DNA from: Octopus sinensis
Lineage: Eukaryota
DNA length: 64,000 nucleotides
NCBI RefSeq assembly: GCF_006345805.1
Contig: NC_042998.1
Span: 143,344,001-143,408,000, forward strand
Direction: 5' to 3'
Positions within the stretch are counted from its first letter, which is position 1, and every line of letters begins with the position of its first letter. Below are positions 1 to 64,000 of this stretch, in pieces. The notes beneath the pieces are model-generated. The model had not been told where the DNA came from. It was given only the letters and a program-made list of their open reading frames with translations, and made no database searches. The position numbers and the translations under genes were made by a program.

Positions 1-170
1 CGAAACACGCATTGAGTCGAACCAGGGACAGCTGATAAAGGGGAATATTCCTTGTATTGTTTGTCTTGTACTCTGTTTTTTCGTTGTTAAAAAAAGTCCG
101 TTTCCATGTTTGTTTTTATGTTTTCGTTTCTCGTTGAGTTCTACGTCTATTTGTGGTGTCCTGTACTCAT
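1..170. repeat. Dispersed repeat fragment, second copy at about 53668-53830
   Basis: cgaaacacgcattgagtcgaaccagggacagctgataaaggggaatattccttgtattg... recurs nearly identically at about 53668 and both copies end at ...ggtgtcctgtactcat followed by (AT)n. Confidence 0.75.
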
Positions 171-692
171 ATGTATATATATATATATATATATGCATGT
201 AGATGTAGGTACGTACATATATGTATGTATGCATATATTTTATTTATTAAATTATATATATTTATATATATATATGTATGTGTGTGTGTGTGTGTGTGTA
301 TTAAAAAAAGCAAAAATAAAACAAAAATGTTAGTGTTCATTATGTTGGCGACAGGAATTTCTGTCAAAGAGACATGGTTAAACAAAGTTGTACATCATCT
401 CCCTCTTTCTCTCGCATACCCACTCTTTCTCTCTTATATTATTACTCCCACTGCCACCATCAGCACTACTACTTTTAATAAAACATTATTAACGCTCCCT
501 ACATTTCTTTGTCTCTTTTTCTCTCGCTCTCTTTTTCTTTCTCTGAATGTCTGTCTTCGCCACCACCCTCACTGTCTCTATGCCAATTATTACTCTCACC
601 CCATCATGAGGAATAGTAGGAGTGTCATTGACTAGTGAAAGAATGGGTCTAAACGTGACACACTGGTACACAGAAATTAGTTTTTCGCATTA

Positions 693-751
<59 letters not shown>

Positions 752-972
752 AATATATACATATTATGTGTGTGTGTATGTATATATGCATGCATATAAT
801 ATATACATATATATGCGGTGTGTGTATGTATATATGCATGCATGTATAAATATATATATGTACATATATATTATATATTATATATATATATTATATATAT
901 ATATATATATATACATGTATAATATTCATGTGTGCGCGTATGTATGTATATATGTATATGTGTGGTGTATGA

Positions 973-1005
<33 letters not shown>

Positions 1006-1244
1006 TTTATATATGTATGTAAAAATACACCAACTGTAAAAGCAGATTAATGATTGGTCTGGCTGGAGCAATACCTATATCTAGAAACAACATCTACATT
1101 ATACACACTCAGACAAACACACACGCACACACACAACACATCTACTGATACTCTACATTTACACACATTTATGTATGTAAATTACATATATAAATATATA
1201 AAAGTATTTATATACACATACATACATATATATATACATATCTG

Positions 1245-1276
<32 letters not shown>

Positions 1277-1280
1277 CTAT

Positions 1281-1369
<89 letters not shown>

Positions 1370-1587
1370 ATATATATATATATATATTCTGTGTGTGCTT
1401 ATGTAAATAAATCATATATGTAAGCAGACATGTATATCTTTCATATATGTTTGTATATCCATGTATGTATGTATGTATGTATGTATGTATGTAGGTATGT
1501 ATGTATGTATGTATGTATGTATCTATCTATGTGTCTGTCTGCCTGTCCTGTCTGTCTGTCTGTCTTTCTATCTATCTATCTATCTAT

Positions 1588-1634
<47 letters not shown>

Positions 1635-1635
1635 A

Positions 1636-1667
<32 letters not shown>

Positions 1668-1738
1668 CGTAATATATATATGCATGTATGTATGTTTATA
1701 TATATATATGCACATATATAATGTATATATATAATATA

Positions 1739-1785
<47 letters not shown>

Positions 1786-2502
1786 ATATATATATATGCA
1801 GTATGTATGTATATCTTTTCGGTGTTGGTATGATTGTATTTACGCCTATATGTAATTTTTTTTTGCGTGCGCGCGCGTGTGTGTGTTATGTGTATGTTTG
1901 TTTGTGTCTGTGTGTCTGTGTGTGTAGCGGAGCAAAATTTTCGTTTTGATTAATCACATATTAAACTTGTTTCTCAGTCTTTGTGTCTTCGCAGAAACTA
2001 TTTATCACAGAATAAAAATTAAAACGAATGAAAGCTCAATGTTGTGACCCCGATGACGCCATAAATTTGAAGATGTCAAATCGACCTGTTGAACTAAAGC
2101 AACCAGTGTGTTGTTTCACCCCAATCTTTCCTGTTCCTGCAGATATATGATCAGAATTATTCAAGCAATGATCTTTCACTTTAATTACTGTTATATCAGT
2201 TGTATTTTTTTTGTTTTTGTTTTTTGTTTTTTGATAACTCTGGCACTTTACAGTCTAAGAGGAGTCGTAGCACAAGCTTTCTTGTGGCGGCCCTTCTTAG
2301 AAACTTTTTCTCTGAACAGTTTTAACAACTATTTTTTAACGCTTCAAAATGTTTTTATTTTCTCTTAGTTTCATATGCAGTAATCCCAGATGCCCAGATT
2401 CTTTCTCTGCTTTTTTTTTTGGATGATCTCAGAAGTAATGGAGAAATATGATATAGATTCGAAATAATGACAACAACGACAACAACAACAATAATAATAA
2501 TA

Positions 2503-3697
2503 AGGTCATCACTGCATATTTGAAGGGTCTCAAATCAAGACTCAACTCAAGGAACTTTGTGACTGCCATCAACAAATGGGCTGTTGCTGTAGTCCGTTAT
2601 AGTGCACCCATCTTGAAATGGACACAAGCAGAGATTAACCAACTCGATCGCACTACCCGAAAGACAATGATAGTGCATGGTGCCCTCCACCTTAAGGCGA
2701 ATGTATAGATGTTCTACATGAAGAGGGATAAAGCTGGACGTGGGCTGATTAGCGCACGGTAGTACATCAAGAGTGAAAGAAGAAACATGGTAGAATATTT
2801 GGTAAACACCAAACAAACTTGCTACAGTATGCTGCTAATGCAGAAGGATTTACCAAAAATGGGCTTGAGAGTGCTCATGAATTCCGATCACGAACAGCCA
2901 ACGAGAGAAGAAACCCTACTCCGCATCGAATAACATGGTCAATTCCACCGTGAAACTAATAGCCTAAAAGACCAGGAAGCATCATGGAGGTGGCTTAACA
3001 AGGGTGATCTAAAAAAGAATACTGAAAGCCTAATAATCGCTGCCCAGGACCAGGTATTGAATACCAACTCAGTAAAAAAGAATATATACCACACAAGTGC
3101 TACGGACCTCTGCAGGATGTGTTGGAAGAGGGTCGAAAGCGTAACTCACGTTGTTAGTGCTTGTGAAAGTCTTGCGAAGAAAGAGTACAAGTGTAGACAC
3201 GACAAGGAAGCCTAAAACTTCCACTGGCTTCTATACCGTAAGTATGGATAGGAGGTTACGAGTACTTGGTACCAGTATACACCGGAAAAGGTAATGGACG
3301 AAAAAGGGAAGGCAAAAATCCTCTGGGGCTTTGACTTCCAAACAGACATGGTGTTAGAGCACCGAAGGCCGGATATTGTAACATGTAGGAGGGACAAACA
3401 AGAGTGCCTAATAACTGACGTGACAATGCCAGGAGATCAACATATTATCATGAAAGAAAGAGAAAAGACTGATAGATATGGAAACCCGAGAATTGAGATC
3501 GCCAAGATGTGGCGGGAGAATCAAACATAAAGGTTATCCCTTTTGTCATCGGAGCATTGGGTCAATACCACCGAAGCTGAAGAAACATCTGGAAACTTTA
3601 GAAATACCCTTTGACAGACATTAGAACCCCCCACCCCAGTAGACACAATGTCTTCAATCAACAACATCACGATATTGGATAGTGTGTGACGTCTTAA
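2503..3697 (+). mobile_element. 5'-truncated, degenerate RLE-type non-LTR retrotransposon (R4/Dong-like), C-terminal part
   Basis: Broken frames give LKSRLNSRNFVTAINKWAVAVVRYSA, then CRMCWKRVESVTHVVSAC (CCHC knuckle), then ILWGFDFQTD...HRRPDIV...CLITDV (PD-(D/E)xK endonuclease). Flanked by (AAT)n. Homologous to 55175-56738. Confidence 0.85.
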
Positions 3698-3809
3698 ATA
3701 ATAAAATAATGATGATGATAATGATATATGATAATGATGATGATGAGATGATGATGATGATGATGATTGATAATAATAATAATAAAATAATAATAATAAT
3801 AATAATAAT

Positions 3810-3955
3810 ATAATATTTATTTTTATTAACCACAAGGCCTCACATACAAACGCATTGAATGACATACAACAGAAAAGACAAAATCAGGTCGATACAAAGG
3901 GTTTTAGAGCGTGTAAATATAAATAACAATTAAAAATTAAACAAATTCAACTCCC
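3810..3955 (-). mobile_element. 3' UTR remnant of an L1/Tx1-like LINE
   Basis: Minus strand ends ...ccttgtggttaataaaa running into (ATT)n, resembling the 3' ends at about 4010, 48800 and 55080. Confidence 0.5.
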
Positions 3956-4007
3956 AATAATGATGATGATGATGATAACGATGATGATGATGTTGATGAG
4001 GATGATG

Positions 4008-4680
4008 ATTCCTTTATTAATCACAAAGGTTTACATTAAGAAAAACATTATGGACAGTACAAGACAAAAGCAAAGACTGTTTGTGTGTGTGCGTGTGTGA
4101 GTGGGTGTTGTGAGGGTTTTGCGTGTAAACAAAACGAAAAAAATTAAAAGATCAACAATGAGTGATCCTCAATCGGGAGAAGACATTCGAAGGTTCCTCA
4201 TGGAAAAAACCCTTAAAAAAACCCATAGGTACCCTGACTTTTGGGGTAGGTGCCTTTTTTTCTTTCTTTTTTTCCTAATTACAGGCGTATACTCAGGGCA
4301 GGCCTTTTTACCCGTTCCATTCTCGCCACTTTCATTCACCTTTCGGCAAATTGGCTAGAAGACAACACTCCCCTCTCTACCCTTATTTTCCTTTTCAAGT
4401 GAAACTTGAAGAAGTTCATCAGGGATTGGCCAAAGAGAAAAGTGTTTGTCTTCAGCCTCTTCAATCTCGTCCACCATACAACCTCTTTCGCCATGGTCAC
4501 CAGGCATATAAACACAAGCTTCCCTTCTAGGTTCAAGGAAGGTGGCGGGGCGATCTTCACGGTGGATTCAGTTGACAGCCGTAGGTGTTCGTCATAAACC
4601 CACAAGTCAGCAATGCTCGAGCACTGGACGAGTGCATGCAGGACCGCCTCGTCGTCCTGCGCCCATCTCGGACATGCTCT
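4008..4680 (-). mobile_element. 3' fragment of L1/Tx1-like LINE (zf-RVT region + 3' UTR)
   Basis: ORF 4336-4725 RACPRWAQDDEAVLHALVQC...KEVVWWTRLK...FFKFHLKRK matches the ORF2 C-terminus at 47643-48446. Ends AATAAA then (CAT)n. Confidence 0.85.
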
Positions 4681-4800
4681 AACGTAACAAAAAAAAAAAA
4701 AGCAATTGAAAAAATCAACGCCCACTTAAAAGAATTCCAACAAAACAGCAAAAACCAAAACACAAACAATAGACAACTTGACATGAGACGTAACGCCGAA

Positions 4801-4889
<89 letters not shown>

Positions 4890-4984
4890 GCATATCTTCT
4901 ACATACATACACACACACATATATACACAACTATACTACTATATACATATACATATAGAAATATATATATATAATATATATATA

Positions 4985-5019
<35 letters not shown>

Positions 5020-5974
5020 CGTTTGCATAATATATAGACATATGCTGTTATGTGAAGTTATTATATAAAAACAATTTATCATTAAATAGAACCTTCTATC
5101 ATTAAATAGAAGGATCACTCGGATTATATGTTTGTTAATTTTTACAAAGAGTAGGTTGTCATTGACTTGTACGTATGTATGTATGTATGTATGTATGTAT
5201 GTATGTATGTATGTATGTATGTATGTATGTTGGTATGTATATAAATAGTGCATATCAGTAACAGACATAAACAAAGGCATATATCTTTATACGCGTATGT
5301 TACATATATATAGTATGTTTAAATTATAACTAATTATAACCAAACTCTAATTTGTAAACTCACGCAAGCAATGACATGCGAAAGCATACAATTGTAGATT
5401 TATATATCAAAACATGGACCACCTGCTGCGGTAGCGGAGTGGAATTAGAGACGTGACGTGATAAAATAACAGGAGTGTAGAGTGTGATAGAGTGAGGGAG
5501 ACAACAGTAATGACAGAGTAAAATGGAGAGAGAGAGATTGGGAATGTGAGAGAGCGAAAGAGAAATTCATGTATATTATAAGTTGTGTGTGAAAAGAATT
5601 CTACAGAAAATGAAAAGAAGTGGAGGTAAATATTAATTTAAAGAACTCCATATACAGGAATCTTGTTCAGTTATGTGACTCATCTATAGATGCAATGTTG
5701 TTAGAACTGACAGCAACAAAGCTTTAGATCCAATAGACAAATCGTCAATCTACGGGTTTACTGTGTCGCCAAACTCTTCTATTGAGAGCTTACTTTTGGA
5801 CTGTACCAGCTTAGTTTGTGCCGACAGATCCACTACGAGCCTCATTTAAATCTGCTGTCTGAACCGTTGTAGTTTGTGCCGGCAGCTCGCTCGTATTAAG
5901 ATGACGTTCTATATATCATATTTAATGTAAATACATCGCGAAAAAGTAAATTTTATTGCGGTATTTGTCCAGAA

Positions 5975-6227
5975 GTGGAGGCGCGTGGCTTAGTGGTTAG
6001 GGTGTCAGCACCATGATCGTAAGGTTGCAGTTTCGATTCCTGGACCGGGCGACGCGTTGTGTTCTTGAGCAAAACACTTCATTTCACGTTGCTCTAGTCC
6101 ACTCAGCTGGCAAAAATGAGTAACGCTGCAATGGACTGGCGTCCCGTCCAACTGGGGAAGACATACGCCATAGAAACCGGGAAACCTGGCCCATGAGCCT
6201 GGCTAGGCTTTAAAAGGGCACATTTAT
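5975..6227 (+). mobile_element. tRNA-derived SINE with 13-bp target-site duplication
   Basis: A box TGGCTTAGTGG, B box GTTTCGATTCC, core cttgagcaaaacacttcatttcacgttgctc. TSD tatttgtccagaa at 5962-5974 and 6228-6240. Confidence 0.9.
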
Positions 6228-7585
6228 TATTTGTCCAGAAATAGCAACTCTTTTAATCTAATAAATATCTCCTAAAACTGCTCCTGCATATAACGGACTT
6301 TTATTAAGCCGGACAGCTACTTACAACACCAGTGATTGTTCATTCAGTTTTCTTATGCTCGTTGCGAAAAATTTTCCATCTTAGTCTGATACGGGCTGCG
6401 AGTACGTTTTACTGATAACGCTCAGCTAGGCATAAATGTGAATCTAGCATTCTCACCAGCTGCTGGACTATTTTCATCTGCTTCCGATATATGTGTGTAT
6501 GTGTGTGTGTGTGTGTATTTGTGTGTGTGTATGTGTGTCTCTGTGTATTGTGTTTTTAAGCAAAGCACGTCCATATGATATACATTAAGTACACAGATGA
6601 CTTCCTCTTTTTTGTTCTTCAGACAAAGAACTGAGTCCGAAACGTTAAAGAAACTTTCTCGTTCTGTTCGAGCGTTATATTAATAACTCCTTTGTTAAAA
6701 CTTGCCCCTCTTGATGTGTTCTTTTTTGTTTTTGCCCTCTCTCTCTCTGCCGTCTCTCTCTTTCTCTCTCTCACATACACATATACATGTAAGTATAAAC
6801 ATACATAAATGCACACACAGATACGTGTGTTATGTTTATTATAGTCTAAGTGTGTATGAATTAGATACAATAAAAATAATGTTTAAAATACATTGATACG
6901 TTCAAAATTACATGTTAGATTTAACGTTGAGAGTTCTCAAACGTTTAAAAACATCTCTTTAGGGGCTATGTCCTGTGCTTCAAGTGCTGTAGGTCGTTAA
7001 GGCATCAACTTGAACGAAACCAATTAAACGATAGAAACAGCGAGATGGGAGAAGGGGTTAGCTTGGTAATAGAAATAATCAAATTTAGAAAATTGATGTA
7101 AATAATTGAATTTTTTTTTAGAAAAAATTATTGAAACCGATAATGAAATATTTGAAAATGAAAATATGCAGTAGTTGGGATTTTAATGAGTTGTTATATG
7201 TTTATTAAAGAGATATTAAGGAAGATTATATTAGTCCAAACAAGGTACAGCACACACAAACACATAGCGTACTTTCATGCGCACACTCACGAACAAAAAC
7301 ACTTACACACACACACGTACATACAGACATGCACACCATTCATGCACACATACATACAAATATCATGGATATATATTATATATCTGCGTATCTACGCAAG
7401 AATGCACGCATGCACTCATACGTATGCATGTACGTACGTATGCATGCATGTATGTATGTATGTATGTATGTATGTATGTATGTATGTATTTATGTATGGA
7501 TGGATGTATTATGGATGTATGTATCTATCTTACACATGCATATGTATGTATATATTTATGTACACATATACGTACATATATACAC

Positions 7586-7675
<90 letters not shown>

Positions 7676-7859
7676 GCATACATGTATATATGTAATATAT
7701 GTATACACATATGAGTGTGAATTATCATCATCATTATTTAACGCCCGTTTTCCATTGTCAGATGAGTATTCATACACAAACACACACACATATGTGCATA
7801 TATATATAATATATATATGTCTGTGTGTATATATATATATATATATCTGTGTATTATAT

Positions 7860-7902
<43 letters not shown>

Positions 7903-7916
7903 TATATATGCATATA

Positions 7917-7967
<51 letters not shown>

Positions 7968-7992
7968 CTATATATATATATATATATATATA

Positions 7993-8310
7993 GAGCACTC
8001 CGTTGGTTTCGACGACGCGGCCCCAGCTGATACGATCAACGGAATAGCTTGTGCTCGTGATATTAACGTACAAGTGCCTGAGCAATCCACAGACACGTGT
8101 GATCCTTAATGTAGTTCTCAAGGAGATTCAGCATGACACAGAGTGTGACAAAGCTGGCTCTTTGAAATAAAGGTACTACTCAGTTTTGCCAGCTAAGTAG
8201 ACTGGAGCAACGTGAAATAAAGCATCTTGCTCAAGGATACAACGCGTCGCTGGGAATTAAACTCACGACCTTACGATCGTGGGCTGAATGTCGTAACCAC
8301 GCGGCTTCAC
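7993..8310 (-). mobile_element. tRNA-derived SINE sharing the 5975 core
   Basis: Reverse complement contains ccttgagcaagatgctttatttcacgttgctccagtctacttagctggcaaaactgagta after a degenerate tRNA-like head. Confidence 0.75.
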
Positions 8311-8416
8311 TATATATATATATCTGTGTGTGTGTGTATGTGTGTGTGTTTATGTGTGTGTATGTATATATGCGTGAATATATATATATACATATATATA
8401 CATATATACATATGTA

Positions 8417-8454
<38 letters not shown>

Positions 8455-8647
8455 CATATACATGCATATATATATAAATACATATCCATATTTATATAAA
8501 TACATATATAAATACATATATGTACATATAAATGTACTGTGTATATGCATCTATCTATATGCATCCACACACACTTACACGACACACAACAACACACACA
8601 CACACACACACACACACACCACACACACCACACACACACACACCCAC

Positions 8648-8682
<35 letters not shown>

Positions 8683-9112
8683 CTATATACATATAGAAAA
8701 TCCACACACATAACTTACATATTCAAACATCCATTACATGCCTGAATAAGTGGCAGAATACAAGGTGAAGGGGTGGGGTGGGGCTGTTGAGGAGTTTTGG
8801 TGGTGGCGGCGGCGGTGGGAGGGGGAGACAAGTGATGAATGGGGTAGAAGACAATAGAGGAAGGGAGGGAGAGAAGGCGGAGGAGAAATGGGAGGGGGGA
8901 GGTTCTATGACGTGGTGGTGGTGGTGGTGGTAAGAGGGAAAGAAGCTGAGAGGGGGAGGGGAAATAAATTAAAGAGTTTGTATTTGTGGCGATGCAGAGA
9001 TAAATTATGTGTAATACGTGTGTGTGTGAGAGAATAAGTGTGTATATATGCATATATGCGTTTGTGTTTCATCTGTATAAGTGTATGCAAGTGTGAATGA
9101 TTATATCTATCC

Positions 9113-9192
<80 letters not shown>

Positions 9193-9436
9193 GTACTTGT
9201 ATGTAATATCTTTATGCATATGTGTCAGTATGTTATACATGTGTGTATGTATGTATGTATGTATGTATGTATGTATGTATGTATGTGTGTGTATGTATGT
9301 ATGTATGTATGTATGTATGTATGTATGTATGTATGTATGTATGTATGTATGTATGTATGTACATGTATTAATCCATGCCGTTATGTATTAGAATGTTTAT
9401 ATATAGCTTTCTTGTTTCTCACTCTGTGTCTATCTA

Positions 9437-9479
<43 letters not shown>

Positions 9480-9776
9480 ACAGACATATATATATGGTAC
9501 ATGTTTCTATGTGCGTATGCATGCATGCATGTGTTTATGTGTGCATATATGTGTGTATGTATATAGTATGTAAGTATGCATGCATGTTTGTGTGTGTAAG
9601 TATATATACATGTAGGTATTAATGTATGAGTGTATGTGTGTGTGAATGAGTATGTATATAGGTATATATGTCGATCACTTAACACATTCCGACATGGTCA
9701 GACAATTTGAAGCGCATATCGATATACATACATACGCACGACACATACATACAGTGCATACATGCATATAATCCTT

Positions 9777-9876
9777 NNNNNNNNNNNNNNNNNNNNNNNN
9801 NNNNNNNNNNNNNNNNNNNNNNNNNNNNNNNNNNNNNNNNNNNNNNNNNNNNNNNNNNNNNNNNNNNNNNNNNNNN
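9777..9876. other. Assembly gap (100 N)
   Basis: Run of n characters. Confidence 1.
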
Positions 9877-10400
9877 CCCCTCAACCATGCCCCTCCAACG
9901 TACCATTCTCCGAGCCTTCCGACCCCTCCACCTTGCACATCTTCCCCAACCTGTCCCATCCTTCCTTCAAACGAGCCCACACCCTGCGTGAACTACTGGT
10001 CCACAGTTTCTTCCTTGACCCCCACCTCCCAGCTTGGCTCGTTCCCCTGCTCCTGTCCGTGCTACTGCATTTGCCCCTACCTCTCCAACACCACCATCCT
10101 CATAGGATCATGGTCCCTATCATATCACCGACTCCTTTACCTGCACTTCTAGCAACGTCATTTACTGCATCTCCTGCTCTTTCTGCCTTTCTCTGTACAT
10201 CGGTCAAACGGGACGCCGATTGGATGATCGATTCACAGAACCCCTCCGAGACATTAGACTCGGCAATGACACTCCGGTCTCGTGCCATTTCCGCTCGACC
10301 TGTCATTTATTACAACACCTGTCTGTGTTCGGACAGTCTTTGCACAGGGGCCATCCGGACTCCCGTCTTCGCTGTGAACAGAAATTAATCTCCACACTGC
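9877..10400 (+). mobile_element. Penelope-like element fragment (Cys-rich linker + GIY-YIG endonuclease)
   Basis: Translates as ...YHITDSFTCTSSNVIYCISCSFCLSLYIGQTGRRLDDRFTEPLRDIRLGNDTPVSCHF...RLRCEQKLISTL, the VIY...YIGQT GIY-YIG motif typical of PLEs. Confidence 0.88.
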
Positions 10401-10463
10401 TCGCTCCCCCCGTAGTGGTGGCGACCATTGTCGACAGCGACCGACCGACCGGTCGATCGATGA

Positions 10464-11840
10464 TACCTGGCTGATCCTGCCAGTAGTCATATGCTTGTCT
10501 CAAAACTTAAACCATGCAAGTTCATACCGTAAACGAATGGTGAAACCGCGAATGGTTCAGGAACCGGACCTAATCCTCGGGACCGTATTCCTCACCACAA
10601 GGAGAGTGGATAACTGTGGAAATTCTAGAGTTAATACATGCAACTGAAGCTGCGGTGCAGGCCACACTCGGTCGTCGGGCCGAAAATCAGCGTTCGCCTC
10701 AGCTCGCCGCCAGAGCCCTCCCGCCCGCTCAACCGGACCAGGGCGGCGCACCTGCGCTCGCCCCCGGTCATGACGATGCGGTTGGCCTTCCGCACTGGTC
10801 GCGGCGTAAATATTGGAATAAGACCGACGCGTACGGGCCGTCGCAGCAGCCGCCGCACCCCGCGCGCGGGTCGAGGCGTGCGGCAGTTTCACGCTCTTCG
10901 ATTTTGGTGACTCTGGATAACTGTCGCTCCGCTGGCGTTCGCTTCGATGACCCGGCGGGGAGCTTGCGCAGGAAACCATAGTCAGTTCCGGGGGAAGAGT
11001 ATGGTTGCAAAACAGAAACTGAAAGGAACTGACGGAAGGGCATCACCAGGAGTGGAGCCTGCGGCTTAATTTGACTCAACACGGAAAAACTCACCCAGTC
11101 CGGACAACGGTAGGATAGACAGATCGATAGCTCTTTCTCGATTCGGTGGGTGGTGGTGCATGGCCGTTCTTAGTTGGCGATACGTCTGGTTGATCCGATA
11201 ACAACGTGACTCTGGCCCACTAACTAGCGTGCCGATTAGTGCTTTTCTGGCAGCGCAGCGGCGCCGAAACCGTCGTCGGTAGATCCGTGCACGTCCCGCG
11301 CTTGCCGTTTCCACCGCTTTCCATCACGTCAGGCGCTGCGGCCGCGTCCGGCTGCCGCCCCTCCCGGGGCTATCGCGACGTCGTTGCAGAGTCGGTATCC
11401 GGTCGGCTCGGCTCGGCTCGGCTCGCGCGAGCCCAGCAGCGGTACGCCGTCGCGTCCGTGCCGGTCGGTTGGAGAATGCAGCGCTTCTTAGAGAGACGGC
11501 TGGCAGAAAGCCGCACCAAGCGGAGAGATAGCAGGTCTGTGATGCTCTTAGATGTTCGGGCCCACACGCGCGTCACACTGGAGGTATCAGCGGGCGCATT
11601 TACCCCGGCCGAGTGGGTCGGGAAACCGCTGAACCACCTCCCGTGATAGGGATCGGGGCCTGGAACTAACCCCATGAACGTGAAATTCCCGGTAGGCGCG
11701 AGTCATCAGATTGCGTCGATCACGTCCCTACCCTTTGTACATAACGCCCGTCGCTACTACCGATCGGATGGTCCGGTGAGGTCCTCGGATCTGGCCGACG
11801 AGTCCGCTTGCGCGCGGCGGCGTCCCGCGCCGTTGTCGAC
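10464..11840 (+). pseudogene. 18S rRNA: 18S rRNA pseudogene with a large internal deletion and missing 3' end
   Basis: Starts tacctggctgatcctgccagtagtcatatgcttgtctcaaa. Conserved blocks gacggaagggcatcaccaggagtggagcctgcggcttaatttgactcaacacgg, aggtctgtgatgctcttagatg and ccctttgtacataacgcccgtcgctactaccgat. Substitutions occur in universal positions. The central region and the terminal ...gatcatta are absent. Confidence 0.95.
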
Positions 11841-12241
11841 GTGTTCTCTGATGGCTCTCATAAGCCGCGGCCGGGTCCCCTCGCCTTCATCTCATTCGCC
11901 CCTCTAACAGTGCAGTGCAGCGCCGCGCAGCTGTCCGCTCCGATGCCACGCCTGCTCGCTGCCGATCCTGCACGCCCCATCGAGCAGGCGCCCGTCCGAC
12001 AACCAGTGTGCTCGGCCGATGATACAGCGCGCTTTGCGGCTCCACGAGCATTTCATTTTTTCTCAGTTTCCCTTTCTTCTTCTCCCGCATCCACCGGCCT
12101 TCGCGACTAGCGGCAGCAGTCGCGAGCTGTTCTTCTGCTACCGCAGCTAGGTTTTCGTTTCGTTTCGCTTTTTTTCCCTTCGCGGACGACGCGCCGCGTC
12201 CCTTTCCGTATGTCATCGTCAGTAGTAGTAGTAAATATAGA
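11841..12241 (+). other. ITS1-like spacer remnant
   Basis: GC-rich sequence between the 18S helix-44 remnant and the 5.8S. Confidence 0.7.
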
Positions 12242-12400
12242 AACCCTGGATGGGGATCACTTGGCTCGTCTGTAGATGAAGAGCGCGGCTAACCGCGTGA
12301 ACTGATGCGAATTGCAGGACTCACTGAATATCGACACCTCGAATATACATTGCGGCCCCGGGATCCCATCGTCCCGGGGTTTCCATCTGGTTGAGAGGCG
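12242..12400 (+). pseudogene. 5.8S rRNA: 5.8S rRNA (degenerate copy)
   Basis: aaccctggatggggatcacttggctcgtctgtagatgaagagcgcggcta...gaattgcaggac...cattgcggcc matches the 5.8S consensus. ITS2-like GC-rich sequence follows to about 12595. Confidence 0.92.
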
Positions 12401-12595
12401 GTCACGACACAAAAACGCCGTCCGCCGATGCCGTCGTCGCCGTTAGCAGGCGGCGGGATGTCGTTAGTTGCAGGAAAGGGCGAGCCGGAGAAGCGTGGAC
12501 GGAACCTCTTCTTTCGTCCTCCTTCTTCTCGCCCGACTAACGCGCGCCGCTCGATCCTCCATTTTCCGCCACGTCAGACCGTCATCGTTGCGCAG

Positions 12596-12740
12596 CAGAA
12601 GGGCAGAAAGAGCAGATGCAGTAAATGATGTTGCTAGAAGTGCAGGTAAAGGAGTCAGTGATATGATAGGGACGATGATGAGTGCCTGTGAGCATGGTAG
12701 TGTTGGAGAGTTAGGGGAGGTGCAGTAGCGTGAGCATGTG
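12596..12740 (-). mobile_element. Inverted PLE GIY-YIG fragment
   Basis: Reverse complement (ccctatcatatcactgactcctttacctgcacttctagcaacatcatttactgcatc) matches about 10052-10195. Confidence 0.88.
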
Positions 12741-12761
12741 CGTGTGTATATATATATATAT

Positions 12762-12843
<82 letters not shown>

Positions 12844-13139
12844 AGTATATAGGTATATAAATAGATATTGAGAGATAGAAAGATAGATGGACAGACAGAT
12901 GTGAAGAGAAAGGCTTAATGGAAAACTGAAAAAAAAAATGAAATATGTCAAGAAATAAGACAGAAGATTGGTGGTGGTGGTGGGAAAATGAAGGAAAGGA
13001 ATAATGAATGGTTAAATGAAGAAAGGAGATAAAAAAAGAAAACTGGAAAGCTCTAAAAACGAAATCATGAAAGAATACTTAATGAAAGAAATTTAAAAGA
13101 AAGAAGCAAGAGAAGTAATAAATCCCAAAGGATTGAGAG

Positions 13140-13640
13140 CATGAGCTTGAAGTTGACAGAAAGACGCAAGCATGGCTGTATAGTCTAGGAGTTCGCTTTG
13201 CAAAGACGTTGTTTTGGTTTCAATTCCACTGCCCAGCTTTTTACGCATATATGTTCTACTATAGCGCCAGGTCGACCAATATCTTGTGAAAGAATTCGGT
13301 AGATGGAAACTGCATGGAATCTCATTGCGTATATACATACATTTAAACATACATATATGTATGAGCATGTATATATATATGTATATATGTATGTATGTGT
13401 TTGTGTGTGTGAGTGTGTGTGTATGTGTGTGTATGTGTTTGTGTGTGTGCGTGTGTGTGTCTGTGTTTCTTCCCATCTTCCCCACTGCTTGACAACTAGT
13501 ATTAGTTGGTTTACATCCCAGAAACTTAGCGGTTCTGTAAAAGTGACAGAAAAAAAAGTACTAGGATAGATCTGCCAAACGAAAACTCTCCATGGTATGT
13601 CCTAGACTAATGACTGAAACAAACCAAAGATAAAAGAGAG
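13140..13640 (+). mobile_element. Degenerate SINE with internal (TA/TG)n microsatellite
   Basis: tRNA-like head (ggtttcaattccactg), segment ...ggtagatggaaactg, and tail aacttagcggttc...atgactgaaacaa shared with 31365-31760. Confidence 0.6.
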
Positions 13641-14542
13641 AAACGGAGAAAAAGAACAGGAAACAATTATAGAAAAAGAAAGGGCGGGACTAGGAGAAAG
13701 AAAAGGAAAAGAGAAAGGAAGTAAAAAAGAAAACGAGGGTAAGACATTGAAAGAGACGAAGTAGAAGAAGACGTTAAGAAAGAATATTTGAAGGAGTATT
13801 TGAGAAATCAGGATGAAGGAAGGATGTAGCGAAAAGAAAAAAAAAGAGAGGTAGAATGAAAGAGTGAAGGAAAGAAGGATGGAACGATCGAATAGAAAGA
13901 CAGAAAAGAGGAATGAAAGATAGAGAGAAAGAAGGAGGAAAGAGAAAAAGAAAAAAAGAAGGATGGAAAGAGAGAGAGAAAGAGAGGGAGAGAGAGAGAA
14001 AGAGAGGGAGAGAGAGAGAAAGAGAGGGAGAGAGAGAGAAAGAGAGGGAGAGAGAGAGAAAGAGAGGGAGAGAGAGAGAAAGAGGGAGAGGAAGAAAGAT
14101 GGAATGCTCGAAAGATAAAGGTCAGGAAGAAAGAGAAGAGAAATGGGGGACGAAAGACAGTAGGAAACAAAGCAAGATGGAAAGAAAAGGAACCAGCAAC
14201 AATTACTTGGAATTGGATGTTATTGCTTGTTATATAACAAGAAAAACAATTCTGACTTTTTCTTACACACACACACACACGCGCGCGCGCGCACTCACAC
14301 ATATTTATATGAGGACCAGCAACCCTCCCCCCTCTCATACAATTCAGAAATCAACTTTGATGTTGTAATGGTGTAATTAGTACATTAGGCCAGGCTAATG
14401 CAAATCGGCTTTAAAAGCTTTACTGAAACACGTTTAAGAATGCTGTAAATAATAATTCCAGACAAAATTTCTCCAGTCTTGTTCTCTATGTTTGCTCTGT
14501 TAACTTTATAATTATGGAGGCTACGAGCATGTCATTCTAAAT

Positions 14543-14837
14543 CAGTGGTTCTCAACCACTTTTCATCAATGGACCCCTTTGATTGCTATTTTACTCGGGT
14601 GGACCCTCATAACCATTCCATGTTTAAACAATCCTATTATATTTTCTTTAACAATTAAATATTACTAGGAATTGTAACAAAAAATCTTACATTATTTTAT
14701 GTATTGTAGAAATATTACCAATTTATTGTCCATAAACATTAACAATATACCCTTACATGGACGCAAAAGGGTCATATGGACCCCCAAGGGTTATATGAAT
14801 CCCCAAGGGTCATATGGACACCAGTTGAGAACCACTG
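14543..14837. mobile_element. hAT (Charlie/Buster-like) MITE
   Basis: TIRs cagtggttctcaac / gttgagaaccactg. 8-bp flanks ttctaaat / gtctaaag fit the NTCTARAN-type TSD. Confidence 0.85.
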
Positions 14838-14984
14838 GTCTAAAGAGTACAAAACTTTCTTTCTCACACTATAACGGAATACATAGGGTTTTAAACAACG
14901 GTTATATGTATGTATGTACACACACGCACACACATACATAAAATGAACACACAAAAAATAACTGGCATTTTTATGTTCTATATA

Positions 14985-15102
14985 TAATTTACACGTGTTT
15001 CAGTAAGCCGGTTGCTGTTATTAGGTAATTAGGCAATAGTATCGACTACTTTCGCAGTATCATCAACAAAAATCTATATATGAACAAACTCATCAGAAAC
15101 TA
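14985..15102 (-). ncRNA. Degenerate type I hammerhead ribozyme-like motif
   Basis: Minus strand: tagttt-CTGATGA-(about 85 nt)-GAAA-CACGTG-TA-aatta. Palindromic stem III, but stem II base pairing is poor. Confidence 0.4.
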
Positions 15103-16354
15103 CTCAGGTTGATCTCCCCCACTCTCTCTCTTTCTCTCTCTGTTTGTGTCTGTCTGTCTCTCTTTCTCTCTGTCTCTGTCTCTGTCTGTCTGTCTCTCTC
15201 TCTCTCTCTTTCTGTGCGTGTGTATGTATATGGATATGGTAAAAATCAAAGTTAAACATGGAAACGATTAATGAGAAAGGACAATTAGGAAAACCTCTCA
15301 GCAGCTATGGGGTGAATTAGTGTAATTTCGACACACTTAAAGTCTAAAACTTTTAATCGAATGGTACTACTTCTCTGATTGTGACTGAGAAAGAGACTTA
15401 GAATATCGAGAACAACATATAACTAAGACGGAAATTTACGGACTGATACATGTAGTACAGTTCATTCAACTGAGTACGGAAAACAACAAATTTACCGAAA
15501 GATTATTAGTGCGAAGGAAAATAGAATATGTCTTTCTTCGTAATAGAACCAAAAGAGACACAGGAATGTAAGAAAATGCGATCAAGGTGAAGGTTGCAGT
15601 AAAAAAGACAGAATGAAGGAAAGAATGTTGGGAATGGTCTGGCAACGGCGGTGGTGGCGGCGGTAGTAGCAGTTGCAGAGTAAGATAGTAATTGAAAAAA
15701 AAATGAGAAAGGGGCCCTACACACATACATAATATACATGTATGCGTACTTATACACCTACCTTTACACACATTTTATGTATGTGTGTGCGTGTGTGTGT
15801 GTGTGTACATATACAAGCAAACCACACACACACACACACACACACGCGTGCACATACATAATAAGAAAAGGTGAATTCAGGAATTTTGAAAGAGTACTTC
15901 AGTCAGCACTCCATGCAAAACCTCGTCTAATTGTTGGTAATTTCATTTAATACTGAATGGAATAATTAATCTTTATATAACTTTTATAATTTTTATAGTG
16001 TTTATATCATGTACAGCCCAGCCTTTTGATTGATGTAATAATTCCACCAGTAATCGAAGCGATCGTAACTGATTAATAAATGTAATACCGCCTCCTTTGT
16101 TCATCCGATGCTTTAATATATACATATACATATGAATACACATGCATACATATATACATACATACATACACACACATATCTGTAATGATAAATGCGAATA
16201 CGAAAGCGAATGTCGGTACATCAGTATGTCACACTTTTTCAACTTTACTCCTCCGACCCTCTCTCTCACTATCCAATGACACTTCTACTATTCCTCATGC
16301 TTTACCCCTCTTTCACCATTCAATGACTCTTCTGCTATTCTTCATTCTTAGTTT

Positions 16355-17050
16355 TTTCCTTAATCCTAACATTTTGAAAAAAATATTTTTCTAAATATTT
16401 TAACTATTTCTAAAAGTAATTTCCCAAATAAACATTTTGAAAAAATCTTTCTCTAAATATTATAATTGTATCAAATAATTTAACCATAACATGTGCTTCA
16501 TAACGTTCGGAACTGAAATATGTATTGAACTCACTATCTTATGCAATATTACCTCTCATAACTCTAAACCATAGAAATGTTGGAAACTTAGTATTTTTTC
16601 AGATATTAATAAAATTTATCGGATCTATTTTCATACCGTCAGCCGTCGGAGCTTTGGAAACTTAGCGTACTCCGACTGCATGAAAATAGATTTGACTAAT
16701 TTTATTATTACCTTAAAAAACGCTAATTATCCCCTGTAAAAAAATGTTTTCTTAATCCTAACATTTTGAAAAAAATCTGTCTCTAAATATTATAACTGTA
16801 TCAAGTAATTTAACCATAATACTAATCTCTAAAAAGTTTTTTTTTAATCCTATCATTTTGACAAAAATATTTCTCTAAATATCATAACTATTTCCAAAAC
16901 AAACATTTTGAAAAAAATCTTTCTCTATATATTATAACTGTATCAAGTAAGTTAACCATAACACGTGCTTCAGAACTTTCGGAACTGAAATACATAATGA
17001 ACTCACCCTCTCATACAATATTACCTCTCATAAAAATGTTGGAAACTTAG
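16355..17050. repeat. Degenerate tandem sub-repeats around an imperfect hairpin
   Basis: acattttgaaaaaaat...ctaaatattataact recurs about 5 times. Segment 16430-16590 is repeated at 16900-17050. Inverted arms at about 16590-16640 and 16675-16725. Confidence 0.65.
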
Positions 17051-17070
17051 TATATATATATGCACGCTCA

Positions 17071-17121
<51 letters not shown>

Positions 17122-17545
17122 TGCAGATGCACACACAAACACACATACACACAATGTATGTGGTGTTGTCAAGCCAATATAATTTGAAATGTTGCATATA
17201 ACTTTTTTCATAAACATACACTTTTAGCCTCGTTCCCAAAAGTAAATCAAGTGGTTACGTTACAAGTTGTGAATAGAAAAAGCAAGAACTATCAGGTTAG
17301 TTTCTAGCTTATTTTTCACCTTTTAAGAGAAAGTATACCCATCTTATATTCACAGACATATATTTAACATATCGGTATTTATAGTGTATGTAAACTTCAA
17401 CTCACCATAACAGTCCATATTCTAAACTGAAATTAAAATTAATTGAAATTATCCAAAAACTTTCGCATGCACTATTATGCAAATTAGACTGACTAGCTTA
17501 GCTGGTCCTAGTTTGTGTACACTATAAATAACGATCACCTACTCG

Positions 17546-17589
<44 letters not shown>

Positions 17590-17856
17590 AGAGGAAATAA
17601 TAATCGTTCTCTGATGAACGTATAAGACTCGAAACTTGTCACATCAGATTCACATTTTCTGTCACCGCAGACCTTGAACTTGTGATGTAACAGCAATTTC
17701 TTTTTCTTTTTTCTATTTTTTTTTCCATTTTTCTGGGCAACGTAAAAATTATTCGTTTATGAAAAAAAAGGTATACCTTATAATTCTGATTATCCGTAAA
17801 TGTAAAAACACACACAGGCACGCAGACATTCACGTGCATACATACATACATACATT

Positions 17857-17897
<41 letters not shown>

Positions 17898-18036
17898 CAC
17901 ACACACATATATAATATTTAATGTATATATGTATATGTGTGTTTATATATACATACATACATATATGTATATATGTATATATGTATGTATGTATGTATGT
18001 TTGTATGTATGTATGTATGTACGTATGTATGTATGT

Positions 18037-18148
<112 letters not shown>

Positions 18149-18151
18149 TGT

Positions 18152-18872
18152 GTATAAAATCATTAACATGATTATATCAGTGGCTAGCGTATAAAAAATG
18201 ACCATATTGGTAAAATTTATTTCTTAGTACACAACTTTAAAAATATAATTATAATGAAGGGCACTGGGATGTCGGCACTTATACGCTAGCAGTAGGTGTC
18301 AAATACCTACAATCCACTCTAAATTTGTTCTCTATTTATAACCCAAGGCCGAATGTGAGGAAACGAGCTAAAAGACTTACAAATTTCGGATAATCCTATA
18401 TCTTAAGATTTCGTGCGCTGTAATGAAGATTCTTTTACACTCCTCAGTAGAGCTAAACCGACAATATATAAACGAAAAATACATACACATACCAATAACA
18501 GTTTGCGTACAATATATACATGCATTTCACGCGTATATATTACATCTAATCGCCCATCTCGGCCATGTTGTTAATGTCAGAAATCATACGGTGTAATACA
18601 GTCCCGCAACGTGACATAATGACTAGAGAACTCAAAATTATTTATATTTATAAATTGAGGATATAATCATTAACACGATTGTATCAGTGGCTAGCGCATA
18701 AAAAACGACCATATTGGTAAAATTAATTTTTAAATACGTAATGAAGATTTCTTTGCACTACTAAAAGATAAACTGACAATTTATAAGCGAAAAATACCTA
18801 TACTTGTAAATCCTCTTGAATATTTCCTCGCATTCGGCCTGGTGTTATAACTAGAGAACAGATTTAGAGTGG

Positions 18873-18873
<1 letters not shown>
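18152..18873 (-). mobile_element. Older hammerhead-bearing repeat (about 507-bp period) with partial tandem copy and inverted end
   Basis: cattaacaYgattRtatcagtggctagcg at 18161 and 18668. Segment 18800-18873 is the reverse complement of about 18312-18385. Bounded by microsatellites. Confidence 0.65.
18393..18454 (-). ncRNA. Type I hammerhead ribozyme motif
   Basis: Minus strand: agctcta-CTGAGGA-gtgtaa...ttacagcgcac-GAAA-TCTTAAGA-TA-taggatt. Intact core, G-C closing stem II, palindromic stem III, AUA cleavage triplet. Confidence 0.75.
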
Positions 18874-18947
<74 letters not shown>

Positions 18948-20130
18948 TTAACTCATGCCACCCAAAACACATCAAAATAAACATACCTTTCAATTTGGCA
19001 AAAAGAATTTGCACAATTGTGTCTGATAGAACAACTCGGGACCTTCGTCTTCAAGACCTCAAAACAACGCTTATTGAAAGACAATATCCACCCTCACTTA
19101 TCGACGAGGGAATTAAACGTACCAAACAATTGGACATAAAAACACTAAGAACAACAAAACATAACACCACACCTCAACTCAAAACATTACTATTTATATC
19201 AACACACAACCCCAGAAACAGTGAGGCATTCAACACTATTGTGCAAACTCTTCCTTTACTAACCGGAGATCCAAAAATGAACGACTTCCTGAAAACACAC
19301 AACTCATCAAATGCAAAAAACAAGATAAATCGTTAAAGAGACTACTAACAAATGCGAAGCTTTACAAAACAACCACGAAACCAACGGTTGAAAAACGTGG
19401 ACGCCCAAACTGTGGAACCTGCCCCAACCTACTTGAAGGCTCGGATTTCCTTTTCAAACAAGGACAGAGGTTCACAATTAAAACTAGTTTCACTTGTGCC
19501 TCTGAGAACCTAATTCATGTAATAACCTGCTCGGGTTGCGGACACAACTATATTGGACAAACGAGTATGACCTTGAGAAAGAGAACCACTCTACACAAAG
19601 AGCAAATCCTTTTTCCGTAATACAGGCAAATTCCCCTCAGTGAACATATAGAAAAATGTACAGATAACATCAAACCAAATTTCACAGTCTTCCCTTTCCA
19701 CCAGTGCAAAGACACAATCTCTCCACAAGAACGTTTAAATAAAGAAACTTTTTCATTGAAAAATACAGAACACGTCTTAATATGCACGCATAACCAACTT
19801 TTATCTTTTTTACATATTTCAATTCACGATTACATCACAAAACTTGTCTTTGTCTGTACATATGTATTCCCCTCCCATTACCGAAAGCTGAACAGTTATC
19901 TCCCTTACCCATAACAATAACAATAATAACGATAACCAATTACCTCTCATTATTTATCTACTTGTGAAGTCATTCACTCGTGAATTTCATCACACACAAC
20001 ATGGACAAAATTTCTTCTTAAGAAAAAATACATATTCAAATAAGTAAAACATAATATCAGGAATAGCGATAGGGAAACCGGTCGATATATTAAAAATTTT
20101 ATTAAAACTATGTAAGTGTGCGTATTTTCC
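18948..20130 (+). mobile_element. 5'-truncated Penelope-like element (RT thumb, Cys linker, GIY-YIG, 3' region)
   Basis: NSCHPKHIKINIPFNLAKRICTIVS...GRPNCGTCPNL...FTCASENLIHVITCSGCGHNYIGQT. Frameshift and stops present. Related to 26500-30180 and flanked by (TA)n. Confidence 0.92.
20053..20091 (+). ncRNA. Degenerate minimal hammerhead remnant in PLE 3' region
   Basis: atatc-AGGAATA-gcgatagg-GAAA-CCGG-TC-gatat. Perfect stem I and palindromic stem III, but mutated core and stem II. Confidence 0.45.
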
Positions 20131-20141
20131 TTTTTTAATTT

Positions 20142-24448
<4,307 letters not shown>

Positions 24449-24939
24449 AAAGATAACTAAAAAAATGTATGATAGATTGCAGTCAAATCATTCTCTCTTA
24501 CCTGTTTGTGTCTGCCTTCCAAATGCTGTTTTTACTGAGATCTCCCTTTTTAGTAGAAGAAATAGCTATAACCCTTTGACTGCTATTTCTAAATTCGGTA
24601 TGTGGTAAGGCAACTCGTTGCTAACCCTTATTGCTTAGTATTACTTAAATTTTCCTCGAATGAGGCTTTTACATGCCGAAGACTACTTGGTGTAATGATA
24701 ATTTTTCCAAATTAATTAATTTCACCCTTCATTATACGGATAACCATATTTTATCTCAGTAGATGACCACAGCATCTTGTTTTGGCTACACGCGGGTGGG
24801 AAGGGGCTGTTGACACAATCGTTCATTCACAAATTGAATTCGGTGATACCAGTTGCGGATTCTAGCTCGCTCTGATACTGAGTTGAGTTGGTGCCTTCTG
24901 GTATCTCAAAATTCAATATATAATCATTTATGATTATAG

Positions 24940-25049
24940 TATTCTACGCTGAAGAGAAAAGAAGTTTCGGTAAGATAGAATTATTTATATTTAATATTTA
25001 ATTCTTATGCTTTCTAAAAACTTGATTTCGAAACGTACGTCCGTGGATA
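24940..25049 (+). ncRNA. Type I hammerhead ribozyme
   Basis: tattctacg-CTGAAGA-gaaaagaagttt...aaacttgatttc-GAAA-CGTACG-TC^cgtggata. Canonical core and GUC cleavage triplet, predicted cut after 25041. Confidence 0.87.
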
Positions 25050-25537
25050 ACTAAAAAAATGTATGATAGATTGCAGTCAATTCATTCTCTCTTACCTGTT
25101 TGTGTCTGCCTTCCAAATGCTGTTTTTACTGAGATCTCCCTTTTTAGTAGAAGAAATAGCTATAACCCTTTGACTGCTATTTCTAAATTCGGTATGTGGT
25201 AAGGCAACTCGTTGCTAAACCCTTATTGCTTAGTATTACTTAAATTTTCCTCGAATGAGGCTTTTACATGCCGAAGACTACTTGGTGTAATTGATAACTT
25301 TTCTAAATTAATTAATTTCACCCTTCATTATTACGGATAACCATATTTTATCTCAGTAGATGACCACAGCATCTTGTTTTGGCTACACGCGGGTGGGAAG
25401 GGGCTGTTGACACAATCGTTTCATTCACAAATTGAATTCGGTGATACCAGTTGCGGATTCTAGCTCGCTCTGATACTGAGTTGAGTTGGTGCCTTCTGGT
25501 ATCTCAAAATTCAATATATAATCATTTATGATTATAG

Positions 25538-25653
25538 TATTCTACGCTGAAGAGAAAAGAAGTTTCGGTAAGTAAGATAGAATTATTTAATATTTAATAT
25601 TTAATTCTTATGCTTTCCTAAAAACTTGATTTCGAAACGTACGTCCGTGGATA
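25538..25653 (+). ncRNA. Type I hammerhead ribozyme
   Basis: Same motif, predicted cut after 25645. Confidence 0.87.
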
Positions 25654-26140
25654 ACTAAAAAAATGTATGATAGATTGCAGTCAATTCATTCTCTCTTACC
25701 TGTTTGTGTCTGCCTTCCAAATGCTGTTTTTACTGAGATCTCCCTTTTTAGTAGAATAAATAGCTATAACTCTTTGACTGCTATTTCTAAATTCGGTATG
25801 TGGTAAGCAACTCGTTGCTAAACCCTTATTGCTTAGTATTACTTAAATTTTCCTCGAATGAGGCTTTTACATGCCGAAGACTACTTGGTGTAATTGATAA
25901 TTTTTCCAAATTAATTAATTTCACCCTTCATTATTACGGATAACCATATTTTATCTCAGTAGATGACTACAGCATCTTGTTTTGGCTACACGCGGGTGGG
26001 AAGGGGCTGTTGACACAATCGTTTCATTCACAAATTGAATTCGGTGATACCAGTTGCGGATTCTAGCTCGCTCTGATACTGAGTTGAGTTGGTGCCTTCT
26101 GGTATCTCAAAATTCAATATATAATCATTTATGATTATAG

Positions 26141-26252
26141 TATTCTACGCTGAAGAGAAAAGAAGTTTCGGTAAGATAGAATTATTTAATATTTAATATT
26201 TAATTCTTATGCTTTCCTAAAAACTTGATTTCGAAACGTACGTCCGTGGATA
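26141..26252 (+). ncRNA. Type I hammerhead ribozyme
   Basis: Same motif, predicted cut after 26244. Confidence 0.87.
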
Positions 26253-26436
26253 ACTAAAAAAATGTATGATAGATTGCAGTCAATTCATTCTCTCTTACCT
26301 GTTTGTGTCTGCCTTCCAAATGCTGTTTTTACTGAGATCTCCCTTTTTAGTAGAAGAAATAGCTATAACCCTTTGACTGCTATTTCTAAATTCGGTATGT
26401 GGTAAGGCAACTCGTTGCTAAACCCTTATTGCTTAG

Positions 26437-26496
<60 letters not shown>

Positions 26497-26498
<2 letters not shown>

Positions 26499-29400
26499 TG
26501 AGAAAGTTGGTGTGTGAAAGCACGTGGTTGAATATATAGAAAATAGTAAAAAGTGAAAAAACTACAGAAGGCTTGTTTTAAAAGGTTAAAAAATATATTT
26601 GAGTCATTATGTCAGAAGAATGTTATAAATTTTTTTCATACAGTGACATAGTTTTTGAAGAAATTACCGGTTTCGTGTTAACTTTTCAAATTTCTCAAAA
26701 CATCGTGTTATGTCTTCGTTATGAAGTGTAAAGAAGAGTTCCAGGTAAGGGGAGGTAATAAGTGATTTCTTCCGGTGTAAGGGAGATAATCGCTTTATAT
26801 TTCATGTCCCTTTTATTTAATGGGGTGAGTTTCTCTGTATAAGAATGCTTATATTTTTCAATGAAGAATGTTTCCTTGTTTAGTCTAATTTGTGTTGGTG
26901 TTCCAATAGCACATTGATAAAATGGAAAGATTAAAAATTGTGGTAGTAGTTGCTTTGCGCATTTCTCAATATGCTCACTAAAGGGTATCATTCTGTATTC
27001 TGGGAATGCAATCTGTTGTCGATGCAGTGTGCATCTACGTCTGAGTGATAGTCCCGTGGACCCCACGTAGTTTTGGTGGCAGCCCGAGCATCTTATGACA
27101 TAAATTATGTTTTCAGAAGCACAAGTAAAATTAGATTTGATCTTGAATTTTTGTCCCTCTTTGAAGAGGAATCTGATCCTTCTAGAAGGTTTGGGCATGT
27201 TGCGCAGTTTGGTCTACCACATTTTTTTACTTTTGCATCCGTAATTTCAGAAAACAATTTTGCCTTTGTGAGAATCTTTTTAAGTGATTTAGGTTGTTTG
27301 TAGCTTTTAATGATTTTATGTATGTTTAGAATTTCCTTTAATTTGGGGTCCTTATGAAGTATTGGTAAATTCTGGGTGATGATGGAGAAGGCTTCTTTGT
27401 TTCTGGTGTTGTATGTGGATATGTAAGGCAGTATTTTCGGGGAAGGTGTGTTGTTGTATTGAACTTTTCTCAAAGTTTCTATGTCGATTTCTGTTGCACG
27501 TCTGATCCCATCCTCTATGAGTTGAGCTGGGTAGTGTCTGTCAATTAGGGTGTTTTTGAGTTCTTGTAGTCTAAAGTTCCTGGTATTTTGTTCTGACACT
27601 ATTGTGCATATCCTTCTTGCAAGGTGGTAAGGGATGTTTGTTTTAGTGTGTCTTGGGTGGCATGAATAAAAAAGTAGGTATTGTTTAGCGTCTGTGGCTT
27701 TGTAAAAAATGTCTGTTTCTATTTTAAGGTTAATTTTTTTAATTAGTATATCTAAGAATGGAAGCCCCTTTTGGTTGTATTCCATTGTGAACTGTATATT
27801 TGGGTTGATGCTGTTCAATAGGTTTTTGAATTTTAGGAGTTTATCTGTGTTTTCATTCCAGAGTATAAAACAATCGTCCAGGAATCGTTTCCAATTCTCT
27901 TTTATGTATTGAGAGAGGGGGTTTCCAAAGGTCGATAAAGATTCCTGGTAAACAATTATTTCCAGGTAGCCCATTGTTAGGTTCGCAATGACTGGTGCTG
28001 CCCTTGTACCCATAGCAATTCCGGATTTTGACGGTAAAATGTATTGTCAAACATGAAGTGGTTATGTAGGATGAATTCAACCGATTTAGTAATGAATTCT
28101 TTACTGATCCTTTTTGGTATTTCTTCCGGAAATTGGTCCAGCCAGAACTGTATTGCCTCTAGTCCATAATTATGAGGTATACTGGTATATAAATTAACTA
28201 CATCAAATGAAACCATGATTGTTTCTTCCTTGACTTTTTTTGGAAGGTGGTTTAACATATCCAAGTCATCTCTGATATGACTATCGATATGTTTAAGGAA
28301 GGGTTTCAAGGGGATGTCCATAAATAGACTTAATCTGTGTGTTTCACAGGTTGGGCCAGCTACAATGGGTCGTAGTTTTAGGTCCCCCGGGTTAGGTGTG
28401 TGTATGTATGTCTTTGGTGATTTTTTAATGGTTTCATTTATAATTTGGCTTTTATGTATTTTTGGCAGACCATAGAAGAGGCTTGCATTTAAAGTTTGTT
28501 AGAAAATCAATCTCTTTGGTTGTTAGTTCCTTTTCATGGGTTTTAATTAGTGAAGATAGAGTTTTCATTATTTTTTGCGGGGTGTAGTTGGTGATTTTTT
28601 CATATATGTTGATTGTTATCAAGCAAGGAAATTACAAGATTTCTATAGTATGATGTATCCATTATTACAACTGCACTTCCTTTGTCTGCTTCCTTAATGG
28701 TTATATCTTCATCATTTTGAAGTTCTATCTGTTCCTTCCATTGTGCAGTGTTAAAATTTGAGCTAACTTTCTGTTTATGTATAGTATGGTAGGGAAAGTT
28801 CTCAATGTGGCTGCAGAACTCGTCAAGATCTTTATTTCTTCCTCTGTAGGAGATGTGTTCACTTTTGTTCTTGACTAGTGATTCATCTTCAGTATTGAAA
28901 CTGGTTGATGCTTCTGCTAGTCTTAATTTTCTGCAGAATTCTGTTATATTATCCTTGATTTCATTTAGGTTGGCTCTGCGTGGAGTTGGTGTAAATTTGA
29001 GCCCTTTTGAGAGGATGTCAATTTTTATGTTAGAGAGAGGTTTGGTTGAAAGATTGATTATCTTCGGTTTTTCCTTATTACTAGTTTCCAGCCTGTGTCC
29101 TGGTGTCTCTGGTCCCGGGCTAAAAAATGTTGGGTGTAATTTTGTTTGCATGAGTTGTCTGTGAGGTTGTGTGATATTGGTTCGGAGGAACGGTGGTATT
29201 GTTGCCTCCGATTGTTGTGCGTGTGTGGGAATCTATGGTTGTTTTCGTTTGTGGTGTGTGTAAAATTTCTGTATGTGATATATTTTTGTTTCGAATTGCT
29301 TGTATGTGGGATGTTGCTTGACTTAGTGTTTTTTTGCGTTTGTCTTGTGTTCAGTGGGGACCAGTAATTTTGGTTCATGGGGTAGTAGCGACTTGTGTGT

Positions 29401-30180
29401 GGTGTATTTCTTATTCTAGTGTTATTTTGTGCTGTTATGCGGTGGTTGGGTCTGGTATTAGGATGTTGTTGGTGTGTTCTGTTCTTGGTGTAATCTATTT
29501 CATAGACGCGTTGTCTGTCAGCTTGTTCCCTGTTAAGTCTTGCGTGGTTCGAAAATGTTGGTTGTGGGTGATTTCTGTTTCTAGTGTATGGAGGATAGTT
29601 GGGGGGTGGTTTGTGGGTTGTTCGGTTTTTCTTTTTTATTTTTTGTAATTTTCTTAAGAAAGGGATTATCCGTACCCAATTCATTTTTGAAAATTGACGC
29701 ATATCTTTGGAAGAAATCGTTGCTTTTTTCCCAGCGTAGGAGAGAATTTCTTTCTTCCTTTTCACAGATTTCCTTCCAATGATTTAGGGTATTTTCGAGG
29801 GGTTGTCCCTCGGTTCGTTTCTGTATTTCATTATGCATCTCCTCCTCGTCGATGCTTTTATATTTTTCCTCATTTGTGGAGGCCCTAAGTTTTAGTAGTT
29901 CTATTTCTGATTTTAAATTGAATAGAGCTGACCTTTCCCTAATAGTTCTCTGTCCGTCAGGTTCGTTGGGTATTATTTTTATCTGGAATTTGCATGGGAG
30001 GATAATTGGTGTTGAGTTCATCCATCCCTCGTACATATCTGCTTTGTTGGAATTTTTTATCATGTTCCAGAAGGCGAGTTTTCTATTGTGCAGGTTTGTA
30101 TTCCAAATGTTTCCTATTTTTCTTTTTGTTGGGTTGATTTGTGTGCGTATGATGTCCTGGTGTGTTTCATTTGGTGTGTA
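26497..30180 (-). mobile_element. Near full-length Penelope-like retroelement (RT + Cys linker + GIY-YIG, Neptune-like), frameshifted
   Basis: Consecutive minus ORFs: IINLS...ILSKGLKFTPTP, IKEADKGSAVVIMD, SFDVVNLYTSIP, MGTRAAPVIANLTMGYLE, WKRFLDDCF, LPFLDI, KKCGRPNCATC, NIIYVIRCSGCHQNYVGST. Both ends lie in (TA)n. Confidence 0.96.
26658..26696 (-). ncRNA. Minimal type I hammerhead with U3-A8 core variant, downstream of PLE ORF
   Basis: Minus strand: gagaaat-TTGAAAA-gttaacac-GAAA-CCGG-TA-atttctt. 7-bp stem I, 2-bp stem II, palindromic stem III. Confidence 0.7.
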
Positions 30181-30392
30181 TATATATATATAAATGGAAC
30201 AAAAACGCAATAGAGGACGTTAAAACATTCGGACAGATAGATGACACAAAGGCGGACAAGAGAAACAACAATTACAAGGACAGGCAAAAAAAAAAAAAAA
30301 AAGACGGGTCATTCGTGACTTTCTTTCCTCTCCAGAAGTTACGACCATTTCGAGCAGTTACACTCGAGATGATTCGAACTGGTTACATATAC

Positions 30393-30515
<123 letters not shown>

Positions 30516-30948
30516 AGAGATTACGAAAAAAAAACAAAATACGAAGACAGGTGGTGTACAAAACAAACAGATGCATTAGTATAACGCTCAGGAATAGAAA
30601 AAGTCTTTTACATTTCGAGCCTACGTTCTTCTACAGAAAGGGACACAGAAAAAACAAGGCGAGAAAAAAAATGTGTGTAGTGACTAACGATCTATCATGG
30701 CGACTAGTGCCGGACAGAAGGGTCAAACACGAGAAGGAAAGTAGGGGAGATAACATGGTAAAGATGACACCCAACACGAAGGTGCGTGTGTGTATAAGAG
30801 AGTATGTATGTGCGTGTGAAAGAGGGCTGGTGGTCTGGACGTGTGCGTGTATGTATGTGTAGGTGTGAAAATGTGGGGATGGGTGTGTGGGTGGTGTGTT
30901 GTGATGTGATGTGTAATGTTGTATGGTGTAGTGTGGTGTGGTGTGGTG

Positions 30949-31026
<78 letters not shown>

Positions 31027-31054
31027 TAGACTTAAGGAATGGAATTGATAAGAT

Positions 31055-31142
31055 CCGGGTACATATGTTTCATAGCAAGTGGGACTTCGGAAGTGGCAAA
31101 AATCCAAGAGAGGTGTATACTGCAGGGTACTCGTCAGGCCAA
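31055..31142 (-). ncRNA. Type I hammerhead motif with extended stem II
   Basis: Minus strand: ttggc-CTGACGA-gtaccctgcagt...acttgctat-GAAA-CATATG-TA-cccgg. Intact core and palindromic stem III, imperfect stem I. Confidence 0.6.
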
Positions 31143-31364
31143 GGTTATCTTGATTAAATGAAAGTTTACATTGTTGCAAGGAGGTACATGTTAACACATG
31201 GAAGATTCGATCTATTGTCCCTGAAAGTTGTATTTTTTTAATATTACTATGGATTGTTTGAAGCTAACTTTCTTCCTATACCTCGATCCTTGGTTCTTAT
31301 ATATGTGTGTGTGTGTGCGTGTGTTTGTTTGTATATATATATAAGTACATATCTCTTTATCTTT

Positions 31365-31760
31365 TCTCTTTTACTTGTTTCAGTCATTTGACTGCGGCCA
31401 TGCTGGAGCACCGCCTTTAGTCGAGCAAATCTACCCCGGGACTTATTCTTTGTAAGCCCAGTACTTATTCTATCGGACCCTTTTTGCCGAACCGCTAAAT
31501 GACGGGGACGTAAACACACCAGCATCAGTTGTCAAGCAATGTTAGGGAGACAAACACAGACACACAAACACATACACACACATACATATATATATATATA
31601 ATATATATATATATATACATATATACGACAGGCTTCTTTCAGTTTCCGTCTACCAAATCCACTCACAAGGCATTGGTCGGCCCGGAGCTATAGCAGAAGA
31701 CACTTGCCCAAGATGCCACGCAGTGGGACTGAACCCGGAACCCTGTGGTTGGTTAGCAAA
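31365..31760 (-). mobile_element. tRNA-derived SINE with internal microsatellite (relatives at about 32340-32545, 35120-35440, 40975-41300, 50030-50205, 53990-54075)
   Basis: B box GGTTCAGTCCC, core cttgggcaagtgtcttctgctatagc, tail ...ctccagcatggccgcagtcaaatgactgaaacaagtaaaaga. Confidence 0.8.
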
Positions 31761-31766
31761 AGTGAA

Positions 31767-31803
<37 letters not shown>

Positions 31804-31900
31804 AAGAGAGGGAGAGAGAGAGAGAGAAAGATACATAAAGTGGGTGATACTAAAGGTGTGCAGTTGGGAAAAATGGGTTAGACATGCACATACGGATAGG

Positions 31901-32140
31901 TGCCACCAAAATGTGGCTAACCCTTAAGGGTCGATGCTACTGTACCATCGGTTGGCGATGGGAAATGATTCTCAATGCAAATATATATATACTTTTTCCA
32001 GTGACGAAAAGTCACTGATCTCTTTGCAAATACTGATAGGACAAAGATAATGTGTCACTAGCCAGCTGGAGGAGATGTCTTCCTGGGGCTACAAGCCACA
32101 GTAGCATCGACCCTTAAGGGTTAGCCACATTTAGGTGGCA
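31901..32140. mobile_element. MITE-like element with about 44-bp terminal inverted repeats
   Basis: tgccaccaaaatgtggctaacccttaagggtcgatgctactgt / acagtagcatcgacccttaagggttagccacatttaggtggca. Confidence 0.8.
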
Positions 32141-32207
32141 AATATACCTCACGATGTCGTGCAGCTACTGTTTATACCTCGCTCAAAGATTTTTTACATA
32201 TATATAA

Positions 32208-32286
<79 letters not shown>

Positions 32287-32545
32287 GTATATCGTATATA
32301 TCTATATATGTGTGTATATGTGTGTGTGTGCGCGCGCGTATATGTTTGTGTGTCTGTGTTTGTCCGCCCACCATCGCTTGATAACCAATGTTGGTGTGTT
32401 TATGTCCCCGTAACTTAGCGGTTCGGCAAAAGTTACTGATACAATAAGTACTAGGCTTACAAAGAATAAGTCCTGGGGTTGAGTTGTCCGACTAAAGGTG
32501 TTGCTCTAGCATGGACGCAGTCAAATGATTGAAACAAATATAAGA

Positions 32546-32648
<103 letters not shown>

Positions 32649-32726
32649 TAGTATAGATAGATAGATCGATAGATAGAGAAATAGACAGAATTAGAGATAG
32701 ATAGATAAATAGATAAATTGATTGAG

Positions 32727-32765
<39 letters not shown>

Positions 32766-32934
32766 CAGAAGACAAACAGACAGATAGAGGTAGATAAATA
32801 AATACATTGTTAGATAGACATATAGATAGGTAGATTGAGAGATAAATATAGAGATAGATATAGAGGTAGAGAGAGAGATGCAGGCTATGAGCAATTGAAT
32901 GTGAAAGAAGAAAAGAATTACTAGAATATGGAAC

Positions 32935-32974
<40 letters not shown>

Positions 32975-34743
32975 ATAAAGTGTCATGACCAAATCTATTT
33001 CGTTAAGTAGGATTGACTTTCCTTCCCCCCTACAAACTGAGCCTCCTCCCCTCCACACACACACAGCAGCACCATTTTCTAACGGCAGTGTTGTCAGGGT
33101 TTTGTTGTAGTTGTTATTAGACTCCACCAACTTTCTCCAAATATAATTCCCCCCTCATCCTCCCCAACCATTCCCACCGCCGTCACCATCACCTCCGTCA
33201 CAGCAGACATTATCATCATACCACTATAAATAACCCACCACAACCTCCATCGCCGCCGCCGCCACCTCCACCACGGCCGCCACGGGAACCACTGCCACCA
33301 CTACCGTCGCCCCCGCCCCCACCGCCAACATCAGGACCACAACCAGCAGCAACACTGCCAATGCCACCAGCTACACCATTACAACATGAACACAACAGCA
33401 ACAGCAGCAGCACTACTATTACTGCATCTATTCTTCGACACCATTAAGTCTCCAACACCTCCGCCATCACCTCCAGCGCCGTCACATCCACCGCTACCAC
33501 TTCTCCTGCCAACACCTCACGACCACCACTATCACCACCAACTCTGCCACCGCCATCGTCATCATTTCAAGGCAGAAGGGTGAGTTAGGCAGAAGAGATG
33601 GAATGATAGAGTGAGGGAGGGGGAGAGAGGGATGGAGAGAAGCGGGGAGAGAAAGAGAGGGAAGGAAAGAGAGGGAGTGAGAGTTACATAGACAGAGAGA
33701 GGGCAAAAGAGAACGACTGCTTCTGTCTTTTATTTACTCCACCAACACCACCACCACCACCACCTCTACTTTCAATCTTCGTACATGCCTCGCCAACACC
33801 ACCACTTGCACTCTTATCCACCCCCATCCATTCACACTATATCCACCCCACCATACCCTGTTACACCCACTGCAGCAACTGCTGTACAGCAAGTTTTATC
33901 AACGCCACGACGACGACGAGGACCACCACCACCACCTCCAGCACTACCAGCACCACCACCACCACCCGTACCACCAGCACTAAGCACCAGCACCACCAGC
34001 ACCACCAACACTGCCACCACCACCACCACCGCCCCCGCCACGAACAACAACCATCAACAACGAAGGAATTTCTGCATTTCTGGCTGGTCACTTCGATTTC
34101 TAGGAATAGCAGCCAATAGCAGCCTTCAAAGAAGTCACTTGGTTATGGCTTTTTTTAGAGGACACACAAACAATGGGATCTTGGGTGTACTGCGTCTAAA
34201 AAGAGATGCTGGATTGTCTCGACATAAGCGCCTTTGATCTGACTTAGGGTTAGACAACAGCGACAACAGCAACAACAATAACAGCACATAATATCAACAC
34301 TAAAACCACCACCACCAACAACAACAACAACAACAGCATCATCACCACCATCGCGATTTAAACCACTAAGTGTTAGAAACAGGAGCCAAATTTCTCTCCA
34401 AAAATACACACATAACGAAAGAGTATATCATTCAGAAAAACTATGTTATCCAGTCTTAAAGAAAGAGTCGAATAGTCACAGCTGAGATACCTTTGTTCAT
34501 TAGTCTTCTGGATCAGAACTGACCTGGGGTTAAACAAATACTAACCAATAAAAATAGCTGCTAGATCTCTTTTAATTAAAAACAGTTATGGAAAGGACAA
34601 AGCAATTAATAATGTAGTCCAAGAGATGGCGAGATGGTCAGGAGTGGAACACCTTTGATGATAAACCAGCACAGCCAGGATTGACCTGGAGATAAACAAC
34701 ACTACTGGAAAGGGAGCCTTTTGGTGGTTAGTGGAATGCGAAA

Positions 34744-35080
34744 AGGCACATGGCTCAGTGGTTAGAGCATCGGGTTCACAATCATGAGGTAGTGAGTTCG
34801 ATTTCCGGTCCAGGCTGTGTGGTGTGTTCTTGAGCATGACACTTTATTTCACGTTGCTCCAGTTTCACTCAGCCGTAGAAATGAGTTGCGACGTCACTGG
34901 CACCAAACTGTATCGGCTTTTACCTTTCCCTTGGATAACATTAGTGACGTGGACAGGTGAGCCTGGTATGCATGTGAGACTGCTGGTCTTCCATAAGCAA
35001 CCTTCTCCGGACTTGTGCTTCGAAGGGTGACTTTCTAGGTGCGGCTCCATTGTCATTTATGACCGAAGGGGGTCTTTACT
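34744..35080 (+). mobile_element. tRNA-derived SINE
   Basis: A box TGGCTCAGTGG, B box GTTCGATTTCC, same core as 5975 but a different 3' part. Confidence 0.8.
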
Positions 35081-35515
35081 CGAATGCAAGATATAGTAGC
35101 TAAATCTCCCTCGATTATAGTTCCACAGTGCGGCTCCTTGGGTAAGTGTCTTCTACTATAGCCCCAGGCTAGCCAAATCCAAATTTGGTAGACGTGTATG
35201 TGCATGCGTGCGCGTGTGTATGCATATGTCTTTGTGTCGGTGTTTGCCCACCACCGCTTCATAACCGGTGTAGGTTTGCTTACATTTCCGTAACTTAGCG
35301 GTTTGGCATAAGAGACCGGTAAAATAAGTACCAGATTTTACGAAAAAAAGTACGGGGATCAATTTGCTCAACCAAAAAAGAAAAAAAAAACCTCTTTAAG
35401 GGTGGTCCCAGCATGGCCGCAGCTCTATCATTGAAACATGAAAAATGTTAACAAATAAATCACATCTTGCCATGGCCAAAAATGGCAGAATACTTTGCCT
35501 GTTGTCGATCTAAGG

Positions 35516-35790
35516 CAGAGGTTTCCAACCATGGTCCAAGGATGCAGTGTAGAAAATTGGGGGTCCGCGGTAATTCAGGGGTCATGAAAAATTGTGCTTC
35601 GGACCAGTAAAACTGGTTATACGTTCAAAATACTCAGAATATTTTAACAATTGTTATACAATTCATAATAATAATAAATTCTAAAAATATAAGATTTTTT
35701 AAACAACGAATGGCTAGCAGAGGAGGAAGGGCACACAAGTAAAATAGGAATCAAAGGGGTCCATAGGCAAAAAATGGTTGAGACCCCCTG
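35516..35790. mobile_element. hAT MITE related to 14543
   Basis: cagaggtttccaacc / ggttgagaccccctg. The right end resembles the reverse complement of the 14543 left end. Confidence 0.65.
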
Positions 35791-36698
35791 ATTTAGAGGT
35801 ACCATGTCTGAACTATATAAGACCGGATGACCATGATTGGCGTGTCTATGAGTATAGGTCTCAAAGATCGATACTGTCCTGAGGTTAAACAATCCTGAGG
35901 CGATCTCTCGAATGCTAGAGACAACAGCCAAATCTCCAAATCGTACTTTACTGTCTTTAATACAGAAGGATACGTTGAAAATGTTGGTTCTTGATATACA
36001 AAAAGCCAGGTTGGGCACGGCTGGAATACGATTGACCTGCAACAATAACAGCAACGATAGCATTATAGCATTATCACTATATCATCACCACCGGCGCCGC
36101 CTTCATCGCCCAAACACAGCCACACACTCCGCAAACATGTTCGTTCCGCGCCAACCAACCGCCACCACCGCTGCCGCCGCCGCCGCCGCCGCCACTGCCG
36201 CCACCGCCGCCACCACCGCCGCCGCCGCCACCAATCCACCACCACCACCACCACCATCACCACCACCACCATCACCACCACCACCACCACCACCAGGAGC
36301 ACTGGCAACGATGACAGCAGCAACGACAATAACAGCAGCTGCAGCAGCAACAGCAGCTGGAGTAGCAACAGCAGCAACGATGGCAGCAGCAGAATGTTTT
36401 TAAACCTATTAATGGTCACTTACCACAACCGCCAATATCATCACACCACCACCATCATAATCAACACTACAATAACAGCGATACTCTAACACCACCACCA
36501 TTTCCAGCACGGTCACCGTCACAGCCATCGACGCCACCGCTACCACCATCGCCACCACCAGTCACACCCCACCACCACCACCACCAATATCCCCAAAATG
36601 AAGGGGCCTCAAGGTGGTCGTTTGACTTTAAAAAAAAAAGCATAACAGCCAGGTTTCCCCCAAATTCAACATTGGATGATGTTATGTTGAGTCTAGAT

Positions 36699-37046
36699 CA
36701 GTGGCTTTCAGCCTGGGTCCATTTGGCCCCTGAGGGTTTATGTAAGATTTTTGGTAATCCACGTAACAAGATAGTAAATCGGGGCTCTGCAATAGTACTT
36801 GAAGGACTCCTGAATAAATTTTGCTTTAGATGTATTTACTGGTTTTTGTTGCAAGAAATATCTAGGTTTTTTTCTCTAACATTTTACACAGTTCGACCTA
36901 CACAAGTTAATGTGTGGAAAACAAAATAAGAATTTTGAAAGAAGCATCTATAAAACTAGTTTTTAAACATGGAACGACTGTTGGTCCATCAGAATAACAT
37001 AGCAATCAAATGGAGTCCATAGATTAAAAATTGTTCAGAATCCCTG
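36699..37046. mobile_element. hAT MITE related to 14543
   Basis: cagtggctttcagc / gttcagaatccctg, with flanks gtctagat / gtctttat. Confidence 0.65.
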
Positions 37047-37778
37047 GTCTTTATGGTCAAGGCTGGGTATACTTTGGTAAGAGGCATGATCGATCAACTA
37101 AGACCTAGGGTTAAAAAACCCAACAGAAGCATTCTGCCATGACCTCACCATCTCAGCAAAGGTCACACTAATTACCATCAGCACGAGCGCCCTCACCTCA
37201 CCGCCACCCAACCACCACCCAACCACACCCCACCTGCAACACTACACCACCACACCACCACCACCACCACCACCACTCTTAAAGAAGGTGACTGGTACCA
37301 TAAGCTTCCAATTCAAACCTATCCGCCCTTCTCTCTCTCGCTCTCTTTCACCCCCTCTCTCTTTCTCTCCTTCTTTCTCACCCTCTCTCTTTCTTTCTCC
37401 CCTCCCTTCCCCCCATACCTTCATTCTTACTGCTTTCTGTCCTCCACGAAACAGTTACTGACCTCCCCTAACTACCATCTCGACTCCCTCCCCTCACCAC
37501 TAAACATTTCGGTTCTTAGACACGACTTGGATCATTCGATACTTTTCAAACAGATGCGCACACATATACATGCCTCCACCTTTTCTCTCTCTCTCTTTTC
37601 TCTCACTCTCTTGCTCTCTCTTACGCACACACATATATGTATATATACATATACACACCTACATACACGCATACACTCACACACACAAACACACATATAT
37701 ATACCAACATTCATAATACACACATACACACACATGCATACATACATGCATGCATACATACATACATACATACATACA

Positions 37779-37812
<34 letters not shown>

Positions 37813-38039
37813 ACCACCCCACCGGGACTCTATAGAGTTTCATATTTATCGACTGGTTTGAACATTACCAGTTTTTCTACTAACCATCCCTGACAGCACA
37901 TATACTTCACTCTTGAACCATTACAATCAGCTTCTCTGGTGAATGTCCCTCCGCGTCCGCATACAACAAAATTTCAATAACCATCTCTGTATCAAACTTA
38001 ATGTATATCAAACTTAATGTAATGATATACTTAATGTAG

Positions 38040-38845
<806 letters not shown>

Positions 38846-39170
38846 ATGGATAACAGAATGTTATGATACACTTAATGTATATACACTATTGATAGGCCAG
38901 TTATTACAATATTTTCCTGAGATAATATCTTTGATGAAAGTGCTGTATTAAAAACACGATAAATATGAGACAGAGACAAAACTTGGTCCCACCAGTTGCC
39001 AGCAAGAGCGTTACATGTATTTCGACCTTTTCTGGTCCTTTCAATTATGCATACTTACGGCTATCTACATGCTCGGACGAGAATTCATTATTTGGTCTTT
39101 TCTGTTTGGCTGCCACTTTTCAATTTCTTCAATTCTTTTTTCCAGTTGATTTCATATTTGGTGTATTGAT

Positions 39171-39810
39171 GGAAATTCGGATCTTTACCTTTTGACTGAC
39201 AGATTTAAAAAATAATTTTTTGTAACTAAACACTTTCAAACTTCGGACACTGGTAGAATGTGTCATATAAAACATATTTTACTCTTAGCATTTTTGAGAA
39301 AAAACTTGTATTTACGAAGTAACTTCACATTAAAGTAGTCCTATTTCGGTAATTTCAACCAATGATGTGTATTCAGCTGAATAAAATTACTGCCGTTGTT
39401 TGTCAACAACAACTATCGGCGGTTTATTTTTCATTTGTCACTGTTATTTATGACATCGTTCGTGCATTTGTACTGGTTTTAGCTTGAAGGTTTTAGGGTT
39501 AGGGTTTTAAGGTTAAGGTTGGGGTTTTAGGGTTAGGGTTAGGGTTTCAGGGTAAGGGTTAGGGTTGTCATAAATAACAGTGACAAACGAAAAATACACC
39601 GCCGGAAGTTCTTGCTGACAAACAACGGCAGACATTTTATTCAGCTGAATACATGTCATTGAATGGTTGAAATTACCGAAATAGGACAACGTTAACGTGA
39701 AATTACTTCGTAAATATAAGTTTTTCTAAAAAATGCTAAGAGTAAAAAATGTTTTATATGACACATTCTACCAGTGTCCCAAAAGGTAAAGATCCGGAAA
39801 TTCATTTCCG
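39171..39810. mobile_element. Foldback element with long inverted arms and central degenerate (TTAGGG)n
   Basis: Arm 39178-39455 is the imperfect reverse complement of 39566-39796. The centre (about 39485-39565) is ttagggttaggg-like. Confidence 0.85.
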
Positions 39811-40801
39811 CCATAAATAAAGAGTTAATACCTTTTAAAGTTTGCAAATTTTGAGTAATTTTAGCCAATCGAAAGTCACAGACATATAGGTGCCTCTTCC
39901 ATAGTAACAAGCCAAGCTGCATACTCATGTGGCAATTTTTCGCATATTAAATGCTTAAAACACAAGGTACAGTTGCTCGTGAGATGTGCTATAAAATAAC
40001 AGCTAAATAGGCCTTAACTAACACACCCCAATTTTTGTGGGTGGGTAGTTTGCATAATTCTATGAATTCCCATGTGTAGAATACAAATTCGCAAAAATTT
40101 TCTGAAAATTCCAAAAAATACATATGTTATGGGGAGTTATATGTCGTACGTAACGCAGAACTCCGCCAATATTTCATTGTCACGCACAAACTAACAGCTT
40201 CCAAATCCTGTTTTCTGACTGGGTAGAAATTATCAAATTTTGAACCTCTGTAAATTTTTTCAAAAATTTTCCTGGAAAAGGTAAAGTATCTTCTGAGATT
40301 CAGCGTGGAAAATTACATCGATACACTAAATATTTAAACTTGCACTAAACTTTAAAATTTCCGCATGTGCAGCCAAGCAGTAAAGATCCCTATATTTTAT
40401 ACACAGAAAGCTGTATTAATTAAATATTTCCTCAGTTCCATATACCAGAAAAATTCAGTGGCTTACCTCTAAGACGCATTACTGGGCTATAGCTAACTTT
40501 CAGGCCACCTAGCAAAAACAATGGAGTCTACCCAGCTTCGTAAATTTTACAAGACTGCTCTATGAATCACGAACGACGACTGTGCATCGCACGGCTTCTA
40601 AAAACTCTTTCTTCATCCAAGCTGAATTTCAACCAAATCACCTGCTACCTTGCCAAAAAGAATCTTCGCCAATTTCGCAGAATCCTCAACGATGATGATG
40701 TTTCTCTACGAAGAAATCCTGTGCTTCGTTACCCGTTTTGGATCCACCTCCACACTGTGCGCACTTGGTATATTTCTTTATTCCTGACTAAGTCCACACA
40801 C

Positions 40802-40835
<34 letters not shown>

Positions 40836-43110
40836 TATGATGACGATAATGATGATGATGGCTGTCCATTAGCAACCAAGCAAGATCATCACTGACCATT
40901 TAGAACGTAGTGTACTCAGGTAAAATTATACTTGAGTATAATTTTGTGTAAAATTATACTTTACTATAACTCCGGGTCGATAAATGTCTTGAAAGTGAAT
41001 TTAGCAGACGGAAACTGTGTGGAAGCCCGTCGATTCCGTGTGTGTATACGTATATGTGTATATGTTTTTGCATTTATTACCAACACTGCTTGACAATCAG
41101 TGTTGCTTTGTTTACATCCCTAACTTAGCAGTTTGTAAACAAGAACTGATAGAATAAGTATCAGACTTACAACCGCTACCCACCCACCAAACAAAAAAAA
41201 AATCACTGAAGTCGATTTTTTTCGACTAAAAAAAAAAAAGAAACTTCAATGTGTTACCCCACTATGGCCGCAATCCATTGACTGAAACAAGGAAAAGATA
41301 AAAGAAAGATCAAAAGTTATAAAACAGAAGTGATTTTTATGACACAAATTTCTCTTAACGAAATATATTCCCTCTACTTGATATTGTTTGGTAAAAGAAA
41401 ATTAAAAATTAAAAATACGAGCCACTCGATTGGCTAGAAATAGTGACCAAATCTCCTTGAACAAATAGTAAGGATCCAGTTACTTGACTCCTTTATCACT
41501 TTTTCTTTCTTTTTTATTTTAGACATTTATAAGAATGACGATAACTAATGAATAAGTGACATAATGGGAATTTAAGAGTATTACGCTTGCCTTTAGTTTC
41601 GTAAATGAATAATTTCAATGATGTTCTTGTTTCTGCAAAAAGACTTTAAAACAAACAAAGGCAATATTAGTTAAAAGAAATGAAGGAAATATTGTCCACG
41701 TATAGCTAGGGGTTTTTGTAGTTAATGATCAAATGCTGCCAGACTCCTACATGTAATTTAGAGTAAATCAAAGTACTTTATATTGTGGGACCGCAAAGCC
41801 ATGTGAAAACCATTTTTACGAAAGTGAAAATAGTACATTATGTTCTGAAATCGTTGAAATACGTCTAACAGAATTTACAAAAGACTAACTGTAGCCGTGA
41901 AAATTTCACGATTATTTTGAAATGTTGGTTGCAATAGGCGGTAAGGAGGCAGAATTGTTAGCAAGTCGGACAAAATGCTTAGCGGCATAACCACTAAGAG
42001 CTTCGCTCTTCATTCTTTCAGAGCCGAAAAAACAAAGTACCAGTCAAGTACTGGGTTCGATATAATCGACTTGTTCTTCTCAAATTTGCTGGTATTGGAC
42101 TCTGCAGCGGACTGGCGCCCGTTCAACGGGGATGTTGTGATCTTAATCAATAATGCGCCATGGTAACCTCGGTAACTGGGCTTATTAGTCCTGGGGATCC
42201 AGAAAGAGAGAGAGAGAGAAACAGACAGACAGATAGAGAGAAAGAGACATAGAGAGAAAGAGACAGAGAGAGAAAGAGAGACAGAGAGAGAGACTGTTGG
42301 AAATTTACAGGAAACCATGAAATAACTTTTCTTGCAAAATTGTATAATATTTGCTTCTGAGATATTTAATGTTTGGGATGGCATAAAAGTCCACTTTGGT
42401 AGTATTGTGTATGCTGTTGTGGGAACATCTTTCCAAGATATGCATACATATCGTATACACGCATATCGTATGTATGTATGTATGTATGTATGTATGTATG
42501 TATGTATGTATGTATGTATGTATGTATGTATGTTATTATTCAGTTTTATTTCAAGATTTCTTGGCAATAGAGAAAGAGCCGGTTTCTAACCTTGATCCAA
42601 GGCTCATTCATTGGAATTTCAACACCAACAGGCTAATTTTGTATCTATGTTTTCTGTATGTATGTATGTATGTATGTATGTATGTATGTATGTATGTATG
42701 TATGTATGTATGTATGTATGCATGCATGCATGCATACGTGGAGATTTACATGTTTTGTTTTATGTATGTATTCTTATGCATATAGTTGCATATCTAGACA
42801 TGCTAATATTACTTAAATCATAAAATTCTGGAAAGTTTTATAGACTTTTACAGTTCTAGCGATAGCTTGGAACTGTAGTCTTTGAATCAGCCTTCTCCTT
42901 CCTGGTTTTGAGAAGCCTAATTTCTCAAGGTTAGTATTTAGGCAGGGTATTACATATCCCTATGCCCCAATAATTACGAGCATAAACCTGAACTTGCAAT
43001 CTGTATGTATGTATGTATTATGTATGTATGTATGTATGTATGTATGTATGTATGTATGTATGTATGTGTGTGCGTGCATTTATGTGTGTATATCTATCTA
43101 TCTATCTATC

Positions 43111-44962
43111 TAAAACTGCTATCCCTGCTAAAGACATCGCCACCAATAACAATACCAACATCACCATCACCGCCACCAAAAACCGTGCCGTCAATGCTAC
43201 TAATACCACTAACACCACCGCCGTCACCAAGAACGACAATAACAACAACAACAACAACAACAACAACGAAAACAACAATTCCCTTCAACCATTGCTCACT
43301 CCATCACCAACAAGTGAAAAAATAACAACGACAACCAAACGAAATGCCGAAATTTGCGCTAATGCAGGACCAAATTACGCAGACAATTTTCCACCCCTTG
43401 CTAGTTGCATAATCAGCAACCACAAACCTACAACCCACACCCCTGCCATCAACACCAACACCACCGGCAGTAACAACAATAACAAAACAACAACAAACTT
43501 CGCCGAGGCGATAAAAGAAAAAGTATCGTTTACTGCACAACAAATAAAAGATTGCAGAAACCTTATCACCAATGAAAACGGCAAAATACTCTTACACATA
43601 CCACAACACATACTGAATGAGGAAAAAAAGAAAACCATTGTTTATAAAATAACAAATAAAACAACTAAAAGTCCAGAAAAGGCAAGCACGGACAAAATAG
43701 AATCTGGGGATACAAGGATTATGTGACTTGGGCGAACTTGTTCGCCCACGTACAGGTGGTTTTTCAGAATGAAGAGTTGGCGAAGAAATTCTCAACGATA
43801 ACCCTTCATTCTGATGAACTAACGATGACACCGAGTTACCTTGGCCAGAAGGTGACGAAGGTCATTATCAATAATGTCCCCCAAGTAACAACCACACTAT
43901 GGATAACATCCGCCATAACATCCGAAATGGAGGACTTAAACATTCTCGATATCGCTGTTTCGAAAAACAAGGACTAGCTGGGAAAGAGAATGGAGTTCCT
44001 CTTCCACATAAGTCAAGACGACATTAACAAAATTCCCACCCACGTACATCTTGCGGATGGCCGCAAGTTGTACGTAGTAGTCGAGGGCAGAAGGCCACGA
44101 TGCTATACATGTGGCAGTGAGGCACACCTCAAAAAGGAGTGCAAATCTGCCGCTAAATTACAACAACAACAGCCACAGGAAAAACCACAAAAGCCAGCAT
44201 TATTGCCCACACCACAATATGGACGGCTAATCAAGAAGCTGTATGCAGAAATGCATGAAAAACAACAAAGAACAAGCCAACCCAACCAAACAACACTAAC
44301 ACCAGCGCCAAGAACAGAATCATCACCACCAACAACAACTAAATCAATTCCGACACCGAGAATAACAACGAAGAAGACAAGCACCAAGGATGTAGGAGAG
44401 ACAATAACCACAACAAACCCCCAGCAACCCCCCCCGCGCACCACAACATATCTACAACCGCACAACAGACCCAGACGCTTTACCCTTACCCCCTGCTGAT
44501 TCGTCAGACTTTTCATCTAACGATGAAAGTTCGACAGAATGGCAAATAGCCACAGGGGGTAAAAGAAAAAGATAAAAAAAAAACAAACAAGAAATCGCAA
44601 CCAAAGCAGGGAAATACCTGAACCCTGAAAACTCCATACACAACCAAACAAGCACCAACACTACAAAAACACACTCAATGCTATCAGCGATAGACACCAA
44701 AGACTCCAAATTAATGGAGTACATCACAGGCCACACAAACATTTGTGAAGATGACTTTAAAAATAGCAATCATCCACGCACTACACCACCCAAACACATC
44801 AGAATACTACACATCACACAAACACAACACCACAAACTCAAAGCCCTCTTCCCAAATGCTGTAGGGGGTATCCAAAAATATCTCTCCCAAAAACTTTATA
44901 AAAACCTCCTCGAAGACACATCAAAGAACGAGGAAGCAAAAACTTTCGACACAAGTAAGTAA
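43111..44962 (+). pseudogene. LINE ORF1 (gag-like CCHC zinc knuckle), disrupted
   Basis: VVVEGRRPRCYTCGSEAHLKKEC. Stops at about 43726 and 43977, further breaks at about 44500-44580. Confidence 0.8.
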
Positions 44963-45012
44963 CTCTCTGTACTTTCATTTTTGTGTTTTAAAGCACACAC
45001 CCCAATAGAATC

Positions 45013-48000
45013 ATGGTCAAGATTGGTTGTGTGAATGCGCGTGGCTTGGGGTCTCCTTGGAAACAAGGATACCTCCTAAATGACATCAAGTCACATGATT
45101 TGGGAATCATAGCCATAAGTGAGACCAGACTCCACGAGCCACGGGCCCTAAAGTCCATGTTTGGCGGACAGTTTAACATTTATTTTTCTCCCTGTCTGCT
45201 GAGGATGGGCGGTAGTGGCACCGCGGTACTTTTTCACAAGAGCCTGGATCTCGAAGTCAAGACGATATTCGTAGACCCGGAGGGCAGACTGATCGTTCTG
45301 GATGTTGACGGCAGCAATGGGTGCGCTTTTCGACTCGTATCAGTCTACGTACCGCCTTTAACAGGTCAGCCGGATTTCTTTCGACGTCTAGAAGTATTCC
45401 TGGGAACGTCTCGTCCTTTACTTTTAGTTGGGGATTGGAATGCTACCTTGGACACACATCTAGACTATGTGGGGAGAGACAAAAACAGAAGGGGATGCAA
45501 ATGCCTCAGAGACCTGCTCAGACGATTCCAACTGTCTTACAGGTACCGACTCGACCACCCAAATGCACCAACGTGGACATGGAGCAACCGCAGTGGGTCG
45601 TCGAGATCGTATCTAGATAGGATACTGTGTAGGACAGTAGACAAGGATAACTTAGGATGTCCACAATTCCACACAGTCAGCTACACGGATCACAAATTCG
45701 TGACGTGTACGCTAGACTTAGATAAGGCACATAGACAGGGTCCTGGGTACTGGAAACTGAACGCATCATTCCCGTCCAGACAAGTTTTTAGAGACAGAAT
45801 CAATACGTTAGTAAAAAGGGCTTTAACGGGAGCCATTGTCAACAACAAATGGTGGTTCGCCTTCTAGAGAGCAGTAAAAGCGGAAGCAATTAGATATAGC
45901 AAGGCACTAGCCGTAGATAGAAATAGAGTAGAGGGTGAGTTAGTTAAGAAGCTAGAAGAGGCAATAAGAAGTGGCATCACATCCGACGTTTTAGCGGCGA
46001 GGTTGGTCCTTGAACAACACTTCAACGCCAAACACGAAGGGTGTGCTGTCAGGGCTAGGATGCGTGCTCTAAGGATGGAAGGTGTTGGAGCCGCGAGGGA
46101 GGCCCGGGTGGCGGAGGCGCAGCAGGGCAACAAAGCCACCATTCGGTCTCTGGTAGATGAACAGGGGCGCGAATTGCTCGAGCCCAGCAAGATGTGCGAG
46201 ACATTTCAGCGGCACTTTGCCCGACTGTACGGGACGAGTGGTGAGCGTGAACGCAGGGTGGACTTCAGTGCCTACCTGCACAGCCTACCACGACTCTCGG
46301 CAAGAGAGGCAGAGTGCTGCGAAGGTGCCATCACGGCGGCGGATGTGCGGGACGTGATGGCAGAATGCTCGAGAGACAAATCGCCGGGTTTGGATGGTCT
46401 GCCCTACGAGTTTTACAATTGTATGCCAGACTTGTTCGGAGACGTCTTGGTAGCGGTATACTGCAACTGGCAGTAAAACGGGAGCATACCCGGTTTTGTG
46501 AGTCGAGGAGCTGTAACTCTGCTGAAGAAAGATCCAAACAAGGGGAACATTATAGATAACTTTAGACCAATCACTCTGCTCAATGCAGACCTGAAAATTT
46601 TGACAAAGGTGTTAGCCAAGAGGTTGGCGCTTGTCATTGAGAAACTGGTCGACAACGCACAAACGTGTCCCGTGCCGGGCCGGAGCATCCATGACAACCT
46701 CCATCTGATGCGCTACATCATAGACAGGGTAGTTAACGAACCTGGCATGAGTGGGGCCCTGATCAACTTGGATCAATCGAAAGCCTTCGATAGCGTAGAC
46801 CATCGATACTTGGAGGCAGTCCTGAGAGCGGCTGGTTTCGGTCCCGTCTTCCGCGGCTGGATAGCTGCCTTGTACATAGGCATCCGTTCGGTAATTCGCG
46901 TAAATGGACATCTATCGAGACCTTTCGACATTGCACGTTCGGTCCGTCAGGGATGCCCCCTCTCGGCGCTTCTATACGTACTGACTCTTGAGCCACTACT
47001 GCGGAAGCTGGCGACTCTGAGGGGCATCCCGCGAGAATTGGGATGCGGGACGAGCGTGTCTGCATACGCGGACGACGTCACCGTCATAGTGTCAAGCCAC
47101 GAGCACATCGAGCGGGTCGGCGAGACACTGAAAGACTACGAAGCGGTGACAGGAGCAAAAATCAACCGGGAAAAGTCAGTGGGCTTGCGGCTCGGCACCT
47201 GGAGGAGCAAACCCATGCCGTCCACCAGTACCTCCGTCGTGGGACGCTGGACCGACGGCTCGGTTAAGTTGCTCGGGGTCTGGTTCGGTCCGGACCTCCA
47301 AATGGAGAACTGGAATGAGATAACGAGTAGGGTGGTCACTCTCGCCCAGCAATGGGCCGAGAGGAAACTGTCCCTAAAAGGTCGGGCGGAGGTGGCGAAC
47401 GCGTACATCGCGTCCATCATCTACTACCGCCTGATCGTCGTACCTTGTCCCGACCCTACCATCACCAAACTAGAACGCATTCTCTTCAGCTTCTTGTGGA
47501 AAGGATGCGTCCCGATGGTCAGGCGATCCATTTGCTGTCAACACCCGTTAAAAGGAGGGCTGGGCATGCCGTGGTTGATGATGCGCAGACACGCGCTGAG
47601 ACTGCGATATCTCCGGCTCTATGTAGACGCCGGTGAACAGGTGTGGTCGCCGTTTGTGAGGCACGCTTTCCCGCAGCTCGTCTCCATGACCGAACTGCAG
47701 TCGTGGATCAAAAAGAGGCTAGGAAGCGCGAATGGCACCGCGAGTGTCGCGTTGCTCTCAAGCAACTCTGCCGTCCCGGGTCGACCTTGAGTGACTTCAA
47801 CACAACCAAAGCATTCTATAGGGGATTAGTGGAGGAGAGGTACGACGACGATCTTGGGGCAAACCTGGGCGTCGACGAGGAATACCTGACCCGCCTGTTT
47901 CAAACGACTTTCGGCCAGGGACCTATGGATAACATCCAGAGATCCCTGGCCTGGCGGTGCTACCGAGAAGCGCTACCCGTTCGGGATAAGCTCTATAGGC

Positions 48001-48446
48001 ATGGCTCGAGAAACACGGGGCCGACCTGCCCGAGATGCGGGCAGAGCGACGAAACCGCTCTGCACGCAATCGTGCAGTGTCCAGCAATTTCCGACCTGTG
48101 GACTTATGTCGAACGACTGCTGTCACGTGTGGGACGTGTCGGTTTATCAGCTGAGTCTATCGTTAATATCGACACGCCTCCTTCCTTCAAACGGGAAGGA
48201 AGAGCTATTATTATCATACTTGTGGCTATGGTGAAAGAATGTATCTGGTGGACGCGCCTGAAAGGATTAGAGACAAACACTTTCCTCTCTGGTCAATCTC
48301 TCATCAACTTCTTCAAGTATCACCTGAAGAGGAAAATGAGAGTAGAGAGGCAAGTTTTGTCTAGTGAATATTTTAAAAAAAGATGGGTGAATGTAGCAAG
48401 GATGGCACGTATGAATGACGAAGCCACCTTGACTATGATTCTATGA
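45013..48446 (+). pseudogene. LINE ORF2: APE endonuclease, reverse transcriptase, zf-RVT, disrupted
   Basis: NARGL, SETR, GDWN, SYLDR, TDH (APE). KSPGLDG, FRPITLLNAD, LDQSKAFD, RQGCPLS, YADD (RT). CPRC...H...C. Stops at 45865 and 46474, frameshift at about 47720. Confidence 0.95.
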
Positions 48447-48810
48447 ACCGTAAAAATTAATACAGAGAGTTGCTTATTTGCAAAAAAAAAAAAAAAAAAG
48501 AAATATAACATGTGACTTCATTGACCGAGGTTACCGTGGTCTTTTCCGTAGGCTTTTCTTTCCACGGGTAAACCTCACCCGTCCTCCCCTTTACACTTCA
48601 TATTGACATTTCTGTGATAACGATCCCTATTGATCAATTTTTTTTCCTCTCCCCCTTTTTTTTTAAACACCCCCTTTTTTTGTCCTCTTTCTTTCTTTTT
48701 ACGATCCCTTTTGATCGAACCCCCCCCCCTTTTTTTAACCCCCAAAAGAAAAGCTCTACCTTGTAATTTGTTCTATCTGTGTGCAGCCCTGTGTGGCTAA
48801 TAAAGAAACA

Positions 48811-48870
<60 letters not shown>

Positions 48871-48871
48871 C

Positions 48872-48937
<66 letters not shown>

Positions 48938-49012
48938 ATATCTATCTATCTGTCTATGTGTCTGCCTGTCTGTCTGTCTGTCTGTCTGTCTAATTGTCTG
49001 TCCGTCTGTCTT

Positions 49013-49074
<62 letters not shown>

Positions 49075-49161
49075 CATCTATTTATCAATCGTTCTGTCTG
49101 TCTGTCTATCTCGTTTACTCGCTTACTTGTTTCAGTTATTTCAGTTATTGTTGAATATATA

Positions 49162-49665
49162 TCTATATATATAAAACTCTAGTTGTGTGAGTGTCTGTCC
49201 CCTTCGATTTAGATTCCTAACTCCTCCCACATTTTGCGGTGCAGTTTAACCAAATTCGGGTATCTTATAGTCGTGATTCATATCGAGCCCGTCTGACTAT
49301 TAGCGCGCGTCAACGATGAGTGTACGATTTTAAAAATAATTTAACATAATTTTTTATTCCATTTTAATGCATAAAATGCATCGTATGTCGATGGCGGCGG
49401 AGTTGGCGTCCACGCTCACAGCTGCACCTGTTTGCTTCTCCCCCTTCCCTCCCTCGTGAAGCTGTGGGGAAGGGAGTGTAAGAAATCAACGTCGTAATGC
49501 GTTGTGAAGGAAACCAGCGTTCTTTTAGAACAACGACTTCATGGCTTGAAGACACCAAAACAAAAATGGGTAAGAAAGCCCGAATTTATAAGGGAAGTAA
49601 CTCTCTAAAAATGCTTATATAGTTATTTCCCTTACAAACCCGAGCAACGCCGGGCGATACTGCTA

Positions 49666-49666
<1 letters not shown>
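49162..49666 (+). mobile_element. Non-autonomous Helitron
   Basis: 5' TCTATATATATAAAA, subterminal hairpin cccgagcaacgccggg (49639-49654), 3' CTAG, inserted between A and T. Confidence 0.8.
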
Positions 49667-49722
<56 letters not shown>

Positions 49723-49809
49723 GTTAATCCAAACAAGAAAGCACAAAAAAACACAACAATGCGAGGACGTGGAACAAAGATAGTATTTGGACGCTCAGAA
49801 AAGAAGGAG

Positions 49810-49842
<33 letters not shown>

Positions 49843-50214
49843 TGTATGTATGTATGTATGTATGTATGTATACATGCATGCATGCATGTATGTATGTATG
49901 TATGTATGTATATATGTATGTATGTATGTATGCATGCATGCATGCATGTATGTATGTATGTATGTATGTATGTATGTATGTATGTATGTATGTCTGTATG
50001 TATGTGTATATGTCTGTGTCTGTGTATAGCCCCCTAAATATCGCTTGACAACCGATGCTGGTGTGTTTACGTCCCCATAACATAGCAGTTCGGGAAACAG
50101 ACCGATAGAATAAGTACTAGGCTTACAAATACTAATACTTGATCGACTAAAGGCGGTGCTCCATCATGGCCGCAGTCAAATGACTGAAACAAGTAAAAGA
50201 ATAAAATAGTAAAA

Positions 50215-50339
<125 letters not shown>

Positions 50340-50340
50340 G

Positions 50341-50610
50341 AAGGCGCGTGGCCAAATGGTTAGGCTGTGGACTCACAAGCGCCAGATTGAGGGTTCGATT
50401 CCCTGACTGGGTGACGCGTTGTGCTCTTGAGCAAAACACTTAATTTCACGTTGCTCCAGTCCCCTTTTCGATCAGGGGAGATGTTGGCCTGCTCTCCTAG
50501 CCAGCGAGGTGGCGTCATTTGTCGGCTAAAACAATGCAAAAAGCGGATTCTGACTAGCGTTGTGTGACAATATCTGATAGCCTGATCGGTCACATAATCA
50601 CGTGATATAC
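50341..50610 (+). mobile_element. tRNA-derived SINE
   Basis: A box TGGCCAAATGG, B box GGTTCGATTCC, shared core. Confidence 0.8.
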
Positions 50611-50686
<76 letters not shown>

Positions 50687-50716
50687 ATATATCTATATAT
50701 ATATATATATATTATA

Positions 50717-50780
<64 letters not shown>

Positions 50781-51710
50781 TTATTATGACTAATCAGTTA
50801 AAGAGCATATAATAAATGAACAAACAAACAGTAAACAGACACAAAAGGTCACCAAATCCTCATCAGTTATCGGCCAAATGATCAAACGCAATTTCGAGAC
50901 TTCAACGATAATATTGTTCCTCTTCTGGTGGTGCTGACAGCAAGGAGCCGTCCGGAAATGCCGAGCCAACGAACAAGGAACCAAACATGACAGAAAGTGA
51001 ACAAACAAGAAATAAACCAATATGCAATATAGAAAGTGAACATACAAACATGAAATAAATGTGATTCAAGTTGTGATCATTAGTGGACGGACGAGGGAGA
51101 AAGACGAAAACAAACAAGACGAAGTGTGGACATTGGAACAAGATGAAATAAGCAAACAGAATATAGCTTTAGGCCAGACAAAAGACGAAAACATGGTTAA
51201 CACCAGGAGGAATATCCTAAAGTATTAGAAACAGCAGGATAACAGCGAATCCATACATAATTTTAAATATTTATTTCTTATCGATTATAAAAATGTTGTA
51301 TCCCTAACAGATTGTGTCTTCGACTTCGTTCCATATTTTATAAGTCAGTTGTCTTATGATGTATATTTCATTCCCTACTTTGGAGCGTGACACAAAACGC
51401 AGGTAGGTAAATAGGTAGGTAGGTACAAATATACTAATAAAGTGTACAGATATAGATAAATCTCACAGAAAATATTCCCCACAAATATTTTAAAAAGCCA
51501 ACTAGATAATTTTAAGATTAATTTTGAAAAGATTGTGTGGGGGCTAAAATTATGAGCGATTTTTGGAATTTTCATTGGGATTCATCTTTCTCGAAGCTCC
51601 GATTTTAGAGGTTTATCAACTGTTTATGTATGTATGTATGTATGTATGTATGTATGTATGTATGTATGTATGTATGTATGTATGTCTGTGTGTCTGTGTG
51701 TCTGTGTGTC

Positions 51711-51751
<41 letters not shown>

Positions 51752-52985
51752 GACGGCGCATGGCTTCGTGTATGTATATATATATATATATATGTGTATG
51801 TGAATGTGTATGTATGTATGGACATATGTGAGTATGTATGTATGAACGAATGTGCGCATGCATATACATATATATTTTTGCGCACACATATATACATGCT
51901 ATATATCCATACATACATATACACTCACACACATACACACATCCATACACATATATGTATAATAATTTATAAGTCAATAACGCCAGCCATATCCATGAAG
52001 AGAAAGGCCAACGTACGCAAAAAGATATTATTCCTTAACAGGAAAGTCTTAGTGAGAAGAATAAAAATTTTCAGGTCAAGGAAATGGGTTATGTAAAGAC
52101 GATGAGGCGTGGATGGTGGTGGTGGGGGGGAATCCTACTTTAAAAGGACATTTTTAGGGATCGTAAAAAACTTGGACTCTCTGATGAAACTAAAAGGACG
52201 GAAACGGAAATCGGGATTGTAGAAAATATAAAAACGAGTCCTTAGGATTTCCATGAATTTGCAAAAGAGTCAACCTTACTGCGTTGGGGCTAAAGGAAAT
52301 CCTCATTGGCAGAAAATCCCAAAAGGATGCAGACACTTAAAAAAAAAGTGAATAATTCCAGTTTTCCTTTCCCAGCTGGGACATGGATGTAAATTAACGA
52401 GATTTAATCAACAATGCAGATCTATATGAGGAAGTGGCAACGCACTAATTTACATTGACAAAAATAGGAGGAGTGAATGTTAGCCATTGATGAAATGGGT
52501 TTAAACTCAGCAATAGGTATTTGATGGGTTTTTAACGATTCTCTGAAAGACGTTCAAGAAGACACTGGTAAAATCAACGCAGATACTATTCCAAAGCACT
52601 TTTATATTATGATAAACTTACTCAAAAGTTGAAGGGAAGTATATGCCCCATCCACAAAGGAAGAAGCAGAGACGATGTTACAGGCCTGTCTGATGTCACA
52701 AGAAGTCATGACACTTAATTTCACATACATTCACATTTGCATGTATACATGCATACATACATACATACATGCATATATACATGCATACATATATTCATAC
52801 ATACATACACACACACATACAAACAACCATTTATGCAACCATAACTACAGAATCACATACATTCGTATACATACATCATACTTGTAAGCACACACAATGT
52901 ACATGCGTGTGTGTGAGTGAGTGTGTGTGTATGTGCGTGTGTGGTGTGTGTCTATGTATGTACCTGTATGTGTCTGCGTGTGTAT

Positions 52986-53029
<44 letters not shown>

Positions 53030-53900
53030 TGACCTCTGAAGAAAAGAATGCCTTGGAATATATATATAAATATCATATTGAATACGTACATATGAATTTA
53101 AGGAATATTGGTGGAACATGCCTCTCAAAATGTCTACCAAATGCAAGCGCAACATGTCTAATTCTTTGACATACAAAAATCAGTAGCATATATAATCGTA
53201 AAGGCTGGCTGAACCGCAGATGTGAACGTTTGTCTGAAGATCAGTAAAATGGCAGTCTTCCTCTCTACTTGTCTCTCTCCTTCTTATTTTTCACCCTTTC
53301 TGGTTTCTTTCCCCCCTCTCTCTCTCCTCCTCCTCCTCTCTCTGGCCGTTGACCGGAGTGCTACTAAAAACTTTCTTTCAGCTCCGTGCTTTCAACAAGC
53401 ATACATCGACTTCCCTGTCTTTCGCAAGCCGATTTTTCACATGCGTTCTAACTAATTTTTCCACCGTCTAGGTCTAAAAAAAAGCCCTTATTGTTGGTTC
53501 CCTGTCCTGTTATTCTTTATTTGTAGTTTTTTCTACTATTTTTTCTTCATTTGTATTGCTTTTACGTCCTGTTCTTGTCACTTGTTTTACCCCTCTGCAA
53601 AAGAATTTTATTTAATTCCTTTTGCAGGAAGGATAGCTTCGGCCTGGCCGTGTTCTGCCCTTACCTTCGAAACACACATTGAGTCGAACCAGGGGCAGCT
53701 GATGAAGGGGAATTTTCCTTGTATTGTTTGTCCTGTACTCTGTTTTTTCGTTGTTAAAAAAGGTCCGTTTCCTTCTTTGATTTTGTTTTCGTTTCTCGTG
53801 TTCTACGTTTATTTGTGGTGTCCTGTACTCATATATATATATGCATGTATATATATGTATGTATATATGCATATATTTTATTTATTTATTATATTGTTAT

Positions 53901-53931
<31 letters not shown>

Positions 53932-54387
53932 GTATGTATGTATGTATGTATGTATGTATGTATGTATATGTATATATATGTATATATATATATTCTTTTA
54001 CTTGTTTCAGTCATTTGATTGCGGCCATGCTGGAGCACCGCCTTTAGTCGAACAAATCGACAACAGCACTTATTCTTCTTCAGTCATTTGTCTATATCTT
54101 TATTTACTGTTCTCAATGCACCAATTATTTTAGGTACGACCTTTACTTTACTCGTGCTCCAAATTCTTCCTATTTCAAATTTTAAGAGATTGTATTTTTT
54201 ATTTTTGTTTTTCATCCTCTTTCTTGACGATCCTGGAATCAAATGGGCATAATGGGTCGATTTATAAGCAACTTTGATTTTCCTTATCTATAATTGTTAT
54301 GTCGAGTCTATTTCTTTCTAACTTCTTGTCCGTTTGAATAGGGGTATTATTATGGGCCTATTGATAACTTCCAGAAATTCTTTGCCT

Positions 54388-55090
54388 GGCAGGTCGCTGC
54401 CTGTTCAGGATAAACTTTACAAGCGTGGAAGTGCTGTCAGCCGGGCCTGCCCGAGGTGCGCCCAGAACGATGAAACCGTTCTGCACACTCTAGTCCAGTG
54501 CCCGAGTATTGCTGACCTGTGGGTTTATGTTGAACACCTGCTGTCGCGTATGGACGGATCCGGCTATCAGCTGAATCCATTCTGAGGATTGCTCCGCCAC
54601 CCTCTTTTGGTTGGGAGGGGCAGGTAATTCTTATTTGTCTAGTGTCTGTAGTGAAAGAGGTAGTATGGGGGATCCGTTTGAAAGGACTAAAGACAGACAC
54701 TATCCTCTTTGGCCAAGCCCTCATCAACTTTTACAAGTCTATCTTGAAAAGGAAGTTGAGGGTGGGGAGGAAAGTGTTGCCTTGTAGCAAGTTTGTTGAA
54801 AGGTGGGCGAATGCTGGAAGAATGGCCAATGTGAAAGGACCAATTCTGAACGTGCACCTGTATAAAAAGAAGGGCTGTTGCCCTGTTGTTCAGGCACCCG
54901 TGGCTTTTGTGGGTTTTTCCACGAGGACCTTAAAGTGCCTCCCTTATTGAGAATTTTAATTTGTTTAATTTTTATTATTATATTGTGTACACGAGATAAA
55001 ACCCATTGTATCGTCCTGTTTTGTCTTTAAGATTGTTGTATGTCTTTTAATATTATTTTATGTGATCTCTTATGGCCAATAAAAGAATGG
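54388..55090 (+). mobile_element. 3' fragment of L1/Tx1-like LINE with (ATT)n tail
   Basis: LPVQDKLYKRGSAVSRACPRCAQNDETVLH...KEVVWGIRLKGLKTD, ending aataaaagaatgg(att)n. Confidence 0.85.
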
Positions 55091-55174
<84 letters not shown>

Positions 55175-55177
<3 letters not shown>

Positions 55178-56738
55178 TAGTATATTTTTTATAGCGTGCT
55201 TTCACTTCACTACCGAGCGCAGCTCTGTGTGCGTTGGGTATGTGCTGTGATTTGTTGTGATGCTCTGATGGTTACTGTATTGAAAGTGTTCTGCGTAGGA
55301 TGTGTGCAGTGCCTAGTAGTGCAATTTTCTGTATGTTATATGTGTTTGTAAGTCCTGGTGTTTTTGTTATGTATTTGTCTGAATATTTTTTTATCATGCC
55401 TAATGCATCTACTATGATAGGAATTGTTTCTGTTTTTAGATTCCACATTCTGGTTACCTCTATTTCCAGGTCTTTGTATTTTGAAAGTTTCTCCATTTCT
55501 TTTAGAGACACGTTGTCATCTGCCGGTATTGATACATCAATTAGAAAGCATTTTTTTTCTTCATGATCTCTGACAACTATATCTGGTCTGTTGGCCTTAA
55601 TTTCTCTATCTGTGTGTATTGGCATATCCCAGAGTATGGTTGCTTTCTCGTTTTCTGTGACCTTTTCTGGTGTGTACCTATACAATCTTTTTTCTGTTGT
55701 TATTTCATAATGTTGGCATAGCTTCCAGTGTATATAGGTCCCAACTCTGTCGTGTCTGTGAATATATTCCTTCTTAGCCAGGACTGGGCAGCCAGAGATA
55801 ATATGATTTATTGTTTCTTGTCCATCTCCATATATTCTGCAGTTACTTGTTATATTTCTTTTCATTACATGTTTTTGGTAATTTCTGGTGGGGAGGCTTT
55901 GGTTTTGTGCTGCAATTAAAAATCCCTCTGTCTCTGCTTTGAGTCCTGAGCTTCTCAACCATTGCTGGGATTTTTCTTTGTCTATTTCTTTTGCATTTAG
56001 TTTAGTCCAGTATTTACCATGAAGGGGCTTTTTTGCCATCGTTTTATCAAGGTTCCTTGCTGTTCTATTTTTAGTTTGGATTTCATTTGTTTTATAGCTT
56101 TTGTTGTTTCTTCATCTTCTTCTTCTTCATATTTGTTATGTGGTATGATTTCTTGTTTGTATTTGTCAGCTTCCTTAAATACTGAGAACAGTTTTTTGTT
56201 TTGCTCGTGTTTTGCCGCTATTTGTATCAGTTTTCCTTCCTTCTGAAGTAGATATTTTTGCAGTCCTATGGTGGTTATTTTATAGTAGTTTTCCAGCTGT
56301 ATAAGGCCTCTACCACCTTCTATACGTTGTATATATAGCCTTTCCATGTCAGATTTTGGGTGATGCATCCTAGATCCTGTCATTATTTTTCTTGTTTTCC
56401 TATCTCTTTTGGTCAGTTCATTTAGTGTCCAGTGAAGGATATTGTAGCTGTAACTTATAACTGGGACAGCTAAAGTGTGAATACCTATTATCTTGTTTTT
56501 AGCATTGAGCTCTGTTTTCAGTATTGATCTAACTCGTCTATAATAATATTTTTTTATTTTCTCTTTCATTTGTGCGTGTTGTGTCTTATCTAGTTCATGG
56601 ATTCCTAAGTATTTGTAAGTTTGGCTTTGGTCGAATTCTTTTATTTCATTGGTTTTATCTAGTGTGATGTTGCTATTCTTAACTAGTTTTTCTCTTTTCA
56701 TGGTTACTTTGGCGCATTTCTCAAATTCAAATTTCATA
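55175..56738 (-). mobile_element. 5'-truncated R4/Dong-like RLE retrotransposon in (TAA)n
   Basis: MKFEFEKCA...YKYLGI...GGRGL, then CRIYGDGQETINHIISGC and RPDIVV...LIDVSIP...KEMEKLSKY. One frameshift at about 56020. (ATT)n on both sides. Confidence 0.92.
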
Positions 56739-56740
56739 TC

Positions 56741-56812
<72 letters not shown>

Positions 56813-56813
<1 letters not shown>

Positions 56814-57264
56814 GAGTGAGAGAGCAGTGCATGCCATCAAAGTGACACTGGGGTAAAATATACGAAGCCCAATATACCCTTCATGACTACCCGTCTGATA
56901 AGGGTACACCAGGCACATGCATCACAACCATATGTGCGCGACATGGTGATCTCATATCAAGATAAACAGCACATGACCTTGCAGGTGGGGCCCAGTTAGA
57001 AATTTCTTCAGGTTGAGTAGCCCCTTCCCGCTCAAAAGGTCCCTGAATAAGGGTTGTTTAAGGATGTTGAAAGAACCACCCATGTTTCCTGAGGTGAATT
57101 ATTCAAACCCCAAAGAATTTCTCTCAACACATGGCTATGATGCTCCCCCACTACTTCTGCTCGTGATCAGAGATGCACATATCGGCAGCCACTAAGGGAC
57201 ATGCTCAACTGGTTAAGGTCAAACAACTGACAAGCAAATCTGTGGTACTGAGCAGAATATTTGC

Positions 57265-57265
<1 letters not shown>
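56813..57265. mobile_element. About 450-bp non-coding element in (ATT)n, copy 1
   Basis: gagtgagagagcagtgcatgcc...ctgagcagaatatttgct, same boundaries as copy 2. Confidence 0.8.
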
Positions 57266-57345
<80 letters not shown>

Positions 57346-57407
57346 CACCATCCTCCTCCTCCTCCTTCTCCCCTCCTCCTTCACCCCCTCCCCTACCCCT
57401 CCTCCTC

Positions 57408-57443
<36 letters not shown>

Positions 57444-57461
57444 TATTATTATTATTATTAT

Positions 57462-57914
57462 TGAGTGAGAGAGCAGTGCATGCCATCAAAGTGACACTGG
57501 GGTAAAATATACGAAGCTCAATATACCCACCATGACTACTCGTCTGATAAGGGTACACTAGGCCCATGCATCACAACCATAAGTGCGCGACATGGTGATC
57601 TCATATCGAGATAAGCAGCACATGACCTTGCAGGTGGGGCCCAATTAGAATTTTATTCTGGTCGAGTAACCCATCCCGCTCAAAAGCTCCCTGAATAAGG
57701 GTTATTTAAGGATATTGAACGGAACACCCATGTTTCCAGAGGTGAATTATTCAAACCCCAAAGAATTTCTCTCAACACACGGCTATGATGCTCTCCCACT
57801 ACTTCTGCTCGTGACCAGAGATGCATATATCGTCAGCCACTAAGGGACATGCTCAACTTGTTACGGTCAAACAACTGACAAGCAAATCTGTGGTACTGAG
57901 CAGAATATTTGCTT
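57462..57914. mobile_element. About 450-bp non-coding element in (ATT)n, copy 2
   Basis: Diverged direct copy of 56813-57265. Confidence 0.8.
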
Positions 57915-57915
57915 A

Positions 57916-57949
<34 letters not shown>

Positions 57950-58236
57950 TTTTTTTTTCTTCTTTCAAATTTGCTTCCATTTCTTGCCGAGTGTCTTCCC
58001 GACTCCTAGGGCAAAGAAACTCATAGTATACATTGGTAGGACATTAAACCAAACTCAGTAGTTCGTTAATTTTTTTTTTTTTTTAAGTTAAATTAAAATA
58101 CATGAGCAGCAACAGTTCTCACATCGACAATGCTCTTCTCATTTTACTGTCTGTGAGTCTGTTATTATTATTGTTATTATTATTATTATTATTGCTATTA
58201 TTATTATTATTGCTGTTATTATTATTATTGTTGTTG

Positions 58237-58307
<71 letters not shown>

Positions 58308-58309
58308 CT

Positions 58310-58980
58310 AGCACGGATGTGCTGTCCTAGGTGCACGCAGGGTGACGAAACTGTTCTGTATGCACTCGTTCAGCGTCCTGACATTGATGACTTGTGGAGT
58401 TATCTCGAATAGCTCTCGGCCGAGTCTATAGCGATGATTGCCCCGTCGCGAGGATGGAGAAGCAGTTTTCCTTTGTCTGGTGGCTGTGGCGAAAGAGGTT
58501 GTCTGGTGGACGAGGCTGAAAGGAATGAGGACAGAGACATTCCTCTTTGATAAAGCTTTCTTCGACTTTTCCAAGTTTCACTTGAAAAGGAAGGTGTGGG
58601 TGGAGAGGGAGGTGCTGTCCTCGAGTGAATTTATCAAACGTTGGGTGAAAGTTGCAAAAATAGCAAGAGCGGATGGTACTACTCTAGGTGTAGACCTGTG
58701 AGTTGGAGGAAATGAGTTGGAGAGGGCACTTGTCTTTCGTATTCAGGGAGATCTTGGACGCTGGAGTTTCTCGATTATCCCTAGACGTCCTCCTGTATCA
58801 GGAGGACCCCATCACTATCAATTTTTTACTGTCGTATACTATATATACTTTCCATCTTTAATGTATACCGTGTATATTTTACTTTTTTATATCATTCCAT
58901 TTTCTGTAAACCACCCCCACTTTATGTCTGTCTTTGTACTGTCCCCCTCATCTTTTATTTTTGGTAAATAAAAGAAATCG
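58310..58980 (+). mobile_element. 3' fragment of L1/Tx1-like LINE in (ATT)n
   Basis: FLCLVAVAKEVVWWTRLKGMRTETFL...FHLKRKVWVEREVLSS, ending aataaaagaaatcg(tta)n. Confidence 0.85.
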
Positions 58981-59189
58981 TTATTATTATTATTGTTAGT
59001 TCATCCGGCGAGCTGGCAGAATCGTTAGCACGCTAGGCAAAATGCATTTTGTCCGTCTTTACGTTCCGAGTTCAAATTCCAGCGAGATCGATAAAATAAG
59101 TACCAGTTGGTCATGGGGTCAATGTGATAGACTATCCCACTCCCCACAAATTCCAGGCCTTGTGCCTATATTAGAAAGGGTTATTAGTT

Positions 59190-59375
59190 CATCCGTCGTT
59201 GTCGACGATGACCAAGAACATCACAAAGCAGAAGAGGACAAGGCGTATCCAGCCGTGGCCGATCAGTCCGATGCGTGCTCGGAAGGCTCTGTCGCAGGTC
59301 GAGCACTGGTGGTCTGCTGGGACTGAAGACAGGAAGTTGGCTTTGGACTTACGCAGTTCGCGTTTTCTTTGTCCC
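59190..59375 (-). mobile_element. 3' end of an RTE-clade LINE
   Basis: HQCSTCDRAFRARIGLIGH, the C2H2-like terminus typical of RTE ORFs. Confidence 0.65.
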
Positions 59376-59575
59376 CTGAAATTCTGTTCTGCATGTGTGC
59401 GTGTGTGTGGGTTGTATGCGCGCACGTATATGTATATACGCACCGGAAATGAATATTCACATATTCTTTTACGACCTTATATACAAGCTTGCATAGACAC
59501 ACTAATATAACGCGACGTATACGTATTCAAATGTGAACATATATACACATGCACACACGCATGCATACATTCACA

Positions 59576-59625
<50 letters not shown>

Positions 59626-59877
59626 GTGTGTGTATGTGCGTGTGTATACCTAAGCCTTTTTTTAGTTTTAAATGGATACTCTCCAACGAACAAACATATG
59701 CACACATACACACATACACAAAATCAAATTTAAACAAATGCTGTCGCACACACTCACACACACATACATAAAAACACATCGCATATATACGCACATACAT
59801 GCTTACACGCATATATAGTTCAGCAATACTTAATTTTTACGCATGCACTCACATACACATGCACTCACAAATGAACA

Positions 59878-60235
59878 AAGAAGAAGAGGAGGAGGAAGAA
59901 GAAGAAGAAGAAGAAGAAGAAGACGAAGAAGAAGAAGAAGAAGAAGAAGAAGAAGAAGAAGAAAAAGAAGAAGAAAAAGAAGAAGAGGAGGAGGAGGAAG
60001 AAGAAAAAGAAGAAGAAAAAGAAGAAGAAAAAGAGGAGGAAGAAGAAGAGGAAAAAGAAGAGGAAAAAGAAGAAGAAAAAGAAGAAGAAAAAGAAGAAGA
60101 AAAAGAAGAGGAGGAGGAGGAAGAAGAAGAAGAGGAGAAGGAGGAAAAAGAAGAAGAGGTGGAAGAAGAAAGAAAAGTGGAGGAGGAGGAAGAAGAAGAT
60201 AAGAAAAGAAGAAAGACGGAAAGAAAGAAGGAAAG
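59878..60235. repeat. (GAA/GAG)n purine tract
   Basis: Direct inspection. Confidence 0.95.
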
Positions 60236-61123
60236 AAACAATTTCTTAACATACATTATGTTATGGACATGAAAAAAAATTGGAATACACATAAACACAT
60301 ATACATACACACACTCACGTAAACACATAAAAGCATACACACACATAAACACACACACATACGAAATGCGAATATAAATTTGCAAATCAAAAATGCATAT
60401 TAACACGATTGCAACAACCAATGCAATGTAATAATGTACAATGCATTAAATTCAAAGAGACACACATCAACCATCTTTCGTAACAATATTAGCATCACTC
60501 TCCTCCCACTACTCTCTTACATGCCCTTCACTCATCCTACCCCTCTCCTGTACAATTCCTCCCACTATTCTTCTTCTTCTTCTTCTTCTTCTTCTTCTTC
60601 TTCTTCTTCTTCTTCTTCTTCTTCTCTTCTTCTTCTTCTTCATTCGCCTCCTGATCCTTTCTCTTCCTTCCCCCCCTTCGTCTGCTTCTGGCTTTTCTTC
60701 CTCGCCTTCGTCGTCGTCATTGTTGTCGTCTGCTACTTCTTATTTTCTTTATTCTTTTTATTCCCCTCTCTTCTACCTTCACCTGCCTCTCACTCCTCAC
60801 GTTCTCACTCCTCTCTCTCTCCAAAAGCCAACCACTGCATCAAGTGGAGACTACTCACCTTCCTTTTGGAGGATGTCGTCTGCACATGCTTGCTGCAGTT
60901 GCAATGGCGGCTCTCTTTCTGCCTTTCTTCATTCATATCGCTCTATACCCACCATCCCCAGCTTTCTCTTTATCTATATCTCTGTCGATCAATAAATCGA
61001 TCAATCGATCTGTCTGTTTTATTCTTTTCTTATCGCATTCTCTGTCGTAATTTCTCTGTCGTTATTCCTACATTTCTTTCTTATTTTTTCATTCATCTTT
61101 CTTTCCTTCCTTCCTTCCTTCCT

Positions 61124-61178
<55 letters not shown>

Positions 61179-61514
61179 CCCATTATTCTTCCTTTCCGTT
61201 CTTTTCTTCTTTCTTCCTTTCATTCATTAAATCTTTTTCTTTTTCCTTTCATTCTCTTTGCTTTCTTTCTTTCTTTCATTCACTCCTTTATTTTCTAGCC
61301 TTTCTTTATTAAATATCGTACTGATTTTAAATTTCACATGCATACTTATTCATGAATCTATAGGCATATATGTACGTATATATATGTACGTATATATATG
61401 AGGGTATGTATGTATGCATATATACATACATGCATACATACATATACATACATACACAATATATGCGTGTGTATATATCTATGTGTGAACCTACCGCTTT
61501 TATTATATGTATGC

Positions 61515-61581
<67 letters not shown>

Positions 61582-62044
61582 ATATATGTGTGTGTGTGTG
61601 GTGTGTGTGTGTGTGTGTATGTATGTATACATATACATATATATGTATTTAATGACATACAAACACATATAAATTTTTATAATGTAATAAATCTCCGTTA
61701 GTATAAACGAAGATTTAGTTGTTCGATTATCTATATTACCTTTACATTGAATTAACATGCAAACTAGCTGAGTATTCCTCGGACATGCTTACCATCAATG
61801 TAATTCTCAATAGCGTAACACATTGCGTAACAAGGGTGTACCTTTGAAGTAGAGGTACAGACCACTCTACCGGCTTCCGTACAGTTTCTTTTTAACTGTT
61901 TCACTCTCAAGGTGAGTCGATTCAAGGCCACTGAAAATGCTATTTTCCCAAGATGCGACGCCATAAGATCGAACCCTAATTTTGTAAAGTGGACATCTTA
62001 ACTATTCGACCATATTATATACATGCATGTATACATATATATTC

Positions 62045-62382
62045 TTTTAATCTTTTATTTGTTTCAGTCATTTGACTGCGACCATGCTAGAGCACTGCCT
62101 TTAGTCGAACAAATCGACCCCAGGATTTATTCCTTGTAAGCCTAGTACTTATTGGATCGGTCACTTATGCCGAAGCGCTAAGTTACGGGCACATAAATAA
62201 GCGATAGTGAGGGACAAACACAGACACACAGACACACAGACACAGACACACATACACACACACACACACATATATGTCTACAAAATCCACTCACAAGGCT
62301 TTAGTCGGTCCGAGGCTATAGTAGAAGACACATACCCAAGGAGCCACGCAGTGGGACTGAACCCAGAACTATGTGGTTGGTG
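62045..62382 (-). mobile_element. SINE of the 31365 family
   Basis: Same tail, core and GGTTCAGTCCC B box. Confidence 0.75.
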
Positions 62383-62496
62383 GAGTTTCATCATGGCTAC
62401 CGAAAAATTGTCTCATATTACATTTACAGATAAATTCCTCTATTTACATAATATCGCGGTCTCTTTCATTCTTTGGCTGTCTTGCCATTTCTATCA

Positions 62497-62537
<41 letters not shown>

Positions 62538-62613
62538 TGTCCGACGAACGGGAATGTGAAGCTCTGAGTAACAGCTTTTGTTATATTTCTACTGCTTTTA
62601 AATCAAGTGTGTA

Positions 62614-62720
<107 letters not shown>

Positions 62721-62723
62721 TAT

Positions 62724-62756
<33 letters not shown>

Positions 62757-62802
62757 CTATATATATATATATACATACATATATATGTATATATTCATTG
62801 AT

Positions 62803-62848
<46 letters not shown>

Positions 62849-63007
62849 GATGACAGACTGACGCAGCTCCACAAAGTTTCGTGGACGTGTTTTCCATCGA
62901 GGTTGTTGAGTCAAAGTGCTATTAAATACATAGAACTCTAACCAAATCTGTTGTGTACCACTTTCTTTGTTCACTCACATGTGTATACAAGCACATACAC
63001 ACATGCA

Positions 63008-63040
<33 letters not shown>

Positions 63041-63141
63041 TCATATATACATTAAATAATAATATGCACACATACATATAAACATATATGTATAATATAC
63101 ACAACCACATGTATACATCTATCTACCTGTCTATCTGTCTG

Positions 63142-63237
<96 letters not shown>

Positions 63238-63623
63238 CCTACCTACCTACCTACCTACCTACCTACCTACCTACCCAGTTCCTATTTGTCTTCTATTTAT
63301 ATAGTAATGTCTTAGCCTTCGTTGTAGTGGTATATTTTTGTTTTAAAATTCCTTTTCTCATCTTATCGTCATTTCTTCCCCTACCGCCCCTCCAACAATA
63401 CCTTCTTCCTTTCTTTCTTTCTTTCTTTAAGTTTTCTTATTTCACTAGAACTATGTTGCACCTACTGTCGCTATTGGCAACAGCATTAATGGCTATCCAT
63501 TTCGAAAGTCAGTCTGATGGTGTGATGTAATGCATATATAGGTAATAATGAATTTTCCCACTACACTGTGGCGTTTCCGTGCGTGAGTATGTTCGTGTGT
63601 GTGTGTGTGTGTGTGTGAAAGAT

Positions 63624-63661
<38 letters not shown>

Positions 63662-63881
63662 TGTGTGTGTGTGTGACAGAGAAAGCGCGGGAGGGAGAGA
63701 GGGAGAGGAGAGATAGGAACAAAAGTGTGAGTTAAGAGAAAATCAGCAGAGTGGGAAAGAGAGACAGGGAGAGAGTGAGAGAGAGAAAAAGGGAGAGGGG
63801 AAGGGAGAGAGTGGGAAGGAGAGAGAGGGAAGGAGAGAGAGTGAGAGTATGTGTGTGAAAGAGAATGTGATAGATTGGTAA

Positions 63882-63961
<80 letters not shown>

Positions 63962-64000
63962 ATTGATTGATCGACTGATTGATTGATAGAGAGATAGATG

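Follow-up and report, generated by a model that had tools for sequence, protein, structure and literature searches.

The window analysed, 64,000 nucleotides (64 kb) of Octopus sinensis DNA, contains one ~2.9-kb structure in which a broken stretch of ribosomal DNA lies between two oppositely oriented remnants of a Penelope-type element (PLE). From 5' to 3' it comprises a PLE linker plus GIY-YIG relic on the plus strand, a spacer, a broken 18S, ITS1, 5.8S, ITS2, an inverted PLE piece and a (TA)n tract (Table 1). All four junctions (about 10405, 10926, 11800-11900 and 12597) lie inside a single contig. As the first-pass annotation had pointed out, the GIY-YIG frame runs through the spacer into the 18S start without a break (one stop-to-stop frame, 10106-10474, spans all three), a TA tract follows the inverted copy, and an assembly gap adjoins the locus. 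Apart from the pair of PLE arms, a repeat search of 9400-13400 returned nothing but families of microsatellites and short pairs due to chance; self-BLAST of the window was run masked, the unmasked version being dominated by microsatellites. The neighbours of the locus are microsatellites and retroelement relics, and miRNA matches at 12720-12800 are TA-repeat artefacts far under gathering scores.

Table 1. Features of the rDNA-PLE locus, in window coordinates
Feature	Position	Strand	Basis or remark
Assembly gap (100 N)	9777..9876	.	Adjoins left arm; left boundary, RT-coding part and target duplication hidden if present
Left arm, decayed 3' part of EN+ PLE ORF	9877..10408	+	tblastn, homologs
GC-rich spacer, presumed 5' ETS end	10409..10463	+	Position relative to SSU model position 1; GC 0.64
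18S pseudogene, 5' piece	10464..10926	+	Model 1 to ~262; long V2 expansion
18S pseudogene, 3' piece	10927..11830	+	Reference ~1048 to ~1735; ~300-nt V7 expansion
ITS1-like spacer, possibly including rest of V9	11831..12241	+	Between 18S and 5.8S matches
5.8S pseudogene, full model length	12242..12400	+	Rfam RF00002, 87 bits, model 1-154
ITS2-like spacer, ~180-196 nt	12401..12596	+	Last ~14 nt resemble PLE continuation
Right arm, inverted 133-bp PLE piece	12597..12729	-	Equivalent to 10061-10192; may reach about 12737
(TA)n tract	12747..12868	.	Beside right arm's outer end

Rfam searches placed eukaryotic SSU at 10464-11897 (395 bits, E 4.8e-116); this and the 5.8S match are the sole gathering-level Rfam matches across the 64 kb, with none to LSU/28S anywhere in the window. 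The segment had been described as a pre-rRNA fragment running from ETS through 18S, ITS1 and 5.8S to ITS2. The parts are present in that order, but the run is not continuous, two stretches of the 18S having been deleted. At 10926/10927 the sequence passes from reference position about 268 to about 1048, a loss of ~780 nt. At the second deletion junction, which is the 5' boundary of the ITS1-like spacer, the final ~65-75 nt of the 18S are gone; a search for a remnant of this 3' end found none, 105 of 500 shuffles scoring equally well. The 18S 3' piece also carries small deletions in conserved helices, including one of 5 nt, and over model positions 1124-1666 it has 41 non-standard-pair marks, counted by eye and an upper bound, against 8 in an intact reference. 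The spacer upstream of the 18S, of ~55 nt and up to 64-65 nt, is presumed to be 5' ETS, an assignment made by position only.

The reference panel comprised at least 54 eukaryotic 18S loci found in GTDB, which gave no match to a cephalopod-type 18S contaminant. Among the panel matches listed, the closest long blocks are 72-83% identical to the 18S copy, and none of the 54 listed panel loci matched outside 10400-12450. No IGS is visible, the left side being obscured by the gap. Mismatches at panel-invariant 18S columns (14 plus 2 gaps of 89, and 32 of 148, the other blocks having only 0 and 2 usable columns) were rejected as a measure of age because the resulting 16-22% mixes cephalopod lineage change with decay, and a MAFFT fragment-adding alignment was discarded with three of its four segments misplaced. 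With the 18S incomplete in its middle and at its 3' end, a conserved helix damaged and the LSU absent, the segment is neither a functional 45S unit nor a functional rDNA variant; degraded rDNA with no other rDNA in 64 kb is what is expected of a dispersed rDNA pseudogene (orphon). The locus is without function, since it can yield neither 18S rRNA nor PLE protein.

The left arm contains an RT-EN linker, a CX2-5CxxC finger and GIY-YIG. Its tblastn alignment to homologs is collinear from 9918 to 10408 and uses three frames; the arm is frameshifted and 3'-truncated, ending at 10399 or about 10408-10410, which is 10-15 codons ahead of the usual ORF stop (the usual ORF end lies 23 residues from a conserved Glu in 47 of 81 homolog tails). 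Its best match is an O. bimaculoides gene model, 73% identical. Because none of the five window frames tested gave a Pfam match, the PLE identity of the arms rests on homologs: GIY-YIG homologs number 2504 library proteins at E<=0.001, Pfam GIY-YIG was found in all four top homologs tested (E<=3e-4, two just below the curated cutoff), and the full-length homolog P0106 combines RVT_1 with GIY-YIG. The zinc-finger-like CX2-5CxxC linker upstream of GIY-YIG (about 10048-10074) aligns to homologs. Within the endonuclease CCHH set, the CxxC and the HF histidine are kept and the homologs' EH histidine is replaced by Pro, consistent with decay. No RT sequence is visible and no homolog matched to the left of the arm start at the gap. 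Neither visible arm carries a pLTR or hammerhead, the single bare core-like match lying inside ITS1. In a chimera test no listed homolog aligned beyond query residue 103/105, a weak result since the query extended only 7 residues past ISTL.

The best reading of the arms is that they derive from an EN+ PLE of the Neptune/Nematis type, the clade being placed by domain features and not by a tree. As such elements are described in the available parts of PMC8557442, they share with the octopus arms a C-terminal GIY-YIG with internal CxxC, an upstream CX2-5CxxC linker and a (TA)n neighbour; the octopus arms differ in being decayed fragments with no visible RT and no pLTR or hammerhead, with the inverted piece set tail-to-tail.

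The inverted, diverged copy of the GIY-YIG region reported after ITS2 is indeed there, but it is only 133 bp long and takes in the linker zinc finger together with the first half of GIY-YIG. Positions 12729-12597 match 10061-10192 in inverted orientation with 118 identities in 137 columns (86%), 9 gap columns and E 1.5e-39. Arm divergence is 10 substitutions in 128 aligned sites, or 7.8% (CI 3.8-13.9%), plus 3 indels, and the ages of the arms and the decay of the 18S are roughly compatible. In each arm the 3' end abuts the rDNA and the 5' end points outward. They are the only two copies of this PLE family in the window, where they occupy about 1% of the length, and they sit exactly at the rDNA ends. 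The first Cys of the linker CxxC is replaced by Tyr in both; 47 of 52 homologs have Cys, and a third octopus copy, P0002, implies Cys at the same position, which suggests a common source copy for the arms. The shared Tyr is one transition, and the same type of change arose independently in P0002, so that coincidence or a subfamily variant is an improbable but real alternative, which weakens the case for one event.

At the right junction the end of ITS2 resembles the continuation of the PLE. The last nucleotides match it at 7 of 10 positions (seen at 2 of 505 ITS positions) and the last ~14 nt at 9 of 14 (1 of 505), while pairing between the end of ITS2 and sense PLE RNA just past the arm is possible at 10 of 12 positions including G-U (0 of 527 in the null). 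This similarity exceeds the ITS background. Simple decay of the PLE would be expected to leave a better match (P 0.003-0.04 for 5/14); the stretch may represent an imperfect homology at the junction or the tail of the PLE in a more decayed state. That the PLE and rDNA pieces belong together, as the first-pass annotation supposed, is borne out by the position of the family's only two pieces at the rDNA ends, by the Tyr and by the junction homology, and a single event is probable.

Other PLE-type insertions in the window serve as an internal control, and their 3' ends lie on (TA)n. A PLE-type tandem array is arranged head-to-head, with seven hammerhead-like motifs on the minus strand and three on the plus strand. 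A second PLE family has two convergent copies, at 18947-20143 (+) and 26497-~30180 (-), which are 69% identical and flank another insert; at its inner junctions this pair still has the 3' ends and TA tracts, which the arms bordering the rDNA lack at theirs. PLEs normally begin reverse transcription from target DNA and at a position close to the pLTR/ORF start (PMC11167929, available text), so the arms, with 3' ends on rDNA and no pLTR, are not a standard PLE insertion. The earlier appeal to ordinary PLE inversions does not fit either: there, going by what PMC3846280 and PMC8557442 describe in the parts available, an inverted 5'-truncated copy lies at the 5' end with 3' ends outward, a head-to-head arrangement, whereas the octopus arms are tail-to-tail. 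A canonical PLE inversion was ruled out on this orientation, on the lack of pLTR or hammerhead and on the left arm ending before the ORF stop. A PLE that targets rDNA was likewise rejected, the panel search of the window having found no rDNA outside the arms.

Several known systems offer partial parallels, as far as the accessible portions of the cited papers describe them. Human dispersed rDNA pseudogenes (PMC5381670) also consist of degraded rDNA that lies among repeats, away from visible arrays, and bears deletions and substitutions; they form without reverse transcription, which was excluded by the presence of IGS. That argument is inapplicable to the octopus locus because no IGS or 28S is visible there, and unlike the human copies the octopus rDNA has both ends against one PLE family. 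R2, Pokey, spike-moss PLE-X in 28S and SINE28 (PMC8557442, PMC10946416) also link a transposon physically with 45S rDNA. However, R2, Pokey and PLE-X occupy a fixed site with rDNA on both sides, whereas here the rDNA is the insert and the junctions fall in spacers, and SINE28 is rRNA-derived, multicopy and short, whereas the octopus locus occurs once in the window. The pLTR-NRPS-pLTR structure of Adineta vaga (PMC3846280) likewise encloses foreign sequence in PLE-derived ends, of which one is inverted; the Adineta cargo is bounded by pLTRs and a target duplication of 8 bp, and its allelic site is empty, whereas the octopus ends are ORF fragments without pLTR. Complex templated insertions at yeast breaks (PMC11372161, PMC11724301) take up both rDNA and cDNA of retrotransposons, frequently with 2-4 fragments joined together, and include inverted same-locus pieces acquired through microhomology switching; an inverted same-locus piece and junction homology are present at the octopus locus as well.

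We tentatively favour the view, at a rough probability of 0.45, that the locus is a single, old and dead patchwork left by break repair at a PLE/(TA)n site, and not a mobile or functional unit. We infer that one event was responsible and that the pieces were joined at the DNA level, and we infer the order of the steps. A break in or at a fresh Neptune/Nematis-type PLE copy within (TA)n would have removed the element's last codons and pLTR. It would then have been filled by one collinear rDNA stretch, from the ETS end to ITS2, with two internal stretches skipped during repair or lost afterwards. An imperfect match of about 10-14 nt may next have let repair jump to that PLE copy, or to cDNA made from it, in the reverse direction, copying about 133 bp of PLE before rejoining at the TA tract. 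Several observations count against this break-repair reading. The rDNA lies wholly within the transcribed region, starting 55-64 nt before the 18S as a processed pre-rRNA end might, and has the same sense as the left arm; the left boundary of the locus is in the gap; and yeast insertions, which are experimental, are mostly <500 bp with fold-backs of 5-34 bp, far below the ~2.9 kb of this old locus, whose mechanism is inferred.

An alternative is a role for the PLE RT, which may have used pre-rRNA as a template, or started at internal sites of its own RNA to lengthen a linear rDNA-derived molecule at both 3' ends, or done both; taken together these possibilities are unlikely but by no means negligible. 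In the copying version, which is by itself unlikely, the RT would have run along pre-rRNA from ITS2 to ETS with two skips and then switched to PLE RNA near the ORF end, giving the left arm, and the right arm would derive either from antisense PLE used as template when the run began or from second-strand extension on PLE RNA. The shared polarity of left arm and rRNA and the wholly transcribed segment, which also ends about 180-196 nt after the 5.8S, suit this version, and the end distances presumably resemble yeast pre-rRNA cut sites. So do the collinear deletions and the junction homology, collinear skips being typical of RT on structured RNA. On the other hand, at least four switches would be required, a single (TA)n-primed run would need an antisense PLE RNA ending mid-ORF, and an RNA from ETS to ITS2 is, to our knowledge, no standard processing intermediate. 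In template-switch chimeras of the U6/L1 type, the copy of the cellular RNA lies upstream of an element 3' end that is intact, in the same polarity and with a target duplication; here the order is reversed, the element preceding the rRNA, and there is no intact element 3' end. Antisense templates have been proposed for PLEs (PMC3846280, available text), which favours the copying version; against it, the RNA on which the RT starts synthesis in vitro spans the pLTR-ORF junction, with initiation about 111-118 nt into the ORF (PMC11167929, likewise in part). In the second version, quite unlikely, a linear rDNA or rRNA-cDNA piece would have been capped in a telomerase-like manner, both 3'-OH ends being extended endonuclease-free on PLE RNA from internal sites before the product was joined into the TA tract. 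Capping directly predicts the geometry found, in which the 3' ends abut the cargo, the 5' ends point away from it and no pLTR is present, and it accords with the pairing between the ITS2 end and sense PLE RNA, although end-joining predicts the same homology. According to the available text, extension of both strands in vitro has been seen with the PLE protein of an anole, for which a dimer model is given (PMC11167929), and EN-minus PLEs attach to telomeric overhangs (PMC8557442); capping would nevertheless need two non-canonical priming events on one molecule, and in the accessible portions of the PLE literature internal priming in the EN-coding region was not found described.

The remaining explanations are weaker. 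Independent events, in which two opposite PLE insertions entered a TA-rich spot or a larger rDNA orphon and later deletion or repair removed their 3' ends and the other rDNA, find a precedent in the convergent second-family pair and would be compatible with the divergence and indels between the arms; yet that pair retains its inner 3' ends and TA tracts, no rDNA lies beyond the arms, and the two arms have a Tyr codon in common, which makes such a history rather improbable. An assembly or library chimera is brought to mind by the gap touching the left arm and by the poor assembly of rDNA, microsatellites and PLE inverted repeats (PMC8557442, available text), but it is very improbable: the junctions are within one contig, the helix deletions and excess broken pairs are unlike collapsed functional rDNA, and the arms differ mutually, so they are not a single read folded onto itself. 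A mobilised, non-autonomous PLE-rDNA composite in several copies, one of the readings first proposed, is highly improbable. PLEs are able to move host sequence in trans (PMC3846280, in the part available) and the gap could conceal a pLTR; neither visible arm, however, has the pLTR or hammerhead end that bounds the Adineta cargo, the orientation is wrong, the window holds no second copy, and the reading frame across the first 18S deletion, used as a protein query, found none among 167 candidates, a weak test.

Alone, the locus is one decayed repeat piece of little weight. PLE RTs are the closest relatives of telomerase. Should inward-facing, 3'-truncated PLE pairs around foreign DNA recur, they would provide in vivo evidence for the patching or capping of broken ends by PLE RTs and for the ability of these enzymes to copy pre-rRNA. 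If capping or copying by the RT were the true reading, the locus would be a natural record of a PLE RT acting on foreign ends and rRNA, fossilised tail-to-tail; our literature search found no such record.

The locus is also a clean cephalopod example of an rDNA orphon, and such copies can be mis-annotated as 18S. The suggestion that it accounts for divergent 18S copies is not supported: with its middle, 3' end and reverse-primer site absent, the 18S copy would probably be missed by full-length PCR. The published cephalopod reverse-primer site has no match in the 18S copy, and an ungapped search allowing <=3 mismatches found neither published primer. In a gapped search the V2 (forward) primer, which matches none of 38 non-cephalopod 18S sequences, matches at 10800 with 4 edits and at one further place in the window.

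The rDNA insert between the two Penelope-like element (PLE) arms is a dead patchwork. The first-pass annotation had described an ETS-18S-ITS1-5.8S-ITS2 pre-rRNA fragment; the SSU and 5.8S were indeed recovered as the two Rfam matches, with none to LSU across the 64 kb, but ~780 nt and the last 65–75 nt of the 18S are gone. The 18S 5′ piece matches model positions 1 to ~262; across 10926/10927 the alignment then skips ahead to ~1048 of an intact 18S used as reference (L020), which we take from its features to be plant-type. No remnant of the missing ~780 nt was found, 48/200 shuffles scoring equally well, nor of the 18S end (105/500 shuffles). Conserved 18S helices carry small deletions, and non-standard-pair marks counted by eye over model 1124–1666 numbered 41, versus 8 in L020. 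Decay of the 18S is at most ~5%, a ceiling because cephalopod lineage change adds to the broken-pair count, and is compatible with the ~4% per PLE arm. Mismatches at panel-invariant columns were higher (14/89 and 32/148), lineage change and decay being inseparable there. A published cephalopod 18S primer for V2 matched at 10800 with 4 edits, had one match elsewhere in the window, and matched none of 38 other eukaryotic 18S sequences. Taken with the closest PLE homolog (below), this primer match suggests that the host is probably an octopus. GTDB's prokaryotic genome records also contain eukaryotic 18S rDNA, present in at least 54 of them as contaminant contigs.

Features in the window, which is rich in microsatellites and retroelements
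Feature	Position (strand)	Description
Assembly gap	9777–9876	100 N; sole gap in window
Eukaryotic SSU	10464–11897	Rfam match
5.8S	12242–12400	Rfam match
Second PLE family, copy	18947–20143 (+)	69% identical to the other copy
Tandem array	20289–26436	~598-bp units, 98–99% identical; head-to-head inversion ~24450
Second PLE family, copy	26497–~30180 (−)	69% identical to the other copy
Inverted repeat	39242–39782	~215 bp, 89% identical; encloses degenerate TTAGGG-like repeats 39493–39566
ORF1-like frames	42992–44962	upstream of the non-LTR ORF2
Non-LTR retrotransposon ORF2	44992–48446 (+)	near-complete; AP endonuclease + RT, a few stops
3′ fragments, non-LTR retrotransposon	~4319–4677, ~54354–54826, ~58323–58665	
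Another non-LTR RT element, 3′ part	55272–56836 (−)	zf-RVT match; adjoins (ATT)n tracts
Local duplication	56763–57956	~550 bp; beside the preceding element

PLE homologs align collinearly with the left arm in three frames, over a stretch that begins in the RT-EN linker, takes in the zinc finger and reaches the end of GIY-YIG; Pfam alone matched none of five frames. Its best homolog (best of 11 matches, 75 candidates) lies in P0002, an Octopus bimaculoides gene model with C-type lectin and Ig domains (73% identity, E 4.5e-21). A stretch of ~100 residues in P0002 (~82–181) is the translation of a decayed member of this PLE family; an artefact of the gene model or an exonised relic is the probable explanation. 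Among 81 C-terminal tails taken from 166 homologs, 47 stop 23 residues from the conserved Glu, 72 have Gly at +8 and 77 Thr at +9. The left arm instead reads ISTL, then LAP, and because ISTL gives way to LAP it ends at 10399 or ~10408, falling 10–15 codons before the usual stop and lacking a pLTR beyond that point. Self-comparison confirmed the inverted, diverged PLE copy beyond ITS2: 12729–12597 copies 10061–10192 (118/137 identities, E 1.5e-39). This right arm is limited to the finger plus the first half of GIY-YIG, and its 5′ end lies 10–18 nt from the TA tract (TRF); ~2% of window positions are equally near (1240/61704, with TA tracts defined slightly more strictly than TRF's). The arms derive from an EN+ PLE whose linker bears a zinc finger and which, by the definition in PMC8557442, would be of Neptune/Nematis type.

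An ordinary PLE inversion, as initially suggested, does not explain this arrangement: published accounts place an inverted 5′-truncated copy at the 5′ end, mostly head-to-head (PMC3846280; PMC8557442), whereas both arms here are directed towards the rDNA. According to PMC11167929, PLE RT starts ~111–118 nt inside the ORF, with cut AT-rich DNA as its primer and a template that runs across the pLTR-ORF junction. The tandem array with its hammerhead-like motifs and the second PLE family ending on TA serve as the window's own control; the arrangement of arms and rDNA is therefore not a canonical PLE insertion. Trans-mobilised cargo in Adineta is bounded by pLTRs (PMC3846280 section 9), unlike the octopus insert, and their absence leaves the proposal of a PLE-bounded mobile composite unsupported. 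The insert resembles neither a canonical inversion nor pLTR-bounded cargo, nor an rDNA-targeting element (e.g., spike-moss PLE-X). A tail-to-tail arrangement is reported for a different transposon in PMC9977147.

At the right junction, the ITS2 bases, set against the PLE continuation with an offset of one base, agree with it at 7/10 and 9/14 positions, likeness equalled at 2/505 and 1/505 ITS positions, respectively; 10/12 of these bases could pair with sense PLE RNA, counting G-U (null 0/527). Because this exceeds background and 5/14 mismatches fit plain decay poorly (P 0.003–0.04), a homology-guided junction seems likelier than a plain decayed PLE tail. Such homology is expected from end-joining, RT priming and RT switching.

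We tentatively favour (probability roughly 0.45) a single accident in which break repair at a PLE/(TA)n site left a patchwork; that very PLE copy, or its cDNA, would have been the template of the short arm. In yeast, multi-piece inserts at breaks include rDNA and retrotransposon cDNA, and inverted same-locus pieces also form (PMC11372161, PMC11724301), although these inserts are much shorter than the octopus one; according to PMC5381670, reverse transcription plays no part in the origin of human rDNA pseudogenes. In kind, the octopus insert would match the complex insertions that form at breaks.

Capture of pre-rRNA by the PLE RT, proposed in the first-pass annotation, appears unlikely: the insert is transcribed sequence throughout, starts just upstream of the 18S and has collinear skips, but capture requires an antisense or second-strand step and would reverse the usual order of template-switch chimeras. 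A linear rDNA piece extended by RT at each of its two ends would give exactly this geometry, yet at the price of two non-canonical primings, and we regard it as distinctly improbable; an RT-made origin in its strong form is doubtful. The arms differ from each other at 10/128 sites plus three indels, and both have Tyr at the first position of the linker CxxC, where 47/52 homologs have Cys and P0002 implies Cys. This Tyr, read as one derived change, modestly favours a common source copy; independent PLE insertions are given little weight. No third copy of 10061–10192 was found in the window by masked or unmasked self-comparison, and a multicopy mobile composite is barely plausible; an assembly artefact beside the gap is hardly more so. 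The locus is real and its geometry odd, yet it is single, decayed and without function.

The insert belongs to the class of dispersed rDNA pseudogenes. A 2024 review of rDNA-TE links names SINE28 and Pokey, and the literature search registered no occurrence of 'penelope' in it (PMC10946416); no PLE-bounded 18S-5.8S fragment was found in the literature searched, which included few subscription papers.

The second PLE family has one near full-length copy (RT + GIY-YIG, frameshifted) and one 5′-truncated copy, which converge on the tandem array, each terminating on a TA tract, with hammerhead-like stem III motifs at 26674 and 20074. The array, flanked by (TA)n on both outer sides, carries one hammerhead-like motif per unit (type I, palindromic stem III, unusually long stem II of ~75 nt). 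In 7 units on the left the motif is on the minus strand; in 3 on the right it is on the plus strand. Rfam did not match the unit; its fold has stems I and II, and because it is no more stable than shuffles (z −0.77, 49/200), the hammerhead call rests on the motifs. A retrozyme preprint bears on the array alone. The array looks like a young non-LTR retrozyme/non-autonomous PLE and may be of greater interest than the PLE-rDNA insert.

Follow-up and report, generated by a model that had tools for sequence, protein, structure and literature searches.

A head-to-head tandem array of a non-LTR retrozyme between (TA)n tracts has the layout of a PLE-type insertion

The 64,000-nt stretch of Octopus sinensis DNA analysed here (the window) contains two tandem arms of one 600-nt non-coding unit, which lie head to head between (TA)n tracts in the window assembly. 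The locus shows a PLE insertion signature on a pure retrozyme array. The head-to-head feature is real in the assembly and is probably also real in the animal. We consider it likely that a PLE reverse transcriptase was primed twice at a break in a (TA)n tract and that the two cDNAs were then joined. How animal retrozymes enter genomes is a matter of hypothesis, in which help from PLEs is argued from co-occurrence and pseudo-LTR similarity, and the available literature presents rolling-circle copying of circular retrozyme RNA as proposed, not demonstrated. A young, high-copy, polymorphic family with readable ends makes mobilisation countable, by priming sites, stop sites and haplotype periodicity.

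The unit is numbered from the base that directly follows the predicted cut (GUC^), which is position 1. The array and its edges consist of the following features.

20144..20288, (TA)n tract with the left arm's 3' end (repeat scan)
20287..24448, minus strand, left arm: 6.94 turns, positions 327 to 297, 4162 bp, 7 hammerhead cores
24449..24451, AAA between the two 5' ends: no microhomology, continuation of neither arm
24452..26439, plus strand, right arm: 3.31 turns, positions 5 to 195, 1988 bp, 3 hammerhead cores
After 25041, 25645 and 26244, plus strand, predicted right-arm cuts (hammerhead cores)
25541..25651, plus strand, one type I hammerhead (sequence, fold and circular-unit pair probabilities)
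26437..26496, (TA)n tract with the right arm's 3' end (repeat scan)

The left arm is sense on the minus strand and runs from 24448 (position 327) to 20287 (position 297). The right arm runs from 24452 (position 5) to 26439 (position 195), and the four bases CGTG are absent at its start. An earlier note on this DNA had given these coordinates, the turn counts and the 4-nt offset from the cut, all of which proved correct on remapping; its observation that both ribozyme-sense 3' ends merge into (TA)n at different phases of the unit (297 and 195) was likewise borne out. The 10 hammerhead cores of the array (7 minus, 3 plus) are spaced 591-604 nt apart, and all 10 internal cut sites are seamless. 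Each outer arm end overlaps its tract by three alternating A/T bases, and the two outer 3' ends are 102 nt apart in the unit. A target-site duplication is unreadable within (TA)n at the edges of the array.

In the hammerhead at 25541..25651, stem I is formed by 25541-25546 with 25646-25651, CUGAAGA occupies 25547-25553 and GUC^ ends at 25645; a long stem II, GAAA and a 2-bp stem III inside a palindrome complete the motif. The type I core is present in 10 of 10 copies, with CUGAAGA, the G513-C588 pair (probability 0.97), GAAA and GUC^. In the fold of the circular unit, stem I (positions 1-6 with 500-505) has a pair probability of 0.84-0.94, lower stem II one of 0.91-1.0, and stem II as a whole spans about 76 nt. 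Stems I and II are predicted, with stem I open, and the local fold reaches a z of -2.24, with 6 of 200 shuffles equally good. Stem III, read from the sequence, has 2 bp and a palindromic tetraloop; its pair probability is 0.04 in the monomer, and the palindrome could pair two copies in a 6-bp duplex of -7.6 kcal/mol. This weak stem III matches the weak metazoan hammerhead type described in PMC4209133, which, as far as that account goes, cuts better in multimers and less in monomeric circles. Rfam hammerhead models gave no match at the gathering score or at E up to 10, a miss that we infer to be due to the long stem II; an Rfam match is not itself defining for a type I hammerhead. Self-cleavage at GUC^ is predicted from the complete hammerhead core.

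The whole unit is strongly self-paired (z -5.84, 0 of 100 shuffles as good) and non-coding, with a GC content of about 35%. The longest stop-free stretch in the six frames of the circle is 58 codons, and an endless reading frame on the 600-nt circle was rejected. The array itself has no RT plus GIY-YIG frame and is therefore not an autonomous PLE. Being tandem, non-coding and self-paired, with a hammerhead per unit, GC under 50% and many dispersed copies, the unit is a non-LTR retrozyme.

The array is flanked by two PLE copies, which lie between further (TA)n tracts.

18874..18947, (TA)n tract bordering the left PLE fragment on its 5' side (repeat scan)
18948..20143, plus strand, left PLE fragment: 5'-truncated, frameshifted, 3' end toward the array
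26497..30170, minus strand, right PLE of Neptune type: frameshifted RT and C-terminal GIY-YIG, 3' end toward the array, 5' boundary approximate
30387..30512, (AT)n tract at the right-hand limit of the cluster (repeat scan)

The left fragment contains the end of the RT region, a linker zinc finger, the GIY-YIG endonuclease and a 3' UTR, and is 62% identical to P0001 over 106 aa. The frames of the right PLE have a DKG motif, a C-x4-C-x2-C linker and 75% identity to P0001, which carries RVT_1 and GIY-YIG. The two copies share 69% DNA identity over about 600 bp. Pfam searches of the raw window frames gave a weak GIY-YIG match in only one of eight, so the PLE identification rests on relatives; where relatives of the flanking PLE protein are named, they come from bivalve molluscs. 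The flanks fit the Neptune type in their C-terminal GIY-YIG, CX2-5CxxC linker and DKG motif, and their domain order, as read from these frames, appears to be Neptune-type, with the linker being described in the Nematis clade as well in the available text of PMC8557442. At E < 0.05, neither of the flanking PLEs resembles the unit. The flanks therefore show that such enzymes target the tract, not that they made the insertion.

Over 18874-30512, four (TA)n tracts separate three insertions, which suggests that one (TA)n tract was hit repeatedly; the two PLEs enclose the array with their tails facing each other. Decayed minimal hammerhead-like motifs, read by eye, occur in the left PLE at 20074-20083 (in 20048-20092, plus strand) and in the right PLE at 26665-26674 (in 26655-26700, minus strand), which lie 60 and 168 nt from the respective 3' ends and contain a different palindrome (ACCGGT). 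A 216-bp piece with an A run at 30171-30386, between the right PLE and the (AT)n tract, has no match elsewhere in the window beyond microsatellite. The window as a whole is microsatellite-rich animal DNA. Degenerate 18S and 5.8S rRNA copies lie at 10464-11897 and 12242-12400, just after a gap of 100 N (9777-9876), and a short interstitial TTAGGG-like repeat at 39493-39566. Within the window, a bacterial promoter scan stayed at chance level and a tRNA search returned none.

The array stretch was present in 20 of the 24 public sequencing runs listed, from 11 studies and nine organisms, and none of these 20 is listed as an RNA run. Contigs of four public runs were aligned on 24412-25080, and the retrozyme family proved to be high-copy, with 1038-4792 contigs aligned per DNA run (these are contig counts, not copy numbers). 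The unit is near-identical in the nine organisms (64-79% of sampled 31-mers in the best runs), which may reflect shared activity in the recent past or horizontal spread. No locus turned up when metagenome, viral and prokaryote contigs were scanned for exact motifs. Among the best 24 of 214 loose contig ends, four carry (AT)n, and all four are 3' ends.

Positions 195 and 297-298, run X16, (AT)n-tailed 3' ends
Position 290, run X12, (AT)n-tailed 3' end
Position about 305, run X2, (AT)n-tailed 3' end (mixed consensus, agreement 0.83)

Two of the four repeat the array's own ends (195; 297-298); the 297-298 end in X16 belongs to a diverged copy, and the 195 contig could derive from the array locus itself. 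All four sit on AT microhomologies of 3-4 nt, occupying 4 of the unit's 26 such sites. Against these 26 sites, two exact repeats of the array's ends have P = 0.03 and the placement of all four within 10 nt of those ends has P = 0.0014, counts that rest on four ends picked as best supported. The best AT microhomology of the unit (7 nt, position 479) is unused among them. The 3' ends had been expected to be permuted at AT microhomologies: they do lie at such sites, but are confined to two zones (195; 290-305) and are not freely permuted.

The copies within the array are homogeneous. The differences between them are mostly single-base indels, and where the first right unit lacks a single base, at six places, the public contigs supply it, so most of these differences are assembly errors. 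All 10 copies carry one allele at each of the six sites that are polymorphic in the family. At 24900, for example, the other allele makes up 43% of the summed depth in run X6 (P = 0.0035 if units were drawn independently), where summed contig depth is a rough proxy, not an allele frequency. The single haplotype, together with the ten seamless cut sites, argues against monomers stitched by template jumps and for one template haplotype.

Homogeneous units would also be produced by a DNA-level history, that is, unequal-crossover expansion followed by inversion or by breakage and rejoining, or two insertions with an intervening deletion. Local unequal-crossover expansion has been proposed for retrozyme tandems in the accessible part of bioRxiv 2026.07.22.740005, and the tract has received several insertions. 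However, had one array been inverted internally, a second junction would be expected and one of the outer edges would be a 5' end, whereas both edges here are recurrent 3' ends, and no variant block is common to several units of the array. We therefore regard such a history as quite improbable.

At the inner junction, the earlier note had taken the AAA to be absent from the unit. The three bases indeed fit the continuation of neither arm; however, TGCTAAA, the 7-mer spanning the junction on its left, is present at another place in the unit, so the AAA need not be untemplated and is possibly templated. On one RNA, the inner-end segments of the two arms would be separated by 131 or 307 nt (modulo 600). 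The inner end of the left arm, at 327, lies well away from the cut site. The chance of either inner end falling in positions 1-5 is 1.7%, and within 4 nt either side of the cut 3.0%, for a single case noticed after the fact.

Self-priming, in which one cDNA folded on itself and was copied back, is a published reading of palindromic head-to-head PLE junctions (in the text available from PMC3846280) and would account for one haplotype in both arms. Here, however, the junction has neither palindrome nor microhomology (AAA stands where GTG is needed), and the right outer end would have to be fortuitous, although position 195 is seen again with an (AT)n tail in run X16. This route is accordingly very unlikely. 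A missed-adapter palindrome (fold-back read) was ruled out, since the junction is asymmetric, with arms starting at 327 and 5.

Another reading of the junction is an assembly artefact, namely a chimeric long read joining two unrelated arrays of this abundant family. No contig spanning 24449-24451 was found among the best 32 of 7711 pieces from the four public runs, and no strand-change joint among the joints listed in those runs; contigs drop rare branches, so this is no disproof. In addition, the region is poorly polished, worst just to the right of the junction, where the six deletions are filled in contigs. The first right unit is the most error-rich, with 7 events against a mean of 2.4 for the others (P = 0.011; 0.10 after correction for nine units). 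Nevertheless, a fold-back would be symmetric, whereas the arms start at different positions and their flanks are different PLE copies; the same haplotype is found in both arms at 6 of 6 variable sites, and the layout is the expected biological one. We hold an artefact to be improbable.

Previous studies, in the parts available, describe an inverted 5'-truncated copy at the 5' end as the norm for PLEs, with the head-to-head form most frequent and a bias to (TA)n (PMC8557442; PMC3846280). On AT-rich DNA in vitro, purified PAc cleaves both strands, extends them and starts reverse transcription at two fixed internal RNA sites, as reported in the available part of PMC11167929. The proposal of the earlier note that two cDNAs were primed from a (TA)n break and then joined is supported by the PLE layout, by this in vitro activity and by the recurrence of both outer ends as (AT)n-tailed 3' ends. 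The observed layout, ends, homogeneity and recurrence of ends could be explained as follows. The array would have arisen recently, when a non-autonomous non-LTR retrozyme was inserted in trans by a Neptune-type PLE protein that targets (TA)n. The unit would be transcribed, and the RNA could cleave itself at GUC^, as its complete hammerhead core suggests. A PLE endonuclease would cut both strands of a (TA)n tract, as may be expected from PAc biochemistry, and each 3'-OH would prime at a preferred internal RNA site, 297 and 195, on 3-nt AT microhomologies. The cDNAs, copied from one haplotype, would then extend over 6.9 and 3.3 units before stopping at 327 and 5, and the joining of their 3' ends with three extra bases would give the head-to-head layout.

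The template admits more than one form within the double-priming model. The earlier note had inferred the copying of a circular or multimeric RNA; the identical units fit a circle, but fit a read-through transcript of a homogeneous array too. A circle read round several times has, in our judgement, somewhat less than an even chance, and circle-to-multimer copying is a published model (in the text available from PMC7761336). An uncut linear multimer, transcribed by read-through from a homogeneous array and left uncleaved at most of its ribozymes, is only a little less probable. According to the available part of PMC11167929, PAc needs no hammerhead cleavage, and unprocessed RNA is its main substrate in vitro; the partly accessible bioRxiv 2026.07.22.740005 describes 8 of 9 Xenopus retrozyme dimers tested as uncleaved in vitro. 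In addition, the simplest account of a stop 4 nt from the cut is a linear RNA with a ribozyme-made 5' end. However, the weak palindromic stem III type is reported to cut better in multimers (as PMC4209133 has it, in its available part), so that seven uncut sites in a row would be unusual, and the origin of the donor array is left unexplained.

The same ambiguity applies to the inner end of the right arm, which the earlier note had placed near a self-cleaved 5' end. The arm does start 4 nt past the cut; however, position 5 lies inside stem I, and a structural stall there explains the stop equally well. Since an intact circle has no 5' end, the RNA copied up to position 5 was either linear or cut again, unless synthesis simply stalled in stem I. 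We give run-off at a ribozyme-cut end and a stall in stem I about equal weight. A predicted hairpin at positions 284-322 contains the start site of the left arm (297), and that arm stops at 327, 5 nt past the hairpin and 30 nt from its own start position. As a paired base is found no more than 5 nt away from 92% of unit positions, this coincidence is only suggestive, and structural stalling is uninformative as a test.

That the cut site is used as an end finds slight support in run X2, from another organism, where a joint of 24952 to 25042 connects position 509 exactly to position 1 (one contig, one of three joints listed). The joint removes 89-91 nt of ribozyme core up to the cut; the copy could result from a template switch across stem I or from trimmed and re-ligated RNA. 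It is the only independent sign, and a hint at most, that cut RNA ends get copied. The free 5'-side loose ends shown are mostly overhangs at reference errors or sequence variants. In run X12, a joint of 24651 to 24625 with 9 letters between records a small rearrangement near position 195, the priming site of the right arm. Meanwhile, run X16 shows clusters of A-to-G changes on the ribozyme strand, at 11 of the 14 A within 30 nt after 24952 and at 6 of 7 A in unit positions 8-16, and seven T-to-C changes at 24735-24787; they fall mostly in one contig (depth 3.6) and are absent from the three DNA runs. These changes look like A-to-I hyper-editing of both polarities, as from long double-stranded RNA, X16 being a putative RNA run. 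On a broader reading, which we put forward as speculative and unlikely to hold in full, each locus of the family would record how a two-headed PLE enzyme reverse-transcribed a circular ribozyme RNA in rolling-circle fashion. Synthesis would begin from the two sides of a (TA)n break at two fixed start sites, continue for several turns and end when the ribozyme re-opens the circle or at the enzyme's binding hairpin, and the head-to-head product would give rise to long double-stranded, A-to-I edited RNA.

The element class, the insertion layout and the rolling-circle hypothesis are all already published. In the literature covered, with most subscription papers outside its scope, we found no retrozyme array described as head to head, several turns long and set in (TA)n, with its ends mapped. 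As characterised in the available parts of PMC7229834 and bioRxiv 10.64898/2026.07.22.740005, non-LTR (animal) retrozymes resemble the array in being non-coding tandems with a type I hammerhead per unit, a GC content below 50%, self-pairing and a location beside PLEs, and tandem copies made by reverse transcription of a circle are the hypothesis published there. The unit of 600 nt compares with typically 170-400 nt, and up to 972 nt, for retrozymes (bioRxiv 10.64898/2026.07.22.740005, available text). Unlike retrozymes as described in the accounts available, the array has a stem II of about 76 nt, no Rfam match, and mapped ends for its two head-to-head arms in (TA)n. The accessible portion of PMC4209133 notes minimal hammerheads that occur in a flatworm as pairs on opposite strands.

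Neptune and Naiad PLE insertions, as far as PMC8557442 and PMC3846280 are available, share with the array a tandem joined head to head to an inverted 5'-truncated copy, a (TA)n target, the lack of a readable target duplication, and different 3' ends on the two sides. In contrast to these insertions, the array encodes no RT or endonuclease, has many more tandem turns and lacks a palindrome at its inner junction; a PLE tail of 30-40 bp at one end is likewise missing, the outer ends being offset by 102 nt, although the tail is optional in PLEs. With PAc, the Poseidon PLE of anole, the array would have in common that both target strands are cut and extended and that there are two internal starts downstream of the hammerhead (PMC11167929, in its accessible part); positions 290-305 of the unit flank a predicted hairpin loop rich in A and C. 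However, PAc belongs to a different PLE clade and starts without target homology, whereas the array shows AT matches of 3-4 nt, and the available text of that study reports no RNA ends at the hammerhead cut. Finally, the array resembles L1 twin priming, as outlined in the available part of PMC2912911, in its two proposed primers, two proposed cDNAs joined 5' to 5' and outer ends that are both 3' ends. It differs in having no poly(A), a 3-nt insertion without microhomology and non-adjacent segments; junction microhomology in L1 twin priming is, according to the same source, frequent and not universal.
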